Below, one piece after another: positions 1 through 64,000 of a DNA stretch of 64,000 nucleotides. The DNA lies in the NCBI GenBank assembly GCA_964106915.2, contig OZ066916.1. The stretch is one strand, 5' to 3'. The notes beneath the pieces are model-generated. The model saw only the letters and a program-made list of their open reading frames with translations. It ran no database searches and was not told the DNA's origin. This DNA is from Podarcis gaigeae (lineage: Eukaryota). The position numbers and the translations under genes are program-made. How positions within the stretch are numbered: position 1 is the stretch's first letter; every line of letters begins with the position of its first letter.

Positions 1-1116
1 AAGACACTCCTGTGTAGTCACCAAAGACGTCTAATATTAAGTTATGTTTAACTTTTCTAATGTTATCACAAACTATGCTTATGGAATTGTTAAAATTAAA
101 TGCTTTATATCTTTTAAAAATATATATTTTATGTGACTAGTTTATTATGATTAAATGTTCTCTGAGTATACTGTACATAGAATTAAAACCTAGAAAGAAT
201 ATAATTACAATGTGGCTTTAATTTTTATTTGAAATTATAAATTATTTGCACTTAAAAATACAAGTATTTTATCTATGTGTAAAAAGTATCATATTTGAAT
301 CTGTAAGCATGGTTATAGGATTTTTGCAGGTACAGTATGTTTAAATATCATAGATAAACATTATTATGGCAGTAATCCTTTTGAAATAAATAGTAACAAC
401 AAATTGGTACATTTGTTTATAGATAATTTGCTGCTGTTGTAAAAGCAATATGTGGTTCACATGTTTTCAGCCCACTGATTAGTGATGACAAAAATAGCAC
501 TTTTAACCATTAATGACATTGACAACCTTATTTACATATTCTGTGTATTTACTGTAAATGATACTTTAAATCTACTTCATTTAAGGTTGTTTCATAATCA
601 AAGTGATTGTTTTTAAAAAATCTAAAATCAATGGAAGTTGAAGTTCTTGAAGGTGATTAACACTGTTGGGTATCGAAGGTTAACAATAATTGCACTGTTG
701 CGTTTTTAGTTGTACTTTTATGTTAGTTTTTCCACTAAGAGAAATTAGAAAGTGGACAAGGTTCTACGAAGAAGACATTGACTTGGATTCAGTTTAGCAC
801 TAAGTAACCAAGATTAACTTGTGCTGTTACTTGGCACTATATTAGATGAAAGCCATGATTCAAATTGTTTAATTCAGACTCTTTAATTCTGGCTAAAATA
901 ATTTACATGCAAAAGTTGATAATTTTGTATCATTCCAGACTGACCTATCCACAAGCACATTTATACAAATTATATGGCAATTCCTTGGCTTCTGCTTTGA
1001 GTTTACTTAAAAGTGCTATACAACTTCATCAGTAAATACATCAGATGATCTGATAGACGTATCAAGCTTTCCAAGCTAGAGTTTCCCCCCTTATAATTAA
1101 TTTGTGTACTTTATGC

Positions 1117-1155
<39 letters not shown>

Positions 1156-2882
1156 TAATATTAAAAAAATTATACCTTGCCCTCCCTGGCCAGAACTGGG
1201 TTCTGCATTCTGAATAGGTTATCAAGTCAAAATATTTCCAGAAAATAACTGAAGTATTGGATGGAGCTGTGAAAACCCATGTTTTTTATTATTATATTTG
1301 TTAGTCGCTTTATGCAAAAAAAGTCTCAAAGCTAGATAAAATACAAATAGATAAAATCAAATAGAAACCAGAATGTTTAAAATGACATACAGTATAAAAT
1401 TCCTGAAATGCTCATCCAGCATTACAATAAAAAGGATGAGTCCTACCCCCTTCCATTGCCAAAAATGAGCCCCAAAGAAGAAGCTAGTTTTGCTACCAGC
1501 ATGTCTAAATATTAGGTTACATTTTGGAAATGGCAAGGTTCACTCTGTATAATGTTTGGCAATTCCAGATTGAAAGTAATAGGAATTGCCCATCACCTTT
1601 GTGCCCTGGGCTTGTGAAGTTTGAGAAGAATTTGGATGGTTTCTGTTAAGAAAGAGATGCTAGACTAGCTGGATTTTGTCTTGATCCAGCAAAACAATTC
1701 TTACGCTCTCTTTGTTAATGGTGGGTGTACCAAATTATTTCATTCCTTTACCGCTGAAAAATACCTGCACTAATCGGGAAGAGCTTTCAGAATAACTTTC
1801 ATACATTTCTGTCAGAAGAAAGCTGGATCCTTCCTGCATTGGTATGGTTGCTTCTTGGGGAATAGTCCCTTGAACCTCCTCCGCTATTTCAGGTTGAGCA
1901 CAGTTGTGCGGTGCCACCTAACATATTTTTTTCTCATGCAGGCACAGCATAAATGTCAAGCGTGGCAAGTGAGGTTACTTCAGGCCAGGCATACTGAAGT
2001 TGAATCACTTTGTGTTCCTGGCATGCCTTGAAAACCCACTTGCTTATTCTTTGTTTTTTAATGACTGTAGTTTTAAAAGAAAAGCAAATGGGCTTTGAAG
2101 CCATGTCTTCTGATTAACACTTTAAAAAAAAATCTTTCAAAGGCTTCCATTCCTTCACCTTGGCTCTTTTCCACTCCACCCCCATACTAAATGTAACACC
2201 ATCAGCAGAATTCCATTGAAGAAAACTTTAAAAGCAGTAAAACTTTTAGAGTAAACAGGATTAATACTACAGATTATGAAACTGTGCGACAAAAAGAACT
2301 TCATTGACTTCTTGTGGCTGTTGCCAAATGCAGGTTTTTTTCCTGGGCAGCGCTCTTATCCAAAATGAGGTTGTTTACGAAGGTTTATGGGTTTATTTGT
2401 ATGTAGTTGCACCTTTCTTTGAAAGGTTTTTGAAACTACCAATTTTGAGGCAGCAGCCACTTTTCAAAGGGTCCTCCAGCTAGTTGTGCAGTTTGACTTT
2501 AGACATGTAGTTATTGTACATCTCTGTGTACGCATTGCCACATGGTAAACTACTTTGAAACTTGCAGCTTTTAAAAGGAAAAAAGTTGACAACTGATTGG
2601 TCATGAATATGCTCAAAGCATCTCTCTGGACTGTAGACGTTAAAATTGACTGAATTTTATATTGATAGTTGTAGAGATGTTATACTACATAGGAAAGTTC
2701 TACCACCACTGTAGTATTTTCATAAAGAAATAAGCTGGAAAGCTATGAAATATTTTTTAGTTTGAGATGTTTGCTGATGACCTGAATGGGTTGGGTATTG
2801 CCTCTTATCATGTGACAGAGGCAGGAGAGCAAAGAACTTTGGGAGGCAGTGCTAATGTGTATTAACTTTTTCCCCCTTATAG

Positions 2883-3142
2883 AAATGGCTGCAAACACCT
2901 GATCTTCCGAAAGAAATATACAAGCACCTTGCCTACTATGTACCCAAAATTTACTGTAGGGGTCCTAATCCAGCCCCACAAAGCGAAGATTTGCTTGCGC
3001 AACAGGTTTTGCTGGGACCAATGGAATGGTACCTATGCGGTGAAGACCCTGCATTTGGCTTTCAGAAACTCGAGCAATCCAACAAACCTTCGCATCTTTG
3101 TGGCCGGGTGTTTAAAGTTGGCGAGCCTACATACTCTTGCAG
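2883..3142 (+). CDS. UBR2: UBR2 exon 2
   Basis: tatag|AAATGG...TGCAG|gtaact; [16 protein letters not shown]...[17 protein letters not shown]. Confidence 0.95.
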
Positions 3143-6100
3143 GTAACTAGTCACTAGTCACTTCTTTTAAACTGTCAAGCCCCTTAACAGTTGAATGATT
3201 TGAGCTTTATTTCCTTATTTATTTATTTAAAACATTTTTAATACCACCACTCATTAAAAAATTGAGGGCAGTTTACAATAAAAGCAATCCAGTAAATCCA
3301 GTGAAAGCAGGTTCCCTGCCCAGGAGCTGTTGTAGTTGGCATACCAGTTAAAGTTGAAGAAAGGCAGCTACATGCTGCAGACAGTTGGGGCTGCGTGGAA
3401 GGTGGTGTGGGAGGTTGTAACTGGATGTAGGATTTTGGCAACAAACGCCTCCTCCCCTTTTTCCGTTAGGTCCCAACTAGATCAGGCTACATACTCACGA
3501 GGGCACAATATGATACCCTTGTTATATCTGATCTCTTGTTCCAAAGAACAGCAAAAACCCAACCTGTTTGGGTTATTTGTGGCTGCCATTTAGTACTTTT
3601 TAATTCTTTGCTTTCTGGGCAGGTAGTGGTTTTGAACTGCAGTTTTTGTTTCTCCATAGCTTTAGTCCTCATAGTTTCAAGTGTCATGAATCTTTGGAAT
3701 TTCAGCAGCTCTTTCTGAAAATTGGGTGTCAGGATTGCAGGAGTTGTGGTGGGTTGTCCATACTTGAACACTATTTCCCCTCTCTCCCTCTCACATAAAT
3801 GTGTAGGCTTGGGTCCCAACATACATACAGAACTTCCAGATTTAGCAACTTGTCAGCCTCCCCAGAGAAATATAGGGTTGTGTTCAACTAATTTTTACTG
3901 AAGAGTAGATTCATATAAATTAATGAACACAACTAAGTTGGGGCCATTAATTTGAATGGGTCTACTGTGGGGGGACTTCAACATAGCACTATGGGAGTTG
4001 TTCCATCAGTGCAAACATTTCAGCTTGTCAGAAGGAACAATCTCCCCTCTCCTCCCAATCACACACTGTTATAGCAGTTCTCCTCTAAGCCACCCATAAT
4101 GAGCACCATTTTAAAATTTAATCCTAATTTCTGTAGTTTTAAAAAAGCAATCAGAAAGACGCACCCACATGCAGAAACATGACTTTTCACCACGGGTATA
4201 GGGCGATATACAACAACAACATAATATAATATTTCCATCTGCATAGAAGGTCCTAGGTTGTGTCCAATATACATTACAGGCTTTTTCTCAAGCAGTTGAC
4301 AGTTCAATCCTATACAGATCTTCTCAGTGAATTGAATTCAGTGGAGCTTGTTTTTAGTTAGTTAAATATGTATAGAAGTTCATCCTAAACATTGTGTAGT
4401 TGGCCCTTTTATTAACATGTTTTTCTACTCTCTTTTTTTGTCAGAGATTGTGCAGTTGATCCAACTTGCGTGCTTTGCATGGAATGTTTCCTGGGAAGTG
4501 TTCACAGAGAGCATCGATACAGGGTTAGTAAGCCTATATGTCATTTTAGTGATGTCTCATTCAGAATCAAATTTGTGACTTGGTCAAATCAAATGAGTGT
4601 ATATTTTATCACACTTTCCCCCCCTGTTGCCTTTTCCTCTCCTCCCTCTCTCTTCCCCCGCTCCCCAATGCAAAAGTAGCATTACAAAAGCTATGAAATT
4701 CAGTATGTAGGAAGTACTCCCACTTGCCTAGGCAGCCCTGGTGTTTTCACACAGATCAGTACTTTGAGTAACATTAAATGTTGCGGCTTTCAGAAACTAA
4801 AAGTTTGACTTTGAAGTTCATATCCTTAGATTATAGGTGTAAGTGTAGGTAGAAAGGCTTAATAAGAGTAATCACAGACAATAAATGAATGCGTCAACCA
4901 GTTATGACACAGCAGCTGCCTTATTGCTCACAAATAACTCAGCACTGTTATTTTAAAAGAAGAAAACAGCATCTTGAGTATATCCCTTTATCACTGAACA
5001 TATGATGCACTAAAGGCTGAAATTAACAAATAGATAGGTATTTTGGCTGCAATCCTATGGTCCCAGACAGGGCATCGAAGGGACCATAGGATGTTTCCGT
5101 TCCCCCTGTGAGGGTGGAGGCAGTGGTCCAAACTCATGGGAGATCTGACCTAGTTTGCCCCCCTCCAAGCTGTCACAGGAACCTCTACAGCCCTATCTTA
5201 CCAACTTTGAGCTCTGAAACCAGTAGATGCTACAGAGATGGGTCAGTGTTCCCACTCCCTTGACACCCCTTCCACACACACGCGCGCACACACCCCAAAA
5301 AGCAGAGGGAATTAATATGACAACCCAGGAGCCGGCTCATGTTCCTTCCTATTGGAAACAATAGGAGATAAATCATTTTTGAAAAAACAGAAATGGGACA
5401 GGTAATATGGTGCTTCTCTCTCTCTCAGCCTGAGGCCATGTGCCCAGTAGGGCTCTGGATTTGGTGGTTTGTTGATCTTCAGTCTCCCCGGCCCAACTTT
5501 TGGATTTCTTTCCCCTTTACAGAAATTATCAGGGGTCTGCAAATGTTAATTCCTACTAATCAGCTTTGATAATCCAGTTTTGATGGCACAACAATGCAGA
5601 TACGTTATTTATGTTATCCAGTTTGTTTTTCTAAGGATGGTTTATGCCCTTTGCCCATGCCCCAGGGCAGCTTACACAAAGTCAAATGAGGTAAAAAAAA
5701 ATATCTATGAAACAAAACAAGTCCTTAAAACACCACACCACTGATAGTCTGAAGTTATGTAGCTCAGTCTTTGTATACTATAGGTTGAATTATTTTTATT
5801 TACTTTGAACCTGAAATTAATCCCATAGCTTTCGTCAGGCATTTTACCCCTTTCAGATTTTGTTTCTCTACACTGCCACCCCATAATATGCTTCATACAA
5901 GTTCACATGTTAAACATAATAAATTGCTTAAAGTAAGGGAAAGGCTTCACTCTCCATTCCCCTGGCCTTATCTTTAAGTTGGACCTGTTTTTGCTCTGAT
6001 TGCTTAACATAGATTATAGACTCATAGAATCGGCGTTGGAAGGGATCCCAAGGGTCATCTAGTCCAACTTGCTGCAATGCAGGAATCCTGCCCACAGCCG

Positions 6101-9100
6101 ACCCTGGGTGGGCTTGAACTACCAACCTTCTGGTTAACAGCCAGATGCACTGTCTCATTAGAATAGCTGCTAACTGAAGAAGAATAGGATAAGATAGTCC
6201 TTATCTTGTTATCGCCTAATTCACTTGCTGGAGCAGGGGGAAACTTTCTGTAATTTATTTGGGAAGTGCATTTCTTGAAGTATGTAAGTTAGCAGAACTA
6301 ACTAAGGCCAACCAGTCAGTATTTTCCATAATCTAACCTAAAATTGGAACTGGTTTAAGTGAGTCATGCAATAGACTCAAGTGACTCTTGTTCTTTCATT
6401 CTATACAATATTTCCTATAATGTATGATTCTAAGATCATGTCTGCTGATTTGTCTGTATGACCTCGTATTTTAGTACAATAGTAGGATCTCCTCCTGTAG
6501 GCATTTTATCACGAGTAGAGGCTTGAGCTGGAACCGAATCTATTGAATCCTTGTTCATAAAAAAGCAGGCAGGACAGACCTGGAGAATACGCCCTGCTTA
6601 GCTCTAAAAGCAAGGAGAATTCTGCTTGCTATAGCTCATATCATTGATTTACCCTTAGTTTGAAAGGTAATAATGACTTTCCTTCTCCTCTGCCCTTTCA
6701 TAAGACTTGCTGATCCTTTGGCACTGGGAGCAGCCAGCTGTCAGGGCTATTACTGGAAGATGGAGCCTTATTCTGGTGGTGAGCCCAAAGCACATTCCTG
6801 TAGTCTCTGCTCCATTGAGTATAGGATTTGTTATACAAAATTTAAAGCAGCCATTTAACTTAACATCACAAGGATTGAAAAACCACCACGAATCTCTATA
6901 TTGTCTCTCAGGTCCTTTTCACTGTGTCCCAGATTGCCAATCAGTTTTGGATAGAAAGTTTACCAGCCTTGTTTTCATTTATGAAGCATGCTTTCTTGTT
7001 CATATTTATTTTAAAATAATGCTGTAGATGACAACATCTGGTGGAGGAGGTTTCTGTGACTGTGGCGATACTGAAGCTTGGAAAGAAGGTCCATACTGCC
7101 AGAAGCATGAACATAACACTTCAGAAACAGAAGAAGAGGAGGTAAGGATACACAGGTTTTGAAAATTATTTTGTGCTGTTGCTCAGGTAACTCCGGTTTG
7201 GACAGAGAGCAAAATTTGAGAGCCCACTCTCTGGCCTAACTCTAGGCCCAGCCACGCCACCCACATGACATCTTTGCTTCCTCTTGTACAAAGCAGGAGG
7301 GAATGCATCAAGATTGTTATTTCAGTCAGGTGTGCTTTATTATGTTTTCTGTATTTAAGTATCTTGTTCTTCACTTCAGGAGCTTTTAACACTAAAATGA
7401 TTTTTCTAGTCTTTCTAGCAGCCAGATCTCATAGACTAGGGCAAGCATAGGCAAACTCGGCCCTCCAGATGTTTTGAGATTAAATTCCCATCATCCCTGA
7501 CCACTGGTCCTGTTAGCTAAGGATGATGGGAGTTGTAGTCCCAAAACACCTGGAGGACCAAGTTTGCCTATGCCTGGACTAGGGTATAAGAATTTTCAAA
7601 TAATTAACTTGGATGTATTAAGCTTCTTTTAGCTGTAGGGGAAACTTTAGAAATTATTACCTTGATGTTAACACTTTCCTCCTTTTTTCATTTTAGGATC
7701 CTCTTGTGCATTTGACAGAAGATATGATAGCAAAAGTTTACAATATTTTTGCTATCATGTTTCAGTATGCTGTCGATATTTTAACATGGGAAAAAGAAAA
7801 CGATTTACCACCTGGTTTAGAGACAGTGTAAGTAAAATTGCTGTTGAACTTCCAAGACTGGCATAGTTCTTAATGGAAAAATGTTAGCTGCATCTTAATT
7901 CATAAATGACATTGTGTGCCGCCTAAAAAGAGTTGCCAATGGTTTAGTCCCGTTGAAATAAGTCTGACACACATTTACATCACATCAGTTTCAGCGGGTC
8001 TTCAGTGTGATCAGTTTTCTATGGATTGCACTCAGTGGATATATCTTACTTGAGAGTAAATGCTATTTCGCTCAGTGGGGCATAGCTTTAACTAAACATG
8101 CTTAAAATAGCTGTTCCTTGAGGCTAAAAGGGAAATGTTTTTAATACACTTCTCTAAAGAATTATATTGATTTTTTTCTTATTGAAAAGTCTGTTCTCTC
8201 TCCCTCTCCTCCTTTATTTACCAAAGAAATTAGTGGTTGGGGTTTTTTTTGTAGAATAATGCTTCTTGCCAATAGTATCTAATGCAATTTGGCACTGCTA
8301 TAGTAAGTTGATGTCATTGAAAATAGTGATAGGATCCAGCATATCCCGCAGGATAATATAATAACTTGGATCCAGAGAACATAAAACAGAACTCCCCCTG
8401 TTCCTCACTACAACTCCCTCTGCCCCTCCCCAAGTTGCTCCTGAAGCTTGGTAGTCCCTGCGGGATGGTCCACAGAGGGTCAGTGGGATTGGGAAATTAG
8501 AGGAATTTGGCAAGGCTCTCATGTACAAGCAGAAGTAGTTTTCCACTCATGCAAGGCCCGGTAGTAAAATTAATCACAAGAGCCCTCCGTCTTCCTATTG
8601 CTGATTCAGTATGTTTCCTTAATAGAGATTCCAGTAAATAGAAGTATTGAAATGCCAGAGAAAAGACCTTGATTGATTTAAATTAATTCTATTCCTTATT
8701 CGTAATACTGTCTTTACAGTGAGAAGACGGATACTTACTTCTGCATGCTTTTTAATGATGAAGTCCACACATACGAACAGGTTATTTACACTCTTCAAAA
8801 AGCTGTCAATTGCACACAAAAGGAAGCCATTGGTTTCGCAACAACTGTAGACAGAGATGTAAGTAAGCTCTTTAGACTGCCATTGAAATATTGGATAAAA
8901 ATGATTAAGCTTGGTCATTTTAAGATGATTTAGTCCTGTACTTCCTTCCATATTTCCTTCCTGCTAGCTGATCAACCATTTACCTTATTTGGAGGAATAG
9001 AAGGAGCTAGGCAATTTCCAAAGCAACACTGGAGCATAGTTCATTAGTTCATTCCTTGATTATACTTGCTGCAATTGGCCCTCTTGGCAGCTGCATACTT

Positions 9101-12100
9101 GATAACATACAGTTTTGCTCCCCCACCTCCATTTTGCAAATCATGCTGTGAAAGTTGGGACACTTCCTTCCTGGATGCCTTCCCAGCCTGAGATTCTTTG
9201 GCAATGCTTTAGCAAGTTAACTTCACAGTGAGTCTCTGGGAAAGCACTTTTTAAAATTTGAGAAAACCTCCTCTCTTCTTACACCATCCACCAAGAAAAT
9301 ATATTTTAGCCAGTCTTTTCTAATGTAACATAGAGGCAAAACCTGTAAAAACGAAGTGAGGCTCTCTCCAATCTTTGTAACACTGAATATTTTACAAGCA
9401 ACATTCTCACTCTGAGGCTGAAAATTCATAATGGAGGGTGTGCGGCTGCTACTGAAATATGAAAAAAAAAAAAGACTGGCCAGAGGGAAAGCACTAGCAC
9501 AAGACACAAAAAAGAGCAAATCTCAAAATTATGCACAAAAATCAGTGAGTTTATTGCTCACCAGTGTGTTTTGGATTAATAAACTCTTTCTTAAGGGTTA
9601 TTCAACCATTTCCCTCTCATGCAATAATCAGACTGCATGTAAGATGGCTTAATCGGTTTTTCTTGAAGGTTGGGGGAAAACACACCCTATGGTTGTATCT
9701 TAAATATGTCCCTGCATTCACAGAGGCTCTTGGCTCCAATGAAAACCTCCTCTCTCCCCCTTCCAGTTATGGAAGCCTTTCCTGGGGTGTAATTTAGCAT
9801 AAGTATTTAACGCATGAAACTCAACTAAAACCAAAATGGGCCTCAGTCTAATTCAGGGGCAGGATTTGCCTGCCTATAGCCCTGGTTAGCCTTAACCACC
9901 CAGAATGATGTGATATCATACGCATATGTTTCTCTCTCTCTCTTAAAAAACCTTTTGTTTGTTTGTTTGTTTAAATAAATCCCAGCTCAAAACATAATTT
10001 AAGGTATATATTTATCACAAGATTGTGCGTCTTTCAGAATTGCTGTGGAATTTAATAGTTTTGTTTGCTTTTTCATAGGTGACATTTGCTATATAAGCAA
10101 TAAATGCAACTTACATGATAAACATATGTGAAGCATATATACATACTGCTTACTTAAACTGAACATATAACATTTTAATTTATGTGTTAGTTGTGTTAAT
10201 ATGTGCTATTTAGCAGAAGTCATTGTTAGTATAGGGTTGATTTAATTCAAGCAGTCAAATTCAAGGGTGAGAAACATAGGTGACTTCAACGTGCAATTAA
10301 AACATATTATTTAAAGTTTTAGTTATATCTTTAATTAGCTGTTAATAGCCATGTAACTGTTTAACAGGGACGCAGGTCAGTTCGCTATGGAGACTTTCAG
10401 TACTGTGACCAAGCCAAATCAGTGATAGTGGTAAGTGACATTGCTTCATTTCCCTTAACTGAATGGTATATATCCTTACTTCATTATAATCAATTCACTG
10501 TTATAGCATATCTGCCCATTAACATTTTAAAACTGCATGTGACATTTTAAGAATGTTAAGGAAATATTAAATGTGTCTGATGGAAGTGGCAGCATGCCTT
10601 GTAAGTCACTTGCCTGATGGTTCTATCATTCTTCAAAAACTAAAAATTGGCACATTCTACTTTAAAATTGTGGTAACCTTCAGATTAGATTACTGCAATG
10701 TATTGTCCATGGAGTTGCCTTTGAAGACTGGGAACTAAATATAATTCAGAGTATAATTGCTGGACTGTTAAGTGGATATTGGGTATTGGGATGACAGCTC
10801 ACAAGTGCTTAAAGTGTTGAATTGGCTCCCAGTCTTATTTCCAGGCAAAGTTCAAAGTGCTGATGTTTTCCTCCAAATTGCTATACTGTTTGTGAGTAAA
10901 GATGCATAGGATTGAAAGGGAAAATGTATATTTTCAGCTCAAGCCTTCCCTAAGATTCTGGGGGTCTATTGAAGAAACCCCCGGTCCAACCTGTATGACT
11001 CATGCTAAGAAGCAAAGTTCAGCAGATACATCTACTGGATCAAAAATTGTGTATTCAAAAGAGCATAGCCATAATGTTTCTCTGAAATCATCACTGAATT
11101 ACATGCACAATGTCCAAACTAGACTGGGACCTGCATTGTGGTGAATAGATACTTGGAACTTTTGGCCTTGACTGTGTCATTTAATTGCATGATGGGATTG
11201 AGGACTGAAATCTGTTGTTGGGAAAGAAGCCTTGAACTCATGGTCTCCCCATGCCTCTCAGACAAGTGATGTGCTCTCCATCTGCAGTTACAGATAGTTG
11301 GAAGCCCTTTTTCTGTAGTCATATCTGTCAGAGCCAGAAAGGGTAAGGGAAGTTGAACCTACATGTGGTAATGGACTAATTTCAATTATTCCTAAGGCTG
11401 TTTGCCTTGAGTATTAGAAACAGAATTCAAGTTTTACCATTCTTGCATTACAAAATGTAAACATATAGTACTAGATATTGGGAAAGCTTGTAAAAACCAT
11501 GAAAATCCAGTTGCCTGGGATTGTTCTATGTCTTAACTGTATAAACCTGAAAAGTGCTGCGTTTGGGGAAAAACCTGTTAATGGCCTCTCTTTTCCCTGC
11601 CCTTTTTCCTTTCCTTAAGAGAAGTACCAGTCGCCAGACTAAGCCGCTGAAGGTTCAAGTTATGCATTCATCTATCGTTGCCCATCAGAGTTTTGGTTTG
11701 AAGCTTCTAACTTGGCTTGGCAATATTATTGGATATTCAGGTACTGAAATTTGACACACTTATGATATAGCTGAAAGAGAAAAGTCATGATTGAAAAGCA
11801 GAAAATTCCTCTTTCTAGGGACAGAATGATAGACTGACATGGTCTTGTGGACATGGTACAAACATAACAAAAATATATTTGTTCAGGCTTATTGGTCCAG
11901 TTTACTTAAAGCATGAGGACGAAGCTACTTGTGATGTGGGAAGTCCCTGAAAGAATCTCCCAACATTATTTTCCTTTCCTAAAATGAGCCACAAGGGCAC
12001 CTGAAGTAGGGAGAGTTTTATATTTCTCCCATGCTATTTCTTGACTGCAAATCATCCTTATCCCTGAGCAATTTCAGGTCCCACTTGTCTGCTTTCTAAA

Positions 12101-15100
12101 AATGATTCTCTTCTTACATCACTTAAGCTTTCTATGTTGGAGACAGCCTATTCTGCAAGATCATGCATATCTGTAGTAAATTCAAAATAAAGATGAATGC
12201 CTTCTATTTTAAGAATGTGCATGTTGGGGATTTAAATGTCTTACGTAGAACTGAGTTTTATGCACAAAACGGATGATTAAAGCAAACCAGTTAATCCTTT
12301 TGGTTCACGTATTACTGTTTCTCCTTAATTAGATGGCCTTCGAAGAATATTGTGTCAAGTTGGCTTACAGGAGGGACCAGAAGGAGAAAACTCTTCTCTT
12401 GTGGATAAACTAATGCTATCCGATTCTAAACTCTGGAAAGGTGGGCTATTCCTTCTTGTTTTAAGAATCTACCTGCACCACAGTCTGGTTGCTGGGAACA
12501 CATCTTCTTTCACACTGCTAGAGCAGCCTAGATAAATCAAAGCAAAAAGCAGCTTTGATGAGAGGGATGGGCACAGATGTTAGGTACTCAGATACAAAAT
12601 TCATATATCTTCATTTACTCCTTGGTGGAAGTCTTGGTGGAAGGCACCGTCAAGAGGAAAGTGCTGCTCAGGATATCATAAGAAGCAAGGCTAGAAGTAA
12701 TGAGGCATTGATCTCTGCCAAGCTCAATCTAAGCCATACAAGCATCCACACCTCTGAATTTCTGGAGCAGCAGAGCTGTAGACTGTGGGTGCTTTTTAAT
12801 GCTGTGCTATGTCTTGCTATGCTTCCTGTGCTCTACTGTGCAAGGCTTCCCCCTTTTGGACACCTTCCCACATGACTGGTGTAAGATGCTGCTGCTGCAT
12901 AACAACAACAACAAATTGATTGACTGACTGACTGACTGAATGACTGTTTATTATTTATATCCCGCCCATCTGGCTGGGTTTCCCCAACCACTCTGGGTGG
13001 CTCCCAACAGAATATTAAAAACAAGATAACTTGTTATCTTGATATCTGAAGAAGTGTGCATGCACATGAAAGCTTATACAAAGAATAAACTTAGTTGGTC
13101 TCTAAGGTGCTACTGGACAATTTTTTAATTTTTTTATATATTTCAACTGCGTCAGACCAACACGGCTACCTACGTGAATCTAAAAACAAGATAAAACATC
13201 AATCCTTAAAAGCTTCCCTAAACAGGGCTGCCTTCAGATGTCTTCTAAAAGTCAGATAGTTGTTTATTTCCTTGACATCTGAAGGGAGGGCATTCCACAG
13301 GGCGGGTGCCACTACTGAGAAGGCCCTCTGCTTGGTTCCCTGTAACCTCACTTCTCGCAGTGAGGGAACCACCAGAAGGCCCCCGGAGTTGCTTTTTTGG
13401 TAAAACAATTCTTTTAAGGCTGCAATCCTAAACACACTTAATAGGGAGTTAGCCCCACTCAAGTTGTTAGGACACCTTATCTTCATGACAACTTAACAAA
13501 ATGATTTAACTATTTCAGTCTCTACATCAGCACATTGTCAAAACTTGATGATTGCTCTAAAGTTATTTGGATGATGCTGTCATATAATAGTCCTCCACAT
13601 TGATATATATCTTTCTTTTTTTAAACAACAACAACAACAGGAGCTAGAAGTGTGTACCATCAGTTATTCATGAGCAGCCTACTTATGGATTTGAAGTACA
13701 AGAAGCTCTTTGCTATCCGATTTGCAAGGGTGAGTAACTTTCTTAATGAAAAATACTTTAAAATGCAAAGTCTGACCTTTCAAGTATAATTATTATTATT
13801 ATTTATACCCTGCCCACCTGGCTGGGTTTCCAAACAGAAAATTAAAAGCACAATAACACGTCAAACATTAAAAACCTCCCTAAACAGGGCTGCCTTCAGA
13901 TGTCTTCTAAAAGTCAGATAGTTGTTTATTTCCTTGACATCTGACGGGAGGGCATTCCACAGGGTGGGCGCCACTACCGAGAAGGCCCTCTGCCTGGTTC
14001 CCTGTAACCTCACTTCTTGCAGTGAGGGAACTGCCAGAAGACCCTTGTAGCTGGACCTCAGTGTCTGGGCTGAACGATGGGGGTGGAGACGCTCCTTCAG
14101 GTATACTGCGCTGAGACTGTGTAGGGTTTTAAAGGTCAGCATCACATAGTGGAACACATAGAATGTTACAACAAATCAGGCATGGCCAAACTTGGCCCTC
14201 CAGCTGTTTTGGGACTACAACTCCTATCATCCCTAGCTAACAAGACCAGTGGTCAGGGATGATGGGAACTGTAGTCCCAAAACAGCTGGAGGGCCAAGTT
14301 TGGCCATGCCTGCACTAAATAGTAACAACCTGGTGCCGAAGGCTCCTTATGCCTTTTGGAGTTCTGGGTTGTACATGGTATTCCTGCATGAAAAAGGACT
14401 GCCTGATGATTTGATGTTTGGGCAGATCTGCATGTATTGTTTAGATGCGTGCACCAAGCTGGCCTCAATATTAAAGTCAATGTGGAAGCTTTGGATCAGA
14501 GCCTAAATGTGGAAATGTATATTCCTATGTGATTTGGATGGCACATGTTACCACTTTTGCTGGATGTGCCTAACAATCCAAATAAAAAAGCTGTTAACCA
14601 AGGTTAAACCAGGCGTAATGGTGAGCTCTGGCTTAATACAAGCCAGAATCATTGTGCTGAAGCTGGCAAATGGCTTGGGCAGGGGGAGGGAGGAGCTCTC
14701 ATTCCTAGCTAACTGTGGTTTATGAAGCCTGAAAGATCGTCTGAAGAGGGCTGTTGTGTTGTGCAATGAAGTCAGCGTCATTTTCGAATAACTTGGAGTA
14801 GTCAACCATGTAATCTGAAAAATAAGAATTATTCTTATATATTGCCCTGCTTCCCAAATATGATCTCTAAATACTGGCTAAACCCAATATTTCCTTATGA
14901 TGACTTCTAACTGACTTCCTTTTGCTTGACACAAGTAACTGTTGCTATAACTGCTTATTAATGGTCTGGTAAATTGTGATGATACTGCAAGTTTGTTTGC
15001 ACTGTTTCTGCACAAATGCAGTTTTTAGTACAAAATCTTCCCATCGCCAGCTTTAAATTTAGTTAGAACATCTGGTCAGTGCAGATTAGAGGTGAATTTC

Positions 15101-18100
15101 CCCCTTGTTGTTTAGAATTATCGGCAGCTGCAGAGAGATTTTATGGAGGATGATCACGAGCGGCCAGTGTCGGTGACTGCTCTCTCTGTTCAGCTCTTCA
15201 CTGTGCCTACTCTGGTGAGTAGTGGTTCCTTTTTTAAACTGATAGTTGGCACCCTTTGCCTTTTTTGCCTCCTTCTTTAATAGAATTATGAGCGATTGCA
15301 GAATGATTATGTGAAAGATGACCACGACAGAGAGTACTCAATTGCTGACCTTTCGGTACAGATATTCACAGTGCCTTCACTTGTAAGTACTTAAATGCTG
15401 ACTGAAACTCTCTTTGCCCCAACTCCCACTCAGATCTAACATTAATAATTTGTTATTGTTTTATACACAGGTAATCAGTCTTGCATAGTTTCATGGATAA
15501 AATACAGATCTCTACCCACAAGGAGATTACAGTCCAAAATAGGCAATGGAGGAAAAAACAGAGGGGAGGGGAAAGAGATTCCCTACTAGTACTTCTGTGA
15601 TAGTATTAGATCACAAGACTCATTTATGTTAAATTAGTAGCTAGAGCATAATAGTTTCATAGTTGAATTCCTGTCCCCAGAGGATCCGTGCTTTAAGGAA
15701 TGGGCAAGGCATTAGGTTGGTGCTTTAGTATACTTTTAATTCATACAAATATTCTCCGTTGAGAACTTCAGTGACAGGTATGGCTGCAACAGTTTCTCCT
15801 TTTAGTAATGTACCGAGCAATTAGAAATATTAACATAATGAATGAAGATACATGAAACATGCTTGTGTTGGAGGCATTTGGCAATAATAGGGAATATGAT
15901 CTGACACGCTTTGAGACACATGCTAATGTCTTTTATATTTCAACTCTGTATCTCAGTCCAGTGAGGAGGTGGAATTGAATGAGGCAAAATTAGTTGTGCA
16001 AAGATCTCTGTATACCTGTAGGGCTCCAGTGCTATGCTTTTGAAATTGGATTAGGGTTACAGTGCCATAGAAATAACATAATTATGGGTGTAGCTATTTA
16101 AGGTGACTGCTTGAAAATTTCCAGTGAATATTATAAAGTGCTGAACATAGTATGAAGAAAATGTACTCCTTTTAATGAGAAAAGTACCAAATGATCGCTG
16201 TTAACTGATTCAGATATGTTAGACTGAATAAATATGGGTAATGTTTTGGTGTAAGGTTAAAGCCAACAGTTGCCTCAGTTACTGAAACATTTTTTCTCTA
16301 GGAAAAGATCCTGTGTACATCTTGGTTGAGATGTAAATAGATTGTTATATTGCCCAAATTGGGTACCTTTTTACAGATCTGATTAAAACCAAGTGAAGCA
16401 AAGCGGGTAATAGAGATTTAGAACAAAAAAATCATGCCAATTAGTACTTGTATGACTCTTTTGTTTTCATATGAGCGATAGACAAAGCCCTGTCAGTCAT
16501 TAAAAATACAATTCCTAGCTATAGACATGGAGTTGTAACTCTTTATTTTATCCTTCAAGGATCAGAGTATTCTCAGGTGATCTCCCACCTAGTAACTGGC
16601 TTTCCTGCCCAGACTGCTTTCGCTACAGAAATAGGACTACCTTATATACACATAAAATAATAATAAAAAAAATTATTTATATCCCGCCCTCCCCAGCCGA
16701 AGCCGGGCTCAGGGCGGCTAACAACAATAAAACAGTACAACACAACATTCTAAAATCATTCATTATAAAATTAATTCAAATCAAACCAATGGCAACCATT
16801 GGGCCAGAGCTCCGCGAAGATTGCCAAAGGAGGGAGTCAGGATGTGCCCTGGCCAAAGGCCTGGTGGAATAGCTCTGTCTTGCAGGCCCTGCGGAAAGAT
16901 GTCAAGTTCCGCAGGGCCCTAGTCTCTTGTGACATAGCGTTCCACCAGATCGGAGCCACGGCCGAAAAAGCCCTGGCTCTAGTTGAGGCCAGCCTAACCT
17001 CTCTGTGGCCTGGGACCTTCAAGATGTTTTTATTTGAAGACCGTAAGTTTCTCTGTGGGACATACCAGGAGAGGCGGTCCCGTAGGTACGAGGGTCCTAG
17101 GCCGTATAGGGCTTTAAAGGTTAAAACCAGCACCTTAAACCTGATCCTGTACTCCACCGGGAGCCAGTGCAGGTATAACCATACACCTGAGCATTCTTTT
17201 GTTAGTTGAGTCTCTTATCTCTGTCATTAGCAGACATGATTGAAACAAACCTTTAAATATCTATTTTGACATAGGCTCGGATGTTAATAATAGAGGAGAA
17301 CCTCATGACTACTATCATCTCAACATTTATGGACCACTTAAGACATCGAGATATACAGGGCAGATTTCAGTTCGAACGGTACACTGCGCTACAGGCTTTC
17401 AAATTCAGACGAGTCCAAAGCCTGATTCTGGATTTAAAGTGAGTGTTTTATACCTAATCAGGCAAAAATATTTTTACATAGATAGCCCAGAATCAGACTG
17501 TAAACTTATTTCTGCTGTACTTCAGGTACGTGTTGATAAGCAAACCAGCTGAGTGGTCTGATGATCTGAGGCAAAAATTTCTAGATGGTTTTGACGTCTT
17601 CTTGGAGTTACTGAAGTGTATGCAGGTAGGTGATTTCTTCTTCTTAAGGTACTTATATTTATCAAGGAGTAACAAATGAGGTGGTACAGGTGACTCTTCA
17701 TATTACTGTTAAAATATTGCTAAGCTTTGGAAATCTATTTTTTACAGTTGCCCCAATTTCAGTAGAGCTAAATATTTCTACAGTTCCCTCTGTAGGCAAT
17801 CAATAGGCAAGATTTGCTGAGTCTCAGCACTGACCCTCCCCTGTTGCTTTGATGCTTCTCTTCTAAATGATTTGGCTTTTTCCTATTTCTGAAGGGCATG
17901 GATCCAATAACCCGCCAAGTTGGGCAGCATATCGAAATGGAACCAGAGTGGGAAGCAGCATTCACCTTGCAGATGAAATTAACCCATGTCATCTCAATGA
18001 TGCAGGACTGGTGTGCTTTAGATGTAAGTTGTATCTCCTTCAGATGTGTTCGGATTAATATGAATGAATAAAATCGCTACATTTTCTTAAGGTTCTCATA

Positions 18101-21100
18101 TATAAACAAACAACATGGTGTGCATCAGTGAAACCAAACTGCTTTAACCACTGGGATCTCCAACATTGCGCACGTTTTTCAGGTAGTGATTATTGGAATA
18201 GACTAGATTGTAGACTTTGTGTTGCAAAAGGAACTGAGAATTGGACTAGTACTTTATATCTCAAGGGGTAGAAGGAAAGGGGATATATATATAAATGTGA
18301 GAAGAATTATCTGTTGCCATCTTGGTTGGAACCATTTTTTCCCTGTCCTTAATCTAAAAAGGAGGGCTGATCATAACAGTGCCCATAATTTTGCAGCTTC
18401 TCCTGTGAATAAGAAATGATAAAATACTTTGAATCTAGTTGCCTTTCTCTTTGGTCAGGACTTCCCATCGCTCCACCTGACAAGATGAGAGCATAGGTGG
18501 CAAATACCCATATCTTGCAGATAGTTCCCCTTTTTGGGCTCAGAGCCCAGCACTTCAAGGATAACATCAAAGCAAGCCAATTAGCTTATATCAAAGCAAG
18601 TGAAAATAAACATATATCATCTCATTGCTACAACCACTACCAATTAATTGTGGGGTTATCTTGACTACCAAGATGGCGTCTGCAGAGCTTCTAGAACACT
18701 TCGCCTTTGGTTCAACACAATTACTTTTTTTTTAAGTGCACTGAGTATTGGTGTAAAGATGCATGCTAATGAAAACTTTAATTTTAAGATCTATTTAGGA
18801 CCTTTCTTTTCTCACTCTTTACACTGAAGATTCTCTGAGTGGCTAATAGTTTAAATACTGAATAACTGAACTGTAACAACAGAAATAAACAGAGCAGCTG
18901 AAGTATCTCAGAACCACGCCATACAATTTTCAAAGCATAAAAATTGAAATGGCCTGGGGGAATAAAAAAGGGAGCATTCCAAAGTTAGGGTACCACAACT
19001 GAAAGGGTTCTGTCTCGGGTTGCAACCTTCCTTATCTTCTGAGGGTGGGGAACATGAAGAAGGGCTTCTGAGGAGGATCTTAATATCAGTTGCCCTAGTC
19101 CAAAACCATTTAGGGTTTTAAATTAGTGGTATGGAAAGGAAAATTGATAAAATACAAATTCCCTTCTGCAAGCAAAATGCCTCTTTCGCATGTGGAAAGG
19201 CTTCCTTAAAACTTAGTGGAAGATCATTTTATGCACGAAATGAAGTGAAATGCACAGATGTTTTTCTGCTTGCAACGGTTTACACAATACCCCATGTTTG
19301 AAATGTAGTTCCATAATCCCTTTGCTTACTATTACACAGCTCCAGATACCTTTTCATGTAACATCTTCACAGAATTATTCTGAGTAAAGTCATTCCACAC
19401 ATCATACTTTTTTGTATTCAACCAAATAAGCTGGGGCTAGGTTTTATCTTGGTACATCTTTAACGTGTATATTTTAATAATTAATAATGCTGTAACTTTA
19501 TGTAGATGAGCCGTGTTTTCTTTGAATAGATTCAATCTTTTTTATAGGAGAAAGTGCTGATCGAAGCATATAAGAAAAGTTTGACCACATTGATGCAATG
19601 CCACAGCGGTTTTACTGATGGAGAGCAACCGATTGACCTCAACATGTGTGGACACTCAGTTGAGACTATCAGATACTGTGTTTCTCAGGAAAAAGTTAGC
19701 ATTCATCTCCCTGTTTCTCGTTTACTTGCAGGTAAGGACTACATATTTGGTTGGTTTTGTGCTGGATTGTTTTAAAGCAGTTTATACAAGCACACTCGAA
19801 GATTAGATATTTTCCTAAACTCTCCCCTTTCATAAGAACTTGCATGAAAGTGGCCTCCCAATTTTTCTCACAGGCCCATATAAGTTCAGCACAAACAGTT
19901 GGGCCTGGTGAGGATTTAACGTCCCCAACCCTAATCTGCGGGTTGACATCTGATTGGATTTTATTCTGATCCTGATCTGATTTGAGGATGTATTTTAATT
20001 GATTGTCTGATTTTAAGTTAATGTGTTATACATTTGATGTTAGCCGCTCTGAGCCCGGCTTCGGCTGGGGAGGGCGAGATATAAATAAAATTTATTATTA
20101 TTATTTGTTTGCTGACTCCTGTCATCATGATTTATCCATAGTCATATGAACTCTAGACCCCTGCTTTATTTATTTTTTTATATGCACTACAAGATTATGA
20201 TATAAACCTGCAATCTGCATGAAACAACTTCATGATTGTGGATATTGCCAAACTCAACTATCACTAATATCTGCACAAGGTTACTTTTCATTTGGTGCAT
20301 ACTATCTTTGGAAATGAACCAGATCATGACAAATAAGTTAACTTGTATTATACCATTGGATTTGTTTGTTTGTTTGTTTGTTTGTTTGTTTGTTTCATTA
20401 ATTAACAGGACTTGTATACTGCTCAACCAGCAAAGCCTCTAACCAGTTTATATAAAATATAGATTAAAGATACTGATAAAACCAGATGTTAAATATAAAC
20501 TGACCTAAAAAAATCAATAATATAAATTATGTATGACACACATATACAGTTACATATTAAAAGACATGTCAAATGTACAAATGTCAAAAGTTTTTAGCAC
20601 AGGGTTGCCGTTCATCTGGAATTTCCCAGACATAGCTGGAATACGACAATTGGAAGCAGTGTCAGGGCAGAAATTGTTGAAATGCCCTGGGAAATCCAGA
20701 CATATGGCAAACCATGTCAGAAGTCTAGATTTTGGCGAATTTCCTTTAAAATAGCTCAAAAACATCATTTTTGTCTGGATTTCCACTTTTTGAAATATGG
20801 CAACCCTATTTTAGCAGGCAGCAAAAACAGAACCATGAAAGTTGCCTGCCCTATATCAATGGGCAGGGGGCTCCAGAATGTCGGTTCTGCCACACTGAGA
20901 TTGATTTCTTTCATGTGTGGAATAAACATAATATGACACATGTAAGAGGCTGTTAAGTTTATGCCCCAACAGGTTCCATTGGTCTCCAAAGGTGGGCAAT
21001 CCAAATGGGCTCACTAACAATAGCCTGACAATGACAAGGGGTTAAAGGTAAAGGCAAAGGTACCCCTGCCCGTACGGGCCAGTCTTGACAGACTCTGGGG

Positions 21101-24100
21101 TTGTGCACCCATCTCACTCAAGAGGCCAGGGGCCAGCGCTGTCCGGAGACACTTCCGGGTCACGTGGCCAGCGTGACATCGCTGCTCTGGCAAGCCAGAG
21201 CCGCACAGGGAAATGCCGTTTACCTTCCCGCTGGTAAGCGGTCCCTATTTATCTACTTGCACCCGGAGGTGCTTTCAAACTGCTAGGTTGGCAGGCGCTG
21301 GGACCGAGCAGCGGGAGCGCACCCCGCCACAGGGATTCAAACCGCCGACCTTTCGATCGGCAAGTCCTAGGCGCTGAGGCTTTAACCCACAGCGCCACCT
21401 GCGTCCCGACAAGGGGTTACCTCCGCATTAAATATTATTATCTGAAGTATAGCACAAAGGCTTCCATTTGAGCAACAGTGATTTCCCTCTCCCCCTTTCG
21501 GCTCTGTGGGGCTTGTGAGACCCTCCAGAACAACTTGTGGTAGGAAGAGAGTGGGGTGACCACTCCAGAGCGTGACTTTGAAGTCCTAGATGTAAGAGTT
21601 AGAAACTGCATTTCCTAGTAAAGCTCTAGTTCTTTTCAGCTTTGCTTGACAATCTCAGTAGGTCCCAGAGTGGCAAAAAATGCAAAAATATTCTTCCCTT
21701 TTTTGTCTTTTGTCAATATAGGTTTGCATGTGCTTCTGAGCAAAAGTGAAGTGGCATACAAATTTCCAGAACAGCTTCCAATGGTGAGTAATATTTAGAT
21801 AAATGTATCTCTAAGGTTCAGATTTTCAAAATAAATTGATTTGAGTACAAAAAAATGTGTTGCTGGTAATAGTGGAGAAATGGAGCAGTGTTTGAGAAAA
21901 GTTGCTTTAGCTGTTGGTTAAATACTTACTTCCAGAACCACAACTGCCAGAATGCCTTTGGAGTAGCCTAGCATTCAGTGCACTGGTGGAGGGTTATATG
22001 GAGATCAGAATTGTTATTTGGGAGACTGGAGTGATCTACAGCAAACGGTAGGTAAGGCCTGGTGAAACGAGATAGTGTTAAAGCATGTTTTCTTTCCTTA
22101 AATCTGGTTAAGATCCCAAGGATACAGTGAATATATGGTTCTGAGTTCCACCTCTGGAGCAGTTTATAGGGTGGTTTCAGTGAGTGATACCCCTCAGAGA
22201 GCTGGAGGGGATGACCAATATTGTGTTTGCACATAACACAAAACCAGGGGTAGTCAACATGGTTCCTTCCTGATGTTGCTGAACCCCTCTTCCTGTCAAC
22301 TCTCATCCTTAACCCATATTAGCTGTTGTTGATGGAAGTTGTAGTCCAACAGCATGTGGAGGCCCACAGGTTTAGTGCTATATGCCTGAGCTGGTATAAG
22401 CTCAAGCCAGGCTTGAACTCTCACACTCCCGCTTCCATTTGCATGACTGGGAGGATAAATTCGGCAGTGTTCAGTTTCTTCTAAGCTCTGCTTGTGATTT
22501 TGTGTGACCCAGAGATTGCAGTTCGTAATAAAACTTTGAATTCGGCTTATTGGGAAAATAATTTGTCACAATCTCTGGTTCGCTTGAAATGACAAGGCAG
22601 CCCTTCATTGCGGGGGGGGGGGGGAGGGGAGGGGGAGGTTGCACCAGATGAGCCCTGGGGTCCCTTCCAACTCTTCAATTCTATGATTCTAAGATTAGGG
22701 AGAAATGAAGCTAAATGCTGCAAATTCTACAAACTGTACAAACATTGTACAAACTGGTTCAGAACACCTGCAGGTTTTTTTTAAAGAGGTAGAATAGGCT
22801 TTCTTTCCATTTATAAATATATTTCAGGGCCCTCACCAAACATGATGAATGTCTAAAGCTTTTTCTCTTGTGTTATGTTCACTTAATGCAGAGTGAACTT
22901 AGTCCACCTATGCTAATAGAACATCCCCTGCGATGTCTCGTTCTATGTGCTCAAGTACATGCTGGGATGTGGAGGCGGAATGGGTTCTCACTTGTTAACC
23001 AAGTAAGTATCGAACATTTATTTGCCCCTCTTTCTGTCATGGGACAATCTGAGATACTATTGCATAAGGAGTTAATTGTCCTAGATCAGTAGCTCACAGC
23101 ATAGCTGTGTGTTATGCTTCCTAGAGAGATAATAACATGGGGGGGGGACTGTGTGCTCCCATTTTTTTCCTGGGTCTTCAAATATTTCTGTCCTTGTTTG
23201 GTTGCTAAACATGTTTACCAAGAAGCAAGTCAATCTGAACTCGTGATTTCTTGTTCCACCCTGTATGTACAGTGAACAAGAAAGTTAAAGTTCTCTGTTC
23301 CTGTAAACTGTCATGCAAGATCTGTTTATGTATATAAACATTGTAAATAGATATAATCAATTTTCATCCTAAGGGTGTTTTTTTTTTAAAAAAAAAATAG
23401 TAGTAAAATACTAAATAAGCTGATCAGCAAGTTGGGAATGCAGCAAGCATTAGCATGCCCAGAAGCGATTTCTGGTATCTGCGTGTGCACAGACACAATT
23501 TCTGGCGCCGCTCAGCGAGTTGCCGCACTGCAGCAGTTTAGCGCAGCATGTGGGGGACTTGCCAAGCGGGCGGCTCGGTTCAGGGGGGGCTTGTGGGCCG
23601 GTAAAACAGTCTTTGTGGGCCGCATCCCGCCCATGGGCCGCACATTGCCAACCCCTGCTTTAAACCATGGCTTGTATGTAATTACAAGATGAGATTTATG
23701 AAAATCGGAAGTAAACCCACAGAAGTTCTTCTCCCAGCTGTGTGGCAGAAGGAGAGGGGAGGTTGGGGTGAGCAGGAAAGGCTTTATTCATGTTCATTCT
23801 GGTTATGCAAATCTCTTTCTGATCTGTATCTTGTATTTCATATGAATTACCTATTCAGTTATGAAAAACATATCTTTGCTCCTCCGTAGATATACTACTA
23901 TCATAATGTGAAATGCAGAAGAGAGATGTTTGACAAAGATATAGTAATGCTTCAGGTAACATTAATGTTATTTTGATGTATGTGTGCTCTTTCCTATTGC
24001 CTGAATATGGTTGTTAAAGGACCCTGAGACGTCACTACTCTGATTGCTTTCTTTAGAAAGGTGGTTTCTTAGGATGCTTTCTCACATTTTCGTATTTGTT

Positions 24101-27100
24101 TTGAGATGTTTAGAAAATAATTTATTATTTAGGTTCTGTTTAGGTGGCTGAAGGATCCCCAGTATCATAGTGTTTTATGCCTAGATGCATATTTTGCTTC
24201 TCTACTTGGTTTCAAACTCAGCGTGTCCTGAACCTGAGGCAAAATGCTTCAATAAAAATCCTCACATACCTGTATGTAAGAGGTGTATGGTTTTCTGTGA
24301 CTTGTCCTCTTGCATCCACCTACATCTAAAATCCGTGTGCACACTTTGGAGAAGTCTCTCATTGTATTTTCAGCTAAGGGAGCTGCCATGTTTGGGTTAT
24401 GAACATGTTGTATATGAAAAAATTATAAACAGAACCAGTAATAAGCAAAACTACAAAATTTTGAAAAGCTATCTGCCAGTGTTTCTACTTATTCTTAAAA
24501 TGGACAAAAATAAAAAAGGCTGTTTTGTTAAGTCCTGTGTTGCTTCCTAGGCAAAGTATAAGGAATATTTACAGCATTGCATAGTTTGTCACATTATAGT
24601 ATCCATGTTTCCAAAACAAGCATGGAAAGCTTATTTTTAAAAGGCAGAAACATTTCTTATTTTCACCTAGTCAGTGTAATAAATACATTTAAAATTTCAT
24701 TAGACAGGTGCATCCATGATGGATCCAAATCACTTCCTGATGATAATGCTGAGTCGCTTTGAACTTTATCAGATATTTAGTACTCCGGATTATGGCAAAA
24801 GATTCAGTTCTGAAAACTCCAATAAGGTAAGCTATGAGCTGTTGAAAGTTATGCATCATTTAAAAAAATGCTGCAAATGGATTACTGTACATTAGACTTA
24901 TTTTATAATAAGAAATCTATGGCATATTTTTAAAACTTTTCCTCATACAATGACTGCATTCACGTGTAATGCTATACTGTAGTTCTGCTATAGACAAGCA
25001 AACCAGCTGTGACTGGTTTCTCCAAAGCTTGGTTTGTTTTCCATCTCTTCTTGCCTCGTGCTTCTATAGCTTGACACATGTCTGGAGTGGTATAAGCAAG
25101 CGAAGTTTGGTTAAGCAAGACTGTTCCATTCAGACATAGAGTCAAACCATAGTGTGTATGGTTTTGTGTCATGCTTACCAGAAAATGAACCATGGTTAGT
25201 CTGCTGGCCTGGGTTTGGATGTTCAGACAAACTCTACTTTGCCTATACAGTCACGGCTGAACGTTCTGTGTAAACTAGGCCACTGAATATATTTTTCCTT
25301 TTCTTTCAGGATGTGGTTCAACAAAATAATACACTTATTGAAGAAATGTTGTACCTAATTATAATTATTGTTGGTAAGTTTGTTGTCTCTTTCAGTTTAT
25401 GTGTTATGGATTGAATGGGTTTGGAAACCAGGAGTGTGCACTGACCACAAAATAATGGTTTGGATCCCAATTCAGCACTTCAGAAATCAGTTTGCCTTAA
25501 CCTGAATCAATTTGTAGCTGGCCAGTTCAGCTAAGTTCCACCTGAGACCTGCTCCATTCCTCTGCTGTTCACTAGTGGGAAATGAAAAAAAAATGCCTTT
25601 AACTTCTTTCTTTTTGACAGAACTAGGTGAAATTTACAGGCAACCTCCAGAGAATATGATACCCACTGTATTACAGAAAATAAGTTTAGGAGCTTTCATG
25701 TTGGGTACTATAAAAAAAAAATATTTTGAAAATGTCTTAACTGTTTTTGGGTGGAATTGAAAGAAATTTGTAGACAAGTCACCCATTTAGAAGGCAAATA
25801 TTGTGCCAAACTTCAGAAGCTCAGCTGAAGGGGTAGCCATTACAGTTTTAGGGTATGCAAAAAACCCCACACCCCTAACTTAACCTTCCCTAGTGGTTTG
25901 TGGGCAATTGCTCTAAAAATTGGAGACTCAGGGGAAGTGTCCTTTGGTAAGATGAATGTCAAATTGGAGACAACCAGGTCCAAGGACTTCTGTGCTAGGC
26001 ATCTTTTTAAAAGTTGATTTGGCAATGGGAAGAACTAAAAGGGATTTGCTTTCTGGGAAGATAATTCCTTCTGATTACAAGCCTGACCTATCAAGTCACT
26101 ATGGAACCCTTGGTGTTCTTCACCGCTCTGGGGTTTGCTCTCTCATCAGCCCACCCTGTCAGTATGGTAAGCTTAGATGCATTGCTTTTAATTTCAGCAA
26201 GCCCTTGTCTGCAGCATTTTTCTTCTGTGCATAATCTGCATAGTGGCTTAATGTGTCTTTATCCAGCCAGGCAGAAAACATAATATATGAATGGTAAATA
26301 AAAGGAATTGATCCCTGTTTGCTGTAATTATGGATTTATTTTGCAGGAGAGAGATTTATCCCTGGTGTTGGACAAGTCACTGCTACAGATGAAATCAAGA
26401 GGGAGATCATCCATCAACTGAGCATCAGGCCCATGGCACACAGTGAATTAGTAAAAGCATTGCCTGAAGATGTGAGAATCACTAAAAATACATTCAGTGC
26501 AGTAGATGAAAGAACTTTTGGAATTGTGATTGGCTTCTGTGGAGACGGGAGGAGAGGTTCAGTTTTCATGGCAGGCGTAGAGAAAATTGTTCCTATCGGA
26601 CACACTGTCTTTCTAGCCAATAGGCTTTTGTGTTCTTCTTTGACTCTTTCCTATAATTTAATGCTGCCTAGAAATCTATCAATACCGTATGTTAAACTTT
26701 CTCAGCAACTTGAAGTCATTTTGCTGCTGTTGGGAGTGCAGACGTGGTGAGAAAGCTTGCAACGCCATGAGGGGGAAATGGATGTTTGGTGAGGGGTGTG
26801 TGCAGAAGCATGGATAGAGCTAGTCGTCAAATTGTTTTGTATCTGCATTGCTGCATCCTAACAGGGTAATATATATAGCGGTGAGCTATGGCCGCTGTGG
26901 AAGACCAAACAACAGGAAAGTGGGCAACCAGAACAGAAATTGTGGTATCCCACCACATTTGCAAGTTAGGATAGAGAGCATGATCCTGAGATAGGACCAA
27001 AGTATCCTTTCAGATTGATAAATTTTGATGATTATTATAGATATACCAGTGTTCTAGTGGAAATATTTGGGAAGTAGTTACTAGTCATAGGCATATCCAG

Positions 27101-30100
27101 TGATTTTCTGTTCCTTTTTAAAATTATGCAGGAGAACAAGGAGACTGGAATGGAAAGTGTGATCGAAGCAGTTGCCTGTTTCAAGTAATGTCCTTTCTGC
27201 AATCGTCTTTCTAAATGTGTAAAATAACAACAAAGCATAGCCTTCTTGTTTGTTTGTTTGTTTGTTTGTTTGTTTGTTTGTTTGTTTGTTTTTTCAGTTT
27301 CTTCATAATGAGTTACCAGGATGGGTTACACAATTTAAAAATACATCATCATGCAGCAGATTGCTTAAGGCTATTCTTAACTGCATTCATAAGACAGTAA
27401 ATGCTTTGAATGAACTGTTCGCAACATACATACTGGCAAATCTAACAAGGTGCATAGGAACACTGTTTGCCAAAAGTAGTTGTTGACAAACAAACCCTTC
27501 TTTTTTTTAAAAAAAAATATGTATATACAAATTTGTGAAAGAAGGGTAACATCCAACATAGCCAGAGATACCATCCCACCTCAGGGCTTCTTCTTCTGGC
27601 AGGTTGGGGTTTCCCTTGAACATATTTTGGGGGTGAATGAAGGCTGGGGAAGGGAGAGGAGAAACCAACAGCAGAAGCAGATTTTAATTATACAAGCAAG
27701 TCACTGGATTTTGCTTAAAAAAAAATACATACAAAAAACTTCAAAAGGGTGTGCCATGTTAGCCTTTTGCAGGAAAAATTAAAATTAAAAGCTAACCAAT
27801 TAATTATGGTCTAAACCTTTGTGGATTAAAATCCATGTCATCAGATGTACTATTCTTCTGATGAAGTGGACCTCTAACCCTCAAAGGTTTTTGCCATAAT
27901 AAGTTTGTTCATTTTTAAGATGCTACAGGACTCTTTGTTATATAGAAGGAAATAAAAAGCAATAAGGAAGGAAGGAAGGAAGGAAGGAAGGAAGGAAGGA
28001 AGGAAGGAAGGAGTACTGTAAAGGGAAACAATAGCTGTCTCTCTTCCTGCCTACACACCTACCAGAAAGAAACTGTATATGAATCCCTTAAGAGAGTACT
28101 ACTGGTGCTTCTAGTGCAGTAGTTAAAAGGATAAAACAAGGCCTGAATAGGCTAGTATCCCTCGTTCTTGAGTTTTCAAAGGGCTTGCAATTTCATATAC
28201 ATGGAACCTTTTTAGAAGCAATGTTCAGTTATTAAGGTGTGAATTCTAAGTGTTCTGTTTGTGTTTTAGGAAACCAGGACTAACAGGCAGAGGATTGTAT
28301 GAGCTGAAACCTGAATGTGCTAAATACTTCAATTTATATTTCTATCATTTTTCAAGGGCAGAACAATCCAAGGTAACAATGAAATATAAATAAATTGTAT
28401 TTTCAAGGGCAGAGCAATCCAAGGTAACAATGAAATATAAATAAATTGTATTTTCAAGGGCAGAGCAATCCAAGGTAACAATGAAATATAAATAAATTGC
28501 AAATAGATAAATATAAATTAAATTCCAAAAGATAAGTTTACAGCAATAAATCAAACTTAATGAAATTCCTAACTTGTAACACTGACTGGAAGATCTCGTT
28601 TTCAGAACTAGAGATCTTCTGTCAAAGGTTTGAATGGGTTGCTCAAATCCATATGCAGAATTCAGCTTTGTTGCCTGCTTAAGTCCCTGGCCTCAAGCCT
28701 TTGAAGGGTCCTCATTTGTCTACCCGTTACTTGCCATCAGCACACAACAGTTCCTTTGCCTATGTGATGCTTTTGCCCAGGCCTCCTTTGTTTTTCTTAT
28801 TGCCCCTTCCATCCCATTTCCTTCAGACTTCTGCATTTAACTGGAAAAGGGAATTGAAAATATAAAGGTGTGGGTTGGAAAACCTAGCCCATACAAGCAC
28901 TTTTGGATTCCTGTTGATCCATCTGATATGACCAAATAATCTGATATTGTTTGATCTGCCAGTGGCCTGGCACTGAGTTTTGGCTGAACCACATTTCTGT
29001 TACCAGGAAAACCTTGAAAGTAATACTGGGAAATATCAAAAGATAAAGCTTCTTGCATATCACTACTTCTTGGAATTCATGCCTGGCAACAAAATGTAAA
29101 AACCCAGGTGTAAACAGGCCTGCTACAAAAATAAACAAAACTGCTAACAAATCAGTCTTTTATAACAATGAAGCCTGAGTCAGAGCTGCAGGATTATTGT
29201 AGCACTCAATGTAATGCAGAAAAATAGAAGAGGAAAGTAAATGGCAGTGTCTGTTAATTTTGCAGAAATAATATTGTTGCCTTCAGCATTTGGAAAATTA
29301 AAAATATACATATTTCTTTTTTTTTTATAAGGCGGAGGAAGCCCAAAGGAAAATAAGACGACAAAACCGGGAAGATACAGGTACCTGTCTTGCTAGTGTA
29401 CGAGGGTATCCTCAGTTGTTTCTGCTTTTTAAAATGTCATCAAAAATCAAGTTGGTACTGAGCTTGATTCAAGATTTAAGAAATTTGCATCAATGTGTAC
29501 ATTCTTGCAAAAAAAAAAGTTTGAAATTTTCCTACTTGTAACGAACGGATTATAGAAAATGAAGGCTATGGAAAGACTTCCCTTGAGATTTGCAAAAACA
29601 AATACTGCACATCAGAATGGTGTGGCTTCTCCTTCATACCTTGGATCCTTTGCTCTCCAGTATTGTTTGGATAGTTGAAATCCCACGAAGTTCCTGTGTT
29701 AGTTCCACCAGCCCTTATAAGAAATGGAGAGGTGAGATGGAAACATTGCATTTGATCTGTGCCACATGATTTCATTCATCGGCAGTTCTTAGGAACAGCA
29801 TAGGATCCAGATACGGGAGAATGACAACAGAACTGCTTTTCTCTAAGATCAGGAAATAGGCTGCAGTCTTATACCCACTTAACCTGAGAGTAAACCCCAC
29901 TAAACTCAGTAAGTAGATGTTCTTGAAAGAACAAAAACTCCCGATGTCTTTTTGTCATCTTGAAAGACTCCATGACATATTCTTAAATATTTCATGCACA
30001 TTACAAAGTTTGCTGCAGCAGGGCTATACAATATTTCATTAATTTATTTCTGTTTCAGCTCTCCCACCTCCTGTTCTACCTCCATTCTGCCCTCTGTTTG

Positions 30101-33100
30101 AAAGCCTGATCAATATTCTGCAGTGTGACGTCATGTTGTGCATTATGAGGACGATACTGCAATGGGCAGTAGAGCATAATGGCTATGCCTGGTCGGAGTC
30201 CATGCTTCAAAGGGTGTGTTTCAGCTTTAAACTCCAGCTGTTGTTAATTCACTTATAAATATTAGCAAATTGTATAGAAAGCTTTTTCTAGAAATACAAA
30301 CTTTAAATATGTTAATTTTTGCTTAGGTTCTGCACTTGACTGGAATGGCCCTTCAAGAAGAAAAACAACACATTGAGAATGCTGATGAAGATAATGTAAT
30401 AACATTTACTTTCAGTCAGAAGATCTCAAGTAGGTTGATAGTTGTATATGCATTGCCACCTTTGATTTTTCCCATAGTACCTCTGTTTATGCTCTTCTAA
30501 AATAACTGCATGTGAAAAACTATTTATTAAACATGATAATGGAACTAACTTCAATGCTGCATTTCTTTAAGAAAATGCATACTTACTATTTCACTAGTGC
30601 AAAAGTGAACAAGAATAATATGTCTGTTTTTTCATGTGTTGTGACAGAAGCATTGCTGTGTTTGTATGCAACAATAAGCCAGATTTTCTGGCTTATCATG
30701 GTTTTCTGTACATGAACAATGGGCTCCTGTGGGCTGCCCAATTGCTTCACTTGTCCCCTGATGTGAGCAAGGTAAAAAAGCCAGAGTTTTCCATTTCATC
30801 CAAACTGGGATGTAATGCTGTTCCCTAACAAGTCACCAGGCAACCTTGAATCATGGTTTGTTGGCCTGCTGATTGTAATTTGCTAGGGAGCAACAAACCA
30901 TTATTTCCTCTGGCATAATGGGAAGCCAAGGCTTCCAGGTTTGTTTATCTTGCTCTTATAGGAAGAAATGAAGCAGGAATGATCAGGCCACAGGCACCAA
31001 CAAACCACTCACTGACAGCACAATATTATGCAAATAGGGCCCTTATGTTTATTACCATCCTTAATTTGCCATTCTGCCAGTTTGACATCAAAGGCAACTT
31101 GCAGGTACCAGACCTGTAAAACTAAAACACAAGAATAAAATTATACAAAGCACAGCATCTTATTGTATACAGTGGTTTACGAACTTAATAGATTCCGGAA
31201 GTCCATTCTTAAACCAAAACCATTCTTAAACTGAGGCATGCTTTCTGTAATGCAGCCTCCCGCTGCTGGTGCCCTTCCACCGTTCGGATACCGTTCTTAG
31301 ACCAAGGTAAAGTTCTCAAACCAAGACACTATTTCCGGTTTTGTGGAGTTTGTAAACCAAATCGTTCTTAAGCTGGACTGTTCTTAAACCAAGGTACCAC
31401 TGTATATGAATTCTTATTTCCTTTTGGGTAAAATTTAGTGTAATGTGAGCAGAAAATCTGTTTAGGAGGGATCCCTATCCTTCCAGAGCAAATTTTGAGG
31501 GCACATGGGAGGCGAGGGAAGGTGAAGTCCCATTGTGTAAGAGGAAATCCATTCTGCTCACAAATGGACAAATTTGGATACACCCCTTTGTCTTTATGCC
31601 CAAGGGGTGCTTTACACACTGTTGGTTTTTAATAAGGAAACCTATTTTTTGTATGCTTCTGATAAATATGGCACTGTATTTGACTCATGCACATAAATCA
31701 GGGAACAGATTGTCTGTGGCTCCCTGTGTAAAATGTACATTTGCCTCTGTGTAATGTTTGGACACTGTTCTCGAAGCTATGAACATGAGTTTGACCACGC
31801 TGCGGGAGGCAGTGGAAGACAGGAGTGTCTGGCGTGCTCTGGTCCATGGGGTCACGAAGAGTCGGACACGACTATACAACAACAATGTTTGAAATGGTCT
31901 TCAGTTCCTCTGCTCTAATAATAATTTAAACTATTGATAAATTTTGCAATTCAGTGGGGGGAAGCTTGAATGTAGGGGAAATGCACCACTTTCCTGGGAT
32001 AGGATTTAAAAACATGTATCCTGTAAGTAGATACAGTTCCACTATACTGAATTTAAGCTAACATGATGGAGTCAAACAAATAGAGCAAATGTGTATAGTA
32101 AGTTGTTGTTGTTTCCTCTTACCCTTGTTTGAAACAGGGCCTGGTGAGACACCCCGCAATTCCCCAAGTATATTAGCAATGCTAGAAACTTTGCAAAATG
32201 CACCGCACCTGGAAGTCCACAAGGATATGATCAGATGGATACTAAAGGTAAATTGTGCTCCATTTTATCTACATCTTTATGAGTAACAGAGGAATGTTAC
32301 AATATTTAAATTGCAAACAATATGAATTTCCTTGTTCCAGACTTTTAATGCTGTTAAGAAGCTCAGAGAGAGATCTTCTGCAAGTCCTGTATCAGAGACA
32401 GAGGGAAATATTATGGAAGAGGTAAAAATAAAACCATTGAGTACTTAACTTAGTATTGACCATTCATTAAATACACTTATATCTTAATGGGCAGATTTAG
32501 GGGAATTTGTAGTGGGGGGAGGAGTTTATCTTACCCATGTTGATGGGGAACCTGTGCCCTAAGGGCCTAATTGGCAGTAGTAGTAAGTGGGGCAACTGTT
32601 GCCTAGCAGAAGGTAAAGAGGGAGGGAAAGGTCAGCTTGGTGTATATGCACCAGTGGAGCCATTCCGATGCTCCTGGTGCATTAGCACTGCACCAGCCTT
32701 GCCACTGCCTTGCCCCTACACCTCCTGATAAGCAGAAGCAACACAGGCAATGGGGTCAGATGAACACCCCCCCCCCCCGGCAACTGTAACTGCTAGTTAG
32801 GCCTGACACAGATACATATTTGGCTCATGAGGCCATTTCTCATAAACTACATCCACATATCCCACAGCTGGCATAATATTTGTCGTCAGGTGTGGGGCAA
32901 GTACAGAAAATTTGGCTTATTTTGCGCGGGGTTTTTTTTATAATGTCAAGACACTCGTAAATTGTGGAATCCATGCATAAACGAAGATCAGTTAAAATCT
33001 GCTGTGTTTGTTAACATTAACAACTTTGTAGAGCACACGAGATAAAGAAAAGGCCGAGAGAAAGAGAAAAGCCGAGATTGCCAGGCTGCGCAGAGAGAAG

Positions 33101-36100
33101 ATCATGGCACAGATGTCTGAGATGCAGCGACACTTCATTGATGAGAACAAAGAGCTCTTCCAGCAGACTATGGATGAACTTGAAACTTCTACCTCCAGAG
33201 TGCATGATAATAGGTAAGATGAAAGTGACAAGCAGTGTCTCTCCCTTTGTAGTACACACTTCACTTTGTCATTGTGCAACGGCATTTTCACTCCAGCCGG
33301 TGTTTATAATTTCTTAAGCTTGGATCCTAAGAGTGTCATGTGCAAACAGAAGAGTTTCCAATCCAGTGGAGGAGGATGCTGGAAGAAGGACAGGAGAGGA
33401 GGGAGCCCTTAAACATCCACAATCACTTCTACCAAAATAATATGGGATGTGCTTGTGTATGCTATGTGCTTTGATTCTAAACGCTTTCAAGAGTGCTGCT
33501 TTTAACTGTGACACTATGGAGAGCTCCTTAGATTTATTTATTTTTTAAAAAAGTAGGACTCTTCTTAAAGTTTTCTTCAGGCATATGCTGCATCGTACCC
33601 AAATTAAAATGTTTGCATTGGCAGCTGCATACGATGAACTGAACTATTGCCTTAGTTTGGAAAACATTCCAGTGAAATACTTACTAATATCATTTGATTC
33701 TAGTCCTTCAGTTTCAGATACCAAGCTTACAGCTTTGGGTCCTGAGCAAACGAAAGTGACTGCACAGAGGCAAGTTGTTACCTGTATCTTATGCCAAGAA
33801 GAACAGGAGGTTAAGGTGGATAACAGAGCCATGGTGCTGGCAGCATTTGTTCAAAGATCGACAGTCTTGTCTAAAAACAGAAGTAAAGTGATTCCAGATC
33901 CTGGTAAGTAGAGGCAATATTGTGATACTGGATATCCATCTTTGTCGTTGTATGTGATTTCGGTAGCGCTCCTAGAATTGAATAATAATTAGGAAGATTC
34001 TGTTCAACATATGTATTTATATACTGTAGTTTTAATTCTATTAATGTTCAATTGTTTTTAATGGATGTTTTTTCTGTGCTTTTGGTGATTCTTGCTTTTA
34101 TCTGTAAGCCATCCTGAGCCACATCAGGGGAAAAGGCAGGGTGTAAATAAATATATCATCATCATCAAATATTTAAAATCACCCTGGTTCTAGCGTAATG
34201 CAGAGGCCTTGGGCCACCAGGATTTTCCCAGTGGCTAAGTATAGTGCACGTGTATTAGCCATCAGCTACGTGGGAAATAAATTTTAAATAATTCTTTGAT
34301 TTAAGATGTTAATTCCTTAATAATGTAAAAGTATTTTCAAAATCGATGTGAGTAAAATTGGCAGTTTTTCCTTCTAATGTTTTTCTTAAAATGTCTTTAC
34401 ATGCAGAAAAATATGATCCATTGTTCATGCACCCGGACCTGTCATGTGGAACATACACTGGTAGCTGTGGACACATTATGCATGCCCACTGCTGGCAAAG
34501 GTAACTTTCATTTTAAACGTTTAAGAGATGTCAGTTTAGCGCACAGTTTTCCCTCTGTGGTCTGATGCACTTGGCTAAGTATTCATGTACTGCCACTCAA
34601 GTAATTCATGATGTCCCTGCCTGAGAAGTTGATCTCCCTTTTGATCATCTTCGAGTCCATGGCTGCATGTTACAGGCCTCATAATGTTTTGGCTCTACGT
34701 ATAGTGCATATCTGCAGACTGATCAGAAGGTCAGGTGAAGATTAGGGTCACTTTGGGCAGCAGACTGCCTACCTGTTAATGGGGCAGAGAAGAATTTTGA
34801 AACACTGGTTTTATTTTATAACAAATCTCTAACAGGAACAAAGCTTAGGAGCAAGAATTGGATGAAGGGAAGAAAAGGAAATTGACTGACCAATCCAAGA
34901 GCAAATAAAAGCATTTTACCTATAACCACCCAACAGAAGAATGTTTAAATTTTCTTTGTACAAAAAAGTTTCTGTAGTAAACTCCGTTTTGTCTCTATAT
35001 ATTTTAACATTTTGAAGACAAATGTAAAGTATGGCTGAGAGAACACTACATCTTCAAAAAAAAGGCTGCAACTTCACTGTTCATAAGCCCGAAATAAATT
35101 GTGTTGCTTGCATAAGAAAAATTAAATTGGGTAAAGAACATTTGCACTCCGTGCCTCACTATTTCCTTTATTCCTCTAACTCTGGTGAAAGGAAACTCGT
35201 GTGTTTTATCATCATTCTTCCCAAGTATGCATGCATTCCCCAAGCATATACTAATGTTAGGTTATGTATGCCCAGCTGTTTTTGACCTTGCTCATTGAGC
35301 TTATTTCTGAAGACGTGCCCAAATGGAAAGGTTTCGTTGCAGTGAATTCCCATTTTGAGACATGCTTCCTGCTGGTGATACTATTCTTGTATTGAAGTGT
35401 CCCATAATTGAGAGGTTCTGTATGCTGCATTTGGCTGGCCAGTACTGCAAGCCTTCTAACAAAGACTTGACACACTGGAGAAGATGTCTTTTGTGTTGAT
35501 GAAGGCAGCAAAGTAGCGTTCAGTGGTATCTTGTGGAATTCATTTTGCAAAGCTTTAACTTATGCTTCTTCCCAAAGGTATTTTGACGCCGTACAAGCCA
35601 AAGAGCAAAGGCGACAACAAAGATTACGTGTGCACACAAGTTACGATGTAGAAAATGGTGAATTCCTTTGTCCCCTTTGTGAATGTTTAAGCAACACGGT
35701 CATCCCTCTACTTCCTCCCCCAAGGAGTTTGTTTAACAGGTCAGTTACCCTTTCTTAGCTACTCTGTTGGTTTGATTAAAAAAACCTAGTACTACTTTCC
35801 TGAAGGATGGGGGGGACCACCCAGAACTGATTTTGAGGATTGGTCCCAAGAGCTGCAGGAAAGGGGGGGGGCGTAATAGAGGGGGAAATCACCTCTGTTA
35901 GTGGATGCCGCTTGTTTGTTCAAAAGATCTGGTGCAAGGGCACAAATTGGATGCAACTCCGGAGAGTGTCTGATAGATGCTGGGGGTGTGCTGTGTTCTC
36001 TTTAATGTTGGGAAAACATCAGGTATTCTTAATTTGACACCACAGCTTATTAAAGATTTTTGTGTGGTTATGAAATGCTTAGTAGTCTTGAAATCATTCA

Positions 36101-38155
36101 GGGTGTCTTAAGAATCCTAGGCCAATCATCCTGGCAATCTTACTCTCCTTTGAGGAGTATAGTTACAAGGGAATTTTCAGATAGGTATAGAAATGTATGT
36201 GTATAAATGTATATGCATATGTATACATTTATAGAAAAATAATATGTAAACAGCAAAGCCAAAGAGGGTATCATTTGGTATTAATGCCTGCTTTTTATTG
36301 TTTTTGTCTGTGTTATAGTAGCCTTGTATTTTTAACTTATTACCTTCTGGGCTGTGTTACATTTTAAACATGTGTAGTGGGAGAAAACAGACTGTATTGA
36401 TTGCAGACTAGATGGGTAGATTGAAGCCTGCGGACACATTCGAGTTCAAGAGTTTTATGATGAAGTGCTGCTGCAATTGTCAGAACTATTAAGCCATGAA
36501 GTTGTATCGGTGTTGTCAGCAGAATACTTCTGCTCCCACAACTGGACTTCCCCTTCCTTTCCTCTCTCCAGGATTCCCCACTCCATGCACTCTCAAAACC
36601 TGCCCCAGAGGGTTGGGGAAGACTGTGAAGCAGATCCTGGCAACACACAGGGACTGCAGCAGGGAGGAGAGGGAGGAGAAGTCCCATTGCATTAGCACAA
36701 CTCCCTTTACACAGCTTTCGGATACAACCATATATATTTAGAAGCCTATTATATTTTAAAAGCATTTTATCTTAATGTTTAAAAAATGTTGTCCATTAAG
36801 GGCAACATTAATACTTTATGTTGTCACAGATTACTGAGATATCTCTTAACATACTAGTCCTAACGTATCAATGGTGCTCTGTTGTAAAAGTTGTGCATGC
36901 TTTCAGCTTGTTTTGGTTTGCCCTAGCAAAAGTTGCAAAAGATTGGCAAAGCAAAGTCGCACGTGGCAAAACCTTAGCGCTGATAGGTAAACATCAGTAA
37001 TCATATGCTTAATAGGTCAGAGAGCTGCATTAAAAGATTTGCTGTGCCAGAGTAGAATCCGTCACACTCGCCCTCTAATCCTCATGACATAGTTGTTGTT
37101 TGTCTTCTTCTGTTGAATGCTGGCTTCTGCATGATGGCCACAGGAAATACTTTTGGAGAAACTGAGACTAAGTCTCCTGAGGAAACAGCTCTTAACATAA
37201 TCCATTTGATTTCTGATAGTAATTGTGGCAATCACATAGGGTCCCCGGATGTTTAATGGTCTATTGATCCCTGTGCCGCCGCTGCCACCAACCCATTACT
37301 CCAGTGTTTCCCAACCTTGTGCCTCCAGATGTTTTTGGCCTACAACTCCCATCATCCCTAGCTAGCAAGACCAGTGGTCAGGGATGATGGGAGTTGTAGG
37401 CCAAAAACATCTGGAGGCACAAGGTTGGGAAACACTGCATTACTCTCTGGTAAAACACTGAGTCCAGACAGTTGTTAAAAGTGAACCAAAAAACAAGTTT
37501 ATTTTACAAACATTAACAAGTTTATGGTTTCTCAGATAATATTCCTGTCAGTATCTTAACTTTAGTTTCTTTAACGGCCTATACCTTCCTAATACCTTCT
37601 GCCTGATTATCTCAACTGTTTGACTGACTCCTCTTAACAAATTCTCTCACTCTCTCACACCAGACTAGCCAACCCACAGACTTACCTTCTCTGTCTCTTC
37701 TAACTCCAGACTGTCTTCTCAACCACCCTAACTCTAACTCTCTCTCCAAAAAACCCCTCTGTGCTTAAACCTTATACACAGTTAACTCTGCCCCTTGGGT
37801 TCTCATTGGTTAGTCATTTTACAATTAGTTAACCCTTTCCTTATGAACCCAGTATGATGTCACACACCTAGGAGGGCAAACGCCACAGTAATCCATTGTG
37901 TTTGCTGCCTCCAAGTCTGAGATACAACATGTTTAACAACTAGTAGTGGTGGTTCAGAGAAAAAAAATGGATTAGATTCAGACCTGCTGTGACTTGGATC
38001 TAGCAGATACACCCACTGGAGAAAGGAGAGGAGCATTTTATTTTATTTTTGCTATTCCCTTTCCTGCACCACCTTCCATCTTGTTCCATAGTATGGCACC
38101 CATCTGCAGGAAGCATGGGGGTCTTCAGGGCAAAGGGGGAATTGGCAAAAATCAA

Positions 38156-38215
<60 letters not shown>

Positions 38216-41200
38216 CTGCCCATGGAAACATCCATTTAGCAGAGTTCTTCTTCATGCAACTATAGATCCAACCCAAGATATTTATAAATGCTAGTATTAA
38301 TTTATACTGGTATATAAAAGCCTGGAGTGGTCATTTCACAGAATCACAGAATCATAGTTGGAAGGGACCCGAAGGGTCTTCTAGTCCAACCCTCTCCAAT
38401 GCAGGAATGTCAGCTAAAGCACCCATGGCTGATGGCCAGCCAACCTGTGCTTAAAAACCTCCAAGGAAGGAAAGTCCACAACCTCCTGAGAGAGTCTGTT
38501 GCATCGGCAAGTTCTTCCTGATGTTTAGTCAGAATCTCCTTTCTTGTAAGTTGAATACTCCATTGATTCGGGTCCTACCCTCCGGAGCAGGAGAAAACAA
38601 GCTTGCTCAGTCTCCTCTTCTCGAGGCTAAAAACATACCCAATTCCATCAGCTGTTTCTCAAAATGCTTGGTTTCAGACCATTGATTTCCTACCACTGGT
38701 TGCATTGCTGGGTCTTAGCATTGTGTCTCTTGTTCACCCTCTAACAGTTATGCAAGAGCATGATAGAAAAACAGTTCAGGAAACTGGCTTTGATAGGGAA
38801 TGGAATGGAATGGAAGTGCATTGCCCCTCTCTTCCTGTCCCAGAGTTCTTGAATTGGTGGGGAAATCACCCGTGGGAATGCCCTGCTCATACAGGAATAC
38901 TGCACAAGGCCTGCATTCCTGATGTTGGACTTGGGGGACTCTTGTATCGTTTATGTAAAAATATGACTTGAAAACACATATGTATATGTTTGTTCTTGAC
39001 AGGTTAGATTTTTCAAGTCAACAAAATCTTGCTCAGTGGATAAGAACAGTATCTCAGCAAATCAAAGCATTGTGTATGCTTCGAGATCAGGAAAGTGCTA
39101 GTAAGTGAATTCTTCTTACATTATCACACTTCTCAGGAAAAGGTGGTGAAAAATAGTGTGTTTGCTGTTCAGGTTCAAGGGATTTTTCCTTTTGGGTATC
39201 TAATTGGCAATGAGACTGTTCTGATGGTCTATCTGTTGGCAAGAGTGCTTTTTTTCTACAGTTTGTAGAGTGCAGACATCATGAACAATAGTATTAACAT
39301 GCCAGTAAAGTAATGTATCATTTGCTTACCTTTCAGATAAACCCTCTTGTAGTAGCTCAGAAAAAATGGATGAACTGCAACTACCTGAAGGGTTTAGACC
39401 AGAGTTCCAACCAAAGTATGTATCTGTTTATTAATAATGAACTTCAAATTGTCCTGCTACCAATTTAAATACAGTTTGTTCAGCACTAGCAGGCCAGGGG
39501 CATGTAAGAACTGTTTTATAAGCTACAAGACAAAATATACACATTTTGGCATTTTTAATTATAAAATGCATGTGGTGTTCATAACATTTACAGAAGCCAA
39601 ATGGATATGATGTGAGTTTCTTGACTTGTCTTTTATTTTAGGATGAGCAACTGTGGTTGAAAAAAAAGCAAAACATCCAGACACTGGGTGATATCCAGTG
39701 TTAGTTATACTCAGAGTAGATTATTTTATTTTCAGTGGGTATATTCTGTGTATGACTGACATGGGATATCACCCAATGTTGTGTGTATGCAGAAGGAGAC
39801 TCAGTTCAAAATCCTGATACTTAAATTTGCAATAAATCTAAATATTGTTTTAAGTTCAGGCCAAAAATAGTGTGCACTGGAGAGTGATAAAAGCACTCTG
39901 GAATACTTTGCAAAGGTTTTCAGTTGGTTGGAAACCTAGGTCCAACAACTGAGGATAAGTTATCATTAAGGATGTTTAGTTATACTTTACATAAAGCTAA
40001 CAACAACAACAAAAATTAGCAAAAAGAACATAGCCAAGATTACTCCAGATTATAAATTAATTGTCCTCATCCCTTTCGGCACAACAGTATCACCAAATCA
40101 ATTGACTTTTGCAGTATTTATTCACAGAAGTGAATACAGTGATCAAAAGGTGTTCTGAAAAATGCGGTTTAAAACCTTCCTAAACTATGAGATCCAAATA
40201 AACAAGGATGACAGATAATGTAAAGGGCACATTAGCTGTGACAGACTCTGTGTCTAGGGCATGCTTGGTCTTTTAGACTAGGAATGTATTCCAGCCAATG
40301 TGTAGCTTCTCAAAATCATGCTTTAAATCTGTAATTAATAGTATGTGTTCTTCACATATTTAAGGAATCCGTATTCTGAAAGCATTAAGGAAATGCTGAA
40401 AACATTTGGCACTGCAACATACAAAGTGGGCCTGAAGGTTCACCCCAATGAAGACGATCTACGTGTACCTATAATGTGCTGGGGCAGTTGTGCATATACA
40501 ATACAAACAATAGGTAACAAATTTACCATTCGTTAAAATGTCGGAGCTCAGGGGAGCAAGATCCATTTAGGTGTTCTGCTACTCTCACTTAACTTATTAT
40601 TTTTGCCCTCCACAGAACGGATTTTAGCAGATGAAGAGAAACCATTATTTGGACACTTATCTTGCAGACAGGTACGATGTGCCGACCAGCTAAGGCTAAA
40701 GCACTGACGGATAAGTAGAGATAGTGAAGTGATAACTTTAACTTATTTTGGGTCCCCTGTAGTTTTAGAAAAATAGCCATCTATTACAAAATAACCACCT
40801 ATTATAGATTATTAATATGTGTCACCTCCACAAGTTCAGCAAAGCAAGGAATTTTCCAAAGGGCTTAATTTTCATTAAACAGCGTGAAGGAATGAGGTTT
40901 GCTTTTGTCTGCTCTTTTGTTTGCCGTACTTGCTTGCAACTGTGGTTATGTCCTCTTCCAGGATGACTGCCTTACTTCGTTGACTAGATTTGCAGCTGCA
41001 CACTGGGCAGTTTCTTCGCTCTCGGCAGTACAGGGTCACTTTGGCAGGCTTTTATCATGTAAGTTCAAGTTCACGATAATTCTTCTCAATTTCAGAATTA
41101 TGACAGAGCAACCAAACTTGAAGAAAAGCTTGTGTGTCCTTAAATAACATTTTGGATCCATAGTTAAGAAATTCTACTCAATATTGATCCAGAGTAGATT

Positions 41201-44200
41201 CCAGTGTATAGTTAGCAGAGTAAAAACTTAAACTCATTGCAAGAGTCCCAAAAAGTAGACCAGAGGCAATTATATTTCATCCAGCAGAGCTTTACTGCTA
41301 CTGAAGGCAAATGAGCTTAATGGTCACAAATCCAATACATTGAGGATTGGCACTGTCCATAAGAAATCCAGTTGCAGCAGACTTAACTTAAACTTACAAT
41401 AACTTATAATAAGTGTAAAGCTTAACGCTATATACAGAACACCACACCAGAAGGGAGAAAGAGAAAGGGAAGCCCAGGCTCCTTCTGGCCTTACTTTATA
41501 AAAGTGAATTCTGCTTACATTATCACACTTCTCAGCATGAGCCTTGACAGAAGAGATAACAAAACCAGTTTAAGCCATCTGTACTCAGTTTCTCTGAAGG
41601 AATAACCCAAACGTCATGAACCTTCTGTTTTTTCTTTCACACAGAGAAGCTTCCAGAACCCTCTTGAATTAATTAGAATAGGAAAGATCTCTACACATCA
41701 GATCAATACTTTCTGCACTAAGAAATGCAAACTGACAAGTTAGGCTTCCCCTCAGTCAGCATGTTGCTGATTTAAATTGCATCAGACCATTAGTCCACCT
41801 AGCCAAGGACAGTGTCTAACCACCTGGCTGATAGTCTTCCAAGTGGATGTGCTGTGTCTTCCTGAGACAAAGCATTATTGTCCATAGCTGAGTGTTTCTT
41901 CATGCTAACTGTGGTCCATATTTTGAAAGTTTCATCCACCGAAGGTAATACTGGGGACTCGAGTAATAGCCATTGATTTCTGAGTGTGACTTAGGTTATT
42001 ATCACCCACTAAATCTACTTTAGACTCAGCAATACTACTCTGAAGCTCAGGTGCCATTAAATAGGTTAGAAAACAGTCTACAGTTTCAGAAATTAAATGT
42101 AGAATAATAAAATTCTGACATCAGTAACCATTTTGTATTTTAAATATCCAGCGCTGGTGCCTAATGAAAAAAGTGGGAATCTTGCTTGCATTCTTGATAT
42201 CGATATGTTTCATTTATTGGTAAGTACCTTTATAAATTCTGACAGTGCTGCAATGCCATATGCCATATATCATTAGCTTAACTTTTGGAAAGAAAGTCCG
42301 GCGCACTGGAAATAATGTCTAGCAAAATATTTTTATGAAATATAGCAGAAAAGAAAGGTTGCAGGTCAGAGTCCCACAACAGGAAGTAAATACTTGATGT
42401 ATGAGTGACTTTTCCTTTGGTTTACTGAAGTAGTGGGTCAGTAGTTAACATTCAAGGTCAGCCCTGTTTGTTGCTTTATGTAAGGATGCTGAAAAGATGG
42501 CTTTGCGGGATTGGGTTAAGCAGACGTAAATGGGGAATGGATGAGAGAATTCAATCGTTCTGTCTCTTATAGATTTTCCCCTTGTCTACAGGTGTGCTTG
42601 GTGCTCTCTTTCCCTGCTGTACACAGCCAGGATTTTTCAGGAGTTAGTCTTGGTACTGGAGATATTCATATCTTCCACCTTGTTACTATGGCACATATTG
42701 TACAAATAATGCTTACCTCATCCACAGGTAATGTGTTCTGTTTAAAGTTATGCTGATTTGTGCATGAAGGGAAACTAGAGAAGGGAAGAGAAATAATTAT
42801 GGCTTCCTGGGCAAAATAATGGTTAACCGTGATGCAGGTGTATATTGTGATAGTTGCAGTTATGCTTTATGAAACGAAAAGCATTGCTCCAGTGCAACTT
42901 TTTGTTAATGCTGCTATGTTCTTGGTATATAGATTTAGCAAGTTTTCAAATTGCACAAGGTTCTCTGGTGAAGCATCCACAACACTACAATTAGGTTTAG
43001 ACTTATTTGTTCACTTTTCAGAAGAAAATGGCATGGACCAAGAAAATCCTACTGGTGAAGAAGAAGCAGTTCTTGCTTTGCATAAATGTCTTGGCCGGTA
43101 TGCAGGAAGGTAAAATCATAATTTTTGGTGCAGCCTTTCCAGACATTGTTCTACTTCACTTGCCTTCTCCAAGCTTAATATATGTGGAAGCTCATTTCTT
43201 ACTCTCCAGAGGTGGAGCTACATGGAGAAAACTTTCTGCTGACTATTTCAGATAAGCTCTGATGAGCAGGCAGACTTTCAGGTGTTCTGGTCTTTCAGGT
43301 GTTCTGGTCTTTCAGGTGTTCTGGTTTAGAGCTTGAAAGAACCCAATGTGGGGCTCAAACCCACAACCCAGAGATTAAGAGTCTCATGTTCTACCAAATG
43401 AGCTCAGGGCTAGCTCAATGACATGATACTGCTTTACATGTATAATGTAGATGGGGCCTTAGTTACTGTGGGGTGATTAAAGATGTGGGGTTGGCCCTGG
43501 GACTGAATAGTGTTTTGACTTCGTATCTACTTTAAAAAACAATGAAGTCAGAAGATTTGGGGTGGAATCCAATTGGTGCCCTTGCACTCTTTTCACCCAG
43601 TGAAAGCTTTCACTAATTGAAAATAAAGGAATATTATTATTATATTGCTGATTTTCCTGTATCACCTCGACTCCACAGCACCCCTAAAACAGCTCTACAG
43701 AATTTGGAGACATTCCAGAACAGGGCCCTGCTATCCCATTAGCAAAGGCATCCGCTGGATAAATAAATAGTCATTCTGTGAGCACAAGGGCACCAGTTGG
43801 ATCACACCCTTTATTTCCCTGCCTGGGCACTTAATTGATGAAATGCAAAATCAATTAAATGTTTGTGGCATTTTGTGTAACTTTTAAGATTGATTTCACA
43901 AAAATTCTATATCTGTTTTTATTCTTAGTGCCTTCAAAGAAATGTCCTCTGGATGGCATCTATGGAGAAGTATAAAAGCTGGGATCATGCCTTTTCTGAG
44001 GTGCTCTGCTATGTTCTTCCACTATTTAAATGGTGTTCCAGTACCACCAGAATTGCAAGGTATAAAATCAGTTAGCCACTTTGAAGCAATAATGTGAATG
44101 GCTGGTGAAGTGTAATTTTAAACACTAAAGAATGAATTGCAGCTTTGTATATTCAATATTATAACTAATTTGTCTTGAAAATGGAAGTGAGGTGTAATGT

Positions 44201-47200
44201 GATTTTATGGAAAGTGCAGTAGTGGATAATTAAATTTTGGATAGCTTACACTTGTGAACAAAATATGCATTAAATAAGGAACAAAAATGAAAAACAATAA
44301 CCTTGCAGAATTACCATACCAGGTGTAAAGAGCTAAATATAAACTACAGTGGCCCAAATCCAGAGAACATTAATTGTGCTTAAGTGCCATTAAAATAAGT
44401 AGCTTGTCATGACTAATTTTATGTCCCATTAATTTCAAGGGGACTTCAGTTGGGCTTTGCATGTGGGCCTATTAGTTTTCCCTTGGTTGTTGCTATATTT
44501 CGCTAATTCAGTTAATCTCATTGGAAATATGGGTTCTTTTAACTGCACATCTTACAATGTGATACATATCCTCTACCAACAATCCCCTTGCACATTCTAC
44601 ATAGGACAGACAGGTCAGCTTCTGCACAGAGACTCTATGCAAACCATTGGAGGGAATTTTCAACATCACAAAATAGTCTGTAACCAACCTTAAGGTGATC
44701 ATGCTGGAAAAGGGGAACTTCAGAAGGAAACTGCAATATGAAACCGCTGAATCACAACAATGTATATACCTGTATATACCTGTAACTCAGGGTGTCATTT
44801 AATGCATCTCTTTGAGCCCCCCCCCCAGCAGTATATAAATTTTATGAAATAAATAAATAAAAGCATCTAGCGAAGCAAACTGTAGTCCATGAAAGCTTAT
44901 TCCCTCTTAAATGTTAGTCTATTGCAGCACAAAACATAACTATTTTTGTGGAACCGTAAAGACTGCAAAATGGCTACTTCTCTGGAAATTATACACATGC
45001 GTACATGTTTGTTTGGGGAGTTCCTTACAGATGATTGATTCATCTAACCATCATCATAATATATCTTTCTTTTTTCTCTCTCCCGTTGCAGTCAGTGGGG
45101 CAAACCAGTTTGAACATTTATGTAGCTATCTCTCTTTGCCAAACAACCTCGTTTGCCTTTTTCAAGAAAACAGCAAAATTACAGATACGCTGGTTGAAAG
45201 GTAGGAACGATATTTATTATTTCAATTTAAATAACTATACAGTGGAAAAACACTTTTTTTTTTTGGTAGAGTGTTTATATCAGATGACAGAGAGAACTAG
45301 CAGTGTGTGCATTTAGAGACAACCTGATAGTTAAACATTATAAATCACTGACACATGCTTATTTAAAATAGTGCAGGGCAGCAATTGCATCCATGTAGTA
45401 CACATTTGCATTGTTCTGTGCTGTTACAGGCAAATGTGAGTATTTTGCATCACACAGCTATAAGGATTGGTACTACCTCATTGCATTGGAGTATAGTTCC
45501 CAAATGCAAGATCCTGGAGTGGAGATAGCTGTCATTCTAATGGTGGCATACAGCTGTTGCAAGATTTTGTGATGGGATTGCAATAGACAGCCTATACCAC
45601 AGTAGATCTCCTCCCCACCCCCAAAAAATATGTGAAATCTGATTCTGCTGTTGGAATGCTGAAAGCTGTTTTTGAGAAATATCACAGCATTAAGAGTATT
45701 TAAATTACAACGGGTTTGATCCAGAGATGCTCTTTCGCAAATGGAAATTCTGGATGCAGGATCTGGAATGATGTACTTCTCAGTTGGCTCCTACAAGAAT
45801 GAACCCTAACCTTCCCCTCCCCCCCCTTTCCATTAACAGCTGGTGTAATAATGATGAAGTAAAAAGATACCTGCAAGGTCAGAGACAAGCCATAAGGTAA
45901 GTAAGAGAAAACCAGCAGGAGGGAAAGATTCAGGGGTGTGTAAGACATGCTGCTCACCCCTGTTTTATCTGTGAATGGGGCAGACTTGCAAGCGGTGGCT
46001 CTGCCACATCCCTTTTGGCCTTTAGTTGGAGTTTGTTCATAGGCTGTGTGGGTACCTCATCCTCCCGCTACCCTGCTTCTTACATTGTAGGTCCAGTTAG
46101 CCTAATTAGCTGTTTTCTTAAAAAGGAGTGTATAAATCCATGATGGAGTTTCTAGTGATAGAGTAAGGGGATTGCATACAGCGATGCTGTCCTTGAAAGA
46201 AGCCTACCAATGTGGGAACATGGTTGAATGAGCAGACAAGTATCAATCCCATTGCGGCTTCTCTCTTCCTAAGAGTTACCATACCTTCCTATTGCTCTTT
46301 TCTACTGCTTACCTCTCCTCAGCGTGCATGCCTCTGTTTGCTATCTCATTTACATCTTTCCAGTGTTTTTGTTGCCTGTCCTGATGCAGGTAATGACAGG
46401 TTGAAATTGAAGCCCGGTTGAAATAAGGCCAGGTCATTCATTTCTGCCAAGCATGTTTGAATGTGGGTAGCCACCACCTTCTCAAGCCCCTTGCCCAGGA
46501 AGGAGATATTTGTGACTGGGCAGTAGTTGTCACATACCCTTGGGTCTAGGGAAGGTAGTCTTCAGGCGTAGCTGCATCACTGCCTCCTTCAGAGCAGCAG
46601 GAACTGACCCCTCCCACAAAAAGGCAAGGGTCACCCAAGCTGATCTCACTAAGCTTGTAGTTAAAGGTCTTTCAATAATAAAAAAATGTCAATACTACAT
46701 TATAGCTTAACAGTGAATCCATATGTACAGTAATAGATCAAACTGTTTACATACTGAAGCCAAGTTTGAAATGTATTAATGTGTATTATTGGTTCGTTTC
46801 ATTTTAGCTACCCGCGAGAATCTAACAAATTAATAGACCTTCCCGATGATTACAGTAGCCTCATCAATCAAGCTTCTAACTTTTCGTAAGTCTTATGCAA
46901 TTCCTTATGACCACCTTGATTTTTATTGAAATAATTCTGAAGCTCAGCGACAGGGTATATAACCTTTGCAGTCTTTGGCATCTTCCGTTGAAGGGGGTCT
47001 TAAAGTTTTGAAAAAGTTGAAGGTTTTATTAAAACTTTCATGAATGCTTTGTTCAGCTCCTCACTTTCTGTATCCTTAAAAATACTAAACACATTTTACA
47101 AGTTTTTTAAACTTTCAAAATATAGGCTTGGGCCTCAATGTGCTCTCCATGGGCAAAAGGGGATTTCTCGATTTGGTGTGAAAGAGGTATCAAATATTGC

Positions 47201-49823
47201 TTTATCTTCTGCTCTTGCTTATGTGAGGTGCATTGTTGCTTAGCTCCTCCCCTCTCCATGAGCAAAAAGACATTTCGGCTCACAAAAGGCATCTCCCTGT
47301 GCCCCAACTCCAGTCTCTTCCCATTCTCCCTCCCTGCTGCATCCTGTCCTGTTTCAGAGGCTCTTCCATACTCAAGGATCAGCTTTTGGGAGGGAGGGGA
47401 AAGTGATGACAACAGGAAGCAGCTAGGAGAAGGGAGTTAGAAAATCTCATTGCCTGAGTGAAGTTCCACTCACCCTTCTTTGGATCCAAGACATGAACTA
47501 AATGGAGGATATTATAATAGTCACAGTGAAACTTACCCAAGTAGATAAGATAGCGCGATATTAAATATAAATGTCACATCTTTTTGTTTCTTACAAAGGT
47601 GTCCGAAGTCAGGTGGTGATAAAAGTAGAGCACCAACATTGTGCCTTGTATGTGGGACCATGTTGTGTTCTCAGAGCTACTGTTGTCAAACAGAGTTGGA
47701 AGGAGAAGACGTAGGAGCCTGTACTGCACATACGTTTATCTGCGGCTCTGGAGTAGGAATTTTTCTCAGGTAAGAGGGTGGTTGCACTTGAATAGTTCTA
47801 ATGGACAGTCACACCTCTCCCACAGCGAGAGGAGACTTACGTTGTAGAATTTGTTTTTAATAGTAGTAAGATAATATATTAAATATATCCCACCCATCTG
47901 CCTGGGTTTCCCCAGCCACTCTGGGTGGCTCCCAACAGAGTATTATAATTAATAATAATAAAAGCAATGAAATATCAAACATAAAAAACCTCCCTAAACA
48001 GGCCTGCCTTCAGATGTCTTCTAAAAGTCAGATAGTTGTTTATTTCCTTGACATCTGGTGGGAGGGCGTTCCACAGGGCGGGCACCACTGCTGAGAAGGC
48101 CCTCTGCCTGGTTCCCTGTAACTTGGCTTCTCACAGTGAGGGAACCACGAGAAGGCCCCCGGCACTGGACCTCAGTGTCCGGGCAGAACGATGGGGGTGG
48201 AGACGCTCCTTCTGGTATACTTGGCCGAGGCTATTTAGGGCTTTAAAGCTCAGCACCAACACTTTGAATTGTGCTCGGAAACGTACTGGGAGCCAATATA
48301 GGTCTTTCAGGACCGGTGTAGTAGTAGTAATAATTTATTTGTATCCCACCCTATCTGGCCGAGGCTGGGCTCAGAGTGGATAACATCATAAAAACAACAC
48401 AATATGCATAAAAACAGACATCAGTTAATTAAAATACATCTTAAAATTAATTCAGACAAGTTAAAATCTGGGCAGGTGGCAATTATCAGGTTGGAATTGA
48501 GAGAGGTTGATACTTGCCAGGGCCAACTGTTTCCACTGATCATACAAGGACCTCCTTCAGGCTTGTTTTATACAAAGGAAAGTAAATCAAACTGTATCCT
48601 GCCCAAAGGCCTGGCGGAACAGCTCCGTCTTGCAGGCCCTGCGGAAAGATGTCAAATCCCGCAGGGCCCTGGTCTCTTGTGGGAAAGCGTTCCACCAGGC
48701 TGGGGCCACAGCCGAAAAAGGCCCTGGCTCTAGTCAAAGCCAGTCTAATTTCCCTGGGGCCCGGGATCTTCAAGGTGTTGTTAGCATTTGTTATGTGGTC
48801 TTGGCGACCGCTCCCAATCACCAGTCTAGCTGCCACAATCTGGATTAGTTGCAGTTTCTGTGTCACCTTCAAAGGTAGCCCCATGTAGAGCGCATTGCAG
48901 TAGTCCATGCGGGAGATAACCAGAGCATGCACCACTCTGGTGAGACAGTGCGCAGGCACTTATGGTCCCAGCTGGTGTACCAGTTGGAGCTGGTAGGCAG
49001 CTGCCCTGGACACAGAATTGACCTGCGCATTCACTCTGCACTCATCTCACGCAGCTGCTCATTGAGGAGGCACAGGCTGTGGTTCTGTGAAAATAGCCTC
49101 ATTTCTTCTGCTTGTGATGAACTTTAACCTCTAATTGCTGGTGGGATTATTGATTTAAGAGACATATGGAGTTACATTAACCAGGACATCATCTTTTGTG
49201 TGATCTTTTCAGAGTCCGGGAGTGTCAAGTGCTATTCTTAGCTGGAAAAACAAAGGGCTGCTTCTATGCTCCTCCTTACCTTGATGACTATGGAGAAACG
49301 GATCAGGGACTCAGGTAGCTTTCCGTATTCTGTGTTGTATTTGTTTTGCTTGTTTCCAAAAACCAAAACAAACAAACTATGTTGCCAGAACTAAGGGAAA
49401 ACACCGTGATGGTGAACTGCATGAAACCATCAATAGAGTTATATTAATTTTCAAAGTTAATCGCAGTTCTGTGAAATAGACCCATTTCACAAAAATGGAC
49501 TTCCATGAGGTCATTTAAATTGTTACTAGTTAATAAGGATGGCCACTGTTGCCGTGGCTTCTAGATGTCAGGTGCATATGGAAATAGAATTTCTAGAGTT
49601 GAATCCGGTAGCGTGAAGTCACTGCAAGTTTTGAACAAAAAGTTAAGCATCCAGTCAGTGAATCCTTTTGCAGGATGCCCTTCAAACTGAAGTTTGAGGG
49701 CACTGCTTAATGTGCAGGTGTTGTTAATATCATGTGGGAGCATCATGGAAACTCTACGCTGGCTAAACTCTACAGCAAGGGTAGCCAACATGGTGCCCTC
49801 CAGATCTTCTTCTTCTTCTTCTT

Positions 49824-49854
<31 letters not shown>

Positions 49855-50927
49855 AATGTACCAGAACCTTTTGTCTTATGGTGCCAGCCTCATGGAAAAT
49901 GTGTAGTTTGGGGAATAACGAAAGTCTGGGGAAGCATAGATTTCACCAAGGATTAAGTACCAGTTGCATATGGGAAGCTAATTGGAATTAGGAAAAAAGC
50001 ATCAATCTCTGCCTGCCTCATCTAGTTAGGATAAAGAAGACTTAACATTCTATATACCACATCTCGAGTATTCAAACTGCTTCATGTACATTATCTAATT
50101 CAGGTGTGGACAGACCTCTGGCTTGTGGGATCTACTTTGGGGTTTGTTTGTTTGTTTGTTTGTTTGTTTGTTTGTTTGTTATTTGAAACCCCAAGATCCA
50201 CCAGCCAGAGCCAAGTGCAAAAGACATACACTTGAATATTTCTGGGCCCTTCTGATCACTCAGAGATCTACCTTTTTCTGACCCCTGAACTAAGTAATCT
50301 TTACAGTCAGCCTTGTAAGGTCACGCAATACTTCAGATGGTCATGGGCATATGAGGGAATAGACGATACCCCAAGGTGTCAGCGAGGTGATGCTTAATGG
50401 ATGTGGATATGATGAGGAATGCCTGGCTGGTGACTTGCATTTCTGGCCTCTTAGTAACATCAACTTTCAGCATGTGTCCAGGCCATTGGGAGGAGGTGAG
50501 CTTTACTGAGCTTTGCTGTTATGAGCCTTTTTCTCCGATAGCTTTTAGTCACCTGCTTCCATACAGTGCTGCCGCTGGTGGTTTTCATTATTGTTTTTTA
50601 AAAAATATGTTTCTTTTTCTTGGGTTTACTGTTTGCCTGATTGTTTCAGCCCTGAGACCAGGGCATGCTTATAAACGTTGCAAACAAATGGTTTTTTTAA
50701 TTTATTTTTACATGTAAGATAGCATTTGGAACTTGGAATATTTCATGTTCTTATAGTTGCTTTTTCATGGACTTTTCTACCCTAGACGAGGGAATCCTTT
50801 ACATCTGTGCAGAGAGCGATTTAAAAAGATCCAAAAACTCTGGCAGCAACACAGCATTACAGAGGAAATAGGACACGCACAAGAAGCAAATCAAACGTTA
50901 GTAGGAATCGACTGGCAACATTTATAA
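2883..50927 (+). CDS. UBR2: UBR2 E3 ubiquitin-protein ligase (N-recognin), multi-exon CDS, exons 2-47, 5'-partial
   Basis: 46 exon positions (exon 11 duplicated) splice in frame at GT-AG sites to 5184 nt ending ...GIDWQHL*. UBR box ([17 protein letters not shown]...CDCGDTEAW), ClpS-like domain ([12 protein letters not shown]), RING-H2 (CILC...CGHIMHAHC...CPLC) and C-terminal [20 protein letters not shown] are recognisable. The downstream neighbour is PRPH2, as in other amniotes. Confidence 0.97.
4445..4523 (+). CDS. UBR2: UBR2 exon 3 (UBR box)
   Basis: tcag|A GAT TGT...AGG|gttagt; [26 protein letters not shown]. Confidence 0.95.
6008..6160 (-). mobile_element. tRNA-Asn-derived SINE with CR1-type 3' tail
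   Basis: Minus strand: ggctgttaacc...ggttggtagttcaagcccacccagggtc (tRNA-Asn GTT-like), then ttggactagatgacc...ccttccaac and attctatg-type tail repeats. Confidence 0.7.
7028..7141 (+). CDS. UBR2: UBR2 exon 4 (UBR box)
   Basis: gtag|ATG...GAG|gtaagg; [27 protein letters not shown]. Confidence 0.95.
7442..7576. mobile_element. hAT-type palindromic MITE
   Basis: TIRs caagcataggcaaact/agtttgcctatgcctg; 8-bp TSD gactaggg (7434-7441, 7577-7584). Confidence 0.85.
7697..7827 (+). CDS. UBR2: UBR2 exon 5
   Basis: ttag|GATCCT...ACAGT|gtaagt; [18 protein letters not shown]. Confidence 0.93.
8720..8858 (+). CDS. UBR2: UBR2 exon 6 (ClpS-like N-domain)
   Basis: acag|T GAG...GAT|gtaagt; [26 protein letters not shown]. 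Confidence 0.95.
10368..10430 (+). CDS. UBR2: UBR2 exon 7
   Basis: acag|GGA...GTG|gtaagt; [21 protein letters not shown]. Confidence 0.93.
11620..11740 (+). CDS. UBR2: UBR2 exon 8
   Basis: taag|AGA...TCAG|gtactg; [23 protein letters not shown]. Confidence 0.92.
12333..12440 (+). CDS. UBR2: UBR2 exon 9
   Basis: ttag|ATGGC...AAAG|gtgggc; [35 protein letters not shown]. Confidence 0.93.
13030..13180 (+). mobile_element. Penelope-like element terminal fragment with hammerhead motif
   Basis: 14-bp TSD taaaaacaagataa (13016-13029, 13181-13194); near-identical to 62247-62366. Confidence 0.75.
13043..13078 (+). ncRNA. Minimal type I hammerhead ribozyme motif (PLE type)
   Basis: tat-CTGAAGA-a-gtgtg(catg)cacat-GAAA-gc-TT-ata. 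Confidence 0.6.
13641..13729 (+). CDS. UBR2: UBR2 exon 10
   Basis: acag|GAGCT...AGG|gtgagt; [29 protein letters not shown]. Confidence 0.93.
13788..14140 (-). mobile_element. L2-clade LINE 3' fragment
   Basis: ORF 13861-14157 RT C-terminus (...[15 protein letters not shown]...); (taa)n tail. Confidence 0.8.
14177..14312. mobile_element. hAT-type palindromic MITE
   Basis: Long TIRs caggcatggccaaacttggccctccagctgtttt; imperfect 8-bp TSD. Confidence 0.8.
15116..15214 (+). CDS. UBR2: UBR2 exon 11A (alternative, 99 nt)
   Basis: ttag|AAT...CTG|gtgagt; [33 protein letters not shown]. Confidence 0.9.
15284..15382 (+). CDS. UBR2: UBR2 exon 11B (alternative, 99 nt)
   Basis: atag|AAT...CTT|gtaagt; [33 protein letters not shown]. 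Confidence 0.9.
16567..16635 (-). mobile_element. Degenerate 5S rRNA-derived SINE/pseudogene fragment
   Basis: gtattctcaggtgatctcccacctagtaact...ctgctttcgct resembles the reverse complement of the 5S 3' half. Confidence 0.45.
16653..17173 (-). mobile_element. L2-clade LINE 3' fragment (second subfamily)
   Basis: ORF 16837-17157 [28 protein letters not shown]...[12 protein letters not shown]. Confidence 0.82.
17275..17438 (+). CDS. UBR2: UBR2 exon 12
   Basis: atag|GCT...TTAAA|gtgagt; [15 protein letters not shown]...[10 protein letters not shown]. Confidence 0.93.
17526..17625 (+). CDS. UBR2: UBR2 exon 13
   Basis: tcag|G TAC...CAG|gtaggt; [19 protein letters not shown]. Confidence 0.93.
17895..18023 (+). 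CDS. UBR2: UBR2 exon 14
   Basis: gaag|GGC...GAT|gtaagt; [23 protein letters not shown]. Confidence 0.94.
19548..19731 (+). CDS. UBR2: UBR2 exon 15
   Basis: atag|GAG...GCAG|gtaagg; [10 protein letters not shown]...[12 protein letters not shown]. Confidence 0.94.
19960..20105 (+). mobile_element. L2 second-subfamily 3' tail
   Basis: tagccgctctgagcccggcttcggctggggagggcg plus (tta)n; reverse complement of 16673-16723. Confidence 0.7.
20601..20807. mobile_element. Non-autonomous DNA transposon (agggttgcc/ggcaaccct TIRs)
   Basis: Terminal inverted repeats agggttgcc ... ggcaaccct. Confidence 0.55.
21045..21407 (-). mobile_element. Full-length Sauria SINE
   Basis: Head gggacgcaggtggcgctgtgggttaaagcc, (acctt/t)n tail, 12-bp TSD gacaaggggtta (21033-21044, 21408-21419). 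Confidence 0.92.
21722..21783 (+). CDS. UBR2: UBR2 exon 16
   Basis: atag|GTTTG...ATG|gtgagt; [20 protein letters not shown]. Confidence 0.92.
22636..22692 (+). mobile_element. CR1-type 3' tail fragment
   Basis: gtcccttccaactc...attctatgattcta. Confidence 0.6.
22892..23002 (+). CDS. UBR2: UBR2 exon 17
   Basis: gcag|AGT...CAA|gtaagt; [37 protein letters not shown]. Confidence 0.95.
23430..23657. mobile_element. hAT DNA transposon end fragment
   Basis: GC-rich gggccg repeats ending ...ttgccaacccctg. Confidence 0.5.
23890..23955 (+). CDS. UBR2: UBR2 exon 18
   Basis: gtag|ATA...CAG|gtaaca; [22 protein letters not shown]. Confidence 0.94.
24704..24826 (+). CDS. UBR2: UBR2 exon 19
   Basis: ttag|ACA...AAG|gtaagc; [25 protein letters not shown]. 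Confidence 0.93.
25310..25373 (+). CDS. UBR2: UBR2 exon 20
   Basis: tcag|GAT...GTTG|gtaagt; [21 protein letters not shown]. Confidence 0.93.
26347..26471 (+). CDS. UBR2: UBR2 exon 21
   Basis: gcag|GAGAG...GAT|gtgaga; [10 protein letters not shown]...[24 protein letters not shown]. Confidence 0.94.
27132..27184 (+). CDS. UBR2: UBR2 exon 22
   Basis: gcag|GAG...TTCAA|gtaatg; [17 protein letters not shown]. Confidence 0.92.
27812..27935. mobile_element. Old Penelope-like fragment with inverted degenerate hammerhead motifs
   Basis: ctgatgaagtggac (27858, +) and catctgatgacatgg (-), followed by ...taagatgctacaggactctttg. Confidence 0.5.
27965..28012 (+). repeat. (GGAA)n microsatellite
   Basis: Direct inspection. 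Confidence 0.95.
28270..28372 (+). CDS. UBR2: UBR2 exon 23
   Basis: ttag|G AAA...AAG|gtaaca; [34 protein letters not shown]; its 3' end is triplicated (see repeat). Confidence 0.93.
28349..28499 (+). repeat. 51-bp x3 tandem repeat spanning the exon 23 donor
   Basis: ttttcaagggcagarcaatccaaggtaacaatgaaatataaataaattgta at 28349, 28400, 28451. Confidence 0.97.
29332..29380 (+). CDS. UBR2: UBR2 exon 24
   Basis: taag|GCG...ACAG|gtacct; [16 protein letters not shown]. Confidence 0.92.
30059..30213 (+). CDS. UBR2: UBR2 exon 25
   Basis: tcag|CTCTC...AGG|gtgtgt; [25 protein letters not shown]. Confidence 0.93.
30327..30429 (+). CDS. UBR2: UBR2 exon 26
   Basis: ttag|GTT...TCAA|gtaggt; [15 protein letters not shown]. 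Confidence 0.92.
31170..31402. mobile_element. Tc1/mariner (Tigger-like) MITE
   Basis: ta|cagtggt...accactg|ta with TA TSD; internal ttcttaaacc repeats. Confidence 0.75.
31761..31883 (+). mobile_element. BovB (RTE) LINE 3' fragment
   Basis: ggtccatggggtcacgaagagtcggacacgact plus (caa)n tail; aatgtttg direct repeats flank it. Confidence 0.88.
32138..32247 (+). CDS. UBR2: UBR2 exon 27
   Basis: acag|GGCCT...AAG|gtaaat; [36 protein letters not shown]. Confidence 0.93.
32341..32421 (+). CDS. UBR2: UBR2 exon 28
   Basis: ccag|ACT...GAG|gtaaaa; [27 protein letters not shown]. Confidence 0.9.
33032..33213 (+). CDS. UBR2: UBR2 exon 29 (basic E2-binding region)
   Basis: gtag|AGC...AATAG|gtaaga; [32 protein letters not shown]. 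Confidence 0.94.
33704..33903 (+). CDS. UBR2: UBR2 exon 30 (RING start)
   Basis: branch-point-like tactaat, ctag|T CCT...CCTG|gtaagt; [12 protein letters not shown]...[10 protein letters not shown]. Confidence 0.94.
34407..34500 (+). CDS. UBR2: UBR2 exon 31 (RING)
   Basis: gcag|AAAAA...CAAAG|gtaact; [29 protein letters not shown]. Confidence 0.95.
35578..35739 (+). CDS. UBR2: UBR2 exon 32 (RING end)
   Basis: aaag|G TAT...AACAG|gtcagt; [22 protein letters not shown]. Confidence 0.95.
37224..37864 (-). mobile_element. Putative solo LTR with nested MITE
   Basis: TG...CA ends; minus-strand CCAAT (37805), TATA-like (37771) and AATAAA (37498) in U3-R-U5 order; no clear TSD. Confidence 0.45.
37302..37437. 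mobile_element. hAT-type palindromic MITE (young)
   Basis: Perfect TIR arms cagtgtttcccaaccttgtgcctccagatg; perfect 8-bp TSD cattactc. Confidence 0.9.
38161..38214 (+). repeat. (CT)n microsatellite
   Basis: Direct inspection. Confidence 0.95.
38336..38682 (-). mobile_element. CR1 LINE 3' fragment
   Basis: cacagaatcacagaat tail repeat, gttggaagggacc...tctagtccaaccc, ctccggagcaggagaaaacaagc. Confidence 0.8.
39003..39100 (+). CDS. UBR2: UBR2 exon 33
   Basis: acag|G TTA...GCTA|gtaagt; [23 protein letters not shown]. Confidence 0.9.
39337..39415 (+). CDS. UBR2: UBR2 exon 34
   Basis: tcag|ATAAA...CCAAA|gtatgt; [18 protein letters not shown]. Confidence 0.9.
40365..40513 (+). CDS. UBR2: UBR2 exon 35
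   Basis: taag|G AAT...ATAG|gtaaca; [11 protein letters not shown]...[13 protein letters not shown]. Confidence 0.94.
40616..40671 (+). CDS. UBR2: UBR2 exon 36
   Basis: acag|AACGG...CAG|gtacga; [18 protein letters not shown]. Confidence 0.92.
40962..41058 (+). CDS. UBR2: UBR2 exon 37
   Basis: ccag|GAT...TCAT|gtaagt; [15 protein letters not shown]. Confidence 0.92.
42152..42219 (+). CDS. UBR2: UBR2 exon 38
   Basis: ccag|CGCTG...TTG|gtaagt; [22 protein letters not shown]. Confidence 0.92.
42592..42727 (+). CDS. UBR2: UBR2 exon 39
   Basis: acag|GTG...ACAG|gtaatg; [10 protein letters not shown]...[20 protein letters not shown]. Confidence 0.93.
43022..43109 (+). CDS. UBR2: UBR2 exon 40
   Basis: tcag|AAGAA...GGAAG|gtaaaa; [21 protein letters not shown]. 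Confidence 0.91.
43275..43325 (+). repeat. 17-bp x3 tandem repeat ctttcaggtgttctggt
   Basis: Three exact copies. Confidence 0.95.
43341..43410 (-). pseudogene. tRNA-Lys(CTT)-derived pseudogene/SINE head
   Basis: Minus strand gccctgagctcatttggtagaacatgagactcttaatctctgggttgtgggtttgagccccacattgggt; anticodon CTT, mutated A/B boxes. Confidence 0.8.
43929..44059 (+). CDS. UBR2: UBR2 exon 41
   Basis: ttag|T GCC...CAAG|gtataa; [29 protein letters not shown]. Confidence 0.93.
44530..44990 (+). mobile_element. Penelope-like element remnant (GIY-YIG endonuclease end plus terminal repeat)
   Basis: [31 protein letters not shown] matches the PLE GIY-YIG pattern; degenerate hammerhead-like ...ccatGAAAgcttat at 44863-44900. 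Confidence 0.72.
45092..45200 (+). CDS. UBR2: UBR2 exon 42
   Basis: gcag|TCAGT...GAAAG|gtagga; [21 protein letters not shown]. Confidence 0.93.
45840..45896 (+). CDS. UBR2: UBR2 exon 43
   Basis: acag|C TGG...ATAAG|gtaagt; [18 protein letters not shown]. Confidence 0.92.
46808..46885 (+). CDS. UBR2: UBR2 exon 44
   Basis: ttag|C TAC...TTTTC|gtaagt; [25 protein letters not shown]. Confidence 0.94.
47599..47769 (+). CDS. UBR2: UBR2 exon 45
   Basis: aaag|G TGT...CTCAG|gtaaga; [30 protein letters not shown]. Confidence 0.95.
47878..49028 (-). mobile_element. L2-clade LINE fragment with a second L2 subfamily copy nested at about 48319-48789
   Basis: RT motifs [20 protein letters not shown]...AARLV and RAF...LWN; two AT-rich tails. 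Confidence 0.8.
49213..49314 (+). CDS. UBR2: UBR2 exon 46
   Basis: tcag|A GTC...CTCAG|gtagct; [33 protein letters not shown]. Confidence 0.95.
49805..49853 (+). repeat. (TTC)n microsatellite
   Basis: Direct inspection. Confidence 0.95.
50786..50927 (+). CDS. UBR2: UBR2 exon 47 coding part (stop TAA 50925-50927)
   Basis: ctag|A CGA GGG AAT; [22 protein letters not shown]...GIDWQHL*. Confidence 0.95.
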
Positions 50928-53040
50928 CTAATTCCTTTCTGAAGACTGGAACTTCATGGTCATCCTTTTATAATCCAGCAAAATTTGTCAGCCGGAAGGA
51001 GGATTAGGAAACAAAGGATTGAAGTAATAAAGAGAAGAGTCTAGTTCTTTTATTGACTTTTCCATGTTTGTATATTTCCTGGTTTCCATAACCATGTAAA
51101 CTTTTCTGTTTAGCAGATTTGATCAATAGTATTATTTGCACTGCTTCTTTCATACACAACCTTTTGATTTCTATAACTTGGGCTACTGAATTTAACATTT
51201 CTATTGCAAAAGTAGCCATCTCCTTGGAGTATGAAACTTTTTGGATAAGAGGAGGAAAAACTCTGCTGAAATGGCAACTTAGCACAATGTTGAAGTGGTG
51301 TGTTCACCCTTTTGTAGTAAATCTGAGCCATTTTGCATTTTAGTACTTAAAACTTGTAATGGAATGAAATAGGGGTGCAAAAAATGTAGCAATGGGTTTA
51401 TCTATAGGAGTGCAGAAGAACACTCATTGTATCTAAAATGACTTCGTAATCTGAAGCCTTGAAGGGCTATTTTGCCTTTGTCTTTCTTCTTCTTAAAAGA
51501 GAACACTTTAATAAGGAAAACTAACTTATTGTATGGATTGTGATATTGACATAGTGGGCAAAAACAGAACGCTGTTGTCCATGCTGTGATTGATAACCTC
51601 CTATGTTTAGAAGGTTGATGTTCTACTTAGTTGATTTGAGATATTGAGTAACATCACCCATCAGAGAAGTCATGCGAAAATGAATTTGGTGTCAGATTGA
51701 ATAGGAAGAGAATAAGAATTTTATTTCATTTCATTTACATTTGTTGATTACCAGCCTTCAAGGTTCAGGATCCTTTCCCCTTTTTAAAGTTCCAAGATAA
51801 AAACATAGAAGGCAAAGTGAGAACCAAGGACAACCCCGCCTCCCACCACATGAATTTCCTTTAATTTGCACCGCCATCTGCATCTATTTGTACGTGGCTG
51901 GTGTTCTGTAAAGAAGTTTGTCTATAGTATATTTTGTAAGTATATTGAAATAACTGCACAGATTTTGCACATGGGTGCCTGAAGGCAGTGAATTTTCTAA
52001 ATATACATTGGGGCCTCAAATAAAACAATATAAAATAACATTATACTTTCTCTAGAGGTTTCATTCTCTCTGTCCCTTCCAAATAGCATCCTTTTAAAAT
52101 AAATAGCTATAATCTGTAATCTTAGTTAGTTCTGATAACTCTTGGGATTTTTCCTAGCTTTCATCTTCAGTTCAGAGGTGGCATCCCACGAACAGCCAGT
52201 ATACTAGCAATTAGTCTACGTTTGGGTTTTTTTCAGTGATCTAACGCATCAAGTAGTGTTTACAGCAGTCTTCTATAGGCTCAGAATAGTGAATACATAG
52301 GACACAAATTCAAAGCTATACCAGTTAGGCTTCCTTTTCTTAGGGAGAATAACTTTTGACAGGACAGGCGTCCATCTGATCAGTCTTCCTACACGTGTTT
52401 ACTAGTAGTTCCTGAGCCTCTCCTTCTTTGCTGAGTGTTGTGTAACTAGCAAGAAAATATTCAGTCTTCATTTTCCCTTTGATTAGGTTGTGAATAAAGC
52501 TATTTGCTGTGCATGTTACAGTTAATGTACTAGTTCTGCTCTGATACTGTTTCTTTGGGATTTTAAAAAAACAAACTTGCTTTAAGAGGCATTTTGTAAC
52601 AATGCATTTAGATTCTCAGTCTCCCCTGCTCCCCTTTTATGGGTGCATAAAACAGAAAAATAGGATCTGCTGCCATTTAACTGACAAGTTTCTATGTAAA
52701 GTAAATATTGAGAGAATAAGGTCTTTTCCCCTCAGGTACTCTAGTCCAAGATGGCAGTCAAATGGGTTGATGGAATTATGACTATATGACATAGGAAAAG
52801 TGTATAAATTTATCCTGTTTTTTTGTAGGATTGCTCATTTTTCAACAACCCATTTTCTTCTCTGACCTTTTTCCTTTTGCATGTATTTATGTTCATTGTA
52901 GAAATGTTTATATAACAAGCTTTCAGTATCAGGGAATTAATACCTGTAATAACTTTCATATCTGTGGACAACTTGTAAAAATTCAAATGTATCATATGTA
53001 TAAAAAGTATAAAAATAAATGCTTTAGGTGTTGACATTCG
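50928..53040 (+). other. UBR2: UBR2 3' UTR (approximate end)
   Basis: Repeat-free AT-rich sequence after the stop. AATAAA at 52019, 52493 and 53014; the last has upstream TGTA motifs and a downstream GT/T-rich tract. Confidence 0.6.
53014..53019 (+). terminator. Probable distal UBR2 polyadenylation signal
   Basis: AATAAA with upstream TGTA elements and downstream tgtgt/ttttt. Confidence 0.55.
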
Positions 53041-53760
53041 ATTGATGTGTAAACCTGTTGATTTATTTATTTTTTAAGGTGTGCCGAATGTTTTGAGTTA
53101 CTAGCTTTTGTGTTTTAAGATTAATAGCCTGGATCAACAACATCTCTTTCTGCATTCAAACATCTGAATTCAAGCATCTTGTCACCATTTTAGTAAATTA
53201 GTATTACACAGCAAAGCACAGAAGAAAGCCTCTGCACAATGCAGGACTACTTCTCAGGAGAAGTGAAGACACCTTTCCCAAGATCATTAAAGGGTCTGGA
53301 AACCAAGCCTTATGAGGAATGCTTGAAGGAGCTGGGTTGTTTAGCAAGCAGTGTTAAAAATGAGTCATGACTTAGTTCCCAGTTCAACGGGGCAAGTGCA
53401 CCTGAGTGGTGACTTAACCCATTGTTTTAAGTACATCTTGCTTATCACACTGGGAAGGGGGTGGGGTTAGGAAAAGAAGCAAAAACAAAACAAAACCCCA
53501 CAAGGTACGAAAATGAGAATTTTATCCAAAGTCCTTCATGCTGGCAATTCAGATGTATAGAAGTTTATTATTATTATTTTGGATCATGTCCTTAAAACAG
53601 GACTTGTTTCAACAAAACATTGAACTTCTGTGTATCTACTTCTGTATAACTGAATTTCCCTGATGGAAGACTGCAATTTTCCACAAAAATAAATCATTCT
53701 CTTTTTCCTACACCTTGCTCTTCACTCCTTTCTCCTCCCATCTTACCACACACAATTATT

Positions 53761-53766
53761 TTTATT
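53761..53766 (-). terminator. Candidate PRPH2 polyadenylation signal
   Basis: Minus-strand AATAAA followed by tgtgtgtggt. Confidence 0.35.
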
Positions 53767-56700
53767 CTTGAAAATGCAAACTCTAAAACCAACAAATAAC
53801 AGTACGATCAAAACTGGAAGGGTAACCTTGAGTCTGGACTTGAAAATAGATCTCTGCATCACCTACCCTGTCGCCTTACTGGAAACAAACTTATCCAGGC
53901 ATTTATCTCTCAGTGGGGAGCTGTTAGCATGTGACATTGTTCTATTTCTCTGGCCTTATCTCTTAATTAACCTCTAATGCTCTTCTTTTTAAAGAGCATT
54001 TTAAAAATACCACATCACCTCTAAATTTATTAGCTGAGGTCGGCGTTAGCTTTAGCATAAGCAAAGTTAACAATAATATTTTTTCCCTTTCTCTGAAATG
54101 CTTAAAAAAAAAATCTACTCGCATCATTGTAAACTCTGCCAGTTACCAGTTCAGCAGAGGTTATCCTTTGCCTGAGGAGCCTGATATAGCCGTCTCCTGC
54201 TCCTGCTAAGCGGCACATGCTCACAGAAGCCATCACTGTCCAGCATTATGTGTGCAGGATAGAGGAGTGCATGGTGGTTAATCTTATAAAATGTATTAAG
54301 GTTACTTAGAAACGATTAGCTCTGAAGCAGCTGTGTGTATACTTTCCTCCCTCTTAGGATGTTTCGCCAAGTGTTCTGTGTCTTGGAGGAAGGGGGGAAT
54401 TTTAAAGTAACACTCGCATTTCTAAATTTGAGCAGAAAAGATGGGCTGTTGTAACTTCCTTGTAAATTCAGTTGGGTGTATTAGGCATTTATAGAACGCG
54501 GAAAGTAACTGCACACCAGCCCAGCAGCCCTGTGTTGTTCCCAAGGTGGCTACATGAGAGCCACATGTCTGAATGAACATTTTTGTCTCTGGATTTTGGA
54601 TATTTTTCACTTGATCTCAAATGAGCCAGCAACCTTGAGACCATTCTGAGATCATCCAAATCATCTAGACAGAGGGTACCAAATTGGTGAAGGCCGATCA
54701 TAAATTTGCCAATCCTCCCCCAGCCCCAGTTGCCGTTCTGTCAAGTGTGCATTTGTGGGGGAGCATGTTTTGTCACTACTTAATATGTCAAATGTTCCTT
54801 TGAGTCTTAAGCTGAAAAAAAACCAGAGCAAATGTTACCTTTCTAGAGCGCTGGACAGTGAATTACAAATCCTTACAGCAAAAAACTATTTACAAAGAAA
54901 CAAATTCCACATAATACTTTAAAATATATATAAGGTACACACTCTTAAAATATAGATAATTTTAATATCTACATTCACATTTGCAAAAATAGCACCTACA
55001 AACATATGTTAAATGGCATTTACACAGAACCTCTTTCTTGATAGGATAAATATATATTACAAATTAATACAAAACAGCCATGTCAAAAGACCCACATGAA
55101 CTGGAATATCTTATCTTGCATGATAGTGCATTTTTTGTTTCATTTCTCAACCACCAATTCCTTCCTTCCTTCTTAATGAGTAACCTTCACCACTAGGTTG
55201 TATTGCTGCCAAAGGGGTGTGATAGCCAAGTCAGTTGGGTGTCAGTTCCAATTTTTTTGCTTGTTCTAAAGGAATCTGCTCAACCTAGTGGCGGAGATTA
55301 TCCACCTTCAGCAAAAGAAGAAAAAGTATTCATTCAGAAGAACGGATCCCTCCCATTTCTGTAAAAACAACAAAAAAGTCTATGTCTCCTGTGTCCTTAC
55401 TAGGAATGGGTGAATCTTTCAGTGTTGGTTTCTCCCAGTATCTTATTATCACAGTCTCTTATTATTCCAATCTTAAGTTTCGTTTTCCACATTTCCACAT
55501 CTGTTCGAAAATCCTTTCTTTAAAAAAAATCCTCATGAATATTCACACACAATTTAAGTCCAAATTTTGTGTGCAATTTTGATGAATATATACATTCTTG
55601 CAGTGCATTTTTTGTAACATGCATTTTTGTAAGTTATTTTCACGAATACTGTATGTCTATTTTCATGCACAATTCCCCCTAAAACATGCATTTTTGAACA
55701 CACTTCTTGGCTGGAGAACTTCACTGTAAAATTCATATAAGTACAAATTTTATAAAATGGTTGTGTTTCTGTTTGTGTATTGTTTCAGAAAGTATGAATT
55801 AAGTAGGTTCACTTTTAAATGTGACTTCAAATGAAATCGTTCCCCATCGCTAGTCCTGAAACAAAAACTGATTCTATAACCTAATATAATACAATATAAT
55901 GAGGTAACTCTTGAGATTAGCTGTGAAATGTGGTGATTTTGTAAGTGAACCCATATATTCTGATATCACAGTAAATAGTGTGTTAAATAAAAACCCCCAC
56001 ACAAATTAGAGGGATATAACCCAACTCTGTACGAAGTGATGGTTCAGTCAAATACTTCTAGGGTTGCAGTAAGCTTAGGTGCAATACAATATACTCTTTG
56101 GAACTTTTCATGACTACTACTCATATGTCAGATACAGAGCATAGCACACTAAAATCTCCCCGGAGAGCATTTTGAAATTTTCTTAATTAAACTCCTTTCC
56201 AGCTGCCTGTTCTTTGAAAAATGTCTCATGTTGACCTAACTAGCACCATTATAGATCTATATACAACAGATTTTGTATATTTAGCTTTAGTTACTGTATT
56301 CCCTAATCTTCAATTGTTTTGTTGCTTCCTGGTTCTGCCATTCATATATATTTCACTGTTTCAAAAACTGAAGTGCATAATTCTTTTAAGAGGTTCGTAC
56401 TAAGGTTCATGATAGTGTTCTAAACATTTGTCTGCAAATATCAAGAATGAATTTGGAAACTGGGAATATGCTGAATTTAACTAACTTCATTTGGAAAAAG
56501 AGTAAAAACTGTACATGCGACCTCGTGTGCGCATACTACTAAAACCACACGCACGCACGCACACACACGCGTGCCAATTTGCCTAGAATTTCATGAAGGT
56601 TACCATTGAACCCTTCCTTTTGTCCTCTTCTGGAACCTAAGCAGTCAGCAAACCCTTAATCATTGCCAAGTTCTTCTTCTTCTTCTTAATAATAATAATA

Positions 56701-57093
56701 ATACCTTTATTGTCATTGTACAACCTGTGTACAATGAAATTAAATGAGCCCCCCTCCCCACAACACTCAATCTCTTATCAAACAACACGCCACCTCACAA
56801 GTCAATTTTGCTATGTTATTTTTCATTCTTCTTTTTGATACCTGCTGCTAAAAACCATGGCTGTATTCCCATCATGACTTAAGGATACTACTGTAACCTA
56901 CTCTTTGTTGACATTCCCCACTTACTGTATCTCTCCCGTATGATTCCTTTACATTGGTGCTCCTTTCTCTGTGATTACATCACTCCTGTGCTTCAGTTTC
57001 TATGCTGGCCTTCCTTTTCACTTCATAACAGCTTCAGTCTCAAGGTCCTTATTTCAGAGGTCTCCCCCTTCTGCGGCTTGTGGCCATAGGTCA

Positions 57094-57162
57094 TCTTCTC
57101 TTATGGCCCCTTGCACTCTCTCTTGTCTTCTTCTCTTATGGCCCCTTGCACTCTCTCTTGTC
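57094..57162 (+). repeat. 35-bp tandem duplication
   Basis: tcttctcttatggccccttgcactctctcttgtc twice. Confidence 0.9.
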
Positions 57163-58901
57163 AAGTGTCCATGCACATAGAATATCCCCATTGGTCCTCA
57201 ACATGTCCAGTTAAAAGGAGCACAGATAACAAAAGCTGGGAAAGGCCTTAGAGAGCTGTCGCCAGCACCAGCCTAGATGGACCGTTTGGTCTGACTTGGG
57301 CTAAGGCAGCTTCATATGCTACCTATGCATTCTTCTGCAAGTCCCTCCTGGCCTTCTCTTTTTCCAGAACGACCTTCCTTGAACTACCATACCCCACTTT
57401 TTTATTACCACAAGTTCACACACACATGTACACTACTCAAAATCTCTTCTCAATCACCCATCCCTTTCTTCTGTCACTTACTGAAGATGGTCAAGTCTTT
57501 GGGACAAAGTACCAGGTCCAACCGCATTTGTTCACAGCACCTAGGAATCTGCTGAAGCTAGCTAACTGCTTTTTGCTTTCACTCAGGAAAGGCTTGCCTG
57601 GCAAATACATGCATGTATGTACAAATAATTAAAGAAAAATGGAAACTTCGTATAGAACAAAGATAAACATCTCTTTACGCAGCAAGCTCTTTCCCATGCT
57701 TCATTCCAGCTTCTAAAATTTAAAAAGTATTTGCTATCTGATCACCACTTTTAGAATAACAGTAAAAGTAATATACAGTCATGCAGAATAACGTGTTTGG
57801 ATTCAAAGTGCACTGAGCCAACTAGGTCATTGAACCCATTATGTCTTCTCTAAGATGCAGAAAATCCAACTTTTTCTGCATTGCATCCAATTTGTTGAAT
57901 AAAAATGTTGACCTTGCTTCGATTATTAGCTTGTGCCTATTAATAGGAGGGGGAAAGGCTCACACCCAAGTGCTGATTTGCGGCAATATTTTTCCTTTGA
58001 CAACCAAACCACTACAAGTTGGTTGCCATGATTACTTCCCAGGAAACAGCAGAATTCTCATGTCCGATTTATTGCAGTTGGTGTGTATGTTAAAACAAAG
58101 TGAGCCTAAAACTCTGAAGTAGTTGAAATACAGGAATACCTACCAAAGGAATGAATGACGTATTGGCATCACAGCACCTGAGCAATCGCTGGCAGCATGG
58201 GCTATAGCTTATCTGCTGTTCAAACCAGTGTGATCTTATTTTTATCAAATGACAAGTTGGTGTTCAGTGCACAGAAATCCAGTACAATTTTACTCTCTGT
58301 TTTTGTGCATCATGTGAACATGGCAGAACAACTTCAAACAACACTTGCGTTTATCGAAAAAATTAGAGGCTATTATGAACTCATACCATTCTCTATGTCT
58401 TTCCATTACTTGGACAATTGAATATTCTTTTGGTCTAGCAAGAACATCCAGAGCAGTGCTTTGACTACCCCCCAGAAAAGTATATTGTTGTTGTTTTTTC
58501 ACAATTATATTTGTAAACTTAAGTACAAAAATAATTAGCTTTAAACTTCCCCATTCGGTTTCCGGTAATGGGATGTGAAACACAAGATAGTGTCGACCAC
58601 TTATTCACACCGAATTTCTTATGAAATATCACTTGCCTCAAAAATAGAATTACCCTAGAAAGTATCTGCTTTAAACTTCACGTTATAGCATTTCCCATAG
58701 AAGTGGTTTTGGCTGTCTACTGTAAGGATGCTTTTATTATCCACAAAGTGCTTTATACTGTTCTCTCCGTATGTAAAAAGTGTATGTTTTGTGCATGCAT
58801 ATATATATATATATATATATAGCTGCGACAGCTTGTACCTTTTTAAAAACCGAATATTCACAAATCTCAGTCTTTGGTAACAGTCTTTTCAGCCAATAAA
58901 C

Positions 58902-59135
58902 TCAACTGACGGTTGAGACAGCTTGGGTTTTTGCACCATCGCCTTCTGCCCCTTCTGTGCCTGCATCCACTTGGTTCATCTTACCAATATTTTTCAAATT
59001 TTCCAGGGTGGATTTGAAAGTGTCTTTCAGGCTCTTCTCCAGCACCCATCCTTCGCTCTCACATTCTGGATCTTCTGGATTGGCAATGCTCTCCAGGGAG
59101 GTATGCAACAGCCGCAACCCTATCATCACCGACAT
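58902..59135 (-). CDS. PRPH2: Peripherin-2 (RDS) last coding exon (exon 3)
   Basis: ccag|ATG acceptor; MSVMIGLRLLHTSLESIANPEDPECESEGWVLEKSLKDTFKSTLENLKNIGKMNQVDA...VSTVS* matches the peripherin-2 TM4 end and cytoplasmic tail (NPE..E.E.EGW, amphipathic helix, NQV). Lies tail-to-tail with UBR2. Confidence 0.93.
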   Translation of the reverse strand: MSVMIGLRLLHTSLESIANPEDPECESEGWVLEKSLKDTFKSTLENLKNIGKMNQVDAGTEGAEGDGAKTQAVSTVS

Positions 59136-59408
59136 CTGGTTGGGAAACAGAATTTAAATGCCTTTATTTACAGAATGCGTAAATCCCTTCATATCCAAGT
59201 ATGTCAAAGTGATACGCAAAAGGCCATTCAGACAACGGAACAGTATAAAATGTGCCTTTCAAAACCTGGAAATCAGAAGAACAGCCAAAATCTGGGAAGT
59301 CTTGTCTAAACAAAAATGTTTTCAAATTGGGGTTTAAGCTGGTGTAAGTAAAATGGGGGGGGGGGTCATTCCAGGACCACAGTGGGGGCAGGGTGGGGCA
59401 ATGGGAGA

Positions 59409-59670
59409 AGGGCCTTCTGGCGGTTCCCTCACTGCGAGAAGTGAGGTTACAAGGAACCAGGCAGAGGGCCTTCTTGGTAGTGGCGCCCGCCCTGATGAGA
59501 TGTCAAGGAAATAAACAACTATCTGACTTTTAGAAGACATCTGAAGACAGCCCTGTTTAGGGAAGCTTTTAATGTTTGATGTTTTGTTGCTTTTTAAAAA
59601 ATATTATTAATATTCTGTTGGGAGCCAGAGTGGCTGGGGAAACCCGGTATAAATAATAAATTATTATTAT
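59409..59670 (+). mobile_element. L2-clade LINE 3' fragment
   Basis: Same family as 13788-14140, opposite strand. Confidence 0.8.
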
Positions 59671-60659
59671 TACATATTCCAAATCTCTTTCAACTCAGTC
59701 ACATAACCTGGCAGCCCAGCAGCAGGGTAAGTCAAACACTATTAAAAAGGATTGTTTCCCCTCTGCAGTAGGCCTTCTCCTGAATGGATTTTGAAACAGG
59801 GGTAAGCTTGTGCAAGTTTAACTTAAGCTGGTGTAAATTCTGCAAGTTTCCTATATTTAGGATTGTTCCGGAATTGTGACCATCCAAGATGTTATTGGAC
59901 TCCAATTCCCATCAGCCCCAGTGAGACCCAACAACACCTGGAGATCCACAGGTTCCCCATCCCATCCCTGATCTAAACCCTGGATCCAAAGAACCAGGAG
60001 AGAGCAATCCTAAGTAGAGGAAGCTGGCAGAACTTATGCTTGAAAGTTCAATTGGCACATTCCCCATCCCTGTTTAGATCCTGGGAAAAGCGTGGCATAT
60101 CTGGTGCTTCAATTATTCAACCATCTGCAGGGAAGAAACATGTTTTTGCCTTCAATAACTTCCAAGTCCTGCAGCAATAATTTTACTCTAGTAGATGTTT
60201 GCAGTTATAAACTTTCTCCAAACTGGCAGAAGAAATCTCAACAGCGATTTTCAGGTGTGTTGAAAGCTTTTTGTGGGCAGGGTGGTGGTTAGTCTAGATA
60301 GCAAGCCCGGCTCAAGACATTTTGGCACCTGAGGTGGACCTGGAAATGGCACCCCATGCCCCACCAGAAAAGAAGGGTTGAGGGGAGATCTACAGCATGC
60401 AGAAGAGGGGAACATAGGTGGGCCAGTCCTGCTAGATGTCACCTGAGGAGTCTCCTACAGCCCTTGCATTGTAAAATCTCAGAATGCAAGTGGTAGAAGT
60501 TCAGTGAAAATGTTATACTTCTGCCACTTGCATCAACCAGAACTCTTGACATTTTACAATCAAGTGTCTGGTTATCTGGTCAAGGACAAGAGTTGGGGAC
60601 CTGTAGGCTTTCAGATGTTGTAGCATTATAACTCCCCTCAAGGGATTGTGGGAGCTGGA

Positions 60660-60859
60660 AGTGGCGCCTGCCCTGTGGAACACCCTCCCATCAGATGTCA
60701 AAGAGATAAACAGCTACCTGCAATTCAGAAGACATCTGAAGGCAACCCTGTTCAGGGAAGTTTTTAATGTGTGACATTTTTATGTATTTTTAATCTTTGT
60801 TGGAAGCCGCTCAGAGTGGCTGGGGAAACCCAGCCAGATGGGTGGGGTACAAATAATAA

Positions 60860-60904
<45 letters not shown>

Positions 60905-60905
60905 G
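60660..60905 (+). mobile_element. L2-clade LINE 3' fragment with (TTA)n tail
   Basis: gccctgtggaacaccctcccatcagatgtc...cccagccagatgggtgggg. Confidence 0.8.
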
Positions 60906-61394
60906 GAGTTTCAATTCTAGAATACCCCCACTCCTCTCCCAGACCAACTAGATTGTAAAATATAAGCATTTACATTAAGCTATGTGGCAGATTACTATTA
61001 TTATTGAAGATTAAAATGTAATGGATGCGTGTTAGAGTTACCAGGTGGGGTGGGACAGATCTATGGTTGGATTTGACCAATACAAAGCAAAATGCGAACA
61101 TGAAACATTTAAAATGGCCACTCGCAGTCCAGAGTGGCCATTTTAAGAACACAGCCGGATTTGCTTGCAAGCCTGAGAGAAACCAGATCCCTCTTGCACG
61201 TCCTGGCTGGCCTGCTTGTGTCTCCTGCAATTATGTCACCTGGCTACAAAGCCCTCAACTTGGAATTTCAAAAACAAGAAGTGGAACCTGAGAGAATAGT
61301 GCCACTGGGTAAGAGGAGTGCTTCTTGTAGTTCTATTTCAACTTCTCGTGTAGTTTTTATGTGTGTGTAGAGTGGGAAAAGAATGAAGAGCACT

Positions 61395-61445
61395 TTCTTC
61401 TTCTTCTTCTTCTTCTTCTTCTTCTTCTTCTTCTTCTTCTTCTTC
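61395..61445 (+). repeat. (TTC)n microsatellite
   Basis: Direct inspection. Confidence 0.95.
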
Positions 61446-62094
61446 ACCCAATTCCAGTGCCTTCTCCTGCTGTGTTATACAGCTGCCAGCCATGAATACG
61501 AGCATTTTACAGCGGTGAGGTGAATGGATGAATGAGAAATAAAATTCTGGAGAGTGTTCATTTCCCTTTTTATGCTAATAGCACAGCACGGCGCTGTCAG
61601 GGGTGGGGGGAGGTTAACCTCATAGCACTCATCCAAACCTAATCCCCTGCTGCAAGATATTTACTATATCCTGCCAAGGACTTAAGTAGGCCAATGTCCT
61701 TTCTCCTAGGGCCAACCCTGGTGTCAGGCAGAGCTGGAGGGGGGGGGCGGGGAGTGGCAGACCACTGACGGTTCTTTCTGAGTCCTGAACTGTTCCCCTC
61801 TGCTACTGTCGGCATCAATCCTCTGTAAATCCTAGAAGCTCACAGTTCCGGTCAGGGCACTTTGAGGTTTTTGTTTATTTTAAATGTCACTTAATGTGCA
61901 TACCTAGAGAACTAGGTATATAGAAACCTCTACCTTATTTTTGGATGCCCGCATTTCTGTTCGAGACTGATAGGCAGGCAGTCACCCAAGCTTACCATCA
62001 GAGAGGAGGATGGCTGCTTCAGAACAATAGTGTCTGGGCAGTTAAGAGAGTTCTGAAAAGGCTTCTTCTGTTAGACCAGGATTTCCCAAACTTG

Positions 62095-62366
62095 AAACAA
62101 AAAAAATTGCTTCCAGTAGCACCTTAAAGACCAACTAAGTTAGTTCTTGGTATGAGCTTTCGTGTGCATGCACACTTCTTCAGATACACATTCCCTTCTG
62201 GGCATGTCAGAGTTGGTGGAGCAAGAGGCAAAAATGAGCAAAGCAAGAAGAAGTGTGCATGCACACGAAAGCTCATACCAAGAACTAACTTAGTTGGTCT
62301 TTAAGGTGCTACTGGAAGCAATTTTTTTTGTTTTGACTATGGCAGACCAACACGGCTACCTATCTG
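62095..62366. mobile_element. Penelope-like inverted terminal-repeat insertion
   Basis: Perfect 87-bp inverted arms 62095-62181 and 62247-62333; 12-bp TSD ttcccaaacttg (62083-62094, 62367-62378). Confidence 0.82.
62150..62187 (-). ncRNA. Minimal type I hammerhead ribozyme motif (PLE type), intact core
   Basis: GUAU-CUGAAGA-A-GUGUG(CAUG)CACAC-GAAA-GC-UC-AUAC. Confidence 0.7.
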
Positions 62367-63166
62367 TTCCCAAACTTGGTTATCCAGCCATTTTTTTGGA
62401 CTACAGTTCCCATCATCCATGACTACTGGTCCGGCTAGCTAGGGATGATGGGACTTGTAGTCCAAAAACAGCTGGAGACCCAAGTTTGGGAAACCCTGCG
62501 TTAATGCGAAACTGATGCTAAAGAAGTAAACTAACCTGAAATAAATTAACAGAGGAAATAATGTTGAGTTTGGTTCTGTTTTATGTTAGGCAGGATACGG
62601 CCCTTGACCCCAATCTGAGAATATGGTCTCAAGGCTTCTACTTACCACCGCCCCTCATCCTGAGACTAGATCTGCAATGTTCCTAGCATCTGAATCTAGC
62701 CTGTTTGTGTATGTTAACTCCTCCTACCATACCACAGTCTTATCACAAATGTACCTACTGGGATGCCCTCCTGCCATGGTGGGCTGTGACTTGAGGCCAC
62801 CAGTCTACAGTGGAGTGCCTCTTCCACCCTGCTCACTCACATGTAAAAGACTTGATCATGCCTGATCATCCCTATGGCAGGGATGGGGAACCTTTTTTGC
62901 GACTGAGGATCACATTCCCTTCTGGGCATGCCAGAGTTGGTGGAGCAAGAGGCAAAAATGGGCAAGGCAATGAATGTGGTTTTTTCCCTTTGTACAGCAA
63001 ACTAGCTATTCTGAATTAAAGCAAGCGTCATTATCTGAGGTCAAAGGCACACTCCGGTCAGGAAAAACACTACTGAGGGTTTTAAAAGCAACAACAACCC
63101 TGCAGTGACCACCATCAGACCACCCATTAGCACCATCTAGCCTGATGAACCATCTAGCCTGATGAA

Positions 63167-63432
63167 CAGGACAGATTGTGAAGTTGAGGCTCCAATACTT
63201 TGGCCACCTCATGAGAAGAGAAGACTCCCTGGAAAAGACCCTGATGTTGGGAAACATGGAGGGCACAAGGAGAAGGGGGCGACAGAAGACGAGATGGTTG
63301 GACAGTGTTCTCGAAGCTACCAGCATGAGTTTGACCAAACTGCGGGAGGCAGTGGAAGACAGGAGTGCCTGGTGTGCTCTGGTCCATGGGGTCACGAAGA
63401 GTCGGACACAACTAAACAACTAAACAAGAACA
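63167..63432 (+). mobile_element. BovB (RTE) LINE 3' fragment
   Basis: KLRLQYFGHLMRREDSLEKTLMLG...RWLD...[10 protein letters not shown]; TSD agcctgatgaa. Confidence 0.92.
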
Positions 63433-63587
63433 AGCCTGATGAATATCTCTGGATTAACTTGAAATCTTTTGCACTATTTTCTGACCTTTTCATACTGCCC
63501 TATGAATTTGGATGTTTTCTTATGGGTTGTTGCAGCTCATTTACTTTCTGTGTTTTTCCATTGACTGCCCTTGAAATGGGTTTAAAG

Positions 63588-63722
63588 CAGCCTTTGCCAA
63601 CCTGGGGCCCTCAAGATATTTTGGACTACAACCTCCATAAGCCCAGGACAACACATCCAGGGTAGGGCTGATGGGAGTTGTAGTCCAAAATATCTAGAGG
63701 TCATCAGGTTAGCAAAGGCTGC
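63588..63722. mobile_element. hAT-type MITE
   Basis: cagcctttgccaacctg ... caggttagcaaaggctg TIRs. Confidence 0.7.
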
Positions 63723-64000
63723 TGTCAGAGCTGCCTCTAGATCCCAGCTCACAGAGGACTAACGCTAGGCTGTGGTAATGTATAAAAGTCTTTATTGAAG
63801 TTCAGTTTCCATTTCAAAGCCACAGCGTGCAGCCCTACGTCTTAACCCCTAGATCGACGAAGTCCCGTCTGAGTCTCCTCCCCTCTGACACCAGTTTAAG
63901 ATCCTAGCCCTGCTCCACCTTTTGCGCTGCTCTCTCCTCCTCTGGGTCCTCCTGCCCGCTGGGGCATTGCCCTTTCTGGACTCTTCCGACGCTGAGTCGC
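63723..64000 (-). mobile_element. Probable LTR end, truncated by the window
   Basis: Starts TGTCA; minus-strand AATAAA at 63791; CpG-retaining sequence. Confidence 0.4.

What the first reader, a model, noticed from the sequence alone, without database searches (positions are those of the whole stretch)
28349..28499. Triplicated 5' splice site of UBR2 exon 23 with a built-in premature stop
Seen: a 51-bp unit (last 24 nt of exon 23 plus first 27 nt of the intron) occurs three times, giving three identical CAAG|gtaaca donors after 28372, 28423 and 28474. The period is 17 codons, but read-through past donor 1 gives GTA ACA ATG AAA TAT AAA TAA (stop at 28391-28393). Use of donor 2 or 3 would therefore yield an NMD target, or a protein truncated before the RING. 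Copies 2 and 3 share gag where copy 1 has gaa, suggesting two successive duplications. Inference: a VNTR that may set UBR2 dosage by donor competition, notable because the downstream of two identical donors often wins.
Basis: partly seen in the sequence, partly recalled or inferred. Interest (0 to 1): 0.75.

Follow-up and report, generated by a model that had tools for sequence, protein, structure and literature searches.

The report
Repeated splice donor in lizard UBR2
In a lacertid lizard, a 51-base piece covering the end of one UBR2 exon and its splice signal is copied three times (likely two or three in relatives); this is a real but known kind of repeat, and the first signal most likely does nearly all the splicing.

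Summary
The repeat is real: three 51-nt units (24 nt of exon 23 plus 27 nt of intron) give identical donors after 28372, 28423 and 28474, and use of donor 2 or 3 would add a stop at 28391-28393. The gene is an intact lacertid UBR2. Public contigs from four organism labels carry the unit-to-unit junction, so it is not an assembly error; contig depths suggest two units in two runs and about three in two others. It is a new member of a described class, exon-intron-boundary minisatellites (human F7 intron 7, CBS, LMNB2, PDGF, 6-16; amphioxus 'mirages'), where the upstream donor is usually the only one used. No spliced RNA could be seen, so donor use is inferred, not shown. This scan has noted the same layout in other genomes. 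Likely neutral decoy donors, with any leak removed by NMD. Interest 0.2.

The parts
28270..28372 (+). UBR2 exon 23 (103 nt), ends ...SRAEQSK
   Evidence: spliced alignment to named lacertid UBR2 proteins
28349..28399 (+). unit 1: last 24 nt of exon 23 plus first 27 nt of intron 23; authentic donor after 28372
28391..28393 (+). in-frame TAA reached 7 codons after donor 1
28400..28450 (+). unit 2; pseudo-donor after 28423
   Evidence: junction contig 28368-28444
28451..28501 (+). unit 3; pseudo-donor after 28474
27132..27184 (+). UBR2 exon 22 (53 nt); exons 22+23 together are an in-frame 156 nt
29332..29380 (+). UBR2 exon 24 (49 nt), the common acceptor

Best explanation
A 51-nt tandem duplication copied the exon 23/intron 23 boundary of lizard UBR2 into the intron, and the first donor likely carries nearly all splicing while the copies likely stay silent decoys. 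The duplication is inferred to predate several related species and to vary between two and three units by unequal exchange. Exon definition from the exon 23 acceptor would commit the nearest donor, as in human F7 intron 7. Any rare use of donor 2 or 3 would include the stop at 28391-28393 and be cleared by NMD, so the repeat is likely tolerated as neutral.
For: Shown: the reading frame through donor 1 is intact over 1727 codons and 1724 of 1727 residues match the RefSeq Podarcis muralis protein; only donor 1 gives this protein. The junction between units is in contigs of organisms A (two samples), B, G and, by graph shape, D, whose flanks differ from the window by up to 37 letters in about 1330, so the gene has stayed intact with the repeat across several species labels. 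A de Bruijn model reproduces the contig ends exactly. In 6 of the other 44 introns of this gene an equal or stronger GT site lies 20-200 nt downstream of the real donor by a matrix trained on the gene's own donors. Literature: F7 uses only the most upstream of 5-9 identical donors, whatever the unit number or cell type (PMC1557585); LMNB2 (100 bp) and PDGF (81 bp) units behave alike (as cited there); amphioxus mirages do not disturb splicing (PMC3087553).
Against: No spliced RNA was observed, so donor use is untested. With identical globin sites the intron-proximal one is used about 100% at separations of 45 nt or more (PMC3413131), and the spacing here is 51. The copies share 24 nt of exon, far more than the 4 nt in F7, so they carry more exon context. 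6-16 and CBS use two pseudo-sites besides the real one. Whether the species behind the intact RefSeq proteins carry the repeat was not testable. One of 4 named lacertid proteins examined (P. lilfordi model) lacks exons 22-23.
Confidence: 0.8

Rival explanations
1. Donor competition sets dosage: donors 2 and 3 take a sizeable share of splicing, the products go to NMD, and three-unit alleles make less UBR2 than two-unit alleles, possibly more so under heat or cold.
For: Spacing of 51 nt is above the 45-nt threshold for proximal use. Copy number appears to vary. The donor lacks +5G and pairs only moderately with U1 (8 of 11 matches; duplex energy rank 33 of 45). Latent donors behind a stop were activated 35-fold by heat and 10-fold by cold shock in the CAD gene (PMC3510495). 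F7 repeat-number variation is listed among variants associated with FVII levels (PMC7849579).
Against: No RNA junction supports it. F7 unit number did not alter donor choice. No sign that the last pseudo-donor is conserved beyond chance (0 changes in 65 nt against the flank rate, P=0.23); one run carries a substitution inside a junction unit and another a unit with 4 differences.
Confidence: 0.11
2. The extra U1 sites slow or disturb removal of intron 23, causing intron retention or in-frame skipping of exons 22-23, not use of the downstream donors.
For: Contigs of two runs guessed to be RNA (organism G, two studies) cover the repeat and much of intron 23 unspliced. The P. lilfordi model skips exons 22-23 in frame.
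Against: Those runs were picked for holding this stretch and may contain DNA. The same skip appears in a whale gene model (P0063), so it is not tied to this repeat and may be an annotation error.
Confidence: 0.05
3. Two-step (recursive) splicing: donor 1 joins an AG inside unit 3, regenerating the same donor (zero-length exon at 28474, or a 9-nt in-frame microexon), so that all paths give near-normal mRNA.
For: Each unit ends its exon part in AG|GT; donor 1 to the AG at 28474 or 28465 would be a 102- or 93-nt intron, both keeping frame.
Against: Only 9 of 21 upstream bases are pyrimidines, below all 45 authentic acceptors of the gene (10-20). In two-unit alleles the intron would be 42-51 nt, shorter than the shortest mapped intron here (87 nt).
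Confidence: 0.03
4. Assembly artefact: the locus has one unit.
For: None found.
Against: Junction contigs in runs of several samples and studies, with breakpoints matching the model.
Confidence: 0.01

Closest known systems
Human F7 intron 7 37-bp VNTR (Borensztajn et al. 2006, PMC1557585; read abstract, introduction, results parts 1-3 of 6 and discussion)
   Same: First unit spans the exon-intron boundary; identical pseudo-donors follow; copy number is polymorphic; most pseudo-donors would add a premature stop.
   Different: F7 has 5-9 units of 37 bp with 4 exonic bases; here 2-3 units of 51 bp with 24 exonic bases, above the 45-nt spacing. F7 donor use is measured; here it is not.
Other human boundary minisatellites: LMNB2 (100 bp), PDGF intron 4 (81 bp), 6-16 intron 2, CBS intron 13 (as cited in the introduction of PMC1557585; originals not read)
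   Same: Same layout; unit lengths bracket 51 bp.
   Different: 10-25 units; LMNB2 and PDGF use the first donor only, 6-16 and CBS also use two pseudo-sites.
Amphioxus 'mirage' repeats (PMC3087553, passages)
   Same: Tandem duplication of an exon-intron boundary, including a 3' exon boundary (BflGb9); length-unstable; splicing reported normal.
   Different: Different lineage; units 10-160 bp; some copy acceptors.
Latent 5' splice sites with an upstream in-frame stop (PMC3510495, passages)
   Same: Intronic donor-like site whose use would add a stop and trigger NMD; such sites are in most human introns, so the built-in stop is the expected state.
   Different: Latent sites are chance look-alikes; these are exact copies with exon context.
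CBS 844ins68 (PMC1334203, passages)
   Same: Common insertion at a splice junction that is spliced away, giving mostly wild-type mRNA.
   Different: An insertion in exon 8 removed through an alternative site; that it duplicates the acceptor side is recalled, not seen in the passages.

Membership tests
Exon-intron-boundary minisatellite with 5' pseudo-sites (F7 type) | Tandem repeat whose first unit spans an authentic exon-intron boundary | tested here: met
Exon-intron-boundary minisatellite with 5' pseudo-sites (F7 type) | Downstream units repeat the donor exactly | tested here: met
   identical 16-mer at three places
Exon-intron-boundary minisatellite with 5' pseudo-sites (F7 type) | Variable copy number | tested here: inconclusive
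   contig depth ratios give about 2 units in X4 and X3, about 3 (or 2/3) in X1 and X8; depth is an indirect measure and no long read was seen
Exon-intron-boundary minisatellite with 5' pseudo-sites (F7 type) | Upstream donor dominates in mRNA | not testable with these tools
   no exon-exon contig was laid in 3 RNA-guess runs; intact frame is indirect support
Regulated poison alternative 5' splice site (AS-NMD) | Alternative donor adds a stop more than 50 nt upstream of a later junction | tested here: met
   23-24 junctions lie more than 50 nt downstream
Regulated poison alternative 5' splice site (AS-NMD) | Alternative donor is used and rises on NMD block | not testable with these tools
   no raw RNA reads available
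Regulated poison alternative 5' splice site (AS-NMD) | Conservation of the poison segment above neutral | tested here: inconclusive
   P=0.23 on one comparison, little power
Recursive splice site | Functional acceptor (pyrimidine tract plus AG) abutting a donor | tested here: not met
   9 of 21 pyrimidines, below all 45 real acceptors

The most novel reading that the evidence does not exclude
A copy-number polymorphism shared across lacertid species acts as a temperature-sensitive poison donor: in an ectotherm, heat or cold releases donors 2 and 3, and the number of units tunes how much UBR2 mRNA is lost to NMD.
Probability: 0.06. Interest if true: 0.6.

Novelty: new member of a known kind. 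Interest (0 to 1): 0.2.

Why it matters
As it most likely stands it is a curiosity. Its modest value is as a clean natural test of two conflicting rules for identical donors: upstream-only (F7) and downstream at 45 nt or more (globin constructs). It has long duplicated exon context, a 51-nt spacing and likely natural two- and three-unit alleles. If the downstream donors leaked in a copy- or temperature-dependent way it would be a simple dosage dial on a conserved ubiquitin ligase in an ectotherm.

Tried and rejected
No whole genome is held for this window, so paralogues and a genome-wide count of such repeats could not be checked. No RNA holder was listed on record; 8 of the 24 listed runs were laid. 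The 3 RNA-guess runs (X15, X17, X20) gave no exon-exon joint of any kind, not even the normal one; the tool drops human-like contigs, so this blank says nothing. Their lack of cover in neighbouring introns is likewise not evidence. X12 (organism F) gave no informative piece. X15's contig has only 16 letters left of a unit junction and X8's junction contig 30+30, both under the tool's 31-letter bridging rule; G rests on X17 record 4 (50+31) and D on graph shape. A search of shorter proteins found 0 of 250 proteins in hand ending in the read-through peptide; no lacertid transcript fragment was among them, so it is uninformative. RNA folding of 28300-28560 is no better than shuffles (z=+1.32), so structure masking of donors is not supported. 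Paper searches for UBR2+Podarcis gave 0 papers and UBR2+lizard+splic 2 unrelated papers; the library lacks most subscription papers. No look-alike note in relatives. Supplements were not read.

Full report
Observation. The sequence shows three head-to-tail 51-nt units at 28349-28399, 28400-28450 and 28451-28501. Each holds the last 24 nt of an exon and the first 27 nt of the intron, so CAAG|GTAACA donors follow 28372, 28423 and 28474. The 11-mer donor occurs 3 times against 0.03 expected, and it is the only one of 90 splice sites of the gene whose 16-mer recurs in the window.

Gene. A downstream exon matched vertebrate UBR2, best named hit Zootoca vivipara at 98%. A spliced model of 46 exons (2883-50927) has one stop, at its end, and matches Podarcis muralis UBR2 at 1724 of 1727 residues, P. 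lilfordi at 1667 of 1675, Lacerta agilis at 1705 of 1727 and Zootoca at 1696 of 1726. The model was guided by the P. muralis protein, and the Lacerta and Zootoca records use the alternative exon 11, which inflates their differences; 'lacertid, closest to Podarcis' is as far as this goes. The exon is 28270-28372 and is number 23 if one exon precedes the first mapped one. Donor 2 or 3 would give a product ending VTMKYK-stop at about residue 881, with the stop 2585 or 2636 nt before the last junction. That lies inside the winged-helix domain (798-894) and before the RING cysteines (1129-1234; the Pfam RING-H2 hit is weak, below its cut-off). NMD is predicted from the established junction rule, not shown.

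Is it real, and does it vary? Eight of 24 listed runs were laid. In X1 (organism A, possibly the source sample), X4 (A, another sample) and X3 (B), contigs break at 28393 and 28470 with a 77-nt contig 28368-28444 between; a de Bruijn model of the window predicts exactly these pieces, and a one-unit allele predicts no break. Depth of the junction contig against the flanks, and of an unlisted 34-nt core inferred from bin means, gives 3.0/2.7 units for X1, 2.0/2.0 for X4 and 2.1/1.9 for X3. X8 (D) has pieces matching a model in which all units are identical; its core/junction ratio of 1.50 fits three units while flank ratios give 2.5-2.7. The tool warns that depth is not a copy number, so these are inferences. 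X17 (G) holds an 81-nt contig across a unit junction and a second with 4 differences. X12 was uninformative. Flanks differ from the window by 19 of 1831 (B), 11 of about 550 (G) and 37 of about 1330 letters (D). So the duplication is older than these species labels, and copy number likely varies within label A. One unequal exchange inside the shared 34-nt core of a gaa/gag two-unit allele would give the window's gaa/gag/gag; the A in copy 1 is probably a later synonymous change in A and B, or D has been homogenised.

Which donor is used? Not observed: the three RNA-guess runs yielded only unspliced pieces and no exon-exon joint, and human-like contigs are filtered out. Indirectly, only donor 1 yields the intact, conserved protein. 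The donor is ordinary: rank 14 of 45 by a leave-one-out matrix, 8 of 11 U1 matches, no +5G. In 7 of 45 introns (6 of the 44 others) an equal or stronger site lies within 200 nt downstream, so downstream rivals are common in this gene. Folding gives no structural mask.

Comparison with what is known. The layout is that of the human F7 intron 7 VNTR, where only the most upstream of 5-9 identical donors is used, the next one takes over only if it is mutated, and 1-12 units give the same pattern (PMC1557585; PMC4238797 and PMC6627357 passages agree). That paper lists LMNB2 and PDGF (first donor only) and 6-16 and CBS (two pseudo-sites also used). Amphioxus mirages are the same kind. Against this, identical globin sites switch to the intron-proximal one at 45 nt or more (PMC3413131 passages), and the units here carry 24 exonic bases. 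The stop is unremarkable: over 90% of latent donors within 1000 nt in human coding introns have one (PMC3510495 passages), and the 27-nt spacer is 85% A+T. Repeat effects on splicing are catalogued in humans (PMC10078293, PMC5954066; search listing only). Searches for a report of this locus found none. Earlier notes of this scan describe the same class in other genomes; most with RNA saw the first donor used, one saw the last (unchecked).

Verdict. Shown: the repeat, its presence in several related organisms, the intact frame through donor 1, the stop. Inferred: variable copy number, dominance of donor 1, NMD of any leak, neutrality. It is a new member of a known kind. Interest 0.2; a copy- or temperature-dependent leak (about 6-11%) would raise it.

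Noticed in passing
window 15116-15214 and 15284-15382: Two tandem 99-nt versions of UBR2 exon 11, 69 nt apart, 19 of 33 residues identical, each with AG/GT ends. Of 125 long proteins in hand 33 carry only the first, 72 only the second, 14 both, 6 neither: likely conserved mutually exclusive exons across vertebrates.
   Followed up: partly
window 27132-28372 (exons 22-23): The P. lilfordi protein model CAI5771059.1 lacks exactly these two exons (52 residues, in frame); a whale model P0063 has the same skip. Real isoform or annotation error unknown.
   Followed up: partly
window 43275-43325: A perfect 17-nt triple repeat inside intron 40 whose unit contains a pyrimidine-AG followed by GT; not at an annotated boundary.
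   Followed up: no
window 28401-29234: Contigs of two runs guessed to be RNA (organism G, two studies) cover the repeat and much of intron 23 unspliced; may be DNA or pre-mRNA, and the runs were selected for holding this stretch.
   Followed up: partly
window 29857-29910: A short piece of an interspersed repeat in intron 24, matched by many other contigs.
   Followed up: no
window 57090-57163: A 35-nt double repeat downstream of UBR2.
   Followed up: no

Follow-up and report, generated by a model that had tools for sequence, protein, structure and literature searches.

A head-to-head Penelope-like element end carrying a hammerhead motif in a PRPH2 intron of Podarcis gaigeae and its probable formation

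Here, we report a 272-bp insertion in an intron of PRPH2 in Podarcis gaigeae (assembly GCA_964106915.2, contig OZ066916.1), which is almost certainly the 5'-truncated end of a Penelope-like element (PLE) laid down as a head-to-head pair. It was quite probably made in a single event, as two cDNAs joined by templated repair, and now most likely sits in the intron as a silent passenger. In itself, it is an ordinary dead, non-coding PLE fragment and a new example of a published layout. Coordinates refer to the window, which is the whole stretch of DNA analyzed (one strand, 64,000 nucleotides).

Positions 62095 to 62181 and 62247 to 62333 are exact reverse complements (87/87) separated by a 65-nt loop, as the original prediction had stated; the match ends at the very first base on the inner and outer sides alike, and no other exact inverted repeat in the window is as long (runners-up, 58, 49, and 43 bp). 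Read along the plus strand, the insertion is flanked on the left by a 12-bp target site duplication (TSD; 62083 to 62094, plus), which lies within the left terminal repeat of a host miniature element (MITE) and is identical to the right TSD (62367 to 62378, plus). Arm 1 follows (62095 to 62187, minus), an inverted, 5'-truncated, tail-less end of a PLE terminal repeat (pLTR), and then a filler of host origin that makes up the bulk of the loop (62187 to 62246, plus). Arm 2 (62247 to 62333, plus) is a forward, 5'-truncated pLTR end that begins at G5 of the hammerhead core, so that its hammerhead is incomplete, and it continues into a one-sided tail of 33 bp (62334 to 62366, plus), bases that arm 1 lacks. 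Arm 1 in turn has five to six element bases (62182 to 62187) without a counterpart in arm 2; the adjoining bases 62188 and 62189 may be of either element or filler origin. Element sequence thus amounts to only 93 and 120 bp, with no open reading frame. The tail forms a weak hairpin closing an AC-rich loop (−4.1 kcal/mol), and the minus-strand fold of the whole insertion reaches −176.8 kcal/mol (z = −19.9; 0 of 200 shuffles equally stable). The arms and TSD differ at none of 99 sites, bounding pairwise divergence below 3.0% (95% bound), and the recent age that had been proposed can mean no more than this.

This PLE end recurs in a more diverged copy with a single arm at 13043 to 13180 (plus strand), which lies in the sense orientation in an intron of UBR2, within another repeat and between 14-bp TSDs (13016 to 13029 and 13181 to 13194). 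The first 67 bases of arm 2, over the core region, are identical to 13048 to 13114 at 61 positions, and the 33-bp tail agrees at 26 positions with the 37-bp tail of this copy. Its 5' junction is templated as well, the 13 bases there (13030 to 13042) containing an 8-mer and a 6-mer that are reverse complements of its TSD; in its hammerhead, stem I is mismatched, stem II has a G-U pair at its base, and H17 is U. This copy, the tail, and the origin of the loop had been overlooked in the original prediction.

The PLE origin that had been proposed is borne out by an inverted 5'-truncated copy in head-to-head order, a tail of 30 to 40 bp (here 33 bp) on one end only, a hammerhead motif in the terminal repeat, and dispersed copies with short, variable TSDs (two insertions in 64 kb, with 12 and 14 bp). 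The family may resemble Neptune, and reptile genomes hold many such PLE ends. An inverted 5'-truncated copy with a 30- to 40-bp tail at one end is described as typical of PLEs by Craig 2021 (PMC8557442), and the tail also in PMC11167929; Arkhipova 2013 (PMC3846280) describes inverted pLTRs with a TSD and a 31-bp tail, head-to-head being the commonest order, and, in rotifers, unrelated DNA between solo pLTRs with TSDs. The insertion thus resembles those of EN+ PLEs (Penelope/Poseidon and Neptune) in its 5' truncation, inverted copy on the 5' side, head-to-head order, one-sided 30- to 40-bp tail, short TSD, pLTR hammerhead, and unrelated DNA, which is occasionally caught between their solo pLTRs; unlike them, it has no open reading frame, and its captured DNA has a candidate source 724 bp away. 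In a literature search on squamate PLEs, which mostly left subscription papers outside, this locus appeared in no title among the matches listed.

Non-LTR retrozymes, as presented in a preprint (10.64898/2026.07.22.740005), are likewise short, non-coding, and pLTR related, carry a type I hammerhead, occur in reptiles, and are often monomers and often intronic; that preprint reports hammerhead-bearing pLTR relatives for four of five reptile genomes and an overlap with introns for about 43% of the Xenopus copies. They are built from head-to-tail tandem units, whereas the insertion here is head-to-head with a TSD and a tail. A retrozyme identity was rejected on the inverted arms and the absence of a tandem copy from the window.

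Elsewhere in the window, a decayed GIY-YIG-like frame at 44520 to 44690 gave an Atlas lead of 0.89 (family on 12% of members) and three unnamed matches that were set aside (E = 5e-6 to 7e-5), with no Pfam family and 0 matches in a word-indexed search. The sequence downstream of it, to 44990, is weakly hammerhead-, pLTR-, and tail-like (for the three queries, 8, 47, and 154 of 1,668 background tiles score as high), and 44520 to 44990 is possibly an old PLE 3' fragment.

With the insertion and one TSD taken out, the flanks rejoin into an older MITE (62077 to 62498; terminal repeats alike at 17 of 18 positions) that is colinear with four other copies in the window (56 to 77% identity, alignments including flanks), so the placement of an exact 12-bp TSD inside a MITE stands. 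This family is hAT-like by its 8-bp TSDs, which agree at 8/8 positions around the copy at 37302 to 37437 and at 6/8 around that at 14177 to 14312; the fourth copy gives 1/8 as scored one base off, and its alignment shows the same 8-mer on both sides. The hAT assignment made earlier is supported for the family and weak for the host copy itself, whose flanks agree at only 4/8. The copies at 37302 to 37437 and 14177 to 14312, both in UBR2 introns, have perfect inverted arms of 58 and 43 bp. A 49-bp stretch, identical in four dispersed copies (13232, 13894, 48008, and 59498; three plus, one minus), is a young repeat family, and a tRNA-like Rfam match at 43340 to 43403 (minus; 33.3 versus a gathering score of 29 bits) is probably a SINE head or pseudogene.

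The last coding exon of PRPH2 lies at about 58905 to 59135 on the minus strand (frame to 59153), by a match to PDB 7ZW1_A residues 283 to 346 (E = 2.9e-17), and a UBR2 exon lies at 35471 to 35755 on the plus strand (PDB match, E = 2.7e-30). Pfam identified none of six frames (one weak, unrelated match, E = 0.021), so the gene names rest on the PDB matches. The assignment to PRPH2 on the minus strand is upheld by this match; the number of the intron, given as intron 2 in the original prediction, is presumed, no exon-2-like frame having been seen by eye above 59140. UBR2, whose last coding exon we take to end near 50925, and PRPH2 are convergent, with about 8 kb between their stop codons (50925 to 58905).

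The minus strand of arm 1 carries a minimal type I hammerhead motif (62187 to 62150) with a 4-bp stem I, CUGAAGA, an extra A, a 5-bp stem II, GAAA, and a palindromic AGCU; cleavage is predicted between 62154 and 62153. A descriptor of the minimal hammerhead, composed after the motif had been seen, found it as the sole strict match in 64 kb; 200 block shuffles gave a mean of 0.025 strict matches, with at least one match in 2% of shuffles. Relaxed to allow one stem I mismatch, the descriptor found a second match on the plus strand at 13042 to 13079 (shuffle mean, 0.135). The motif has the core boxes, the unpaired base after A9, the G10.1-C11.1 pair, the palindromic stem III, and the short stem I of dimer-type minimal hammerheads of PLEs, and stem II with its loop forms a perfect 14-nt palindrome (62162 to 62175 and 62253 to 62266). 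Arm 2 starts at G5 and is without C3 and U4, just as had been noted of the other arm. Rfam returned no hammerhead at the gathering score (1 gathering match) or among 15 matches at E ≤ 5, and the 61-nt hammerhead region by itself does not exceed its shuffles in stability (z = 0.03; 88/200 as good).

This layout agrees with the minimal hammerhead (min-HHR) of the turtle Chrysemys picta (PMC4209133, Fig. S3), which is also of type I, with a 4-bp stem I, a 5-bp stem II, CUGAAGA plus an unpaired base before G10.1-C11.1, and GAAA followed by a palindromic G-C with no loop III; together with the descriptor, it supports the earlier reading of a complete minimal hammerhead with a palindromic stem III on the minus strand. 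Relative to the turtle motif, one stem I pair and one stem II pair are changed on both sides with pairing kept, which points to selection on the hammerhead family, not on the Podarcis copy. The Podarcis motif differs in that stem II and its loop form a perfect 14-nt palindrome, its loop has 4 nt versus 7 in the turtle, H17 is C, and a single sense copy stands opposite a full antisense arm. According to Cervera 2014 (PMC4209133), where the min-HHR is defined, a single min-HHR showed no cleavage in vitro, and a review (PMC6765202) agrees; min-HHR pairs on opposite strands, 100 to 700 bp apart, were already reported in the former. The word intact is accurate for the motif but not for a functional monomer, and stem III requires a second copy. 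The window holds no second hammerhead in the same sense (one minus-strand match; the intron runs past 64000).

The insertion probably derives from two separate cDNAs. The PLE endonuclease would nick both strands 12 bp apart, a spacing taken from the TSD, and from each free 3' end a separate cDNA would be primed on uncleaved element RNA, one presumably starting at the far end of the tail and the other at the tail base, 33 nt inside. Both cDNAs would read through the hammerhead cut site and stop within a few bases of the hammerhead 5' edge; both arms do extend through the cut site and end near that edge. Since two cDNA ends of the same sense cannot pair, they would be joined by repair or template-switch synthesis, which would copy about 60 nt of host DNA, and the outcome would be a head-to-head repeat tailed on one side only. 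The element bases private to each arm argue against a simple fold-back and fit two cDNAs. The bases of arm 1 upstream of G5 include five in common with the copy at 13043 (chance agreement, about 1 in 1,000) and none in common with arm 2.

Biochemical precedent comes from Poseidon of Anolis carolinensis (PAc), for which Frangieh 2024 (PMC11167929) reports that the protein nicks and extends both strands, that reverse transcription starts at two sites bounding the tail, that a dimer is predicted, and that mostly uncleaved RNA is used. The two start points bounding the tail, the AC-rich stem-loop near the distal start, and the reading through of an uncleaved hammerhead all have parallels here, and the distal end lies at +114 from the start of stem II, where PAc starts at 111 to 118 from the same landmark. 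PAc is, however, a different family, and its data, obtained in vitro, do not extend to the joining of two cDNAs. As a counterpoint to two cDNAs, the present insertion contains no reverse transcriptase or endonuclease sequence, and the 5' bases missing from arm 2 could also have been lost afterward in a small deletion. Searches that mostly left subscription papers outside returned only Frangieh 2024 for both-strand target-primed synthesis of inverted PLE copies and one review for Penelope inverted pLTRs with template switching.

A parallel exists in L1 twin priming and templated insertion (10.1101/2024.08.27.596794; PMC11702581): both target ends prime cDNA, the TSD is kept, and the junction can take up copies of genomic stretches of <250 bp. 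The L1 arms copy different parts of one RNA and need poly(A), whereas the two arms described here stem from a common 87-nt stretch, and no poly(A) end is present.

The filler is likely templated host DNA, and sequence similarity points to the element 724 bp downstream as its probable source. Sixty of the 65 loop bases are identical at 57 positions to 62911 to 62970 on the same strand (E = 7.6e-23), and there is no other copy in the 64-kb window. This candidate donor (plus) lies inside a longer MITE-like element beginning at 62878. The left filler junction shares at least 1 base (up to 3) with arm 1, and the right junction shows no exact microhomology. Farther on, a 17-bp direct repeat in tandem (63132 to 63165) stands beside an 85-amino-acid frame (63166 to 63423) that we take to be like a LINE 3' end, and this region truncates the candidate donor element.

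Alternatively, the filler may have had another template, such as a further member of the MITE family to which the nearby match belongs, a host RNA, or DNA flanking the source PLE, and the nearby match would then only reflect family membership; we regard this as possible, though distinctly the less probable origin. It gains from the 3/60 mismatches to the local copy set against 0/99 in the arms and TSD (Fisher p = 0.052) and from published trans capture of DNA between pLTRs. With regard to deaminase editing as a possible cause, the mismatches are all transitions (C/T, G/A, and G/A), none at a donor CpG; they fit another allele, another copy elsewhere, or arms homogenized after an older insertion. 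Templated insertions of L1 usually come from within 15 bp (10.1101/2024.08.27.596794), and the distance of 724 bp here, like the mismatches, weakens a local source. Against an origin elsewhere, the sole match in the window is 724 bp away, and at one copy per 64 kb, a match within 0.8 kb has a chance of about 2.5%.

A single cDNA that snapped back and copied itself, with the filler at the turn and the 5' bases of arm 2 lost later or in repair, is an unlikely origin of the arms. Such self-priming has been proposed for head-to-head PLE repeats (PMC3846280), it would yield the 87/87 identity directly, and synthesis of this kind is visible at the junction of the copy at 13043; but the element bases private to each arm call for an extra deletion, and the junction is a 65-nt non-palindromic loop.

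Under the two-cDNA reading, where the cDNAs stop may be related to the hammerhead itself. The three PLE 5' ends in the window (62187, 62247, and 13043), two of which come from one event, map to −4, −3, and +2 with C3 as the reference, within 7 bases around the start of the core; none is at the cut site, and all read through it. The 14-nt palindrome has a computed intermolecular duplex of −25 kcal/mol versus −4 for its own hairpin. It is conceivable, though rather doubtful, that PLE inverted ends arise on an RNA dimer in which pLTR copies pair via the palindromic stems II and III. A dimeric reverse transcriptase would then prime from both nicked strands and stall at the 5' edge of the dimer, and host repair would use local DNA to bridge the cDNAs; the hammerhead would serve for dimerization and as a stop signal, not as a nuclease, which would explain the positions of the three 5' ends. 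Another possible cause of the clustering comes from Drosophila Penelope, in which the 5' end of stem I coincides with the end of an intron (PMC4209133).

Folding, computed at equilibrium with proteins ignored, suggests that the hammerhead is very likely silent in the context of the PRPH2 intron. The isolated 38-nt motif pairs stem I with a probability of 0.64 to 0.73 and stem II with 0.97 to 0.98, and in arm 1 plus loop with the antisense arm absent, stem I falls to 0.01 to 0.07. In the whole insertion with the antisense arm, the probabilities of stems I and II are both 0.0000, as they are in a nascent RNA that extends 10 nt beyond the cut site. The 87-bp perfect duplex contributes about −164 kcal/mol, and in PRPH2 pre-mRNA the insertion should fold into this hairpin. 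On the PRPH2 strand, the antisense arm is indeed transcribed first, and the loss of the stems in its presence matches the earlier proposal that it would lock the ribozyme; folding with and without that arm in silico shows, however, that stem I is weak even when the arm is absent, and for stem III a second copy is required; the predicted lock is therefore redundant and would close something already inactive. The hammerhead of Poseidon is reported to cut only with its protein present (PMC11167929). The other strand of the insertion, which UBR2 read-through could transcribe, folds equally well (−166 kcal/mol).

The insertion most likely rides in the PRPH2 intron as a near-neutral passenger and would be spliced out, and a function in PRPH2 is not evidenced. 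The original suggestion of something unusual or regulatory is not supported: the layout is the published PLE norm, and a single min-HHR showed no cleavage. It is very improbable that the insertion alters PRPH2 output, whether by a hammerhead that is released under some conditions or because the hairpin is edited or processed into small RNAs. A complete motif does lie on the sense strand, and an 87-bp perfect duplex is long enough for ADAR; some editing is plausible, yet it would not alone make a function. Intronic hammerheads are suspected regulators in amniotes (PMC6765202), but stem III would need a partner and the part of the intron within the window has none in the same sense, single min-HHRs were inactive (PMC4209133), and the stems are absent in context. 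Other perfect hairpins of 58 and 43 bp lie nearby in UBR2 introns, and there is no sign of conservation. miRNA-like Rfam scores were all below gathering (best, 56.8 versus 90 bits) and amount to generic hairpin scores, and a miRNA precursor was rejected on these grounds. A literature search on PRPH2 and hammerheads, judged by title and start of abstract and with subscription papers mostly outside, returned retinal therapy only, absence there being weak evidence.

A pseudo-exon outline can be drawn on the minus strand around the hammerhead, running from an acceptor-like site within the loop, whose first base is 62197, to a donor-like site at 61995, about 200 bases on. Among 186 YAG sites, this acceptor-like site ranks 25th by pyrimidines and 3rd by AG-free stretch. 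A cryptic exon was set aside, an equally pyrimidine-rich acceptor-like site being already present in the filler donor copy.

An assembly or library artifact giving a false palindrome is extremely improbable: perfect PLE inverted repeats are reported to trouble assemblies (PMC8557442), but the TSD is exact, the one-sided tail matches an independent copy, the empty-site MITE is clean, and the window sequence contains no N.

The locus itself matters little, as nothing ties the insertion to PRPH2 biology. Its modest value lies in preserving a clear trace of how a PLE integrated, a process whose final steps the in vitro study did not resolve: arms of unequal extent, copying past the cut site, and a filler of traceable origin suggest that templated repair joined two cDNAs. 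Should 5' ends prove to gather at the hammerhead edge genome-wide, the poorly cleaving hammerheads of PLEs would gain a structural role.
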